Counted from the stretch's first letter, positions 1 to 64,000 are shown. The stretch is 64,000 nucleotides of DNA from Trichoplax adhaerens (GCF_000150275.1 NW_002060943.1:2818462-2882461); one strand, 5' to 3'. Numbers and translations are program-made. Notes: generated by a model not told the origin, from the letters alone.

Positions 1-1852
1 GAACGTTGTGTTCTGCCACATGAAATGGGTCAATGATCCGTTTATACTATTAAGCGTGGTTAAAAATACTGGAAGGACAGAATAAATAATCAAAGAAGTG
101 ATTTTATTATCAGTTTCTTAAATTTCATCGTCTCGCACAGCAGTATTCCTACGCGTATACTTTCCCGCAAGGCACATTCAACGCAATGTGTGCCGCCAGT
201 TTACAGTTCCATTTTTGGACAATATTTAGATTGGGACGACATTGGTCCGCAAATGATATCTACGGTAGTTATTCACTAATACAGTATAGCCCAATGGTGA
301 GTAAATGATGATTTTGTACGAAAGTAATTGGTAGTCCAATCTCTTTTTGCTTCCCTGTGCTTTAGCCAACAGCATTTTTAACAGTACGGTTCCATTGACA
401 GTCCAGTAATGTTACGGGTACTTTGCCAAGGGATTTCTTCTCATCATTTCCTCATTTCAAGTCAATGGCTAATGCTCTCAGTAGTGTCATGCTATACTGT
501 ATGCTGGTAGGGCGTAATGACGTTGCAGACTACATACCGTATACCAAGTTAGCAACTACGTTTCCAGTATCTCGCTGCTCGTGTAGTTTGACTTCCCGTC
601 TGTACGTCCGCGTCCCTTGCGGTTCTCGTTGTGGGTTTTCGCGCAGCAATGGTGCCTGTGGACTCCTTTTACAGTATTAAATTACAGTAGTGTTGTATTT
701 GGAATCGCTGGGCCATCCTCTAACTACAGTAAATACTGCAGTTTTCTTTGGCAAATTATGATGAAACAATTTTCTTACAGTAGTCGCTGTCTTCAAAACT
801 CAACACCTGTCTCTGATACTTTCTAAACAAGTAATTTTTTATCATAATATCTCGTGCAGTATGACACGGTGGCCATCTTTTAGTAGTCCCTGGCGTGGCC
901 ATGCATCTCCAGTCGTCTTCTTTAATTAATCTATTCACGACAGTCAATCTTATTTAACGTCAATGGTTGCAGCTTCATACAGTACCATAATCCTTTCTCG
1001 TCTTTGGGATTAGTTATTGTGTAATCCGTGTGAATACTCTGTCATTTGCTGTAGCTGTTTTGCCCGTGCTTGTTTTGATAATAGCGTCAGCTTTACTTTC
1101 CTCCCCGATTGGTAACCATAACTACCCTATTACTATATCCAGTCTGTGGTTGCAGCCTACTTGAAAAGTAGCAGTTTTCCAGTTGAATAGAGCAACAACT
1201 GTCATAAATTGCAGTATACCTAAATGTATTTATTGGTTGATAGATGGTCTTACTTCATTACCATACCCTACTGTATTTTGTCACGGATGGATGCCGATAA
1301 ATTCATCAATTGATCTTTTCACTTACTCTTTCTTTAGAGTGATCGAGAGCATTCTATTGAGCAATCTGCATACGATGCAGTCAGTATTCAACAGAAAATT
1401 AATTAAAAAGAAGTTGTAGTTTTAATCGACGATTGGTGCTGCTCGGCGGAGTATAATGTGCGATATTATTCATTCATAGTTATCCTTAATTAAGTTGAAA
1501 CTTTGGTGCTTTCTATTCTAATTAGGCTCTGTTGATTTAAAACTTTTCAACTATTGCACGTTTGCTTGCGTTGGAATAGATGATATCGGGACCTTCGATC
1601 AATATAAGTACTTGCTATCAAAATTGAAAACAATCACTTACAGGGACAAATAGAGTAATTACACTTCATAGCGACTGATAGTCCTTGTTCCATCGGCGTT
1701 TTATAGCTTTCTACATTGATTAGTAGAATGGAGGGTAATCAATAACTTGCATCAGCCCTTGTTTTCGAAGTCATAGACAATCGATGATAATGGTTGTACT
1801 TGTACATTACAGTATATCATAGAGGTATTGTGCGACGCAGTACAGTAGAATC

Positions 1853-4800
1853 ATGGCTTTCGCAACAATCGAGCTACAACACACTACCATGTAATTTACA
1901 AAGGAGACATTGAACCCTTTCTTAATTCTATCCTATCACTTCTTCTCTTATTGGTGGTATTATAATAGCAGATAGGGAGCTTTACTTATTCTGTCTAGGA
2001 ATTATTAGAACGACTTTACTGGTCATAAGTTGGCGTAGTTTGATATTGGTTCTACATGCTTTACGCGAACAGGAATAACCGATGATGTCATGACGCACTA
2101 CGCAGTACTGTAGGATCAGTTTTGATCGGGTTAATAATGTCCAGTTTTTTCTCCATTTTTAGTAGAATAGTGACAAGCATAATATTAAATCAATAACATT
2201 GGCTATATATGTCTATATAGATTCTCAAGGAAATAACTTCTTGATTAACTTTAGTACGCAGTTATGCAACCCAAGACATATGTGATATTGTATAGTAATA
2301 TTATTTGTTTATCAAAATACAATGACCTTTATATGCCTGTAAATGAAGGATCAATTGCAGTGAGTGCTACTTTACTTTGCTAAATGTGTAACATCATTAT
2401 TGCCAATATAATCTCTAAAGAATGTATTTCTAGTTTTCAACTAAAATTCAGATACGGGTAGAAATTGGAATCAAGTCAATTCATTGACTAAATTTAAAAT
2501 TTTATTGAAATTTTGAATAATTTACAATGAATTTGTCCAATTTACTATAACAACTTATTAGCGACGTCCAACAATAACATACTGATATTGCTCAATGCTT
2601 TCCTGAGTTGAGACATACATTTTTACCTGGTTACTAAGACGGCTAGTTATATCTCTAGCGAATAATGTTACACTATTACCGGGCTAACCTAGTGTAGATA
2701 AAAGTGAATGGCGTAGATAATCTAGTAGATTGTCTTATTCAACAGTATATCTTTAAGAGGCAAAAATTAAAATATTGAGGGATTAATGTTATGTTAGTAC
2801 TGTATACGTATGACAGCGAAAGGGCTGTATCAAGCGAAATACTGTCGTTGAAGATTAAGTATTTACTATATCAATCACTATTGCCATACTTATTAGCTTA
2901 ATGAACATTGATTAACTACAAAATACGTCAGTAAAATGGTTTGTAGTAGCGAAAAATAAATTGATCATAATCTACTATTTCTACGGTAGTGGTCACAAAA
3001 CTTACAGAAATCAACAACGGAAGTCACACTCCTATCCCTCAAGTAATAACAACTTCAACAGCAGTCACAGCAATGATGTAAGTACGATTTATTAGGAGCT
3101 ACTATTGCTCATTGTTACTCAATGGTATTATAGATCTATCCACTGCATATGCATGTGGTCTAACGTTATAGTTATAGATGGCTTCGTTAATTGCTATCAA
3201 CTAAGATTCATATATACAGTACTGCTTGATGTTGCTATTCAATTTGCAGTTTCTTTAAAAATACTTACCTAAGGTTAGGTTCTTACTGCTTTCATTGTTT
3301 TAGTCATTTTTGCGGCATAAAATATGTGAAAAATAATCCATAAATCGCTATAATTAATCAATGATCTATCAATCGAGTATTTGTTTATGCCATAGAAAGG
3401 TCTTGAAACAAAAGTACATTACTGCTTTATTTTATAACAGTATAAAATTTTTACTATTAAGAAAGAACTCAAATGTGAACTATTGTTACCGTCTATACAG
3501 CTTTGTAATATCGTACAAAATCTTTTCCTATATTAAATTCATTGATACATGCAATTGTCTCTCTATCCAGACTGGAATACTAGAGCGCTATACTATAGTG
3601 ATAGATGATATATTGTATAATATTATAAAAGCTTTTTAGTTTGGTGATCATTATATGATAGGCCAATCACGCGATGTACGATCGTATTGCATAGAATGAT
3701 ATGTAATCTAATTTAAACCTATAAATGTGGAAATGTGGAAATGTGGAAAAAATTTCTATTAACACTTCAAATTGAGCATTGTAGTGGTCATAAAAATGAA
3801 TATGAATACTGAAATCTTAAATGACACTGTTTGAATGTAACGTTATAGCCGACACATGGACACTTGGAGGGTGTATATGCCGATGCTCACTTTACTTATC
3901 ATGTAACTAGTTTAATGGTAAGTGTAAACTGATTGTGTCCTATTTACAAATTCTATTCAGTACTTTTGGCTTATTTATGAATATATGATATTCCGATTGT
4001 TTTATATTTGTATAATACAATCCTCTTTCACTTAGTAGTACTATGATCACTAGACTAGTTTATGATTCTTAAACTACTCAGCGTATAATTTAGTAGCAAT
4101 CTTGGAATGAAAATTGCTTCTCATAATAGGCATCTCTAATACTTCTAGGGTGTATTAGTACGTGTAGTCGTTACTAATGGGAATATGTTTGAAGGAATAT
4201 TGCGATCGTGCTCACCAAAGGTAAAGGAACCTTTTTTTAGTGCAATTTAACATATTTAAATAATTACATGTTACCAGAATATCACGCTGTGTAACGAAGC
4301 TTACTTAATGACTATTAGTTAATTCAGTTAGACTTCTGTATATTGCATTCTAAATTTATACGTAACGAGTTACTAGCATTATCGTTCTTTAGTATTTTGT
4401 GATAATGCCAGCAAAACTATTACCAAATAAAGAAGTTGAAATTGATAGCATTTACGATAAAGGTTACTAACAAGTGTTTTAATTTTATTGATAAAAATAG
4501 GCGGATATTGTCTTAAATGCTGTCCATAGACTTAAAACTAGCGATAACGGAAACCAGCTTAGAATCGATGATAATATTACGGAGAATATGATATTTCATC
4601 CTAAAGACATTGTTCACATCGAAGCTCGCGATGTCAACTTAATGAAATACAAAAAATGTAAATAATTAATAGTGTTAACAATGCACCAGTGATGTTTTGC
4701 CATACACTATAGAAGTAAAAGTTTACATTTTATGCAATATCACTTTAGTACGTGTGAAGTTTTAGCTACTATTATCATCTTCAATCAGTGTATTAATTGT

Positions 4801-7800
4801 CGGTGCTCTATGGGAAAGGGTAAAAGCGTATACTTAAGCTACTGCCATCTATTCTATCTTTAAATGAGATGGCAATGTTAATGCATTATGCTTAGTATGG
4901 TTTATTTGTAGCCTTCAGTTATATTTCATGTAGTAAATCGATATCTTACAGTTTAAAATAGGAAAGAATTTGAACTTGCATAGATATTGAAACTGTATCT
5001 AAGACATTAATCAGATTAAATTAATCATTCAATTCTTAATTTTATCAGCAGCGGACTTTATGACTGATTCTGCTATCAGCGGGTACAATGGCGAAACTGA
5101 AGGACGTGAATTAACTGTACGTGTTAAAATGTTATTGTAGTTGAACTTTTGTGATCTAGAAATTATGACACACTTACAATACATTTTATTCTTCTTTTGA
5201 TGTCCAATGCTTTTTAATGTTTACAGCCATGGGAAGCAGATCCAAGTATACAAGCCGATGAGGGCCTTGGCCTTTTTGATGATGATTCGGTATTATAGCA
5301 TTTTTTTAATTATCACTTCTTGCAAGACATCGCTACATTTATCTCTATTTCAAATTCTCTTAAGGCTCGTTGGGATTCAAAGGATATGTTACATACAAAT
5401 GAAACTAAGGTATGGGAAAGCTCACTACAGTATTACTTCGTGATACTAAATTTTTATATTCATTTTATTATATGTTGATCTTCAAACGAAATATCACAAT
5501 AATAATAATCTGCGTTGTCTACTCATTTATCCACAATATAGTTTGGCGTGAAATCAACTTTTGATTCCTCGATGAAAGACTACACGTAAGTATTTTGTAT
5601 CCTCAATCCTAAGATAAATTTATCGATTTTCGTTATGGGCGAGCACTAGTAGTTTCTAATACAATAGCTGACCATTTGCTGTATTGCTGTAGGACTGAAT
5701 TAAAGAAAACGAATTCATTGGAATATAAGAAAAAGATGGAAGAAGCGGAAAGGCTAGCCTATGAAATAGATATTGAAAATGTAAGCGATTTTATCGACTA
5801 TTTATCTACTAACTCCGACTTGCAATTTCGTATGGCTTCAATATTGGATATTTTTAAATCCCTTAGCGAAATCGAAAAGTCAATACCTACAGTAACTTAA
5901 CGGAAGAAGGAAAATATAGCGCTGTCATTAGCGATTCGAACATCAATAAGTATACCGAAAGGTAAGAGAAGTGATGAATATTTTGTTCGGATACCGATTA
6001 TTTCTAATCTTTTATAATTAATTTAGTACAAAAAGTCAGGATAACGGAAAGGATAATATCAAAATTGATAACAAGAGTGAAGCTTCCAGCAATAACGAAG
6101 TCACTAGTAGTAAAGAAGGTACTACTGTTCATAATTTTGATGTAGCCAGAGGCAATAATATTGTATACATATACGTATTGCCGTATGAAAAGGCTAAACA
6201 GTGATGACCAAATAAACTTTTCTAAAATCAGCTGTTATACACTAGTAAATCCGATTTGCTCTGATCATTTTCTAGTAACTAAAGATGAAATCACTATTAC
6301 TAGTGATAAAGTTGATAATACTACTGACGTCGGTGCCTCTAATATGCAAGGTAGCTAGCAGATAATTGCCTATACGATAACGTTCATTATATTTGTAGCT
6401 CAATTGCTGCTCGACCATGATGCCTGTATGCACTAAAATCGTTGATGAAGTAGCATATTTATTTTTTTAATTAGCGAAAGATCACGTTGATGTCCCTGAG
6501 AATAGCAGCAGTAAAGAAATTTCTGAAGACACGGTTGTTGCAGAAAGTGTGAAAGATGAAACCGCTAAAGACGCTATTTCATCTGAGGTAGTAGAAAGAT
6601 TATTGAAAGATGTACACGCTGTTATGCAACGCATCTTTAGCTGTTCTCTCAGATTGAATTAAGTATATTTTACACGTATATATAACTTCTAGAAACAGGA
6701 AATAACCTCTATAGGGCAAGCGCCAAAACCTGGTAAGAATAAAATTGATAGTAACGACAATGCATAACTGAGGATTCAGTAATAGCGTTAACGACAACTC
6801 AATGTTGTCCCATTTTTTATTTTGTTTGCGATGCTAATTTACGAATAACATGGTCATTGACAGATATTGAAAGGTTGAAAGATTTTCATAAAAATTTCAC
6901 GTTTGGTCCTGTCACCAGCAGCAATGAAAATTCGACGACAGATTCAACAACTAATGATAAAGTAGATTCTGATAATAGCGCAGCAAAATCTGAGAATTTA
7001 AATGAAAAGAAGAAATCATCGTAAGTTACAGTGGAGTTATTATTTGTAAAGTGAAAAATACATAGATGTAAATGATTACCATTTTATTTCATTAATGAAG
7101 GAACTTAATAGTAATTAATTTTCGGATGAGATGTAACGGTAAAATCGAAATAACATGAAGCGTGATGTTTACCGATTATTAATTTTAAATATTTTCAGAA
7201 AGCTTAATCCTAATGCTAAAGCATTCACTCCTACCAGCACTTTGGTTAGAGCCAATATTAAACTACAGTATATACCTGCTGTTCGTGATATGATGATGGC
7301 TATAACTATAATATACAGCATGATCGCTAATAACGTTATACTTTTAAATGTTATTATGATCGAAGCCTTGTTTAAAGCTATGTTCAAAACTGTGACAATA
7401 TTTTTGTTGCATTAAATTAATTTTTGTATTTTTGTTCTCTTTATGACTGATACAACTTCTGCAAATATTAGAAATCTAAGTCAAGCAGTAGTCCACCAAC
7501 AACAACTGTAACGGTTTCTACCACCACTAGTGGAATTCATCAAACGTCGTCCAATACATCCAGTAGTTACCAAAGCAAGCATAAATCTAAGGGTAATATT
7601 TTACAGTTCAGATTACATTTAAAGACTATAAATTTTGTAAATTCTTTAATCTTACGTTTACAGGACGATCTTCTAATAACGTTCCTAGCCAGTCCAGTTC
7701 ATTCCAGAATCATCCCGGAATTCCTTATAACACTCCAAGTATGCAAGGGCCTAACAGTAAGATTGTTTTAAGACTTCTATGAGCAGGTAATTATACCGAA

Positions 7801-8597
7801 TAAAAAATTCATAAATATTATCATATCCTGATTACTTAGATATTGGCTATACGGAGCAACATCCAACACAGGCACGATTCGTTAGTATTTCACTATTTTC
7901 AATAACAGTATAATAAAATCTGCCATCAATTGTTTATAAAATTGGTAAAGTAACGTCATTAAATTACGTCAATTACTGTTTGGTGCAGGCTACGAATAAT
8001 ACAATTTCGTATGAAGCTCAAATGCAGTCGCTTTATTACGGTATCCTCAATTACGCAGTATGACTTACAAAATATCAGTCATTAACAGTAAATACTTGAT
8101 CGTTCTTTACTTATATAGGTTCGCCTACTGCAGCAGGTCAGCCTATGGCAATGAATTTGCCGACACAGGTTGGTCAACGTATCCAAAATGTGCCACAGCC
8201 GATGCCCACAGTAATTACATATCCACAAACTGTCCAACAAAATGAAATTCGTCAGGCAACACAAGTTCAGCCGCAAGTTTACCAGCAAGCAATAAGTCCG
8301 AGATTTGGATTGCAGAATCAGCAATTATCTCAGCAAAGTCCTACACCAGGTTATAGCTATAACGTCCTAGTTACACCGCGTCCATTAGCTTCAAGTAACA
8401 CCGCTGGTATGAATCCTCATATTAATTCTTCACAGTTTATGCAGTCAAGAGGTTTGTAGTACATGTTAATACATAAAATAGTTATATGGATGAAGTTTTT
8501 ATCGCATAAAAATTAATGGTTTCATCGCAGTGCGTTATACTGTTCTTCACCAATTTTAAAACATTTTTTAGGCCCATATTATCAATATAAGCAGTGA
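1853..8597 (+). CDS. ATXN2: Ataxin-2 family protein (LSm + LsmAD + PAM2), multi-exon
   Basis: Spliced exons 3849-3917 (PTHGHLEGVYADAHFTYHVTSLM), 4149-4220 (GVLVRVVVTNGNMFEGILRSCSPK) and 4501-4657 (ADIVLNAVH...) give the LSm domain. Exons ~5049-5585 (DFMTDSAISG..RELT/PWE../WDSKDMLHTNETK/FGVKSTFDSSMKDY) give LsmAD. PAM2 KLNPNAKAFTP lies at ~7199, followed by a Q/P-rich tail and stop TGA 8595-8597. The first exon 1853-1890 (MAFATIELQHTT, phase 2, fits exon 2990-3077) is only a candidate; coding is well supported from 2990. Confidence 0.92.
3723..3746. repeat. (AAATGTGG)x3 short tandem repeat in ATXN2 intron
   Basis: Three exact 8-bp copies read directly from the sequence. Confidence 0.8.
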
Positions 8598-9138
8598 AAG
8601 AAAATAAGCCAACAAAAGATTATGTTCCGGTTTAACTCTGCGATGGACAATGTGTACTGTAATAAATGACACATTGAAAATGCTTCTGTTATTTGTTGTC
8701 ACCTTCGATTAATCAATCATAATTTAAAAAAAAGTGACAAGATGTTTCGTCAAGAAATAAAATTGCTTACACTTGATGCAACAAAATAACGATATTTTAA
8801 CGTTTTATTTGACATCTTTTGTCTATACTATACAGTCATAAAACAACTAATATAGGAGAAAAAATACGAGACCTGAACCATAAACAAGTAATAATTTAGT
8901 ATGCAACCGAATTGCAACATGACACATTATTTTTACAGATACAAAATCTGTAGATTGTCTCATTTAGTAATTAACGGAAGGTCTCGTTACCATCGTACTA
9001 AATTCAGATTAAAAAAGTTTTAGGTAAAGTAGGCTTACACTATACACCTTCAAAACCCTAAATAATTCCTATTCAATTGACCTACTCAACACCAGAATAT
9101 TTATATACAAAGTCGGTACTTAATTCAAATTCTCATAT

Positions 9139-12100
9139 TTAAATATACAATCGGTGATAATCATTAGCACCAAACGCCGCATTACATTTAGGGCATTTTC
9201 GTTGTCGTGTTTCATAGCGCGTTTTTATGCAATCACTGCAAAACACATGGAAGCACTTTGTTAGGACAGTATCTTTCTTCTTTACGTTGCAGCATGGGCA
9301 TGTCAACTTCGCCTTCAGAGAATCAGAAGGAACAAATAATTCAGTTTGTTATCACAACATCATAATCATGAATTGTATTCAGATGCCTTTTTACCTTATA
9401 CATCTTCACTTCTTCTGATAACACTTCATCTGCTGATGTCATTGAATCTACCTTTTTCAGTCTGTCCAGTTTTCTCTTAAGACTATTCCTTTCTTCCTAT
9501 AATCCATTAGAGCAGAAACACAAAAACAGATGTTTAACAATAAATTCGAAATTATCAGAAGTTGACAAGACAAAATTAATTGATTTGAAATACCTGTACA
9601 CGCCTCAGCTTGAAGGAATCCTTTTCAAAGTCACTTACTTTACTATCTAAACTGCTTTGAATCTATTGGTGTTTAATTAGAGCAGAGCGTAATATTTAAT
9701 TAGAGACTAAAGATTACATGGAGAATTATGTAATCAAAAATGTTGTTTGAAAACTCTTGATTAGTAAGCAGCCGATATTACCTTTTGATAAAGTGATCGA
9801 AAGTTATCTAACTCCATTTTGTTTCCTATCACTGTTTGGCGAAGCTCGTTTAGCTGTGGAAGTTAATATTTTAAAATCATCAGCCTTATTTGAAATGATT
9901 AGTACCATAATTTAAAACCTCATAGAAAGTCCTACAGTTCTTTCGCAAGCTTCCGATGATTGAATTCGTAATTGTAACTCTTGATCCTTAACCGTCTAAA
10001 AAATATTATAAAAATTATTATTATACGCGTATGCCAATCAATAAATACGGAATACGAATGTGTTTAACTAATTGGCATCATACAATGGTTGACTGTAGTA
10101 ATTTTTCATTCTCTTCAAATTTCTTGCATAAAATCTTTTGATTTTCTACTTCATCATGTAGCAGTGATAATTTCTCTTCCAAGAACGTTTTTTCTTTCGT
10201 ATATACTTTCTTTGTTTGATTAGCTTTGATACTCTACAGAAATTTCAGGTAACAACAACACAACATCGTTAAACAACGATATTTTCAAACTATAATCTTC
10301 TAAATATGTAGAATGTACCTCAGTCATGAGTTTAAAATTCATATCATCTTTCTCCTTGATCTGCTCCAGTAATCTAGCATTTTGTTCTTGCATATCCTCA
10401 AAAGCTTGACCGGTCATTTCCATTTCAGCCAATAAAGTTTCCTGTTCCTGATTTAGTAAGGAGCAAAGCAAATAATAGGTGTTAGGGTCCGTTTCAGTAT
10501 TTATACCTTGGCATGTGCTGTACACATTCAGGTTTATTGACACAGCATAAAAGGGCACCTACTTGTTTAGTACTAGCAAGTTTCTTTTGCAGTATTTTGA
10601 CACTCTCTTCGGATTCCAGAATATGGGGTTTCACTTTTTCAAGAGCTAGCTTTTCCGCATTTGCGATTTCCGTATCTTTCTGGTTAAGCTTAACTTTCAG
10701 ATATTCCACTTCTTCTTTCGAGCGGCGTTCTGATGCTAAAATCTGTTGATTTAATAACAAAAATATTAATAATACCTTTTTTATTAAATTTTTCTCCCAT
10801 ACAATCCGTGAAAGAACGATGCATTATGACCCGTCATAATCATTATATGCTATATGGAACCGAAGAATTATCATATAAACCCGACCTCTATCTTATCCCG
10901 TTTATCTTTCACATTGGATTTATAAACATCTAAAAGAATTTTCATTTCCCTCTGACTCTCCTGTGCTTTCCTATGATTAATCAAGTAGGTACAATTTGTT
11001 TAAATTCAACGTAGAAGATTAGAGAAAAATATTCGCCGCATTACGTAGAAACTAAATATCTAACTTTAATTGATTTCGTAAGTCTTTCATCGTATGATCA
11101 TTCGTTGAGTCAGCATTTCCACTGTTAGTTTTAGAATTATCCTGTTTACCACGTAGAATATATAATTTAGAGTTTAATTTCGAACACTTTGCATGAATGA
11201 ATGATATAGACGAGTTTTCTTGCCTGTTTCTTTTTCTCACGATACGAATCGGAATCAACTAATTTCTGCTTTAATCGGGCAATTTCTTCGGTCAATTGTT
11301 TATTACGATCCTGTGTATGATTACAATAAATTGACTTGATTAGGTATAAAACAATAATAATACTAGAATAGCATTCTGTCTTTTGTCCCATTATCGCTTA
11401 CGCTATCATACCTTGGTAGTTTTCACGAAATATTCAAGTTCAGCTAATCGAGACGCTTTAAAATACAAAAATATTTCCTGTGAATGAGCTGGAGTATACT
11501 GACAATGATTACAAATAGTATCCTATACATTTCGTAGAATAAACCATTCTGCAAACTATGCACCTTCTTGTTGATTGATAGCAGTGACCTGCTGGTATTT
11601 CGTCTCGATATCATCATATTCTTGCGTCAGTTTCTGCAATATACTCTGCAATCTTGTGACTTCAGCTTTAGCTTCGTTATATAAGTTGATTTGATCACTT
11701 TCCAACTGCTCTAAACATGACTCGTGCTGTGACCGACACTGGTTAATTAATCTTCGCAAATCTTCGTTTTGGCTACGCAACTAAGAGCAATGATATCGTA
11801 AAAAACTTTTGAATATGTTGTTTTCATTCAACAACAGTTTGAAGGTACTAGCATATTAAAGCCCTAAACCTTAATGATAGTAGAAATAGTTTACCTGCAA
11901 AGCTTCGCTTTCAGCTATTGATAACCTCGATTGAACATTTAAGTAATGCCCCGACTTCAGAATTACATCTTCAGCAACAATAGAACGCTCATAACTCAAC
12001 GTCTCTACTTCTCTCTTAGCCGATTCTAGTTCACGTTGCATTTTTTCCAATTCATTTAATCGATTATTGGAGATGTCACGATATTCATTCAATTCTGCTA

Positions 12101-15100
12101 CTACTTCCTCATGCTGTTAGAGAAAGCAGGAATTACTTTACTAACAACATAGCTTTAATCAAACCTAAATATGAATGGTCCCGTAGCGATAATAATACCT
12201 GATTGATAGGAACAACTTGCGTACTTTCAACTTCTCCACTATCACCAACACCACTGGCTTCGGCGTTGTTGCCTTGCGTTGTCGGTTCAGCGACCACAGA
12301 GGAAGCTGCCGACGGTCCTACTACCGGGAATAAGGAAATATACAGTACGTTATCTAATGCAGTAATATCACAGTCTCTATGAACAGCGAAATTCCAGAGT
12401 GCGAACCGTTTCCAGATTGATCAATCAACATTAAATGTTTATTTAATTTTTCAGTTTTCCGTTTCTCTTTGTTTAAATTATATCGGTAATCTTCCAGTTC
12501 AGTAAGAGCTTCAGATAATTCTGATTCTAATAACTTTGCTTTGTCAGTTAGTTGCGACAGCTGTAAGGAAAGCGGGAAAAAGAAACAAAATCGGAATGAT
12601 AGAGATTAGCTTAAGTTACGTTACAACTGAATTAGTATGAGTATGTTGGAAGAATTCGAGTGACCGTGTTTGACTTCTAACCACGCTAATCGTAAGTCTA
12701 TATCTACGTCATGTACCTGCAATTTATTTATATGCTGTTTCTCTTGTAATGAAGTGATAAGGTTTTCTAGATTCTCATTTCTTGAAGCTAAATCTCCAAC
12801 TTCTGATCGCAAGGTAATATCTATTTCCTTATTACGATTCGAACTGTCATCGGATCTTTGATAAATTTAAATTGATATAAGAGTTCAATACAAGACATAA
12901 CCAGTACGATATATAGGTATATACTGTATTAACATGAGTAATTATGTGCACCATTAGTGGTATACCCGTACATTTCGTTTGCGAGTTTGCGTAAAATGGT
13001 TTGTTTTTGAGTTAATTTGTCCATTTTTATCAGCAACTTTGACATAAGGACTTTAGAAAAGGCACAACGTTTTTCTAGATCACGTTCTAATGACGATGAA
13101 TTCTCGTCATATTCCAAAGCTTGTAAAAATGATCTGGTCGCGTCTCGAGGTTCTGAGCATATGTACAACATTATTACGTTTAATTTATTTTTCGATTTTA
13201 ACCATCATAGATAACAGAAAAAGGTTTACACCCTGAAAGGCTTGCTTATATCAGGACAGTGTTACCTTCTTCAATATGATCGGAGGGATCGCAACGCGTC
13301 ATCAGAGACTGTAAATCATCGTCTAATTGATTCCAGAACCTACATATTAGATGGGATTGAAAAAGCAATAAGAATATTTAAAAAAAGAATAAACTTAAAA
13401 ATGACGTTCATGAGTGCTAATTTAATGCAGGTAAATGATATGATACTACTTTGTACATATTTGCATACTAACTATTTTAATTTATCGATAGTAATTTAAC
13501 TTTTTCTAGAGTAAGACTAAAATTGACAGCTGCATCGGATTCTTAACTGGGCTGCATAAATTTGGAAAGAATACTCCGCAGCCGTCTAGTTATTAAATTA
13601 TTTGATTCTAGCAATAGAGATAAAGTATTGATTGTACCCTGCTGTATTGATTTTAATTCTAATGTACAGTTAGTAAAAAGCTGACGAAAGCAACAATTGG
13701 CTCGATACAAAATAGCATCAGTTGTAACACCATCAATAAAAGACGTAAAAGGACCTTGGTAATATTGCTTACGGTAAATAACAAGACAGTAGCCATGCAT
13801 TACACTAGAATGCTCTACACACCTGTTAATAGTACAAAGAGCTGAATCTTCAGTAACACGACGCTTTTCTAGGTCAGTAATACGGCTGTTCAATTCTTTT
13901 TGTTCGGCTCGCAATTGCTGTAAACGGATGCTAAGTTGCTTATTTTGAACCTTTAAGGTTTTACAATTCAGGTCATCCTAATATAAAATTGAAGCAATCT
14001 TAAATTGTCGTCAACTGACATACTTCAACATTTGATTGTGATCGTTACTTTACCTAATCGTAACAAAGAACAGAAACCAATTTATTTAGAGAAATTCAAA
14101 TTCAGGGTAATTGTTTACTTAGATAACATCCCGTGCTAACAGACCATAATATACAATCGAACAACTATCGTTATTGATAGGTTATATCTAATTAATCAGT
14201 GGCTATTTAGTATGCCACAATATTAATCTGTAGTCAGTTTTGACATGGTTCACTGTTAATGACAACTACAGGAGAAGCTAGTACACCAACGTCTGAGTTT
14301 CGACTATTTGGACTCTTCTAGACTCACTTCAACGTGTTAACCCACTTACCGAAAGAATTATTGGTAGAAGATGAATATCGAATGATCGATTACAGTGGAC
14401 ATGGCGAATAACATGATTAGATGAAATCCAATTAATGACCCATTGTCAAAATATCGGATTGAGTTCATTTATCGATAACAGTAAAAGGAGTTGTAACTAA
14501 TTTAATCAAGTACAGTTTCTAAGGCTAGTAGAAGGTCGGTTATTAGGAACTCATTTCTAATCAACATGTTATCCACAATAACTGCGTATTCCAGGCAGAC
14601 TCTAAAGCTTGAAAGTATACAGTACAGTACAGTACAGTATATAGAAAATTTATAGTGTGCCATCATAATGTGCTTAGAATCGTTTCTCAGGTTATCATTC
14701 TCTGCCTTGACGTCAACAAAATAATTTCATTTTGGATACAGATTTAATAGAATGTCATTTCTACATCTTGCATCTGCCAATTTACTGTTATGATAGTTAC
14801 TCTATTCGTTATCAGAAGGTAATGAAAATGCGTACAGTAAAGCGTAAAATACTGCAAGATCTTGAAGTGGCACCATAACATGGATAGTAAGATTAGTATT
14901 AGATGTTACTGCCTACTATAAGCTAATGGTACAGTTTGTTGGTTACCTATCATCTCTATAAATTACGTCGTCATTGCGGCTAAAAACGACAACAAATTGC
15001 CATATGATTCCGATGGGAACCATAGCGACATCACTCATTTGGGTACGTTATCCGCACTGGGCTACTGTATTGATTTCGCCAACGCTACTCTATCATGATA

Positions 15101-16319
15101 CTCGTCCACTAGTGCATGATGTATACTGTATTATAGTTGCACCAACAATACAGTCAAGACTCAGGGGGCTGAATGTCTACCGTGTAAACTGCTAGTCAAT
15201 TACAGTACTTTACAGTGTGCATTGTAGCGTCCAAAGTGAGTAGCAAGTTGGCCACGGCAGAGTCCATACAATACAGTACAGTCAGTATGGCAGTTCGGTT
15301 GACAAGAGTGAACCAATGGCTCCCTTGCTGGAAGCAATTTCCACTAGTTGGTTGATCCTCTTGCTTGCTTTCTATCACCTAATTCTCTCTATTCTATGCT
15401 AAAATGTGTATTCAATATCGAGCTACATTCTTGACATCCAACAAAGATTGTAACAGTAAATAAGGTAAACAGTAACTAAATCCTGTCTTTCGTTACGATA
15501 TTGGACAAGGAAGTACCAATTGATTTGGGATGCTTGTATGATAACTGTACCCACTGACAATCCAGCAAAAATAGAGTCAATTACCTTCAGTGAAATGGTC
15601 GATTCAATGTTCATCATTGGCGTGATGGAACATGCATCATGGCCAAGTTACGAGTATGCAAGGTATATTTAGAACTGATTGTTAAAACTTGGAATAACTC
15701 TGTCCGTTAGTATACTGTAGAGTATGAATATCAAGTCATTTTGTCGATTGTCTAGACAAATTATGCAATAGCCCTACAACATTCGTTACAGTTTTGCCAA
15801 CGAAGGCTAGCTGTCGGTTAATGCAGAAGCTTGACATCGCTAACATAACAATGTTTCAGAAATGAATTTGACTTTGGAAACTGTTATCAATACCACTGCA
15901 GAGCTGGAATAAATTAACCAACAGATTAACTATAATTATCACCCTACATATTATTATCCAGTAGCAGGTCGTTTTAATATGGATCAAAAGGGTAAAACTG
16001 ATTCCTTGTTAGTGCTAATTCGCTTTACTGATTGCAAGATTCGTGGACAAATTATAGACGGTATCCTATCAGTGACGTGCCATAGCAAGCAAAAGATGTT
16101 GTTAAGCAAGCTACAGTATACTACAGCAATCTACATAGCAATAATAGCCTTTTCAACAGTACACAAATAGTCCATTACGCTTGATATAATTGTCAAGGAT
16201 TCATGTGCAAGATAAAGCAAGTTTACCTCGCTGTTCACTTCTCCCATATCCACCGGTAGAATATGATAGACTTTTTTAGCTGGTGGAGTTTCTCCAGCAC
16301 TCTCGGCGGCGCGCTTCAT
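9139..16319 (-). CDS. BRE1: E3 ubiquitin ligase BRE1 (RNF20/RNF40 ortholog, H2B monoubiquitination), multi-exon
   Basis: Exon 1 16227-16319 [16 protein letters not shown]..; exon 2 from 13977 [15 protein letters not shown]. Coiled-coil exons include [43 protein letters not shown]. The terminal RING is [55 protein letters not shown], with stop at 9139-9141. Confidence 0.96.
14618..14639. repeat. (TACAG)n microsatellite in BRE1 intron 1
   Basis: tacagtacagtacagtacagta read directly. Confidence 0.75.
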
Positions 16320-16431
16320 TTTGCCAACAAGACGTAGGTAGAATTGAAGAGTAGACGGACACAGTGGACTGGCACCACCAAACTTGACGCTACGGCTGTT
16401 TAGATAGGTTTGCGACGACGCAGTAGCAGTC

Positions 16432-16897
16432 CAGTACAGTACAGTGTACAGTACATACTGAGCAATACTGTACAGTACAGTACACTTCAGCGGTCAAAAT
16501 TGCGCGCAGTACTGACGGTACTGTGTGCTATACTGCTCAGTACAGTTTTGAGCGATAATGTCACACGGACTACAGCAATCCAAGAGATTCTCTTCTTAAC
16601 GCTAGACCCCGTCACTTTACAGTACTGTATGACAATATTGATAACCAACTTCTTTCAGATCTACTGTACTGTACAAGCTCATAAAGACTTAACATACAAG
16701 GTGTAGTAAGACTTGAGAATTTGAACACAGAGACAGGGTTGGAAGAAAAGAAAAGAAACAATCATCTCGTCTTCCGTACTGTCCCTACAAGTCCAACGCC
16801 TGACGGTCAGTACTGTACCTTACCAAAGTCAGTACTGTAATGTACAGTGTACAGTACAGAACTGGGTTAGGGTTACGGTTCTACAATGTACTGTACT
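16432..16897. promoter_or_regulatory. GTAC[A/T] pentamer array in BRE1/HPS4 divergent promoter region
   Basis: Dense mixed ACAGT/ACTGT units in two lobes (~16432-16675, ~16808-16897) between the BRE1 ATG and HPS4. The promoter role is inferred from position only. Confidence 0.6.
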
Positions 16898-17872
16898 TCC
16901 ATGGTTTGCGCACCCGCAGATAGTTCAACGAGTGACGACATCTATGCATCGAGTTTCCTGGTGAAGTGAAACAAGTGAAGTGAAGTTGCTGATCGTCATC
17001 GACATGATCCATCATCATATTCATGCATCACCAATGGCAATAAAATTTCACTGCTGGATATTTATTTACTGCTGAAGAAGATTCGCTTTATGGAAGAAAC
17101 TTAAACTCGACAGTGAAAAATTGATTTTAGAAAGGTATAAGTAAATCAACTTGTTCTCGACTTCATCAACTTCCCGTTCGTGTAAGTCGGACGATACAAT
17201 CAAGATTGAATATCTGCGAGAACATGTTACATCTGTATCAGCATCGCTATGATTTTACCTTACAAAAATGCCTGTCTAGCCCTTAAATCAGCAGTATTAA
17301 ACAGTTTCCATATCATTTTATGCCTTATTCAATTGGACAACTTAAGATACCGTAGTCAATCTTTGTTCATATTCCAAACACGCATAGTCTCATCCACTCA
17401 AGAAGTTGCGATCAGGGATGTTGATGATGAGCAAATAAATTCATTTTCTTTCATTAAGGAATAATAGACTTACTTGACTGACGACATTATGGCCAGTATT
17501 GTTTTTTTCGTATTCAACTTCGGTTACTATACTGTATTAAACTATCCCAAAGTGATACAAATCGATAAACTAAAGTTTAAGTTTTGCATAATTTGTGTGT
17601 TTACTCGATTGCGATGATAAGCAGTTCAAATTCCAATCGGTGCTGGTAGTCAGGAATAGTAAAAATTTTACATTTAAAACTATGATGTAATACAATAGGA
17701 TTGAGTTATATGGAAGCAGGTAGATATAAAAATTCCCGGGCATACTACAATCCTGGTTACAAGCTGCATTTTCTGCGCGCATTTAGTATTGTCAAATTAT
17801 TTCTTGTCTGAAAAGACTTAAATCCATTGACGCTAAACATAGAGCTTATTCATTTATGCTAGGTTATTGAAA

Positions 17873-20800
17873 ATGAATCAAACAAATAAGACGGATTTAA
17901 CTGGTGATGATACCTTATTGTTTCCTGCTCAATTCTGCTTAATACTTGATTTACGAAACTGGGATGAAGAAAGTGAAAATACATCTGATTGTCTAGTATA
18001 TCACTATCCTGACGTAAGTACACGTATACTAGCTTTAAAATATTAATTATACTGGACTTGCTATCGGTCTGATCGAAATCCAACATTATTTCTTGACACT
18101 TTCATCATTCGTTGATATGCCTTCGAATACATTTTACGGTAATATGCAATTCTCGATGGCCCTCGCCGGTATTGCATAACGACTACTCTACACTGTACTA
18201 ATCCTAATGGCTATTGTACTGTAATACCCAATCGATTAATGCTGATCCATTTCATATGTTGAATTCAATAAAGTTGCACCTCTAGAATGACATTGAAGTT
18301 TTGAACTAGCTATAAGAACATGCAATTAGAATATTTATTTTACGTGGACATTCTTCCAAGACATAAATAAAGCATCAAAATTATCCATTACAAGGGTATT
18401 ACTATTATTAATGATGCATAATTTATAAAGATTATGCCAACATTACCATATGATGTTTACTACAGAGGTCTACTACATAGTCTACAGCTTCTGTGGAAAA
18501 ATATAGCAAAGTATATTTTTAAAGTTGTGAGGATATTGTCTACCAAAACGTTAATTAGTCTTCTAGATTATCATAACAACAGTGGCAGCTATTCAATATA
18601 ATTTTGCTCTCAAAACGAACACGATGACATATTGCCACTATCTTTTGTTCTATCTTGTTATCAACACCTCTCAACTTTTCAGTTGTCACCTCGTGTTCAG
18701 TTTGCTGCATAATTAATTACTTTTGCGACTGCTATTAATTAAGCTATCAGTTGTTTTGCTTGAAATACATCCCCCAAATGACCTTCATTTAAAAGTATGA
18801 TAGTCTTAATAGCATTAGATTTCATTGAGACATCAATATAACGACAATACACTTATTATTGCGCTTCCTAAGTCTGGTTGAGGTAGCGCTATTTATGCAA
18901 TGTTGAGAATAAAATATTTGAATAATTAAGTGATATTATTTGATAATAGGACGAGAGCGTCAGAAGTGAAGTATGCAAGCAGCTTTTGGGTTGTTTTCTG
19001 GTTAATCAGTCTTTTACTAGCAGTAGTAAGCTACTACTTTATAGCAGAAAAAGCAAGATCAGAATTTTGAAGCACAAAGATTTCGTTCTGGTAAGTAATT
19101 GACTGAAAGATACATCAGCTATTACCGAGCTAAATGAATCGATTATATATTTATAATTGTAATTATAGATAAATACTATACTGTATACACTACAGATAGT
19201 GTAACTGATATTTTAGTAATTTCCAATTTGGATCATGTCTAATTAAAGCGACATTACAGGACGGTATGAGAAAAAACTTACGTAGAATATTAGTTGCAAT
19301 TTATCGAACTACGGTAACGCATTATTTGACTACCCGTATGATTAAATACTAAGAAATATCTAGTGCAATGTAGCGATGTACAGTAAGGATATTGCGTTAT
19401 TACTAAGATATTGCCCAGATGAACTTGCTGCCTGTAGTTTTACTTGCAGGTTAGATTGCGGGGTCATGCACTTTTCCATCAAATATCCCAGTAGAGTAGT
19501 AATATCTTGCGTGCACTTGGAGTGAACGAATTGGTTTCTAATTTCCTCTGAAAGAGCAATTATATCATACAGTAAACTGAGCAACGTTTGCTTTGCTCTA
19601 AAATTACTACTCTCTTTCTTAACAGAGTAAAGCATACCATGACACTATTATGCTATTTAGTTCTCTTATTACGATCAGAGCTCATCTTTCCCAAGTAATG
19701 TAATGGATGTAAACTGACAAAAGGTGTGCTTAGCATCAGTAATTATTTAATATAGAGAAATTTCTATCATAAAGTTAATATTCCTCACTCTATGGAAATT
19801 ATAGCTACTGAAAGTCTGGTGACTGTTAGCTAGCTAATTAGTCAGGTTACTAGGATGATCTTTCAAGCAAAGCCATAAACATTGTGTCTAACCTAAATTT
19901 GCCTCAAGTTTGTTTCCTCATGGTCTACGATTTTTTTAAAATGCTTAATACATGTTATCTTATTTTTGAACAGTTTCTTGGGAATCACGTCAAAAGTCTT
20001 GGCATGACGATAAAGTGCCAAATGGAATTTTTACTTAATACTTTCCAGTTTTTTTATTGCGATTTTGACGTGTTATTGGAGGTTAAACAATATTTACCAA
20101 TAAATAGCGTTTCTAGCACTATCTTATCAAAATATGATAATATAATGGAAATATAGTAGTAACTTTCAATTACTGTTTGCAATATGCCTACTTCTTATCA
20201 TGATTAATAGGCATGCAATGGCGATCGCAGAGAGTTTTTGGCTCGTATGAAAAACATTGGTGACGTACTAATGGAATTAATTTTTAGTGCTAATACAGAA
20301 TATTTGTCTTGCTTTGGGAAATTTCCTTGCCGAATTATGCCCAGGGTACTTAGTGTCTTCAAATAGATGTTTTACTGAGCTTCATGTAACCTGGTTGAAT
20401 AATCTTTCGGAATGGTTTTAATTCAATATTAGGGGAGTAGAGCTTTGAGTGAGTTAATTATTCCAATATTACAAGAATGTAAAGAAAAGTTTGACGTCAT
20501 TGCTGGCGCGATGTTATACAAGAATTGGTACAAATTCCACTGATCAAATAGCATTGTATAAATGTCGCAGCCGATTAATGATACGTGTATTGTTATTCTA
20601 CCAGGATCATATGCAGCCACTTTCACCCGAATACAACTTCATATCTCAGTCTTTTAAGGCATGGACGTAATTCGGTAATGACATCATTTTTGTGCTTCGT
20701 TTCTGCTTATTGTATCGGCTTATAGTCTGTTGTATAGTTGCACATAATTATAATTTTTTAACTAACATAATTCTTATTTTGCACATGTTGATAGGAAATT

Positions 20801-23084
20801 TTTAACATAGCATTCGAAGGTAAGGTGTACGTATATGATTCGTAATGGCGTTATTGTTATATCGATAGCAAGACTAGTTAGTATAGTTGTAATGTTAATT
20901 AAAATGTAAGGATTTCTATATCTTGCGTAAGTATTAAATATCAGAATGCAGAAACTACTTTTCGGAGTCTCTTCCTAATTCAGTCTGCAATAGAGCGGCA
21001 AATATATGGCTGTAAATTCACCATCTGTATTTTGTGTTTAATGTTGCTTTTAGACAATGGAAAACTTTCCGATAAAGTTAAAATTGTCTCTGTCCATATG
21101 CCTGTCGATGAGTTGAAAGATTACTTAGACAAATTTGATAATACCGATGAAAGCTCAAATAGCCGCTATAGAAGCCGTCAGAGTATGGTATATTCACCGT
21201 CAGCTTCAATCATCAGTAATCGATTCACCTCAACTCCAGTCCATCGTCGCAGTTTATCCTTTCAGCATTCGTCTACGCTACCAGATAGCTTTCCACAAGA
21301 CTTCCATGAAATTTCTTACAACAGTGTAGAAATAGACACAAGTACAACGGATACAAATTCAGTTGATCGAACTAGTTGCAGCGATTACAGGGAGTGCGAC
21401 GGTAGTAGCGAAGGATCTGCTGCTGCAATACCGATGATCGCATCCCTTGACATTGGAGGTAATGCACCTACCCACAATTATCATTTCGGTAAAGATACAG
21501 AGGATACAGGCGAGGAAAGTACTGAAGAAACTCAAATTACCTTATTAAGCCAAGTGAGCGAGGTATTGTCATAAATTTGTACATTGTTGCAAGCATATGG
21601 AAATCGCAATCTTGATTAAATTATTAAATTGAAATTAGTTAATAACACCAATTTTTGTTTAACTGTTGACTAAAAGTGTATCAACTATTTTCTTTATTAT
21701 GTTTGCATTAAAGAATATGAGAACAGAAATTGAATGCGAACCTGAAATGCAACTGCATAAACCCTCTATTAGTACTCAAGGTTCAATCAATTGTACTGAA
21801 GATACTGACGACCATACGATAAAATTTGATGATACTGGTCCTGCAATGGAAAGCAATTCTAGCCCACAAAGTCTAGAAAACAATAACGAAATTTCCTCTC
21901 CTCAAAGTATCATAAAATCGTCGTCTTTAAGTAATTTACGGTGGCTAAACAATGGCAAAGATCAGAGCCATCTATATGAGGTTAATCGTAGCTTCAGTTC
22001 GGTTATAATTGTACCACAACTTCAGATATATGAAACATTGGAATTCTGGTTTCACCGTTTGTGTAGAGATGATAGTTTCCATTAATAAATATAGATTGTG
22101 ATGTTTCTTGTCCGTCAATTTAGGATTTGAAAGAATCGAAGCGAGTTTGTTTATATTTTCAATGTCATTCGGAAACGTCCTTGGCTTTACTGCTACATCC
22201 AGACAGAGAATACGATCTTAAAAGATACAATTCTATGGTAATACTTGTATGGATATGCTATAATTATACCACATATCTATTAGAATGTTCAAAAGAAACG
22301 ATTACAATATAATTTCATATCTCTATCTATTGTAGCCGTGCCATGAGTTTATTCTGCTGTTGTTATGGAACTTTTGTTTTAGACCGTAAAAATTGATACA
22401 TTTAAAAAATTTCTATATTTTAATCATAAAGTGTTCGATTTCATACAGTTTATTCAATGTCTTGGGTGGATTGGAGAAATGGAGAGCCATATAAGTAGGA
22501 TACCGGTTAAAAAAAATGAGGCATATACCGATTGATATGATATTAAGGTGATTACATCAATTGTAGTTACAAGGTAAATCTAAATATTATCTACTCGTCT
22601 ATTTAATGTCCCTTAGGCTTCCTCCCTTAAGTATTCATTTATGACGCATTCACGTCGTTACTTTAGTACCAAAGGTTAGCATTATACAAAGTTGCAATAA
22701 AGCTTGGATCCGAATTTTTAATTTAACACAGGTATATTGATGTAGATAATTTAGAGGATCTCAATCAGAGTCAACGAGCTGACTGTATCAATTTGATAGC
22801 TCATATGGAGAGCGTCCTTAATGGGAGCCAAGACATCAGCAACGTAACCTTAAGGTAATCGCAAATAGCCTCCGTAAGGAAGTAATGCCGTAGTACTTGA
22901 TAATGTAAACGATCATACTAAAATTTTACTATTCCTGTTTAGAAATCATCGCGGTACTGCTCACATGCATCGTCTTGGTAAACGGGAAACATTTCTTCAA
23001 GTCCCGAAAGGCGTTAACTCAGCTAAAGCGCAAAATCTTGCCAGCCGCTATTTTGACGATGGATATAAAGTGCACTCACTCTAG
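17873..23084 (+). CDS. HPS4: HPS4-like BLOC-3 subunit (longin domains, Rab32/38 GEF), multi-exon
   Basis: Exons 17873-18013 (..FCLILDLRNWDEESENTSDCLVYHYPD), 18950-19090 (..EVCKQLLG..KIRILKHKDFVL), 19974-20082 (FLG..FLLNTFQFFYC) and ~20432 (ILQECKEKFDVIAGAMLYKN) parallel HPS4 longin motifs (ICYFYP, LCGQIAG, FFNFYNG, ILQTC..ILAGCILYKG). A Ser-rich central insert follows, then C-terminal VCLYFQCHSETSLALLL and VTLRNHRGTAHMHRLGKRETFLQ; stop TAG 23082-23084. Divergent, so orthology rests on motif order. Confidence 0.78.
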
Positions 23085-25314
23085 CAATGTTATTTTCAAT
23101 TTGTTACAATGGAAACATAATCGTGATCATGATTCTGTACTTCCAAATGAATTGCTATATGATGAACACTAAATATTGTATTATACATTGATAAATTTAA
23201 ACTTAAACAATTATCTACCGTAACAAAAGCAGTGCCTAAGGTAGATCGTTGTTACAGTCTAACAAATACGGTAATTAATAATGCAATACGGGCAAATCTT
23301 GCAATTGGTATGTAAACATAAGATCGACCTGCTTGCTGATACTTCACTGCACATTACACATACTGTTTAGCAGGATTAAAAATCAAAAATCGAATTGTAT
23401 ATAAATGACATAATTATGAAGAAAAAATTGTCGGCATAATATGTAAAGTTATTACGTAATAATGGATTAATTCTGTTATTCCTGACTGTGTTGTAACAAT
23501 AAGTCATATCTAACCGATTACACAATAGAATTAATCAGAAATTATAATTTACTTTAACTCAAAATTTTCAGGATATTGTAGCTGCTACTGCTCGATACCA
23601 AATGTCACCTGTACTATAGAGATTCGAGATGTATATTAAAAACTTTTCCAATTGATATTCAATCGGAAAATTTTTAAGTTAATCGATTAACACTAATGTG
23701 ATATCAATTTCTACAGCTTTAGCGATCAACAAGAAACTGTTTCAACATACTCATCACCTTTAGTTCGTTTATGTTAGGATTAACTTAACATGGCGATATC
23801 ACTTTGCAACATGATTATGGCAATAATTTCTAGAATGTTACCGTCAATGCACGAAATCCAGTTAATTTTGCGCATTCTAAGTGATGCGGCATAACCGACA
23901 CTTGGTAGATTAACAACCAATGTTTACTTGTAAACTATTGTAATGAAAATAAATCATTGCAATTTCTTTTACAAATAATATGTGATAATTCAAATGATGG
24001 AAAGAAATTAATGTTATTAAAGTCATTTTGAAATCAGTCAGAGATACTAGTATCAGTTCAATAATTCACGCCGACTTACAAAATTGACAAATTTTCGTGC
24101 AACTCATTACTGAAAATGTGTTTAATATAATCTAATTAGTTATAGCTTGACTATTTTTAAAAATCCTTTGATTATGACATTTGATCATTTAAATAATGCT
24201 ACAGTATCCCAAAATGGAGGATTTACTACTACGGTATCGAGCAAATAACCACTCTATAACATCAAAAGTCTATCGATCATATACTGCTGACGAAACAGTA
24301 ACTACAGTATCAAACGATATAGTATCTGACTACTAGTAATCGATATACTACAAATGCATGCAGAAAACTCTCATACCAAATGAATCACACCTGACGATGA
24401 CATCAAAACTTGTCCATAACTTTATACGTGAACAATGCATAGTTAGTCAAAACATAAAAAAACATTAGTATTCTCTACAGTACACCTATAAAAACCTAAA
24501 TCATACTACATACTAACGTCAAGTGTTCCAGTGATAAAATCGAACATTATCGGTACTTAAAGCAGTTATTTATAGTAAAAGAGTAAATCACAGATTTACA
24601 TTATTCATTGATCATTAATTTTTACACGTAAATTTTATAGAACTTAAATGCAGCGCGAGTAAAGATTTGAGTAGTATACAATAGCGTACAGCTCTTTGCT
24701 CAATTGACGTATTCAATAAATGAGTATGGATAGATATAATAATAGAATTTGCACCAAGGTAATTCGAATACTGTCCACAAATTCCGATATGGGCAATTTA
24801 GCTCCACAACGACACAAACACGATCAGTAGTTAGGATATATGCTAACAGCAATACCATTGTAAAATCCTTCCGTTATATGTGTAGATAGCATCAGACTGG
24901 TTAACATATGGACAATAAATTTACTTTGTGGCAGATTAATATATAAGTAGTGTTTAAATTTATAACTGTAAATATATAACGCTTGATTAATCTCTAACAT
25001 CAAGTGTAAGTATACAAATGGTAGTACGCATGGTCAGCGACATGTGATGTCCTCAGTTATGCAAGCATTACACCATGATTATTTTCATTTGCAAATACGA
25101 AGTTATGATCATGCAAATACTAAACATAAACACTATTATGTCTCAACAAAGCTACATGATACAAAATCTATTTAAACTAAACAAAACTAAATTGAATGAT
25201 AGATATTTTTCAGATATTTAAACTTTTCGCAGAAGTCAACATGAAAATTTTTCGTGTTATATAATATAATTTAAAGACAACATCGTTCACGTACTTGAAA
25301 TTATTCTAATAACA

Positions 25315-28300
25315 TTAATCATATGACGTTTGACTTTCTCTTACACATTGCGCTACCAATCTCTTAAATTTTTCTTTATTTTCCCTCCAGTCCTTCTACA
25401 AGATATAACAAAGTATAAGAGATTAGTTTCTTTTCATATTATTAGCATACATCGATGTAGCTAGAGTGTTTCATTATTTTTCGATAGTGATACAACTTAA
25501 AAGTAATGCAATATAATTTTAAACGACATGTAAGCGATTATCAACAATTCCAAGCTAATTTCTTACAGCTGCATCAATATTGGCCGGAGATTCATCATTC
25601 GGATCAGCCAACATAGAAATAACACTTAAAAGTATAGTTTCAACGGTATGAATAGGTCTCCATCTTTCTGATGACTTTTCGTAACCAAATTTATCCTCTC
25701 CTGGTTCATGTAGTATTGATATGCAAACTTTGCCGTCCTTATCGACTAAGCAATACCGGAATGCATTACGATAGGTGGGTTAGTTTAGCAATGACCCCTT
25801 TAGTTATCCACATGACTGGAAAAGATATTGATACTGTAATCATGAAACTTACCATTTGGATGATAAATTTTAGTTTGAAATTGCATAACCGGAGGGCGTT
25901 GTGGATAATCTCTAGGGAAATCTAGATGAGCTTTAAAGAAGCCTCCTTCACTGATAGCAAATGCGTTAAAGAAGAAATAATGATGCTACGCTAGATAGGC
26001 ATAATATCGCAAGAGATTAATAAAAATCTAAAAAAGTCCCGGTTCAACATATCATTGCTAAGGTAGTGAATTTACTTTGACTCAATCTAGGTTACAAACT
26101 AGATGGTTATTACTGTACAAAAGAAGATAATCTTCCAAAAATGGTTCGGGATATCATCATTATAATAAAGACTAGTGATTGTACAGTCAGTGACAGTATA
26201 TCAGATACAATGGCGTGTCGGGAGGCCCAATTATCATTACTGCCCATTTAAAAATGTCATCGTCTTGCAATCCTGCGGAAAATCCTTCGGTAGGTTTCCT
26301 TTGAAGTTCTGTAAGAAGATTAAAATTTAACATTAGACTCATCAAGAGATTGAGAGAAAACGTTAGTAGTTTTCATCCAGTCTATAAATGGTAGTAAGCT
26401 CTAAATGTGCATGATTTCGAATAATGTACAATATTATTCCCCAAGACCATTCTCGATACTAACTAAACGTAAAGAAACAAGTATTGCTATGCGTATATCA
26501 GCTACTGATGTACAATGAACGATTGCTAATACAGCAAAACCACTAAGGAAACCATGACAGAATCTTGATATCTGTATAGCACTTTAAGTAAATTAAATTT
26601 AATGAATTCTTTCCTAATCGAGTATCATTGCAGTTTGCAATCACAAGTAATTCTGAAATCAACCTCTTTGTATTCTATTTAATACAATAACATGCAACGT
26701 CGATTAAGCTAATACGGCAGTATACAAATAACTTGAATACAATTAAATGCCATAAAATGTAAGCCATTGCAATGTTCCACACTAATGATAGGAAAAGTTT
26801 CAATCACAGCATAGGGCATATCCACTGCAGAAATAGGACATGAAAAAGTTGAAAACTACTGTATGCCGTCTAATTTCTACTTGACTACGCATCCGATTTG
26901 TCATTGATGTAGATGGGTACTAGTATAGCTTCAAAAGCTACAATGGCCTATCAGCAATCAAGGGATTTGACTGCGTATCTACCAAATGGTTTTTGTAATT
27001 TTTATGATAGAAATTTAGAATTCCAAATAAGCTAATCCACTAGCGAGGTTAATTTTAAGCTATCCAGGACGTAACTACTAACTACAAGACAATGAAAACA
27101 TCTTGTAATTACATCCACTATATAAAATAATTGGTCCATAATAAGAACACTTTATTTTGTAAGCATTTCTTGGTGATTCATGACTATCTGCAGCTTTAGT
27201 TAGCAGACTTGGATGTAGTCAGTCATTTAAGACATACCGTAATAAGGGGGGGGGGGGTTATGATTATCGATATTAACTATATTATTGCTTTCTTGTAGGA
27301 AGTTTACTTAATCAGTCTACAAGTAGAGAAAATGAAGGCAGTACGTTTGCCATCAATCACATGAAGCGATTACCACAGTACGCGAGTCGTATTTGTAGTA
27401 TCCAGTACGGCGAAAGCCATGACATTTCAATGTCGCTATGATTTCAAAGTACTTTACGACTTGTGCTGTCTATGCGATGTCGATTTTAGCAATACAGTCT
27501 ACCTTTAGCGTAAGTAAGAAACGACAGAATGTAAGGAAAACTCTCGAAGATACCAGTAGACTGTTCCAAAGGCGATTTTGGAGAGAAAAAGACGAGTATA
27601 AACTTAACGTGACGACGAACATACTATGCATAATATGCTTGCGTATAAAATTAATTAATTAATCTATTGTAAGATAGGAAAAGTGCAGTACTGTACATTA
27701 GACTATGAAGAATTTGTCCTTCTAAGCTAATTACATCGACCATCGAATGTCATTCTACTGTCAAGTTTCTAATTATCCATTTTTCCTTGATAGCATCGTC
27801 TAATAGTGGTAGTAAAAGTGTATAATGTGGTAGAAGATGTTTTCATTCTGCAACTGTTTGCATGGGCAGTATACCTACCCATACCTACGGACAGCATTGT
27901 AGGTTTTGTAACGAGTTTGCCTTCATTCTATCAGTCAATAGTACCTGTACTATACTGTATGGTTGCATAGCCACGGTCAAGGGTACCGTATGAACACTAT
28001 AGCACAGTGGTTGTTCTGTATGGCATACGCTATTCAGTATCCATTTATTTCAAATTGGGAAAATGGTAAATGTCAGAAGAATACTGTAGTAGCCAGAAGT
28101 AAAATAGCCTATCTCAGTAATCACTCTATCGATCGGTAGTTTACGCTCAATGTTTTTATAATGGCGAAAATACGATAAAAGTGACGATTTGAACCGGAAA
28201 AGTGGTCTATCGATTTGCTCTTATCGACCCTTAACCTGGAGTAGATTCGATGGTATCACCTACGCTTTCACCATCTTGTCGACAGTACATATAGATTGAT

Positions 28301-28639
28301 ATTTTTTCTAGCTAAGACACGGTACTGTTCAGGCTATTCCGAGTTGATTTTTGTAGGAGAAAAAGCAATAAAAAAAGGTTTTTGCATGGACTGACTGATC
28401 TAGTGGGTACAAACACTGTAGTCCAATATGTGATGTGAACAATGCATGTATTGATGAACATGATAGCAATATTTTCCTCTTTCATTGATACAACCATAGA
28501 ATAGAAATAACGCTGTCTTTCATCAAATCGATCCATCTCAGTCATCGTCTGAAAGAATGGATTATAGATGAACACAAGCCTTGCAATAAATCCTACCTTG
28601 TAACTGGCGACGAAGCAACAATGCCGCTTGATCGGCCAT
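25315..28639 (-). CDS. UBE2G1: Ubiquitin-conjugating enzyme E2 G1, 5 coding exons
   Basis: MADQAALLLRRQLQ (28597-28639) / ELQRKPTEGFSAGLQDDDIFKWAVMIIGPPDTP (26209-26308) / FEGGFFKAHLDFPRDYPQRPP..YHPN / VDKDGKVCISILHEPGEDKFGYEKSSERWRPIHTVETILLSVISMLADPNDESPANIDAA / KDWRENK..SYD*. Contains the catalytic Cys and the acidic loop of the Ubc7/UBE2G class. Confidence 0.96.
27246..27257. repeat. G12 homopolymer in UBE2G1 intron 1
   Basis: Run of 12 G in AT-rich context. Confidence 0.8.
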
Positions 28640-28753
28640 TTGGAGTTCTTCAAAGTGCGAAATAAATCGACAGCAAGCTATAGACTAAAATCGAAGATCC
28701 CTCAAAAAAATTGTGTTTGATTTACGGTACAAACTTTTCTTGCTGGCGTCTGT

Positions 28754-29575
28754 GCACTGTACACTGTACACTGTCCAGTTACGGCGTCTACCGTGCGTCT
28801 ACAGTACTGTACCGTACAGTGTACCGTCTCCCCTCTACAGTGGACAGTACTGTATCGGTTCATTGATTGATTTCCGCGCACAAAGCTGGATAGCACCACT
28901 ATGGATGGTGGTGTCAACCCTAGCCGGTGTCAACTTGGCACTTTATCCTTTTTTCTTACAGTACAGTACTGTACATACAGTACTGTACACTGTACAGTAC
29001 AGTGTTGTTTTTACCTTGTACTGTACTGTACTGTACTGTACATTATACTGTACTATACTGTACACTGTACAGTACAGTACGGTACAACAAACAAAAGCTC
29101 TAATAGTAGTAAGTACTGTACACTGTACTGTACAGTACAGTACAATACAACACTGTACAGTACAGTACTGTACAGTATACTGCACACAATGGTGGTACTG
29201 TAATACAACACAGTACCACCAATACAGTACCACAAAACAAGGACCACTATGGTCTTCTGCTCCTCAATCCTCACTCAGCCGAGTCATTTTAACTCATGGA
29301 CTACAGTACTAAATACTGTAAATCACAGGATTGATTGATTGGATTTTAGCACTCCAGGATACTGTACTGTACTGTACAGAACAGTACACTGTAGAGACTC
29401 TGTCTACTGTACTGTACAGTACTGTACAGCCTGTACAGAGTGCAGTGTACTGTAGACTCTGTAGTACGGTTCAGGAAAACACACCCCATGTGTTACCAAG
29501 TGCACATTCGACAGTGTCCGTTTACAGTACAGTACATACAGTACAGTACAGTACTGTAGTGTACTGTCTTCAGTA
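28754..29575. repeat. Largest GTAC[A/T] pentamer array, immediately upstream of UBE2G1
   Basis: ~800 bp of mixed ACAGT/ACTGT and occasional GTACACT units. It generates the spurious 'STVQY/LYCTV' ORFs on both strands. Confidence 0.9.
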
Positions 29576-29700
29576 TGAAGTGGTCAATGCACTGTAAAAA
29601 TTTGCCCTTCATTCATTCGTAGTAAGCTGACAGAAGAAAATAGTTTGATTCATTTTATCCACAAAATTCTTTAGACGTTCTATTCTGGCCAGCAATATTA

Positions 29701-29980
29701 AATACGATCGATTCATAGTCTACTGTATTGCCAATTTCTGCATCTTAATACAAAGACAGATCATCAACTTCTATGGGTATGAGAATAATAATTACAATTA
29801 TTACTGTCTTCAAGCTCGCATTGGATAGTGCGGTACTAGGGACTTGTAAGGCGAATACGTATTCGTCCTGCCAGTCGTGTTCAATACGATCAGTTCGTAG
29901 TCTACTTTATTGCCAATTTCTCCATCTCAATACAAAGACAGATCATCAACTCTCATGGGTATGAGAAGAATAATTACAAT
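29701..29980. repeat. Direct duplication (~100 bp, ~182 bp apart)
   Basis: aatacgatc..tagtctact..attgccaatttct.catct.aatacaaagacagatcatcaact..atgggtatgagaa.aataattacaat at ~29701-29799 and ~29883-29980. Confidence 0.8.
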
Positions 29981-30066
29981 GTCCATGCAAATCTCATCAT
30001 TGTCCTGCCAAGAGCTTTTAAGACTAATTACGTATTAGTCTTACAAGTCCCTGGTACCGCACTATC
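29824..30066. repeat. 38-bp inverted repeat pair (MITE-like/foldback candidate)
   Basis: 29824-29861 gatagtgcggtactagggacttgtaaggcgaatacgta versus 30029-30066 tacgtattagtcttacaagtccctggtaccgcactatc: reverse complements with 3 mismatches. No clear target-site duplication. Confidence 0.7.
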
Positions 30067-30305
30067 AGCATGAAATCCTTTCATGCTGTACCATCAGTGG
30101 ATGTGCACTGCAAGTTTCTACAATAAAAAAAGTCGCGTCAGTCCTAAGTAATAAAGTCCAACTTCTATTTAGCAATAGCGGTACTGTAGACTACAGGGTA
30201 TGCCTCAGGGCCCTTAATTTAGCATTCTGCGATCAGCGTCAGTATTAATTCACCTTGATCGGTTACCACACGGTATACTGTACACAGCAGAAACGATGGA
30301 TGATG

Positions 30306-30638
30306 TCATAGGATAAACTCAGACGCGTAGCCCTAGTACAGTACTGTACTACTATGGTTAGCTTTCCCTGCGATCCGACTCCAGTTCAACGTTCATTATA
30401 TCTTAAAACTGTAGAATAATGATGACTGGACGAGCAAATATATACAATTGATTAGTTCTTGCGATGAGTGATTGATTATATCATAGAATAAACCCAGATG
30501 CGTAGCCCTAGTACAGTACTGTACTAATGTTGTGTTTAGCTTTCCCCGCGATCCGACTCCAGTTCAACGTTCATTATAACTTAAATCTGTAGAATAATGA
30601 TGAGTAGACGAGCAAATATATACAATTGATCAGTTCTT
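30306..30638. repeat. Tandem duplication, ~175-bp unit x2
   Basis: 30306-30460 and 30481-30638 share gcgtagccctagtacagtactgtacta...gcgatccgactccagttcaacgttcattata...acgagcaaatatatacaattgat.agttctt. Confidence 0.88.
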
Positions 30639-32000
30639 CTATTACTAGAGTAAATACACACACACTCAAGTTTAACCACTGCTGTACTGTATAACCTTCA
30701 TACCTGTATTGGCTGTACACTGTACATGGATTTGTAGATTTTCTTCCACAAGAAATCGAAAAGTCCATAACCTGTATTGTTCTTTTCGTCTTAGTACATC
30801 CTCAATTTCACCAATGTAAGCACGTACAGTATTGTACAAAGACGTACAAGAACATGGCGTGATCTCCACAACAACTGCTACGGTCTAAACATTGTCGGTC
30901 GAATAGCATAGAGATGGAAGATGTTGGAATCAAAATGACTCAAAACAGATACCGTCTCTAATCAAATAGCCTTACCACTTACTATCATAGTGTGAATACT
31001 ATGTTACATATTGCTAGCTAATTGTATTATAGTTATCATTCATCAGTGATGGTAAATGATTGTGCAAGTAAATAATGTACTGAGGTTGTCAGTGCTGTAA
31101 AATCCCACAAGCGGCCAGTAATGGGCCGGATAGTAGAGCTAGTATACAGTACTCTACAACAATTTATTCCAAACTTCACTATAGAAACTTCAAAAACAGA
31201 GTTCAATACAGTTATGCAATGATTTCACTTTAATCGGTGCCACTAATCTCTGGAAATCAGTACTAAAGGTCTATAGATCATCAAGGTATTGAAGCGAACC
31301 CTACCTTTCTCAGGCCTACTAAAGGATAAGAAATTATACTTGTTTTTATTCACTATCAGTCATGTCTTGAGAATCCTAGCATCTCGATAACTTTGCTATC
31401 AGATCATGGATAGAATGAAAATGTAATAGAAGTACAGTACTTGTACTGTCTCGGTGCGAGTATATAAAACAATAATTAATAACTTTATCCATGCTTACTA
31501 CGAAGTCTTTTCAGCAAAGCGTACAGCAGCTGAAGTTAAAAAGTGTAAACGAGTTTCGATTACAAACTAGTAGTACAGCGAAATGATCCCATAACAAGCT
31601 AGTATAAAGTAGTTCGTTAATATGAAGATGACAAAGAGTACATACGCGTAAACAAGAATCAATCATTCATGGATTCCAAACAGTATAATTTATATAGGAT
31701 AAATCATAGCATAGGCATGGATTTAGTGCATTAGCAGCTTGGTGCTACTATAGATATACTTTTTCCTACGTAATTTATTCTCAATTTGTAGTGAGTGATA
31801 ACTCACTAGAGTAATTTATTGCAATGAAATGGCAAACACGTTAAGATCACAGCATACAGTAGCGCTTCATCGGATCCAAATGTACAAATAAGTGATTAAG
31901 CTACAGTATAATCTTGACTATAATACGTATAGTATGTGTCGAATATAAAAATAGCCAATAAAAATAATAATCCAATCATATCCTCTAGAAAGTTGAAACA

Positions 32001-33397
32001 CTACTTCTTAACAATTGCTTCAGATTTGTCAGTTATACTGTAGTTATCCGGTACAGTCACATTACGTAGATCTTCCATTCCTGCCTCAGGCTCATCACCT
32101 ATTAATATCTGGATTAATTTTTCACAAGTTGAAAGGACGTCTTCATTTTTGTCCCACTGATGTAATTCACGTAGGATAGCGTAAGCCATTTTCTCTCTTA
32201 TATACATCCGACATGGTTTAGTAGCACACAACTAAAATTTTTGCCAGATAGCATCGTACAATCAATATTAATAACGTAATAATCGAACCTTTACTATTAT
32301 CCATATATGCGTACGTAGGTACACAGCAGAATGCTGAAGTTCAATATGCATAATACTGCGTATCATTCAAGTTTGAAAATGAAAGTATTTCATGAGTACT
32401 AGATAATACAATATGTAGCAACCTGCATCAAACTTTCTATCAGCATTATTCGTAAATCTGCTTCCGGTTCTCTAACTTTGTCCTCGCCAAGGTATTGCAA
32501 ATCTAATGGTAAACGATCTGTCTCTTCTTGCTTTAATTCTTCGGGTCCAGCTAAGGGAAGTAGCAAATGTGGCAAAATGTCTATTTCTTCGCCGAGCAGC
32601 CATTCGTTACAATCTGTAAAACGTGCCAAAACAAGACATACAATCAATTGTAGCCAACCATCTATAAAACATGGTACATCAATCGATTCTTAAATGATTG
32701 CAAAATTAGACACAACAAAACAAACAGATCATCATAAGAAGAGGCTGATTTATTCACCGCTTTCAAAGCAACAATTTTTAATAACAGCAATTAATCCTCT
32801 CCGTCGTATGGCGTTATCATAGTATTGTGTGTAAGGTAAGCATTTCTGGATGATTAATTTATCTTTATCTAATATCCATCTTCTAGCAGCTTGGACTTGC
32901 GTTACGTTGGCCAAAATTGCAGCAACATGATGATACGTAGCATGCTTATTGTAGCCAGAGCAAAAGAATGCGTCTAATAATTGATTAAAAATTTTTCTTC
33001 CATCCTGACTTTGCAATATTTCCATCGTTGTATCACAGCCTTGACTAAGACGGGTAAGGTTGCATAATATCATGCAAGCTTTATCCGCATATTTAGCAGT
33101 TTTCTTCAAGGCATACAAAAGCAAAGATTGCACGTAGTCCTTTTTACATAAGTAATTTGCTGCGTGATCGTCACCTGTTACATTAATTAAAGTTATATAT
33201 GCGGCATCAGCTACATTCTCGATTTCATCTTTAGTCAAATTAACCGCTGCATCTATGATAGTAGTATTCCTTGCAATTAATGTATTTGTCTCTGAAGAGC
33301 CAGTCAGGCCTGCAATAAATTCTATAGCTGGTAACTTGATATCTGGTCGTGTCTGTAACGTTAGAAACTGAGCAATTTCCTTGATTTGAGATTCCAT
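32001..33397 (-). CDS. HGH1: Protein HGH1 homolog (FAM203, eEF2 chaperone), 3 exons
   Basis: Exons 32758-33397, 32423-32613 and 32001-32231. Motifs: ADKACMILCNLTR, RRRGLIAVIKNCCF, ILPHLLLPLAGPEE..LPLDLQYLGEDKVREPEADLRIMLIESLMQL, YAILRELHQW, CEKLIQILIGDEPE. Confidence 0.95.
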
Positions 33398-33589
33398 AGT
33401 TTAGCTTAACATTTGAATTTATATGAAAAGGTTTATTGTACGAGTATATCCATGACAATAATCTCTACCTGCTGCTAAAGGCTATTTTGTCGATTGAGGA
33501 GCCAGCTTTCCATAGCATCCTCACCACAGATCGAGATCGCTCAAGGCAAGCCAAGGTGTTCCATATGGGTACAATCAGTAAGTGCTGTG

Positions 33590-33768
33590 CTGTACTGTAC
33601 ACTGTACTGTACTGTACAGTACTGTAGATCTGCAATCTGTACTGGTACTGTACTGTACTGTACAACTCGTTTTAATTAATTAATGGCATACAGTACAGTA
33701 CTAAGATAGGCATTTTACAGTATTTATTGTTCGAAATTCGTCAAGGTACTGTACTGTACAGTACTGTA
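33590..33768. promoter_or_regulatory. GTAC[A/T] array in HGH1/NFATC2IP divergent promoter
   Basis: Array occupies the centre of the 451-bp gap between two divergent ATGs (33397 and 33849). Confidence 0.65.
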
Positions 33769-33848
33769 GAAAACTGCCACACTCCTAGCAAAAATTCCTT
33801 CGCAAAGATCTTCTCGTCGGCCATCATATCGATCATGCCAGAGACGAA

Positions 33849-36493
33849 ATGAATTCAGGTACACTTCCTTCCCAAAGTATGGATAAATCAGTAAAAAGTT
33901 CAGATGAGGACACTTCTGAAGAAGATGAAATTAGCTTCTTCACGTATCGAAATAGTCAGCCGATCAATTTTGTAGAAACTCAAACTCGTAAGGTCATTAT
34001 TGATGACGATGACGATGATGACATTATTAGTTTTGAACCGGCCAACAAAAGACAAAAGAAGGGAAATACGAGATCAAAAAGTACGGAATTAGACGATTCC
34101 GAGATAATTAGGTAATCGACTACTGTTATAAGACATACTGAATTTGCTAATGTGAACCTGTCATTAGTCGTTAATGAATTAATTACAAGTGAATAACTAT
34201 GCGTTGATGTTGCATTACGGCTTTGACGATCATACTTTCCTGCTGAAACTAAATACTGGTATTTCAAGAAAAGACGATATCTACTCTACGCCAAGACTAT
34301 CCGTATGCTAGTCATACAGTGTTGACGATATTAAATACTGAGTATAAAGAGAGATTTTAACCCAAGACACTTGGTGAGAAACTGAAATTGCATCACTGTA
34401 GATACCTAATTGCGTGTACACTGTACTGTACTGCACAGGACTCTATTTGAACATCTTCTGCATATTTTGTACTTCACCACATACCATAATTTTATTGTAT
34501 CATGCAGTTGTAAATCATTTGCTTGGGCTTTCAATATTATTAGAACGTATTTATCGAAGTAAGTATCTAAGGAGAAATGTTATTGCATAATCTAGGAGGT
34601 TTATCCATACAAGTCGATATGCATAACAATACTGTAGATACTCCAGTTACAAATACCATTGATCAACAAGTATATTTCTTCTCCTATTACTCCTCCACAC
34701 CTCCTAGTCGTTGAGCCTACTATATGAATAACTTAGCTAAAGACCTTATTGGAAAATATCACTTCAAGATTCAAATCGTAGTCGAAACACTTGCAAATAA
34801 CTTGCATCAGTTAATAATGGAACGCCATAGACTGGCTAACTTATTAACTACATGGAGTCAATGCTGCAAGTGTATCTTACGTAACTCGACTATACGCGTA
34901 GACTACTAGAAGTAGTGGTAATTTCTAGTAGTCCGTGACTTAGCACTTATATTGCTAGGTAGTCGCTACGGTATTCGATATCTAAAACTAGTAGTAATGT
35001 GCTGTACATAAAGAAAATCTCTCGAGTACTCACCTCGAGTAATAGTTATGCTTACCTTAGCGGAATCTTAAAGTCTTAAAAATTTTTTTTTCCTATTCCT
35101 CAATGATAGCAATGAGGATTATCTCATCTGCACATCGACCGTGGATACGGATGCTCTTCGTCGACAAGTCGAGAAAGAATTGGAATCAGATGAAATAATC
35201 ATGTTAGTATTTTATATCGTAAACTGTATATAAAATGTGCTGTGCAGATTTTTAGTGTTGACGTAAATTTAAAGATCACATTTTGCTCACCTCCAACTAG
35301 ATGTATTACAATCATTCTACTAGCCTGGTTGATTAATTATTACTTATAATCATAAATTCAGAATTAATTCACATCAATATAGGAGTATAGGTAAAACAAC
35401 TGATTTTATTACTCTTCATAATCATGTAGGAAAGCTAACAGTATGATGGCAGAAGTACTACGGTAGGAGAGTCTTTGTGAATAGGCTGTTACAAGGAATT
35501 TTAAGCAGCCTCTTTGCAACCTTGTACTAGGCATGATCGAATCATTTTGAAGTGGATATACCCATCTTTTCTGATATGTGCCTAATTCTGCAATGTAGAC
35601 GAAAAATTGACGAACATGAGGACACCCATTCTCAGAATCCTGACGAAGATCTTGATGAACATCCCATCAGCGGCACTCAAACAAATAAGTTTGTTCGCAT
35701 TCCTATTCGAATTGGTGATAAAATCAAGCGATACAAATTATTGGAGGTACAAAATACGAATTCATTCGAAGCAAACAGAGCAATTTTACTTTCTGTATTC
35801 GTAATTAGGTATTAATGGCCTTTTTACAGACTGAGCCATTTCAAGTTATTGCGGAAACAATAGCTCGAGAAGAAATGATTGGCGTGGATCAGGTTTTAAT
35901 CTCTAGAAAAGATCTTGATATCAAACTGGATGATACTCCACAATCGATTAATTTTTCAGTTACAGATATACTCGGTAAGTAAACTACTTATTATGTTTGC
36001 TAAGTTAACGAAAGAGTCGCCGGACTAGTATTTACGATATATTGAATAATTGCTGTATTATCAGTTAAAAGTTGACAACCCTTAAATGCAATCTATGTCG
36101 TCTGAATCTATAAATTTTTTAGATTTTTTCGTTATCAAAAAGCCAACTCGAACTGAAAAGTGCCAGACTGATTCAATTCTAACGATAAAAATTCAAAGTG
36201 ATGATAAAAGTCGCGCTACAAAGACATTCAAGGTCCATAAAGTAAGTTGCTAATTGACGGACTCTTAACTGAAGAACTGCCGTCACAGTCTTAATCGCAA
36301 TTGTATAAATATTTTACAGCTCAAGCCTTTGGAAACTGCATTTAAGGAATATGCAAAATTTCATCGGATACCTTTATCGTCGATTGCTTTCTCTATCGAT
36401 GGGGAAAGAATTGATTTGAAAAGGACGCCAGTATCCCTAGAATTAGAATCTGGTGATATAATTGATGCTCGTATAATTGCAGATACTACATAA
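33849..36493 (+). CDS. NFATC2IP: NFATC2IP/NIP45/Rad60/Esc2 (RENi) family protein with tandem SUMO-like domains
   Basis: Acidic N-terminus with SIM-like VIIDDDDDD. SLD1: FVRIPIRIGDKIKRYKLLE/TEPFQVIAETIAREE..VLISRKDLDIKLDDTPQSINFSVTDIL. SLD2: LTIKIQSDDK..TFKVHK/LKPLETAFKEYA..IAFSIDGERIDLKRTPVSLELESGDIIDARI. No C-terminal GG; stop 36491-36493. Confidence 0.85.
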
Positions 36494-37709
36494 ATGTATA
36501 ATTTCGTTTAATTGTAACTAACTTAATGTCCTTCTACTAATGTACAAAGATTTTTCGATCACTTTTGAATTTGCTACAAACGAATGTACAATGCCCGTCA
36601 TCCGTAACAATTTCAAGATAGTTCAGGAAAGCATAGTGAGATTAGCTCTAATATAAATTAAATATATCAATCTATTCCATTAAGAGTGTTGCTAGAATTG
36701 AAATATTTTTACATACAATACAATTAATTAATAAATAAGATGTAATTTGCGGTGAATCGTCAGCAACTGCGGTGAATAATGCCCCAATGGCGTAGTTGAT
36801 TACGATGCAATCATTGATTTGATTTAATTTAATGTGCCTTTAACTTCTTGAAGATAATGAGGAACTTCATAAACCTTTTGGTGGCTGAAACATCACGTAC
36901 CTTACCGTGAACTGTAAAACTACTATTTAAGTCTTTAATGCAAAATTTGCAATTCTGACATAGAATATCGAAAGTATCTCGGCAACCGAACTAACGCAGT
37001 TGCTTCACGAAGCATATTACAGTGCTAACATAACACACTAAAAGTATCTTGCCACGCAAATGCTTTTACAGTATGAAATTTTGATATAATACTGACAAAT
37101 TAAATGCATCAGAGAGCTTAATTAGAAATATTGCCTTTGATCGCATATGACTGCGACATAATTACGGCTACTTCATTGAAAATATTCTAGTTTTCCATCC
37201 TCAAATTCCAACAACGTACTCATAAATTTTGTGTAGTTGTTAACTTTAATAACTACGAAAGGTAATAAATTCTGCAAACTGATAATCATTTTCACGTTTC
37301 GTATATTTCACAGAAAGTAAAGGCAACTTACAGTAATGATATATTAACATTCAAAGTTAATTTAAAGGATAATTACCAGAGAATGTTACTAAAATTATTT
37401 ATTTCGTTATATTAAATAATCCATAATTCATTAATACTCTCTGTACCGTTAATAGATGTCAGAGGTGACAGTAACCTGTGATAATGTACAAACGATTAAA
37501 GTACATAGACAAGTTGTATTCAGACATTGTATATATTACCGTAACTATAGTCATGTATACTTTATGCAAACGTTTAAAATTCAAATTATATCTAACAATT
37601 CATCGGAATATTTCCAAAGACAGTATATTTAAAGTAAGCTACCAATGCGATTGTATATATTATCCGCTGAAGTTTCCCAGTAGCTTTCGTCAATATATTT
37701 AGAGATGCA

Positions 37710-40688
37710 TTAACTGTACAACTTTATTAATTCATCACTGACGGCAGACGGCGTTAGAACGCCTAAATCAGTGAACAATAGAGTAAGAAAATGAGGTGGC
37801 GTATAATCTACCAACGGATGTTCAGAAGGAGAGGGATTAGGGGAAGTAGGATACTATTATAATAAAATACCAATCGTTTTTAATCTTAATCCATGGAAGA
37901 GCAGAGAAAAATTCAAATTTAGTTAACTTACTTTCCACTCATTCGGCACATCGTGTTGATTTAAAGGATAAAGTCTGACGAATTTAAAGCTTTCAACAAG
38001 CACATAAAATGGTTTGTTGCAATGTTTTGCCATAACAGCCATTTGATATGTTCCAATCTATAACAGATAGAAATATATATTCTATAATATAACTTTAGCA
38101 ATAACCAGTAGCGCTTAGATTGGAATATGTATCCTAAATCCTTAAATTCAAATTATCGCACCTTATTGATGATACCACCGCTTTCGACAACCCCTTCAGC
38201 TCCAGCTAATACTAAATCTACTTTTTCCATGATATATCTAAGAATTGTAGATATAAACAGTCATGCTCAACTAAGACAAATACAAAGTAAAACTGATACC
38301 AACTTAGCAATACGAGTACATTCAATACTTTTACTGTAGCTGAACATTACCCCACTGCTGCATCTAAGATGACAGTTGTTGGAATACCAAATTCCGTCAG
38401 ACACTGTTGAAATTCGCAACTATAAACAAAATTAAAACAAGTAAAATGGTCGCCATCAGTTGAAACATAGACATTAATCTTTCTAAAATAGCAGCATTAC
38501 AATGAAAAGTAATAGCATCAAGATTTTGCTTTACCCTGTGCAATCAGGCCTTGATTCTGTAACGAAAACAGAGACTCGCTTCTTACTTGCAGCTACATCT
38601 TTCAGTAATTGTATAACCACACGAGATCTAGCATGAACTAATATCGTCTGAAAGTTGAAAATTTTAACAAGAGTGATTTATGATATATTGAAGCGAGTAA
38701 AAGAATTTCCACTATTATGTCAAAGACAAATATCTTCTTACCGCACCATCACTTATAAATGGAATGCATAATTTTGAAATTTTCATTCGAGACTGCGATA
38801 CTTCTTTTAAGAATAGTTGACCTAAATACAATTATACATTCATAGTAGATTAGTGTATGTCTAAATAGTTCATATAGCATATTATCTAACTGAAAAGAAT
38901 TGTGACAATTACCTCGGTTAACTAGCACAATTCGGCATTGTTGAAAATCCTATCATAACATGTCGGATACTATTAGCGTGAGTTGTTGCGCGTGATGTCC
39001 TAAATTACCTTATATTCATTGTTCATTTGCCTAAGTTAATTACTTACAGGTTGATCTAGGGAGGTTAAGGTAATAAATCGCAAGAATAGCTCACAACCAG
39101 AGGCAACTGAAGTCACTGCTTTATCTGTCTTTGTTAGGCAATCTATAGTTCCATTGATTTTTTCGCGAAATTCGGATAAAGTTTCACCTACAGAAACAGC
39201 ATTGATAATTACTTCAATAGACAGTTACGATTATATATTGTATACGTTTTAGTAGGTACTTAATTCTTGTACAGCTATTTACGAGGGCATCGAACGTTTG
39301 TACAGTATAGTGGAAAAGAGATTAATAGGCGGTCATCCATACTCGTCTAATTCAAACGTATCGCACATCTATATGTTTCATTCTATTATATTGTTGATAC
39401 ATGTTGTACATTAACGTAGTTTTGATATACACAAAGTAAAGCGCATTGCACTATACGAGTGACGATTTATAAAATTATGCAACTCATTCAAAAATATTCC
39501 AAGTCTTATTATACAGTATGTATAAGTTGACTAGACCTCGTAGAGTCACCTACATCCCTAGAAGGTATACTGAAAACAGTAAACAAATTTTACTTACATT
39601 TATCTTGTCTGATAAATTCAATCAAAGTTTCAATTGCAGCTATCGCGTTCGATTTCATAGGCTCCAATTCAAGTTTTTGCTTAAAATAATTCTTGCAGTC
39701 TATTAAAAGATACAATCATTCAATTTTACTAATACTATCACTTTAGCTCGTTTGTTTAACAAATTGAGACATGGATATTATAATTAAGTAGTAATCTATC
39801 ATCGATATGAAAGATGGCTACATATTTATAAGCCACTGCTTGCAAGTCATGTAATGAGAAGATACAGTAGGTCTGTAGTTTGCTTGTAGTAGTAAAGTGA
39901 AATATCAATAGACAGCAGATTCATGCACGTCCAAGTAATACGAGTTCACATGTGTGGATGAAGTGATATATTGTGAATAACATTAACCTATAATATTAGC
40001 TGATAACAAGCTAATTCTAGTATGGAGGTATACGGCAAACGTCATGATATCCTTTAATTTAATATACTCGCATATTAGCATTTTAACTGATAGCGTTAAG
40101 GTTAGGGTTGATAGCTCAATACTGTACGACCTTTCTGCTAACTGTACTTGCATCCATGTGCCAATCTTACAATATTTCACAACAGTCAACATGAAGGAAT
40201 AACTCTCCTACATTAGTTTACTGCAATACGATCATATTATACTCATCCAGCTATTCATAATGATCTCTTCCATATCAATTACTACTAACGTGCTATCACT
40301 ACAGGAATCAACATCGATAACTAATTTAATACACGTATTATTCATGAAACAGGATCAACATTCACTGTTTCCATCCCGAAAAAGTACCAGCAAGCAATTT
40401 GCATTAAGGTTGGAGTTACAATAACTAGGTCAAATTTCGCTACAGCCAATAGGTCGATTCATATATCATACATCTCCACCATGTAAGTAACGCAATAACA
40501 GCAGAATATGATCATTTCTTCATATGCTGTAAAGACTAATGATGAATTCTTGTCCCTTGTAATCTAATCAGCATGATACCTTCATAACTATTTAAAGTCT
40601 GTGATAACGGTGTAAGATGATCCACCGAGTGATCTTGTACCGAGATTTTTTCATTACTTGCTTCCATCTGCTCCGAGACAGTCGCCAT
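37710..40688 (-). CDS. EIF2B1: Translation initiation factor eIF2B subunit alpha, multi-exon
   Basis: [24 protein letters not shown]; [15 protein letters not shown]; [11 protein letters not shown]; VILDAAVG; [24 protein letters not shown]; [13 protein letters not shown]; [36 protein letters not shown]. Putative first coding exon 40580-40688 with strong Kozak context CCACCATGG. Confidence 0.95.
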
Positions 40689-41052
40689 GGTGGGCTATTA
40701 ATGAAAGTCAATTGAGTTAAATGAGGTTATAAAGATTGGATTGCTACCCAATTACTATTGAGCCATCATGAAGACATTAACATAACCTGCTACCACTGTA
40801 TCTGTCTATTCGTTACTGTTCCAATCTATTTTACAGTGTACCAAAACAACACCTTGCGTAACATTTCCAACTAAATGAATGGCATGATAGCCAATCGATC
40901 ACAGCTCTATCATCGATTTGCAAATAAACATTGATAGACTTACATGCTGCCTGCAAACTACTACGATCGCTTCTATGGAGTGGAGATAAAATGTTAGCCG
41001 ATAACTTCTGTCTGCCGGCGTTGGCCTGTGCTAATCCTACGCCGGTGCCGCT

Positions 41053-41780
41053 TACAGTACATGTACTGTATGCGTCACCAGTATACTGTAGTACTGTACT
41101 GTACTGTACAGTACTGTACTGTACTGTACTGTAGGTCTTGATGGTCTGGTCCTGTACAGTGTACAGTACAGTAAAATGCAAATCTAAGTACTGTAGGGAA
41201 ATACTGTAGTCTACTGTACCGTAACGGGCCGAAGCCTGGTGCAGCATGAATGCGCATGCTGATACAGCTACTGTACTGTTACTGGTAGTTTGAACACAAC
41301 CCTAGTCTTACTAAGCCCAAGGTACTGTAAGTTACAGTAGGCTTCGTTCTCATCGGAGAAATGGGTGACAAGATCTCATTTAGTTCCAGGCTAAGATTGA
41401 TTAATCGCATCGGACTGAACTTCAAGGCCTCTTTAACATATCTAAATGAGTAAGACTGCAGAGTACAAAACTCACAGGACTATGAATAAACATCCTTTCC
41501 ACTTACTGTAGTATTGAATGATGGTGACTCTATCAACCTGTATGGCTTCGCATGTCTGTCTGCAGTACGTCTGATAACCGAACTTTTCTCAGGTCGACTA
41601 GAGATGGCCAAGACTTCCATACACTACCACAGACTTTACAAGACATATATGCGTTCTACCAGATTCCGCTCGCTACATGGTACTCAATATCAACGTCCAT
41701 CTTGATCTAGTGTACAATGTACAGTACTATACTTTACAGTGAACAGTACTGTGTTGTACTGTACGGTGTGCATTGTACAG
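41053..41780. promoter_or_regulatory. GTAC[A/T] arrays in EIF2B1/GTF2H3 divergent promoter
   Basis: Two lobes (~41053-41338, ~41711-41780) with locally raised GC/CpG content between divergent ATGs at 40688 and 41826. Confidence 0.65.
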
Positions 41781-41825
41781 ATAGGTTGCTGCAAACGGAT
41801 TTGCCTCCAGATTGCAGAAGCCACC

Positions 41826-44800
41826 ATGGGCACAAGTAAGTAGACATGTAGCAATCCATTTTGCCATCTTATAGCCCATTCTGCATAAAAGTATCGAATA
41901 CAATCATCTTAGCTGTTATACTGATGGATGAATGTTGTCGTTCTATCTACTTTTTTCGCTGTATTGATTCTTTCATGTGGATTATTTTGCCTTGAAATGA
42001 TACTGTTCCTAGCATGGTAACATGCTAGCGCTTTTCTCAATCTGCAACTAATGGAGCATTTGATTGATTATCGTATATGATAATGTTATTCCTTGGCAAC
42101 ACGCTGGATTATATCGAAAAGGAAGAAGCGGAGAGAATCTATTAATACTCGTGATCGATACAAATCCATTAGCATGGCTTCCTTTTGCTGCAGAGGTTCG
42201 ATGAATTGTTATTGCTACTCTCGTACTTTATTCTCTACACTCGCTGCCTTGAACTCTACAAAGGAGCCAAGTGGATGAATGGCGGCGATCAGTAGACGAT
42301 GCTCTATTCATACTTGAATGCTAAGTTTCAACTGTAATGTAGATTTAAATAAACAAATACTTAACCCAAGATTATTAGGTGAAATACTGTAACTGTGTTA
42401 ATATTCATCTTTCTCCATTTCAATTCATCCCCTCATGGATAACTTAGCAATAAGTAATAGCGAGCTAATGAGCATAACTATCGATGCATCATAGATTGCA
42501 ACCGTGGAATGGTGCCTGTAATATGGTAATAATTGTCATTATACTATTACTTATCCCTTATGTACCCCCTTTTACATAGATGGATTTTACAAGGTATATC
42601 GAAAATATAGTAGTCTATATCAACTCTCATTTAATGATGGACCATCGAAATAGCATCGCTGTCATTGCAAGTCATGTCAACAAAAGGTAAGCAACAATCA
42701 GTCTCCATCGATTAAAAGATGGTAATTGATAGATTAAAACTCTTTGAAATATTTCCTGGATGTAATCAAGACAAAAAATAGACGGTAGCCACATTTGACA
42801 ATTATGCATATGCAAATGGACGGTAAATTCGTAGTTTTGAGTAGAGATACAACAATCATGAAATGACACGTTTCATTACTATTTATTATACAAGAATGCG
42901 AAATAATATTGTTGCAAATCAGAATAGAGTAAAACGTAATACGCCTTTTTCAGATAATGCTACATGATGAAAGGTTCCATTTCTATTATAATTATTGAAA
43001 TTGGAATCCGTTGCTACTTAACAGCAGTCCGAGAGGTTTACCGAAACTTTCAATGTCTATTTTTATAGTTGCTACTTGTATTCGCCACACATGGATAATT
43101 GGATTAAAAATACCAACTCTAATAGTACAGTAAATATAGCAAAAGATGGCAGACATGAAGAATTAAGTCATATCAACTACATCATCGAAACTAGAGTGAA
43201 AGAGCTTGTCCAAGAAATGGCCACAGCAGGTAAGAGTTTTATACTGAACCTGCCGTAAACTAGTGTCAATATTATGTAGCTATGGTTTATTTGTTGTATT
43301 AGAGGCAGCTAAGGATACTCTATCCGTAAAATAACTTTGTAACGGATCTACGTTATTCGAAGATTTTGCTAGGATAAATTCTGTTTTGAAAAATTGCGAT
43401 TAAAATTATGATTTTAATGAGCTTTGGTCTGCACTGAAGTACAAGTAGTTCATGATATACAATACAATTAATGGTTAACGAGAAAGAAATTTCGCCAGCT
43501 GCTTATTTCATTGATATATTGTTGATAATTGCAAGTGTAGTAATATATACGTTTGTACTTCGATTTAGGAGAGAACCAATGTACTATCAAATTATCCTCC
43601 GCTCTAAATATGGCACTATGCTGTAAATAGATTCTACTAACAAAACTCTCGACGAAACTTGCATCATTTTGACTGCTCTTGCAATTCTATTATACTGTGC
43701 CATGCATAAATTTACTACTAAATGATTCGTGTAATTCATTTCTAACTTCTGAGATGCTTATCGAACTTTAAAGCCTAAATTCTTTCTTTTTATAGACATT
43801 CATAATCACGTCGATCAAGATCTTAGTAAGTATTATCGCAGAAAAAAAAGATATGCGTATAACTGTCGTTCATGGTGTCATATTTCAAAGTCAAAGTAGG
43901 CTACAATGCAAGTAAAGAATCATTTTTATTACAATGCAGGGAACAAAGGTCAAGCGAAATCTAGAATTTTAGTTATAAAATGCACCCCTGACACATCGTT
44001 TCAATATTTACCTATCATGAACTGCATATTTACAGCTCAAAAATACGTTAGTATGCGTTTGTTTATGAGTTATATTACGAGCAATGTTATTTCCAGCAGT
44101 CGTTATTAACTTTAACTTGTATTTCACGTACAACGAAAAAATGCTCTTCAAATTCTTACCATCACCGTTATTCTAGAATGTTCCTATCGATGCATGTGTT
44201 ATAGAGAAAGATTCAGGATTCCTGCAGCAGGTTTTAAATTATTTCAATATCATGCTTCTTTGTAAAATCTGAACTGTATCTGAATATCTAATATCTTCCA
44301 CTATCAAATACAAATATGATAGGCATGCGATATAACTGGTGGAATTTACCTGAAATTACAATCACCGTCTGGTTTACTTCAGTACCTTCTGGTATGTAGA
44401 ATGAACGTGTTCTTCGCAGGATATCATAATGTATTGGTCTCGTGAGCTCTATGATCTGAAGAATGTACACTCCTTAATAAGCTTGATTCAATCTTTTAGA
44501 CTGCATTCTTACCAAATCAATCGATGCGAGAAACCCTAATATTACCTCCAAAGGCTAAAGTAGACTATCGTGCTGCGTGCTTTTGTCATAGAGAATTGAT
44601 TGAAATTGGATATATTTGTTCAGTCTGTCTATCTAGTAAGAATTTAATATCAGTAGAAAGATATTAATGCCTAGCAAGACTTGAATGTATAATATATTGT
44701 ATATCCTTCTTTTCACCAACAGTTTCTTGCAAGTTTGTACCTGTTTGCCCTACTTGCCAGTAAGTTCACAATAATAATATATACTACAAATTGAACTTGC

Positions 44801-44877
44801 TTTAAAAATAAACAAAAAATTATTTTTATAGGACACATTTTACCTTACGCATAGCTAAGAAGAAAAAGAAAGCGTAA
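41826..44877 (+). CDS. GTF2H3: TFIIH subunit p34 (Tfb4), multi-exon
   Basis: GCCACCATGG start; [15 protein letters not shown]; [20 protein letters not shown]; [13 protein letters not shown]; [25 protein letters not shown]; [15 protein letters not shown]-terminal zinc finger [38 protein letters not shown]; stop 44875-44877. Confidence 0.96.
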
Positions 44878-46387
44878 TAACGCGGTTACTGGACACCTTG
44901 TAAAGTAGCTTGTAAATAATCTAACGACAAGTAACGCTTATGATGTAACTACAGAAAGAACCCTTATCATTTACCTAATTTATACATGTCGAACTTGAAA
45001 TCTGTTATCTAGTAAAGAGTTTCTGATACTATTTGTTACATGAAGCCATGTTTTGTATGATACATTTACTATTGTAATAAATAACATAATATCTACCTTA
45101 CTCTAACGAGACAGTATCCGAATCTATAGCTATATTTCTGCTAAACAAACGTAAACAACTCTACCTTGAAACATCTTATCCGCACAGATTTTCTAGTAAC
45201 ATGGGTTACAAAACTATCATTTCTTTGACTTCCGAGAAATGATAGCGATAGTAAATCGAATAAAATTGTTCACGTTAATTTAAATTATCGAGTAAGGATC
45301 TCTGACTTCGATATTAAATCTATATATCGATACAGAATATACGCGCATATACTGGTATATCATATTCGCACGTGCTTCTTAACAATTTCTTGCCAATAAT
45401 GAGTGTCAAAGTTGGTATTATTCTACTTTCATGCACGTGAAGTATAAACAAACATCTTTTTCACTACTACTTGACATTTATAAAACTATTAGTTATGAAG
45501 AACTGATAAATTTTTAATAAATTCAGATCTGAATTTAATCTCCTTACATTTGATTATTTCATATTAAGGATTTGTGTGTACAGTAAATACCGTTGCCGAT
45601 CATTAAACACTACTAAAAGGCTAGGCATTATATGTAAGTATCATAACAATAGTCTCTCCCTCTTATAAGAATTATGGCAATCCAATAGGACATAGCATCT
45701 ACGAACATAAAAATGAGCTAAAGCCGAAATTGTAGACTCTAAACGGTCTAGATATTAAATTTTTCGGGATAGTATTAGTATCGCATGCGCTATGCATTTA
45801 AAAGAGAGTAGCGTCGAAAACGATGCCAGCCGAAAATGTTTATTGAAACTTGCTTATGAATTTAGAGAGTATGTTAAATTTTTTAAATGAAACTTCATCA
45901 AGTGAGTGCCTTTATATTAAACAAAACTGACCTGAGTCGCTATCGCAAGCTATACAATCTAAAGATTAAGCTTCGTATGAAACTATTTCACATCACTCAG
46001 TTGAAAGATAGAAAGGTTTGAAATTGATGCCGGTACAGGATATGATTTATTGAAACTTGTTTATCAAATTCAAGACAATATTACGCATGGAATGACATTT
46101 CAATTACTAAGACACATTGGTTATTCATTTTTTAATCGATAGCTTAGAATCTAAACTATCAACTGATAAAGAACTTTATCATTCTTCTATTCTACTTTCT
46201 CTATTATTTTGTTTAGATTTGCTTTTCAACTAATCATAATTTCATATCATCATATTGGAAAAGATAATTCAATAAACAATCTATTTATTAATGATGTTAT
46301 AAATAAATTTGATCTAAATCGGAAAATGTTATTTTTTCTAGATAGATTGATCAGCATATTAACATCAAATTACCATTAATAGACTGA

Positions 46388-46666
46388 CTAGCAATGGATT
46401 TGCTCATAAAAACAGACGCCAGAGTTATTTTCAGTTGGTAAGGCACAAATTGCAGGAACAGTATAGCATTCATAGCCCGTACAACAGTCCAAATGTGATT
46501 GACAAGATAATGGATTAATACAACGCTGTTCTTTATTTTCAATTAGGGATCGAAACCAATCATTTAGTAGTACTCTGTCGGTCCTCTTGCTGTTGCCAGG
46601 CATAGCCAAGACTGATGATGTCAGTGTAAGGATACAAATCATCAAAATTAGTGATTGGATTTTCAT
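46388..46666 (-). CDS. Secreted cysteine-rich (knottin-like) prepropeptide 1, 92 aa, intronless
   Basis: Hydrophobic signal (MKIQSLILMICILTLTSSVLA), propeptide ending EQR, mature 44 aa C-x5-C-x5-CC-x4-C-x6-C-x10-C-x6-C. Paralog at 55994; TATA upstream; AATAAA ~100 nt downstream of the stop (46284-46289, minus strand). Confidence 0.88.
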   Translation of the reverse strand: MKIQSLILMICILTLTSSVLAMPGNSKRTDRVLLNDWFRSLIENKEQRCINPLSCQSHLDCCTGYECYTVPAICALPTENNSGVCFYEQIHC

Positions 46667-46757
46667 CTTGCAGTTATAGGCACCAAGGTAATAGTAGATT
46701 GAGAGTTTCCAAAAGATTAAGATTCCCTAATATCAACAGTCCAACCAGATCTGATGA

Positions 46758-46765
46758 TATTTATA
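46758..46765 (-). promoter_or_regulatory. TATA box (TATAAATA) of peptide gene 1
   Basis: GGTATAAATAT on the minus strand ~92 bp upstream of the ATG; matched by a TATA box in the paralog. Confidence 0.6.
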
Positions 46766-49700
46766 CCTTCTTCGTACATGCTTTGTTGATACAGCAATGC
46801 CACAAGGCGTTGCAGCAGTTCGCATGTTGACAATTGGAATGCATTATTTTCAGAATCAAGGAATCAATTCTTTTTATGGAATTGCCATTGTACAGTAAAT
46901 ACCTATAAAATTGCGTTGAATCATTTCTATTTTCAATCTGTTATAAAATAATAGCAAAATTATATAACCAAGACAAAAAATTAGCCATGCTATTAATAAG
47001 TGCTTTAGTGGCTGGATCATCAATAATGAATATCTATCATATGTTTAATTTTAATTATTGCCTCATTTTAGTTCATCAAACGTGTTTTAGATCATCGTTG
47101 AGAGCGATTGTATGATCAGCAGATTAAAGCGAATCATAATGCTTGAAATGAATCGATCTCAGCTATAAAATAAATGGTGTAAAATAAATTTTTGGTTTAC
47201 TACGCAGTAAACTAGCTACACCAATAATTGCTATATCTCCACAGCTTTGGTGTACATTTGAATAATTGATTGACACAGATATATGCACGCACACGAATTA
47301 AAATAGTTTATGCCCAAATAAGTTCGACATAATAATGTTATAATTTATTGCACTTTAGAATGAATTATTGTAATGTGTAACAATATAAACAAGTTGCCTT
47401 TGCTACATTACAGTATTCTTAGCAACCGCATTATCTTCCATTATAATATTCGATATCCATAGGTATGTGTTATGTAAGACTGCATGTATTTGTAGATTTA
47501 TTGATTTAACGATAACAATATCTCTGTCCATCTAGCTACCTAATAAATTTACTGACGTCAATAGCACAAAGGTAGATAAAGGTGAAGAGATTAAATAAAA
47601 GCGATCGTGCATAATTAATTAATGATATTTCTTCAGAATGATGTCAAATTACTAGCGTTAATCTCTACCCGAATGATAGACGAACTAGGCTGCAATCGAT
47701 AAGGTCGATCACTTTATAGACTTAAGGCTCGATAAATTGTCTCACCCACGCCTTTCAATTCTAATCTCATTTTAAATTTATAGACATTATTAAGACAAAA
47801 CAAGTAAAATTTCATTTCGTCAATGAAATGATAACCATGTTTTGTACAAGAGAATTGTTTGCCTGCTAGAAGATAGGATGAATAATCCATCTTCTATAAC
47901 GAGAAAGTAGGAAATATAAAGTAATTTTCGCAACTATCACCCTTTACTATGATCTATCTATCTAGAAGAATTTAAATTAGTATAAATAAAGAAGCAAATT
48001 ATTTGATACATTAATTATCCATAATCCAATTGTACATTAGTGCGGTCACTGATACAATATCGTTAATGATTAGATAGATAGACAACTTTACCGAAAGTAA
48101 AACCTATACTGTTACAATCTGCTCGCATGATTAGGTATTGAAATAATTATGTATAATCCAATATAGAGGGTTGTCAAGGAAAAATATTCGCGTATAATAT
48201 CTAGCAATGATATTCTATTTCGAGAAAAATGAGAAGGAGAATTAGAAAATAGGTAAAAATTGTTAGTCTCTATAAAAAATTGTTCTTTCGTAACTGCACA
48301 GCCTCTACGACAAATGCTTATACGTAGAACGGAGAGTATGTTTCTATATATAAATTCCTAGACTGACGTCCAGGAAGCAATTTAATTTTCTGGTAAACAA
48401 TACAATATCTCATTCTTGCTTTTAGATTTAATAAAACACACTGCAAATCTAAGGTCATCAAGTCTATATCGCGACAAACTCACCAAAATATTCACAATAA
48501 CAAACTTAAAACTATAAATTGACAATTCAGACATATCTTGAAGATGGATAGGATTGTCAATAATCATTTTGGCTTTAATATAGAAAATGAAATCGAAGTC
48601 TATAACCCGAATTCGGTATAAAAGCGTATAGAAGTTTCAATAAATTAATTGAATCATCCTCTGCCAATACTTTCATTATTCTATGCTTCTATAAACAATA
48701 AATCTTTCATGAAATTATACCAGCGCAGCATGCATTATAATCATTAAAAGTAACATTTCCCCAGGTAGTCTTTCCTATGATATCACAGTCTAGTCATTTC
48801 GAGCTGTCATAGCTGATTTTAAAAGTCTAATACATTCTAGCGGATTGCATAATATTTCTAATGGCCGTCTATTTACTTCAAACCGATAAATTGGTGCTAA
48901 CAGATCGTGCTTTTTAATTAAGGCTGTGACATCATAAACAGCTTGACATAAAATCTGTTGCCGATAGTTCTAATTTACTAACTTTTGCTTATGATTACCA
49001 GCCTTTATTTCATGCTGTTACGTCATAGCAGCTTAATAGTTTTGTCTGAGTAATTATTTTAGCTTGCCTAAATAATCATGCTTATGATATAACCATTATT
49101 CTACATTATCATTCATCTTACATCTTTGATTAGATGTTCATATAAGGTATTCTTGATATTAAAAATTCAATACCAAAATGAAAAAACAATGGAATCATCA
49201 ACGAATACATAATAAGCTGATGTATTCGACAAAGTAATAGTTAATAGAATTATCAGTATACCGTATGTTGGATATAATCATCGAAGTCTAATGCATTCCT
49301 TTTGATACATCTTTACCTACTCATTGATACACTTAAATTAATTCTATGGTTAACCATTATTTATAACGCCATACTGAAGATTATTACCTATGCTGATAAA
49401 AGACTTTTTTAATATACTATTGTTGTATGCAACTGCACTTAATTAAATTCTAAGATTATCGATAATCCAAGAAACCAGTGCTAAAGAGAATTATTACCTA
49501 TCTTGATTGAAGTACATTCCCGAAAAAATAATTTTTATAATACCCATTCTCGAATAGAAAGCCTCCTACATCCATTTTTACATTCTTGTAATTGTTCTAT
49601 CTTAATTGTGGGATTAATCTTAATCTATCAATGCTAGAGAAACCGTTTATTACTCAAGAAAAGAGTGCTGAAACACGGAATATTAAAATGGCTGACGATA

Positions 49701-52700
49701 ATTTTAAGTACCCATATAGACTAAATCACTTCCCTGATATACCTTTCGTAATACCGATATCGATTGGAGAGCCTTCACCACCCATTCTCATATTCGAATT
49801 GTTAATACAGTAATTTAACTGTATGATCAATCTTAATGAAATGTAATACCCGTGGTGATTAGAAAATCATCATCATTCACATTCGAGTAAATATTAAGTT
49901 AATTGTATGATCAATCTTAGTATAAAGTAAGAGTACCGGAGATAATTATTTTAATAGCCAGATGCCTATGTTTATAAGCACATCGCTTGATACGCTTTTC
50001 ACCTTTATATACGTACGCTTACTATTATTATATGATCTGTCATGATCTAAAAATTGAGTGTTGGAGATAGTTGTTACCTGTATTGATTAAAGTTCTTTCC
50101 TAATTCATTTTTATAATGCTCATATTGATTGAAAAACCTTCTTCACACACATTTTATATTTCTAGGAGTGTTTTAAGTTAACTATTTGAGCAGTTGCAAT
50201 AACAATACGAGTACTAAATATAATTATTACTCTCGCAAACTGAAAAAACACATAAAATTAATTCGTCCAATCTAGGACTGGCTAATATTTCGATTGCAAG
50301 ACTTAATCTCGATGCGCTCAATACGGTAATATATAACACGTAAGATCGATGTAAGATCTCAAGAAAATGTATATGAGTATATCATAGATTATAAGTTATC
50401 AAAATATCAGTAAATCGTAATCTCTGCCCTTAATAACAAATATCACAATTGCAATCTATATTAATATTAACGAATATTCTTTTATCATAAGTTTGGACTT
50501 TATACTCCAGCTTGACGTTAACATGGGTTATATAAACTGTATTAAAATCAACAATTAAAAAACTAACAAAAGTATACAGTAATGACACCATATTCTAGCA
50601 TCCTAATACATAGAATAAGATTAATAAAAACTAGTATCTAATTCGAACATGGATTATCAGCAATGGTATTTATTTTCATAGCAATATTGATATTTCAAGC
50701 GCTATTTGTTAATAATATTAAATATATTGTTAAAATGGTGTAACAGGCTAGTCATAGTCGATTTTCGTTTTATCGAATAATCTTGTCGATCAATATCTAC
50801 ATTCTACCAGAACAAGAGTCAAAAATAAGAATATAATGTCATTAATTCAGCTAGTACGGTTCGTAATATTAATTACAATGTCATTCATGTACGGCACTGA
50901 ATTCTTTCTAATAAAATTTGAAAGATATTGTACCTTATATCAATTATTAATATGGACTAGAAAGAAGCGCAATAGGGGCTATGTAAGCAAGTACTAGGAA
51001 ATAACTAACATAATAATACTTATTTTAAATTCTAACATTAAGAAATACTAATTCCAGCTGTAATATTATCTAAAGTGTCAATAGAGATTAGAACAAGAAT
51101 AATATGAGCTTTAAAAGCGAGCACGAGAAACAGCTGATATACCAATATTTATTTTAACTTTTACCCTTAAAAGAATTCCAATTCCAGCTATAATGTGATC
51201 TGATGCACGTTTTAAATATATCCGTAATATGCTAATGAGAAATAGAGCGATTATGCACAGTTATGTAATATTCTATTTTACAAAAAAATTAAGTCTCATA
51301 TTTACCATTTCACTTCAACACTTCTTTGCAATTATATAATGATGTAATTCCATTCTTGAATTATTACAGTACTTATAAAACTAAGATCCACATCAACCGT
51401 TTCATTTTTAGATTCCTTTGCAATTCTATGATGATGTAATACCATCTATGAATCACTACAATACATTACATAAGCTAGATATAAAATTAAATAGTAGATC
51501 TTAATCCGGAAATGTCAATATTTAGTACAGTATTTGTCTTCATTACAATCGTAAACGAAAATTAAGCGATAGTAACTGCGTATTTTTTCTTATAATGATT
51601 ATAGTTAGTGTTTGCCATATTCATTTAAATATGATAGACATTATCCTGCCTGGATAATTAATCTAGCGAGCACATATATTACGTACTATTTGCATATGCT
51701 CGTAACACCATCAATTTTCGAACTCTTTCCAATCATTTCAATTATTACAATCAAAATAAGTTAAAAATCTTGTCCGTGAGAGAGAATTTCAATAGTTTTA
51801 AATCTATTGAGCCTCAAATCTCATCAACAAGTAATAATCTGAATTGAATGATCATAGAGGTAGATTTTTAGACAGAAAATGATAAAAGTAAATGAAAGTT
51901 CGCATTGTAAAACAGCAAGTTTGCTCAAAATCAGTCATCGATAAGTTATAGAAAAAAATAAAATAAATGATTAATTGTAAACCTAGTTATAATTCAAGCT
52001 AAAATAAGCAACAGGGATTAATTCAATAACGCAGAAATAAGTTTGCTGGGCGTAAACGAAGAGTATTTCAAATTAACGAAAAAATTTTTCGAAAACACAC
52101 CTGGCCGAATCGGATCTAATTAATTAGTGAGAGTAATCAGCTTCTAGCGATCCTTGCTGTGTCTTACTGAGTTAATGAAGTTGTACTATTTGGGAAGTTG
52201 TCCAGTGTTATAATTGAGGCATTCTACAAATCTTCTTCACATCATACAACGAGTAAATTTGACATTACTGTTGATAGAAGTTAGGTAAATCAGGATGCAT
52301 CCTATGCTACACTTAATCATAGATTATTTTTTGTACAGGTATTTATTCAAAGCTTCTTTCAGGTTTAACTATTACTCGACTAACTAGCTAACTTTCAAAT
52401 ATCCTTTTCCGTCCTCGACATGTAAAATGTTGCAAATTTAAACAGAGATTGTAAAAAAATCAAAATCAAGACCTCCCTGAGGATAAAAATGTTTAAGCCA
52501 GTTTTTCATCACGCTAAACAATATGTCGAAATATAGGACAATGTAACATCTAAAATGAAATTTACCAAGGGTGCGTAGTTACAGAAAGCAAAAAAGTATA
52601 ATTTGAAGTACAAAACTAAGTACATAGACGTACAGTATTAAAATTTATTAACATGCTGTTATTTAGATTTAATTGAACAAAACAAGTTTAGTAAAATTCA

Positions 52701-53064
52701 GTTTCGCTTAGCATACCGGATATGATATGATGTTAAAGTAGCCCTTTAATCCTAATATGTCGGTAACTATTTTTGTGAAACCGTCCGATCTCTACAGCTG
52801 CAGCCCAAATACAGAATGATCCAAGTCTACTTAGACTTTGACTTTGAAATGCTATTAGAAATGCGCCATCAAGTCCAGTAGATGAATGAAATCTTCAAAT
52901 ATTGTATCCATTTGATCATTGAAGACAGATTTTTAAGCTAGAATAAACCTATTTCTCAGAAGCAGCCGCAGTTTAATGACTGAATGTAGGGATTACTGAA
53001 GACATCAGGGTATGTAACAGTATCAAAATTAATTAAAGGTCTGCTCTAATACCCTTTTAAATCA

Positions 53065-53201
53065 GATATTATTAGAATTAAAGACCCGTTTTAGATATCA
53101 TATCAAATCCTGATATTATTAGAATTAAAGGCCCATTTTAATGTCATATCAAATCCGATAGTATTAGAATTAAAGGCCCATTTTAATACCATATCCTATC
53201 C
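53065..53201. repeat. Minisatellite, 45-47 bp x3
   Basis: gata.tattagaattaaag.ccc.tttta..t.catatc.aatcc starting at 53065, 53112 and 53157. Confidence 0.85.
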
Positions 53202-54544
53202 ATGTCTTTAATAGGTGCCGTATTAATCTACCATCAGATTACAGATAGTGTGAAAAGATTCTCTCAAACATGAGCGAGAAAATCACCTAAGCCAAATAAA
53301 AGCTGTTGTTAAATTACAATCAAATCAAATGTTATTAAAATAAAGTTAAAGTTGATTTGAAACAGTGTTACGGTAATTTTAGGTCACAATAATATCTTAC
53401 TGTATACATAAATACCGCATTAATTAAAAGCGGCAGAACCTTTTATAGTCCAACAGATTAGGGAAGAGATTTATTTTGTATGTGCGAAGGGTTTACTAGC
53501 CTTTATAATTGTCTAGTATTAAACAGGGTATGCATGCAAGCAGAATAGCATTATTATGATATCCAAAAGAGATCAAGACTGAAGGTAGCAATAAGTTATG
53601 GGTGTGAAAGAGTTCTGTTGATTCCTTGGAATAGTATCAAGAAATTTATAAATAAAGGCAGGATACAGTATCCGATACTCACAGATATGAGTCTTATATG
53701 ACCGTCAAATTGATGAAAGTAACCACATCTTATCCTTCAAAGTTTAAAAAATTGTCAGAATCATTTGATATAAAATTTTATGATATATGTAACAAGATTA
53801 AATAATGCAGCAATAACGAGTAAATAAGATAGGCAATTAGGTCAAGAGAATGTAGCTTTACGTAGAGGAATATCAACAGCATGAATAACATGACGATTTG
53901 AGGCTGTAGCTATTGCAGATGCATAACATACGTTAAAGTATATTAAATAATAAATTTACAATGTGTGGATGTTTATATCGTTACAATAATAAATTAATTA
54001 TTGCTACTAAATGTTATTTGCAGGCATTTTCATTTTATTTATGATTACGAACTGCTTTCTCAATATTAAGACTTGTATAAGCTTATTGTGATTAATTATC
54101 GTTCTATCGAGGTGTAGCATTAATTATCAGAACACTGCAGTAACATAAACTTATCAGAAGGGTCCTAATATTATTTAATCTAACTTGGAATGGTGTTTTT
54201 TAGCTTCATCACGACGGCATAAAAGAAACATGTAGCCAGTTCTTCACGCGTGCGGCTAATATTAGGATATTGCTAATTCTTTACATAAAGGAATTAATAG
54301 AATAGCAGCACAACGGTAGCGGTTTCGAGTGCAATATGATTGTTTGAATAACTTTCCTGTTTAAGTGTAGCAAGATTTATGTCTTGGACTTGGCAGCATA
54401 TTGTCATTAGTTTATAACATGTCAATACTGATACTCTTTACTATAAAATTACCATAATGAGCGCCACTGCGATCAGATTATTTAATCAGGATGTTTTCAA
54501 TTACTATATTAAAGTTGGAGTATTGTTAACTATTTTCGCACTTA

Positions 54545-55130
54545 CATACATGGTATTGCAATGAAGGCAAATGCTTATTTGGATATTCCATTGGCGATTG
54601 ATACTAATGCATTAAGCCCTAAGTGAATCTTAAATATAGCCACAGATAAAGTCTAAATATCTTCAACTATTTCCCATTAATATACATAGCATTGCAATGA
54701 AGATAACTACTTATTTGAAGATTCTATTCAGAGATCGATATAAATTTATAAGTCCTAAATAAATATTAAATATAGCTATCACGGCTAAAGCCCAAATTAA
54801 GAGTGAAATCTTTTGAATTTCGAGCTTTAGATCGCTACGCAATTGCCTTTAAGTGCAATGTTGATCATATTCAACCATTTTATTGCGCTACGGAAAAGTT
54901 TAATTACATTGCATATCTGAAAAGAACTAATCAAGTATTTTAAGGAAGATAACTACTTATTAGGATGTTCTATTTATAGATTGATATTCGTAAGCAAAGC
55001 CCTAAATGAATCTTAAATATAAGTATATATACAGCGCAAGTATCTTTAACTGCTTTTTAGTTTACAATTCGTTATTATTGCTATGAAGAGGACTACTTTT
55101 CTTATTTGGATGTTCTATTTAGAGATTGGG
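54545..55130. repeat. Degenerate repeat, 4 partial copies (~135-bp spacing) upstream of peptide gene 2
   Basis: ttgcaatgaag..act.cttatt.gga..ttctatt..agat.gata..aag.cctaa.tgaatcttaaatata at ~54545, 54682, 54944 and 55078. Confidence 0.7.
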
Positions 55131-55869
55131 ATTCATTCATAAACGAACCTTAAGCTTAGTCAATACTTCTGGAGCACTTCATAAATGATAGCAAGCTAAG
55201 ATTCAAAATATAAAGTATTCGATGTAAGGAAAAATCGCTTCAAGATTTATCATGTAGTCCTAATTTAAAAAAAACACTTAATAAAATATATCCGCTTGAT
55301 TATATTAAGTCCTATTAACAAAACGGCAACAATACTATTATCACAGATGATTTGCAAAGCTAGCGGTAGTGTTTTGTGTTTTCAACGCTTTTCATTTCTC
55401 AATACTATAAGACACCATGCTACCAATAACAATCGATATAAAGGCAATTTCATTCTGTAATAAATGATATTATTTACGATATCAAAATATGTCTAATACT
55501 GACTTTTCTGTTCATGAGATGATCAATAATTCAGTAACTGAGTCAATCCTAGTAGCTACACTGCTACCTCAATCATTCGAATTTTACAGAAATTTTCAAT
55601 CATTGCAAAATTATCCAGTAATCTGTACATTGTTGATCGTGAGAGGAATAGTTTTCGTACCTCTGCAGTTAGTGACTGTGTATCGCAAATGCTATAAATT
55701 CAATGGACTCTCTCTTGTAGTAACTAGTATCGGTAGTATTTAGATAATACACAAGTGAACTGCTATTTGATTTTAGATTATTATTTATTTACAGCTCTTG
55801 ATTAAGGAGTTATTGATCGAAAAAAATTTCCGTGTACTATTTTAGAATATCGTCATTGGTATGGAAAAG

Positions 55870-55879
55870 TATATAAAAG
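55870..55879 (+). promoter_or_regulatory. TATA box (TATATAAAAG) of peptide gene 2
   Basis: Consensus TATA ~115 bp upstream of ATG 55994. Confidence 0.62.
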
Positions 55880-55993
55880 AAGTTGAAATTAGCAAAAAAT
55901 TGTGTACCATTGCCGACTTGGATGCAATCTGCAAGAAATTTGAAATCACTTTTTTCCTCCTATTGCGTTTGAAGTACTTAGCTATTTCCAATC

Positions 55994-56257
55994 ATGAAAT
56001 CTTTTACTGCATATTTGCTGTTATTTGGCGTTCTTATTGCCATTCTAGCTCTACTTGTGAATACGCGAGAGATCAGTAGTGTGGATAAGGTTGAATTATA
56101 CCGGAGGGCCATCAGACAAAAACGGTGCTTGCCCAGAATCTGCTATGGGCATGAAGATTGCTGCAGCGGTTTTGATTGTTATGTTGTACCTGCAGCATGC
56201 ATAGCTGGCTCACCGACCAATCCAGGTATTTGTGTTCCTGAGCAGATTCAATGCTAA
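55994..56257 (+). CDS. Secreted cysteine-rich (knottin-like) prepropeptide 2, 87 aa, intronless
   Basis: Signal peptide (MKSFTAYLLLFGVLIAILALLVNT), propeptide ending in furin-type RQKR, mature 43 aa C-x4-C-x5-CC-x4-C-x6-C-x10-C-x6-C. Same Cys framework as the ORF at 46388-46666. Confidence 0.9.
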   Translation: MKSFTAYLLLFGVLIAILALLVNTREISSVDKVELYRRAIRQKRCLPRICYGHEDCCSGFDCYVVPAACIAGSPTNPGICVPEQIQC

Positions 56258-57619
56258 TCCCTACCAAAGCTTGGTTGTTGAACGGATTAGCTTGGCAGTT
56301 TATGTAGATGGCAGTACGTAAGTTGATAGTAATTTATGCATTAGTTTAAGATAGGGTTAGTTACTGGAAAGGAACAGGCGCTATTCTAGCAGTGTCCTTA
56401 TTTATCTTTCTATGGTTCTAAAATAGATATCAATCGTTATATTTAAGTTGATTTATTCTGGCTAGAAATGCTACTGTACGCCATTTAAACGTGCCTAAAC
56501 TAAGTTAAGCAGATTTTGATACCATTACGGTACTATTTTGTTTCTTTATGGATAATTGTTAGTTTACTTTAGGCCTCTAAGCACTTATAGTTGCAAATAG
56601 ACTTACTCATGCATGAAAAACTAAAAGAGCAACATATTAGCAGCCATCTTACGCACTATGGCAGTGGCATTTCATAGACCGTCTACTTGCGAGAAAGGAT
56701 ATGATTAACCATGAAAACTCATGCCAACGATAGAAATGCATCAACGATAGAAGTACATCTTTCAGCAGTTCTGTCACTGCAATTTCAATTCTTAATGATC
56801 CATCCAAGCTCCACCACTAGCCAACGAGAACATACAAGAACAGCCGATCATAACATATTAATCAAATAATACCTATATGCTATAAAATTGTTACTTAATT
56901 TAACCTCTTAATAAATTGGCTAATTAATGTCACTAGATAGCTAGACTTCCAAGATTGATTTGATACAGAACTTGATAATATATTCCAGTGATTCAAGTTG
57001 GTGTTGATTACATTTAGACAACTACAGTGCGCTAGCATAGGATTATATCGAATAGCTATTTGAATGGGAACAGTAGGGTTATACTTATCTCTACAACAAG
57101 TTTCTTTAATACCTAATGATGGATATTATTATCTTTGCGGTACTGTTGCTGTAATGGAGTATTACCAAGGTTAAATGACACTTTTGCAATATTTTTTGCT
57201 TATTGCGCAGCCATAGAATTGCTTCCTTGCTGCATTTATATTGCTATAATGTCTTTCAGCTAATTCATAGTCTAATTGAAAAAAGATTTAATCTCATAAA
57301 AAAGTGCAACTCTACATGCATGAAAGAAAAATAAAAGTAAATATACTCTATTTTACCGTTGTAACGATTGTAATTTCTAATGAAAATTATTCTATAAATT
57401 AAGTATCCAAAATATTCTGTCTTACTTTCCTTAATATTTAGACAGAGGTTGCCACAAACTTTCAAATAATTATATATGGTATTATGTATGTTATTTACTA
57501 TTTACTAGATGCAGTCGTATTATACACGCATATTGAAGTTGCGACCAGGTAAAAAGTGTGATTCACTATCGCGATCAAGTAGAGCCCAAACTCTTAATCA
57601 AATTATCTCCTCAAAGAAA

Positions 57620-58332
57620 GCAGTACTGTATGCGTGCATATTTAAATTGATGTCGAATTAAAACTTTGATCTCATTAACTCTCGAACGAACCATACAAAT
57701 TAATAGTACATGAAGTAGTAGTAATCGCATATTTAAATTGATATCAAATTAAAAATTTAATCTTATTTACTCTAACTGAGTTATGCCCGAATTCTTAAAT
57801 CATACAAAATAGTCATAGATGAAATAGTACTAAGTAGCTTGTGTAAATTGATATCAAATTGAAAATTTGATCCCATTTATTCTAAATCAAGTCACGCTGA
57901 AATTCTTAAATCAAGGACTGTAAAGAGGTATAGTGGAATGGATGTCAAATTTTTCGATCTCATTTTTCTTTTACTCTCCAGCAAGTTATACCCAAATTCT
58001 TAAATCATACAAACTGGTGGATCAAGCAGTAGTAACGTGTACTTAAATTAATATCAAATTAAAACTTCGATATCATTCACTCTCGATCAAGTCATGCCCA
58101 AATTCTTAAAATCATGTAAACTAGTCGCAGATGAAGTAGTAACGGGACATTTAAATTCAATTAAACTTTGATCTACAGTGATTCATGATCGAGTAAGACC
58201 CAAATTGCTAAATCATCCAAATTATCGGCTAGATTAAGCTGGATTACACGCGCATATTTAAATGAATATCAGCTTAGAATTTTGGTCTACAGTTCCTTGT
58301 GACCAAGCAATGTCAAATTGTTAAAATCCTGC
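57620..58332. repeat. Degenerate tandem array, ~100-115 bp unit x~7
   Basis: Recurring taaattgatatcaaattaaaa.tttgatc...tactct...aagt.atgcccaaattcttaaatcatacaaa...gatgaagtagta. Confidence 0.8.
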
Positions 58333-60794
58333 TAAATTGTTATCGATAGCATTGAACTTACTCGCTCCAGCCTTGCACTACTAGCTTTATATATTCCATT
58401 TTAGACTGTTAATATGAGATAAAAAATTCAAATAAGTAAGGTATCTTTGCAAATTCAAATTAAATATTTATGTATAGGAAATGACTCATTTACAAGCACC
58501 ACCGGCTGACAGTAAATTTTTTGGTTAAATTTTATTCATCAGAAAGCATACACCTTTAATGATTATATTAACATATTCGTAGATTGATGTTTACAATTTA
58601 GTCCTGTAACCTCTACATGCCAGTCCAAATCACAAAAAAGAAAGTCTGTATACGCATATGCAAAAAGTACGAAACAAATTCAGCTTCAATATGAATATGT
58701 TGTTTTGCAATATGCATGTTCTCAGTAAGCGCATGGATGGATGGATTAATAAGCCAAGATTTGAAATTCCAATAAGAAGAAAATACGAGTAGTTAAGTCA
58801 ATTCTGACTGGAAAACTACGAATTTCATTAATCTAACTATATTGCAGCTAGTCAAGTCTCGAAAAAATGTTATAAACACTCATTTAACTTTATCAGATAA
58901 TTAGATGGGATTATCTTAGCTTATGAATATTGTAGATGAATATGGCAAAATGCAAATTTAATTATGATAGTCACATTTTTGCATAGACAGTGCAATCAAA
59001 ATAGCATAAGCTACTTTTGTACAGGACTATAATCCAATTCTTAAAACTAATAATAGAAATTCTTAGTAATGGTTATAAGCTAGATTATTAATACTTAACT
59101 ATTTTGATTATTGCTACTAAAAGAGGTAAAATTTCTCCAAGTTTTCAATTTATGTCTACGGAAATTAGACATTAATATTTACTTTATTTATTTATTATCA
59201 AATTTTTATATACCACGGCCCCTTAAATTAGCAGCACTGTAACTGCCTTCTCTATAATAAAGATTCAATAGTTAATTGAAACGTATCGAAAATGAACAGG
59301 ATCTATGCTGTTGGTCTGCAACAGGCCTACAATGCAATTTAGTAATTTTATTTTCATGAAGCAAGCTTAGCATCATAGCAAAAGTAATCAGTTTTAATTT
59401 TGCCACAGCTGCGGTAACTACCTTGTTCTCAGAATTCCAGTAAATTACGACTTAAAATAAGTACTCAAGGCATCACTAATTTCCTTGCTATATTGCTTAG
59501 CAATTTGAAATAATGTAACATTGCACCGAATCTTACCTTCTAACCTAATTCATTAGCGGCTTGATCCTTCTGCTCATTTGGTATTATTTATTACTGGTAT
59601 GCTATCGATCAGATCCAAATTCATATAAATTTGATAGGGATAGCAGAAAGTGAGAAATGAAAATTTGATAAATTTAGCAATAAATCATCCCTACTTATTC
59701 GTTCACTCATTTAGCCTCTGAAACTCCAGTACATTGTAAGATAAATTCAGTAGGATGGTTCCAATAGTATCATGTTTACTCTAACTGTATACAAAATTCA
59801 CTAACAGATAATTTATTATGATTAATAAATATCATAATATAATTGTCGCGTAAAGTCAATAAAGTCACAAAGCTGATGGCTAGGGAAAGGTGCACTTCAT
59901 AGTAAAATCTTTGCATTAATACAGACATACGATAATAGTTAATTTTTTTGGATATAACAGAAGTGTACTTCCTGAACTTTGCTTAGATCATAGATGCAAT
60001 ATCGTTTTCTACGTAAGAATGCTTAGACTTAAATATGGTCGTTATGTTTATGGAGATTTGTGCGACTAGAAAATAATATAATCCCGATAAGATAGGAAGA
60101 CTACTGCGAAGCTGTAAATCAGCTGACGGTTGAAGAAAATGTTACAAGTCATTTACCTTAGTTACAGCCAAAAACTGACAAAGATTAAAGGCACTATCTA
60201 TCTTTATTTCTCGTATTTTCTTAATAGGATAATAAATTCGCGTATATTACTCTCGAATTTTACTTCTACCTATGGAGCAGAAAAATTAAAACTGCTTTGG
60301 AGTGATTATAGCGACATAATGAAGTAAAGTACTTGAATGTATACGCTATATATCATTGATCAATCCAGTAATAAAATGAAAGCGATTGAGGAAAGAATAT
60401 CACGCACCTCACTACTTAAAATGATCACATCTTAAGGGCTACGTTACTTAGGCCTTATGTTACTCGCACTAGATTTGTTCAAGAAGCAATCACTAGAAGT
60501 GAAGTAGCTTTCGGTTGGATACTTGTAGCAGGAACAAATAAACATTTTGGCGTATACCTACCAAATGAATCATAACATAGTTTTCTATAAAATCTGAAAG
60601 CATCATAGTTCTTCATTACTAGAATCCATAAGTCACTAGTCGCTCTTTATAAAGTGAACACTTTGGCAGGAATTATTACTATACTTTATTTATCATTAAA
60701 ATAGCAAATAATTCGATTAAGAAGATACTACGAGGATTACAGCAGATCTTTATTAGATAAGAATAAACTCGAGGGATCCTCATTTAAATTAGTA

Positions 60795-61504
60795 CTAGTG
60801 CAAACTCCCGTCGCTTTGCTGACGGTTTACGATAATGTGCTCATTTAACAGATAGTATTACCATTTGTCGTAGAACTGTCAGAGGTTCAGTAACTTTATA
60901 CCGTGTACTGTGTACTGTATGCTGTACAAATGCACGGTATAGCACTACAATAATGTACAGTACTGTACTGTACGTACAGTACTGTACAGTACTTTTACTA
61001 CAGTACTCATATTGTACTGTACTGTAGAACCGAACCGACGAACGACACACAGTTCATGTCGACATAAATCGGTTCGGAACCGAACCTCTGACAGGTCTAC
61101 GGACATTTGATAATGTACCCATTTGTTATAGTAGTGATGGAGTTGCCACTTCACAAAATACTAAGAAAGTGATAAATAGACTTCTTAAATTTGAAGATGT
61201 TTGACTCTCAGCTGCCTCTGCTAAACAATTAAACCATTAAAGTATTTTCTTCGCGATTTAAAATGCATAGAATATGACAATGAGGTAGACCACGCTTTTG
61301 AAACTCGATGGTATACATGAAAGCATTCAGATTGCCAAGGATACGGTTTCTGAGATCGTGTAATAATTTTTGTTGCTTAATTCTAAACACTCTCGCCGTG
61401 ATATCCGGACGATCTGCAGCTGATTGTCCTGGTTTGAGCTCGCTAATTATTTCGTGCCACTGTGCTTTGCATGTAATTGTTATAAATAACGTAGGTTTAC
61501 CAAA
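60795..61504 (-). mobile_element. Internally deleted, non-autonomous Helitron (3' end defined; 5' end not located)
   Basis: Minus 61504-61250 translates FGKPTLFITITCKAQWHEIISELKPGQSAADRPDITARVFRIKQQKLLHDLRNRILGNLNAFMYTIEFQKRGLPHCHIL (Helitron Rep motif 1 and HUH motif 2). Minus 61236-61129 gives WFNCLAEAAESQTSSNLRSLFITFLVFCEVATPSLL (RepHel inter-domain segment). The 3' terminus is CCGTCAGCAAAGCGACGG hairpin (60825-60808), a 9-nt spacer, then CTAG|T at 60798-60794. Confidence 0.9.
60904..61026. repeat. GTAC[A/T] array inside the Helitron 3' region
   Basis: tgtacagtactgtactgtacgtacagtactgtacagtac... lies between the RepHel fragment and the 3' hairpin. Confidence 0.85.
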
Positions 61505-63324
61505 TATACGTTTATGGTCAATTTGTTAATAAAATTAACAGATAGTATTATCATTCGATATTATATATATCCCTGTAATAGTAATGTACTATGCTATATT
61601 AAGATTAGTTAATAGTCCAAAGCACATTACGATAACTATTGTACGGTGATGGACATACTGTACCAAGTTAAGATTAGCAGGTACTGTAAGATATCTACAG
61701 TGCGGTTCAATGTCCTTAGTACTGTGGTCAATTCTATACCAATCATTATAATGTGTCTAAGGATCGCTGTCGTATGCAAGCAAAGCTTGCTCTATCGATA
61801 GTAACCGTTAGAAGAAATTGTAACAATCAAAATGGCTGTGTAGAAAACTCTATAAAGATTCTATGTTTATTCAATTTTCATCAGAATATTACATGAAATC
61901 AAAATTTAAAGGCCCAGTGGCCACTCTTAGCGATATAATGAATACTATTTTAATAATCAGTACTCTGCAGAAATTACTACCTTAGAGCTATTCGTTTTAC
62001 ATGAAGAAATCTTTAGGTTAAAAGTACTGTAAGAATCTTATACTGACCTATTGAAATGAACCCATAATCAGAGTCATTTAACAGTAGTATAAATACCCCC
62101 GCGCTACTCATATTCAAGAGTGGGATCATTAAATGTTTCGATTACTAGGCTTTATAAGGACTGTAGCTGGTTTTCATTTAGTAAAGAAAATATAGAGGAG
62201 TAAAGGTAATACAGTACATGGAAGCTATCCTTTCAGATTAAAATAAAATGCCTAATAACATAATTAGAGAATAGAAGCTCAGAACAGAAATTTGAGCTTC
62301 ATCACACCTCTGAATCGAATGGATACTGTCGGACTTCATATTAATTAATGCTATCAAATGTTATATCTTGCTTGATGATTATGAATTATAATTGAATTTC
62401 ATAATTAAATTTTTGCGTTCAAATTGAACTTTATTTATTATTATATTGAAATGTAATATATTGGACCTAACACACAGACCGCTCACTGATAACTTCCTAA
62501 TCTGAGTAAAAACAATTTTTATTCAATAAAGATATACTGTAATTTCTCTACCATCGGTAACTTACTAAAGAGCTGCCGTTAAGAATAAATGATTCACCAT
62601 ATGATATGACAACTTGTCAAGAAGTAAATTGAATATATGCTTGATGTTATTGAGAATATCTTCATCGATAAACAATAATCACGTACAATGTAATATGTAT
62701 TATTAAAATATATAATTATTAGGACGTAAGGCAGTTACTCTTATGATTGTTTACAGTATTGTGATTAAATCCGATCACGAAAATTAGAACTTTACTAGAT
62801 CTAATGCAAAGACTAGCTACACACAGCTCTACTCTAGCCAAATACAACTACTCAAAGACTTCTAGAAAGAGCAATCAGATAATCTAATATCTCCTGCTTT
62901 TACACTCTCTGTAGTCTTTGCAGTAGCAATCAGTATAGCAGCATTCTACTATATTTACACATATTCAGCTTATTATTACTTACAATATTTTAAAGCGAAC
63001 CATCATTAATTCAATATGGAAATGATTACAGTATTTTCGTGGATACTATTCTTACCATTTAAAGTACAATAAACTAAGCATATCCTAATATATGATTTAA
63101 AATTCTATTTTTACCTCTAACCTTATTAGTAGCTCAATATCTTACTGTATATAATATAGTCATCTATACTCTAGCATAGAGTCTATCCTTACAGTCTATA
63201 ATTATGGGCTACTAAATATGTATCATAAGATGAATGTAGAAAAGACAATACCGTACATCATGCTAAACATGGCTAATAGTCTACAATCACAATATTAAGT
63301 TACCTTTACAGTATATAAGCTTTT

Positions 63325-63374
63325 NNNNNNNNNNNNNNNNNNNNNNNNNNNNNNNNNNNNNNNNNNNNNNNNNN
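63325..63374. other. Assembly gap (50 N)
   Basis: Run of n. Confidence 0.99.
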
Positions 63375-63826
63375 GTATTAGTATGTTTACCGAATAAGGA
63401 TGGTTACTATATACAGTATAGAAATCAAAAGTAATTGGGACAGGGGAACTACAGTAGGATAACACTACGAATTGCAAGAGAGCAATAGAACTAATAGTAC
63501 CTACTGATGTGTATCAATCACTTCTACCTTCTCAATAATATTTACATAAATCCTAGAGATCATTCATTTCTATACCAATTCAAATTTCGTTAAGTAACTT
63601 TCATATTAGTAATCGGGACAGGGGAACTACAGTAGGATAACACTACGAATTGTAAGAGAGCAATAGAACTAATAGTACCTACTGATGTGTATCAATCACT
63701 TCTACCTTCTCAATAATATTTACTTAAACCCTACAGATCATTCATTTCTATACCAATTCAAAATTTCGTTAAGTAACTTTCGTATTAGTATGTTTACTGA
63801 ATAAGGATGGTTACTATATACGGTAT
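63375..63826. repeat. Tandem duplication, 178-bp unit x2, flanked by a 45-bp repeat, next to the gap
   Basis: 63431-63608 and 63609-63790 are near-identical; 63375-63419 recurs at 63782-63826. Confidence 0.9.
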
Positions 63827-64000
63827 TAATGCTATGTTAAGGTTGGTGAGCGAAACTGTCAAATATACGTTTATGGTCAATTTCTTAATAAAATTAACAG
63901 ATAGTATTATCATTCGATATTATACATATCCTAGTAACAGTAATATACTATGCTATATTAAGATTAGTTAATGGTCCAGAGCACATTATGATAACTAATG

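What the first reader, a model, noticed from the sequence alone, without database searches (positions are those of the whole stretch)
46388..56257. Divergent pair of intronless secreted 8-Cys knottin-like peptide genes: candidate undescribed toxin/defence/signalling peptide family
Seen: two head-to-head single-exon ORFs 9.3 kb apart, each with a signal peptide, a propeptide ending in a basic cleavage site (EQR; RQKR) and a 43-44 aa mature domain C-x4/5-C-x5-CC-x4-C-x6-C-x10-C-x6-C ending in Cys. My manual alignment gives 21/44 identities (H-x-DCC-x-G-[YF]-[ED]-CY-x-VPA-x-C, N-x-G-[VI]-C, EQI-x-C), while the signal and pro regions are essentially unalignable. Established: signal-pro-mature architecture with a C-C-CC-C-C core is the inhibitor cystine knot (ICK) layout of O-superfamily conotoxins, spider toxins and sponge asteropine/asteropsin peptides. 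Inference: an ICK with C1-C4, C2-C5, C3-C7 plus an extra C6-C8 bond tethering the C-terminus. I do not recognise this spacing as a named family, and such small ORFs are often missed by annotation. Conservation concentrated in the mature domain, the reverse of the conotoxin pattern, suggests a fixed target.
Basis: partly seen in the sequence, partly recalled or inferred. Interest (0 to 1): 0.88.

Follow-up and report, generated by a model that had tools for sequence, protein, structure and literature searches.

The report
Unannotated placozoan knottin-like peptide genes
Two small, intact, apparently unannotated Trichoplax genes encode secreted eight-cysteine peptides of a family found here only in placozoans, whose annotated sister genes are strong markers of the animal's neuron-like peptide-secreting cells, so they are most likely signalling peptides built on a toxin-like scaffold.

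Summary
Window 46388-46666 (-) and 55994-56257 (+) are complete divergent ORFs of 92 and 87 aa, 9,327 bp apart. Each has a hydrophobic leader, a basic site directly before Cys1, and a 44/43-aa eight-Cys domain ending in Cys (21/44 identical; BLASTP E 4e-18).

The window is Trichoplax adhaerens. A HMMER scan of 1.84 billion proteins found only seven true relatives, all 85-119 aa. Three carry Trichoplax names and the rest are unnamed assemblies. Neither exact sequence is in a 15-billion-protein collection that holds other T. adhaerens proteins.

Across 12 members, eight Cys, one Pro and one Gly are invariant.

Three paralogues appear in Table S5 of Najle et al. 2023 as "hypothetical" neuropeptide precursors. 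They are 113- to 794-fold enriched in single peptidergic cell types. No peptide was detected and the main text does not discuss them.

No Pfam, PDB-sequence or Foldseek match is significant. The weak top hits are mostly ICK toxins and knottins. AF2 confidence is moderate, and the knot topology could not be checked.

Verdict: real genes of an uncharacterised family, probably paracrine signalling peptides. ICK fold is plausible but unproven. Interest 0.6.

The parts
46388..46666 (-). Gene A: complete 92-aa prepropeptide ORF including the stop codon
   Evidence: ORF list. BLASTP to B gives E 4e-18. The relative P0004 is 59% identical over the full length. An in-frame stop lies 20 codons upstream of the ATG.
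46604..46666 (-). A: predicted signal peptide, about aa 1-21. The cleavage point is approximate (after V-L-A).
   Evidence: The most hydrophobic 15-aa window starts at aa 6 (Kyte-Doolittle mean 2.54). The -3/-1 rule was read from the sequence. SignalP was not available.
46523..46603 (-). A: pro-region, aa 22-48. It holds a KR site, the D-W-F motif and the terminal KEQR site.
   Evidence: The motif is present in 12 of 12 family members at 7-10 aa before Cys1.
46391..46522 (-). A: 44-aa eight-Cys domain (C-x5-C-x5-CC-x4-C-x6-C-x10-C-x6-C) ending in Cys
   Evidence: The AF2 model has mean pLDDT 73.0, with an N-terminal bridge and a beta-hairpin around Cys6 and Cys7.
46759..46765 (-). TATA-like box 99 nt upstream of the A start codon
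   Evidence: This is a sequence match only; promoter activity was not tested.
46284..46289 (-). AATAAA 99 nt downstream of the A stop codon (candidate poly(A) signal)
   Evidence: Sequence match only.
46667..55993 (.). 9,327-bp AT-rich spacer between the two divergent genes. No ORF here has any support. It contains degenerate tandem repeats at about 53.03-53.2 kb and 54.5-55.1 kb.
   Evidence: (G+C 0.30). No Rfam or tRNA hit.
55870..55876 (+). TATA-like box 124 nt upstream of the B start codon
   Evidence: Sequence match only.
55994..56257 (+). Gene B: complete 87-aa prepropeptide ORF including the stop codon
   Evidence: ORF list. The relative P0005 is 51% identical. An in-frame stop lies 4 codons upstream of the ATG.
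55994..56125 (+). B: signal peptide (about aa 1-19 to 1-23) plus pro-region, with the E-L-Y motif followed by RR and the terminal RQKR site
   Evidence: The hydrophobic window starts at aa 8 (Kyte-Doolittle mean 3.33).
56126..56254 (+). B: 43-aa eight-Cys domain (C-x4-C-x5-CC-x4-C-x6-C-x10-C-x6-C) ending in Cys
   Evidence: The AF2 model has mean pLDDT 75.8 and the same secondary-structure layout as A.

Best explanation
A and B are two intact, apparently unannotated paralogues of a small gene family of Trichoplax adhaerens, found here only in placozoan or placozoan-like assemblies.

Proposed mechanism:
1. Each gene is a single-ORF unit, probably with its own TATA-type promoter (inferred).
2. 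Each encodes an 87-92-aa prepropeptide. A signal peptide takes it into the secretory pathway.
3. The C-terminal 43-44 residues fold into a compact four-disulfide, knottin-like domain.
4. A prohormone-convertase-type cut at the basic site next to Cys1 (KEQR in A, RQKR in B) frees that domain.
5. The pro-region may also release a short linear peptide carrying the conserved [DE]-[WL]-[YFL] motif.
6. The products are stored and released by one or a few of the neuron-like peptidergic cell types and act as paracrine ligands on a receptor or channel of other cells.

Shown: the ORFs, the family and its invariant residues, the basic sites, and peptidergic-cell specificity of three paralogues (from the literature).

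Inferred: secretion, cleavage, fold, expression of A and B themselves, and the signalling role.

My confidence by step: real genes and family membership about 0.95; secreted and processed about 0.8; knottin-type fold about 0.55; signalling role about 0.45.
For: Genes and family:
- Complete ORFs, with a paralogue match at E 4e-18.
- A HMMER scan of 1.84e9 representative proteins found 7 true relatives of 85-119 aa (E 1.5e-28 to 1.7e-4). It found no longer protein carrying the domain, apart from one spurious bacterial repeat protein.
- Across 12 members, eight Cys plus one Pro and one Gly are invariant, and Asp before CC and Glu-Gln before the last Cys are nearly so. The Cys spacing is nearly fixed.

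Constraint:
- A against P0004 is 70% identical in the mature domain and 48% in the signal and pro-regions. For scale, the housekeeping HGH1 exon is 67% identical to its nearest non-Trichoplax relatives.

Processing:
- A basic residue lies 0-3 aa before Cys1 in 12 of 12 members.
- The pro-region motif is present in 12 of 12, with a basic residue directly after it in 10 of 12.
- Placozoan peptidergic cells share a module of prohormone convertase, carboxypeptidases, PAM and glutaminyl cyclase (PMC10580291).

Expression of paralogues (PMC10580291 Table S5):
- TrispH2_006371 (= P0006): maximum fold change 793.8 in peptidergic_iota_like.
- TrispH2_006370 (= P0011): 287.4 in the same cell type.
- TrispH2_009847 (= P0014): 113.2 in peptidergic_kappa.
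- Hoilungia Hhon_g02044, g02045 and g02046: 128-280 in peptidergic_mu and mu_like.
- These values are in the range of accepted precursors in the same table (PWN 1318, SIFGamide 395, RWamide 129).

Fold:
- Two independent AF2 models give the same layout at pLDDT 73-76.
- Their best Foldseek matches are mostly ICK or knottin peptides: EETI-II, Magi4, lambda-MeuKTx-1, Tst2, robustoxin and PcTx1.
- The best PDB and Pfam sequence hits, though weak, are also ICK toxins: Hi1a at E 0.019, PcTx1 at 0.1, Toxin_12 at 0.032.
Against:
- No mass-spectrometry peptide was reported for any paralogue in Table S5, and no A or B pro-region fragment was found in the stored part of the supplements. That peptidomics targeted short linear peptides, so a 4.5-kDa disulfide-knotted product could have been missed.
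- Every similarity to ICK families is statistically insignificant.
- AF2 confidence falls to about 50 over the last residues, including Cys8.
- A C-C-CC-C-C framework does not guarantee an ICK fold, and AlphaFold can mis-assign disulfides (PMC11035057).
- Table S5 marks the paralogues 'nosignature': they lack the repeated amidated-peptide architecture of classical neuropeptide precursors.
- No receptor is known.
- That the unnamed Logan/ENA relatives are placozoan is inferred, not shown.
Confidence: 0.5

Rival explanations
1. Defence or toxin peptide: a knotted peptide released to the outside to deter predators, immobilise prey or microbes, or shape the biofilm, as most ICK peptides in spiders, cone snails and sea anemones do.
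For: The only database similarities, though weak, are to venom ICK toxins. The signal-pro-mature layout with a basic or Glu-containing site before Cys1 resembles toxin precursors. Multigene families in local clusters are typical of toxins: TrispH2_006370/006371 and Hhon_g02044-46 have adjacent gene numbers.
Against: The annotated paralogues peak in peptidergic cell types, not in lipophil, gland or epithelial cells. The mature domains are the best-conserved part between paralogues and are 70% identical between A and P0004, whereas toxins usually diversify there. The domains are anionic or neutral, with net charge -5 to 0, unlike classical cationic antimicrobial peptides. The family is small: about five paralogues seen per species.
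Confidence: 0.2
2. The active product is the short linear pro-region peptide carrying the [DE]-[WL]-[YFL] motif. On this reading the Cys-rich domain is a co-packaged carrier or folding partner, much as neurophysin accompanies vasopressin.
For: The motif is present in 12 of 12 members at a fixed distance from Cys1. A basic residue follows it in 10 of 12, and a dibasic site lies within 8 aa upstream in 6 of 12. Peptidergic cells carry the full processing machinery.
Against: The Cys domain, not the pro-region, is the most conserved part. The motif is only three residues long and its flanks vary. No such peptide appears in the stored part of Table S5.
Confidence: 0.1
3. Knottin-type protease inhibitor that regulates the extracellular digestive enzymes of the ventral epithelium.
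For: The best Foldseek match of model A is the squash trypsin inhibitor EETI-II (TM 0.63 normalised to the target, rmsd 2.9 A). Trichoplax digests its food externally with secreted proteases (PMC12013895).
Against: That match has E = 4 and probability 0.21, and it drops to rank 12 for model B. There is no sequence similarity to inhibitor families. The paralogues are not expressed in digestive gland cells.
Confidence: 0.07
4. Chance ORFs, decaying pseudogenes, or exons of a larger gene.
For: There is no direct transcript evidence. The exact proteins are not in the protein collection. B has no AATAAA or ATTAAA within 650 nt of its stop codon.
Against: Both ORFs are intact with all invariant family residues. 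Relatives at 51-59% identity are also intact. ORF G+C is raised over the flanks, and in-frame stops lie upstream. Stand-alone 85-102-aa paralogues are annotated and expressed. A length-unrestricted HMMER scan found no longer protein with the domain.
Confidence: 0.03

Closest known systems
Placozoan orthogroups OG_4604, OG_4605 and OG_4606 of Najle et al. 2023 (TrispH2_006371, TrispH2_006370 = XP_002108551.1/B3RK03_TRIAD, TrispH2_009847; Hhon_g02044-46, Hhon_g04522)
   Same: True homologues. They share the precursor layout, the eight invariant Cys, the V/x-P-x-x-C and G-x-C positions and the E-Q-x-x-C end, and they have the same size.
   Different: A and B are separate paralogues, only 28-38% identical overall to the annotated members. 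They are not in the protein collection. No expression data exist for them. OG_4606-type members have ten Cys and a 2-aa tail. The published labels 'PRGamide' and 'DGEamide' come from a weak homology screen and do not fit this architecture: in P0006 the P-R-G is followed directly by Cys1, not by a basic amidation site.
Spider ICK toxins: pi-theraphotoxin PcTx1, pi-hexatoxin Hi1a/Hc1b, Pfam Toxin_12; and the eight-Cys delta-hexatoxins Magi4 and robustoxin
   Same: A C-x(4-6)-C-x(5-6)-D-C-C-x-G-x-E-C-[YW] front half; 40-44-aa mature peptides; a propeptide ending in Arg. The delta-hexatoxins also have eight Cys, and, from my own recollection rather than a tool result, a C-terminal Cys. These are the top weak hits by both sequence and fold.
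   Different: Nothing is significant (E 0.019 or worse by sequence, 2.2 or worse by fold). The second half (V-P-A-x-C ... G-x-C-x-x-E-Q-I-x-C) has no counterpart. From my own recollection, delta-hexatoxins have a CCC triplet, which A and B lack. The organism is non-venomous and nerveless, and the paralogues are expressed in peptidergic cells. The resemblance is best treated as shared scaffold or convergence, not family membership.
Cone-snail O-superfamily, framework VI/VII conotoxins (Pfam PF02950). The eight-Cys framework C-C-CC-C-C-C-C, which I recall as 'framework XV', was not tested here.
   Same: Signal-pro-mature precursor and a C-C-CC-C-C core.
   Different: The Pfam match has E 0.35 in one of 11 members. 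The loop lengths differ. The conservation pattern is reversed, with the mature domain most conserved. The framework alone does not fix the fold (PMC11035057).
Toxin-like neuropeptides of Cnidaria (ShK-like peptides in Nematostella neurons, bioRxiv 10.1101/2020.05.28.121442)
   Same: The concept is the same: a disulfide-rich 'toxin' scaffold used as an endogenous secreted signal in neural or peptidergic cells of a non-bilaterian.
   Different: The fold class is different (ShKT, six Cys), there is no sequence relationship, and function was tested there but not here.

Membership tests
Placozoan eight/ten-Cys peptide family (OG_4604-4606; TrispH2_006370, 006371, 009847) | Significant sequence similarity over the whole precursor | tested here: met
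   The A+B profile finds P0006 at E 2.1e-13, P0011 at 1.7e-4, P0008 at 8e-11 and P0010 at 3.2e-7. The 11-sequence profile finds P0014 at 4e-21.
Placozoan eight/ten-Cys peptide family (OG_4604-4606; TrispH2_006370, 006371, 009847) | Eight aligned Cys with spacing C-x3-5-C-x5-CC-x4-C-x6-C-x8-11-C-x6-C, invariant Pro and Gly, and a C-terminal E-Q-x-x-C | tested here: met
   Alignments A2 and A3 and the spacing table.
Placozoan eight/ten-Cys peptide family (OG_4604-4606; TrispH2_006370, 006371, 009847) | Expression restricted to peptidergic cell types | not testable with these tools
   Known for three H2 and four Hoilungia paralogues (PMC10580291 Table S5). No data are reachable for A and B.
Inhibitor cystine knot / knottin structural class | At least six Cys in a C-C-CC-C-C framework within a peptide of about 30-50 aa | tested here: met
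   Read directly from the sequence.
Inhibitor cystine knot / knottin structural class | CysI-IV, II-V, III-VI connectivity with the third bond threading the ring | not testable with these tools
Structure prediction returns no coordinates. AlphaFold can mis-assign such bonds (PMC11035057).
Inhibitor cystine knot / knottin structural class | Small antiparallel beta-sheet (hairpin plus N-terminal strand) and structural similarity to solved knottins | tested here: inconclusive
   AF2 predicts an N-terminal bridge plus a hairpin in both models at pLDDT 73.0 and 75.8. In Foldseek the top hits are mostly ICK or knottin peptides, but with E 2.2-10, probability at most 0.51 and TM 0.47-0.63.
Named ICK sequence families in Pfam (Toxin_12 PF07740, Conotoxin PF02950, calcine PF08099, Magi-5 PF08093) | Score at or above the family's gathering threshold | tested here: not met
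   A has no hit at all. Across 11 members the best E-values are 0.032, 0.35, 0.39 and 2.1, each in only 1-2 members.
Neuropeptide / prohormone precursors (functional class) | Signal peptide plus mono- or dibasic processing sites flanking the product | tested here: met
   Hydrophobic leaders, and basic sites 0-3 aa before Cys1 in 12 of 12 members. Orthogroups OG_4604 and OG_4606 are flagged 'wSP' (SignalP 5) in Table S5. SignalP and ProP were not run here.
Neuropeptide / prohormone precursors (functional class) | Mature peptide detected, and a cognate receptor known | not testable with these tools
   No mass-spectrometry peptide is listed for any paralogue. No receptor information exists.
Cationic antimicrobial peptides | Net positive charge of the mature peptide | tested here: not met
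   Net charge of the mature domain is -4 for A, -3 for B, and -5 to 0 across the family.

The most novel reading that the evidence does not exclude
Placozoa, animals without neurons, use a lineage-specific family of knotted, four- or five-disulfide peptides as paracrine transmitters. Different paralogues would mark different neuron-like peptidergic cell types, and each precursor would yield two products: a linear [DE]-W-[YF] peptide and the knottin. That would make the 'toxin' ICK scaffold an endogenous signalling fold in one of the earliest-branching animal lineages. It would also add at least two unannotated ligands, A and B, to the placozoan signalling repertoire.
Probability: 0.35. Interest if true: 0.75.

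Novelty: new variant of a known kind. Interest (0 to 1): 0.6.

Why it matters
Placozoan behaviour is thought to be run by secreted peptides from about fourteen neuron-like cell types. The catalogues of those peptides were built for short, linear, often amidated products and rest on incomplete gene models.

This family shows that compact disulfide-rich peptides are among the strongest markers of some of those cell types, and that at least two members are missing from the protein sets searched here. If they are signals, they widen the chemical repertoire of pre-nervous signalling. They would also give a non-venomous, early-branching reference point for how ICK-like scaffolds relate to toxins.

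If they turn out to be defence peptides instead, they would, as far as the held literature shows, be the first knottin-like effectors described for the phylum. Either way they are concrete targets for re-annotation, expression mapping and structure determination.

Tried and rejected
I therefore obtained no DNA, synteny or sample origin for any relative, and could not compute dN/dS.
- The search for homologous proteins with A alone returned nothing, although relatives exist. The later 11-sequence profile search returned only 5 members and missed three that were in its own query. A blank from that tool is therefore weak evidence here.
- The length-unrestricted HMMER scan answers the operators' point about longer or shorter kin. 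No fusion or multi-domain protein was found. The one long hit, P0007, is a Leuconostoc KxYKxGKxW repeat protein whose score sums over 12 short stretches. I rejected it as spurious.
- The Pfam 'Toddler' hit on B (E 0.029; 15.2 bits against a cut-off of 27) covers the leader and basic region. I rejected it as chance. The CXCL11 hits on A (E 0.4-0.7) match a short K-x-Q-R-C-x-N-P stretch and are also chance.
- JGI metagenome scans found no relative. Alignment A2 was too diverse to run, and A5 and A6 gave no confirmed hit.
- blastn of the two loci, each with 2 kb upstream and 1 kb downstream, found no shared flanking DNA or promoter block. The duplication is old.
- No further copy or fragment is in the window. 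No tRNA or Rfam family is present.
- Literature searches found no paper describing the family: by accession, by C-terminal and pro-region motif words, and by Trichoplax combined with knottin, cystine knot, conotoxin, venom or disulfide-rich.
- I did not use the viral fold library (BFVD).
- Knot and disulfide topology could not be checked because model coordinates are not exposed.

Full report
1. WHAT IS IN THE SEQUENCE

The two ORFs are exactly as reported. A is at 46388-46666 (-) and encodes 92 aa. B is at 55994-56257 (+) and encodes 87 aa. They point away from each other, with 9,327 bp between the start codons.

BLASTP of A against B gives E 4e-18.

Both domains end on Cys. The spacing is C-x5/4-C-x5-CC-x4-C-x6-C-x10-C-x6-C. 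The residues directly before Cys1 are KEQR in A and RQKR in B.

tblastn of the peptides against the whole window finds only the reciprocal copy. A six-frame scan for small ORFs with a hydrophobic leader and at least six Cys finds only these two.

Both ORFs are richer in G+C (0.38 and 0.44) than the spacer (0.30). Each has an in-frame stop upstream and a TATA-like box 99 or 124 nt before the ATG. A has AATAAA 99 nt after its stop. B has none for 653 nt.

The two loci share no flanking DNA similarity, so the duplication is old. The spacer holds only unsupported short ORFs and degenerate tandem repeats.

2. ORGANISM AND NEIGHBOURHOOD

A 215-aa exon at 32753-33397 (-) is 100% identical to TRIADDRAFT_19950, the HGH1 homologue of Trichoplax adhaerens, on a 13.26-Mb scaffold (Pfam DUF383). 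The window is therefore placozoan, not human.

Other features in the window:
- a Rad60-SLD (SUMO-like) exon at 36269-36490 (+)
- a Helitron_like_N fragment at 61232-61525 (-)
- an assembly gap near 63.35 kb
- no tRNA or Rfam hit

3. RELATIVES

The search for homologous proteins with A alone was blank.

A full HMMER scan of 1.84 billion cluster representatives with the A+B profile has no length restriction, so it also covers longer or shorter kin and fusions. It gave eight hits. Seven are small proteins of 85-119 aa with the same layout. The eighth is a Leuconostoc surface-repeat protein that scores by summing 12 short stretches and is spurious.

By exact look-up:
- P0006 is TrispH2_006371 of Trichoplax sp. 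H2.
- P0011 is XP_002108551.1/B3RK03_TRIAD, which is TrispH2_006370. It lies on a scaffold of the same length (13.26 Mb) as the one holding HGH1.
- A profile search added P0014, which is TrispH2_009847.
- The closest relatives of A (P0004 and P0012, 59% identical) and of B (P0005, 51%), and also P0008, P0013, P0009 and P0010, come from unnamed Logan/ENA assemblies.

The divergence of these unnamed relatives is comparable to that of the HGH1 exon from its nearest non-Trichoplax relatives (67%).

The exact A and B sequences are not in the 15-billion-protein collection, which does hold other T. adhaerens proteins. As such, they are unannotated.

Two JGI metagenome scans found no relative.

4. FAMILY ANATOMY

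In 12 sequences, eight Cys, one Pro (in V/x-P-x-x-C) and one Gly (in G-x-C) are invariant. Asp before CC and Glu-Gln before the last Cys are nearly invariant.

Four members (P0008, P0013, P0014, P0010) have ten Cys: a CCC triplet, one extra Cys in a lengthened first loop, and a 2-aa tail. Every member has a basic residue 0-3 positions before Cys1.

A basic residue follows it in 10 of 12 members, and a dibasic site lies within 8 residues upstream in 6 of 12. The pro-region is therefore not featureless and could yield a second, linear peptide.

The mature domains are anionic or neutral, with net charge -5 to 0.

The annotated 119-aa model of P0011 seems to carry a spurious N-terminal extension. 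Its hydrophobic leader starts at residue 39.

5. WHAT IS ALREADY KNOWN

No paper in the held library carries the accessions, the motifs, or a description of a knottin or ICK family in placozoa.

The paralogues do appear in Table S5 of Najle et al. 2023 (PMC10580291):

| Gene | Label | Orthogroup | Max fold change | Cell type |
|---|---|---|---|---|
| TrispH2_006371 | hypothetical_PRGamide | OG_4604 | 793.8 | peptidergic_iota_like |
| TrispH2_006370 | hypothetical_DGEamide | OG_4605 | 287.4 | peptidergic_iota_like |
| TrispH2_009847 | none | OG_4606 | 113.2 | peptidergic_kappa |
| Hhon_g02044, g02045, g02046 (consecutive gene numbers) | hypothetical_PRGamide / DGEamide | OG_4604, OG_4605 | 128-280 | peptidergic_mu, mu_like |

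These values match accepted precursors in the same table: PWN 1318, SIFGamide 395 and RWamide 129.

All the paralogues are flagged 'nosignature', none has a detected peptide, and the main text does not discuss them. The 'PRGamide' and 'DGEamide' names come from a sensitive homology screen and do not fit the architecture.

According to that paper, peptidergic cells share prohormone convertase, carboxypeptidases, PAM and glutaminyl cyclase. No fragments of the A or B pro-regions occur in the stored supplements.

6. FOLD

Pfam gives no significant hit. A has none at all. Across the family the best are Toxin_12 at 0.032, Conotoxin at 0.35 and calcine at 0.39.

Sequence search of the PDB with the family profile gives Hi1a at E 0.019 (best single stretch 0.9), then PcTx1 at 0.1 and Hc1b at 0.13. 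These align only the front half, C...C...DCC-x-G-x-EC-[YW].

AF2 with the 12-sequence alignment gives mean pLDDT 73.0 for A and 75.8 for B. Both models show a short N-terminal bridge and a hairpin whose strands carry Cys6 and Cys7. Confidence is about 50 over the last residues, including Cys8.

Foldseek against the PDB finds nothing significant. The lists are nevertheless led by knottins and ICK toxins:
- Model A: EETI-II, with TM 0.63 normalised to the target.
- Model B: Magi4 (probability 0.51, TM 0.53), lambda-MeuKTx-1, Tst2, robustoxin and PcTx1.
- A few CS-alpha/beta toxins are mixed in.

Coordinates are not exposed, so I could not examine threading or bond partners. The literature warns that this framework can adopt a non-ICK fold and that AlphaFold may mis-pair cysteines (PMC11035057).

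The ICK assignment is plausible but unproven.

7. MOST LIKELY MECHANISM

The genes encode prepropeptides. These enter the secretory pathway, fold into a four-disulfide domain, are cut at the basic site next to Cys1, and are released by peptidergic cells as paracrine ligands. The pro-region may contribute a second, linear product.

Shown: the ORFs, the family, the invariant residues, the basic sites, and the paralogues' cell-type specificity.

Inferred: secretion, cleavage, fold, expression of A and B, and the signalling role.

The rivals are as follows.
- Defence or toxin peptide. The paralogues' cell types, the conserved mature domain and the anionic charge argue against it.
- The linear motif peptide as the real product.
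- A knottin protease inhibitor, supported only by an E = 4 fold hit.
- Non-genes, contradicted by conservation.

8. COMPARISON AND NOVELTY

A and B are members of the placozoan OG_4604-4606 family; sequence and motif tests are met. They work like toxin-like neuropeptides, such as the ShK-like peptides of Nematostella neurons (bioRxiv 10.1101/2020.05.28.121442), and they resemble ICK toxins in framework. They fail every sequence-level membership test for named ICK families.

I rate this a new variant of a known kind: a family detected here only in placozoan or placozoan-like assemblies, structurally uncharacterised, knottin-like and linked to peptidergic cells, with two members missing from annotation. 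Interest is 0.6. It is real and relevant to the origin of peptidergic signalling, but function, fold and the expression of these two genes are still inferred.

The HGH1 and neighbouring ORFs were searched singly and by reference.
- The Helitron fragment was only named.
They were used nowhere, and nothing was deleted.
- Proposed follow-ups are limited to descriptive evidence. Activity assays are outside what this report may propose.

Noticed in passing
window 61232-61525 (-): A 98-aa open stretch matches the Pfam Helitron_like_N domain (E 4e-31, profile positions 107-190 of 191). This is a fragment of a Helitron-type transposon Rep protein about 5 kb downstream of gene B. No long ORF surrounds it.
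   Followed up: partly
window 28713-29312 (+), 40831-41247 (-), 60844-61160 (-): Several spurious long ORFs rich in 'TVQYS' arise from imperfect (TACAG/TACTG)n-type microsatellite tracts (TRF period 15 and 22 at 28957-29177). The same simple repeat recurs at three or more places in the window.
   Followed up: partly
window 30295-30638 and 63430-63790: Two unrelated 178-bp tandem duplications, each about 2 copies at 89-96% identity (TRF). A run of N (assembly gap) lies near 63.35 kb, just before the second one.
   Followed up: no
P0011 (XP_002108551.1 / TrispH2_006370), outside the window: The public 119-aa model of this paralogue begins about 35 residues upstream of the Met that starts the hydrophobic leader in every other family member. 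This probably explains its 'nSP' (no signal peptide) flag in Table S5 of PMC10580291. The gene model likely has a wrong start.
   Followed up: partly
PMC10580291 Table S5, genes TrispH2_009845 / Hhon_g04524 next to TrispH2_009847 / Hhon_g04522: The ten-Cys paralogue lies two gene numbers away from another peptidergic-cell marker labelled 'hypothetical_dickkopf_related_3-like' (fold change 342-674 in peptidergic_zeta) in both Trichoplax sp. H2 and Hoilungia. This hints at conserved clusters of secreted peptide genes (the label suggests another Cys-rich one; no sequence was seen here).
   Followed up: no
window 54534-55134 and 57636-58298: Degenerate arrays of 35-73-nt direct repeats lie about 0.9-1.5 kb upstream and about 1.4-2 kb downstream of gene B. 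Their significance is unknown; they could be regulatory or remnants of a repeat element.
   Followed up: no
The search for homologous proteins behaviour: The word-indexed search missed relatives that share several exact 5-residue words with the query, and even members of its own query alignment. Blanks from that tool were unreliable for this short family.
   Followed up: yes
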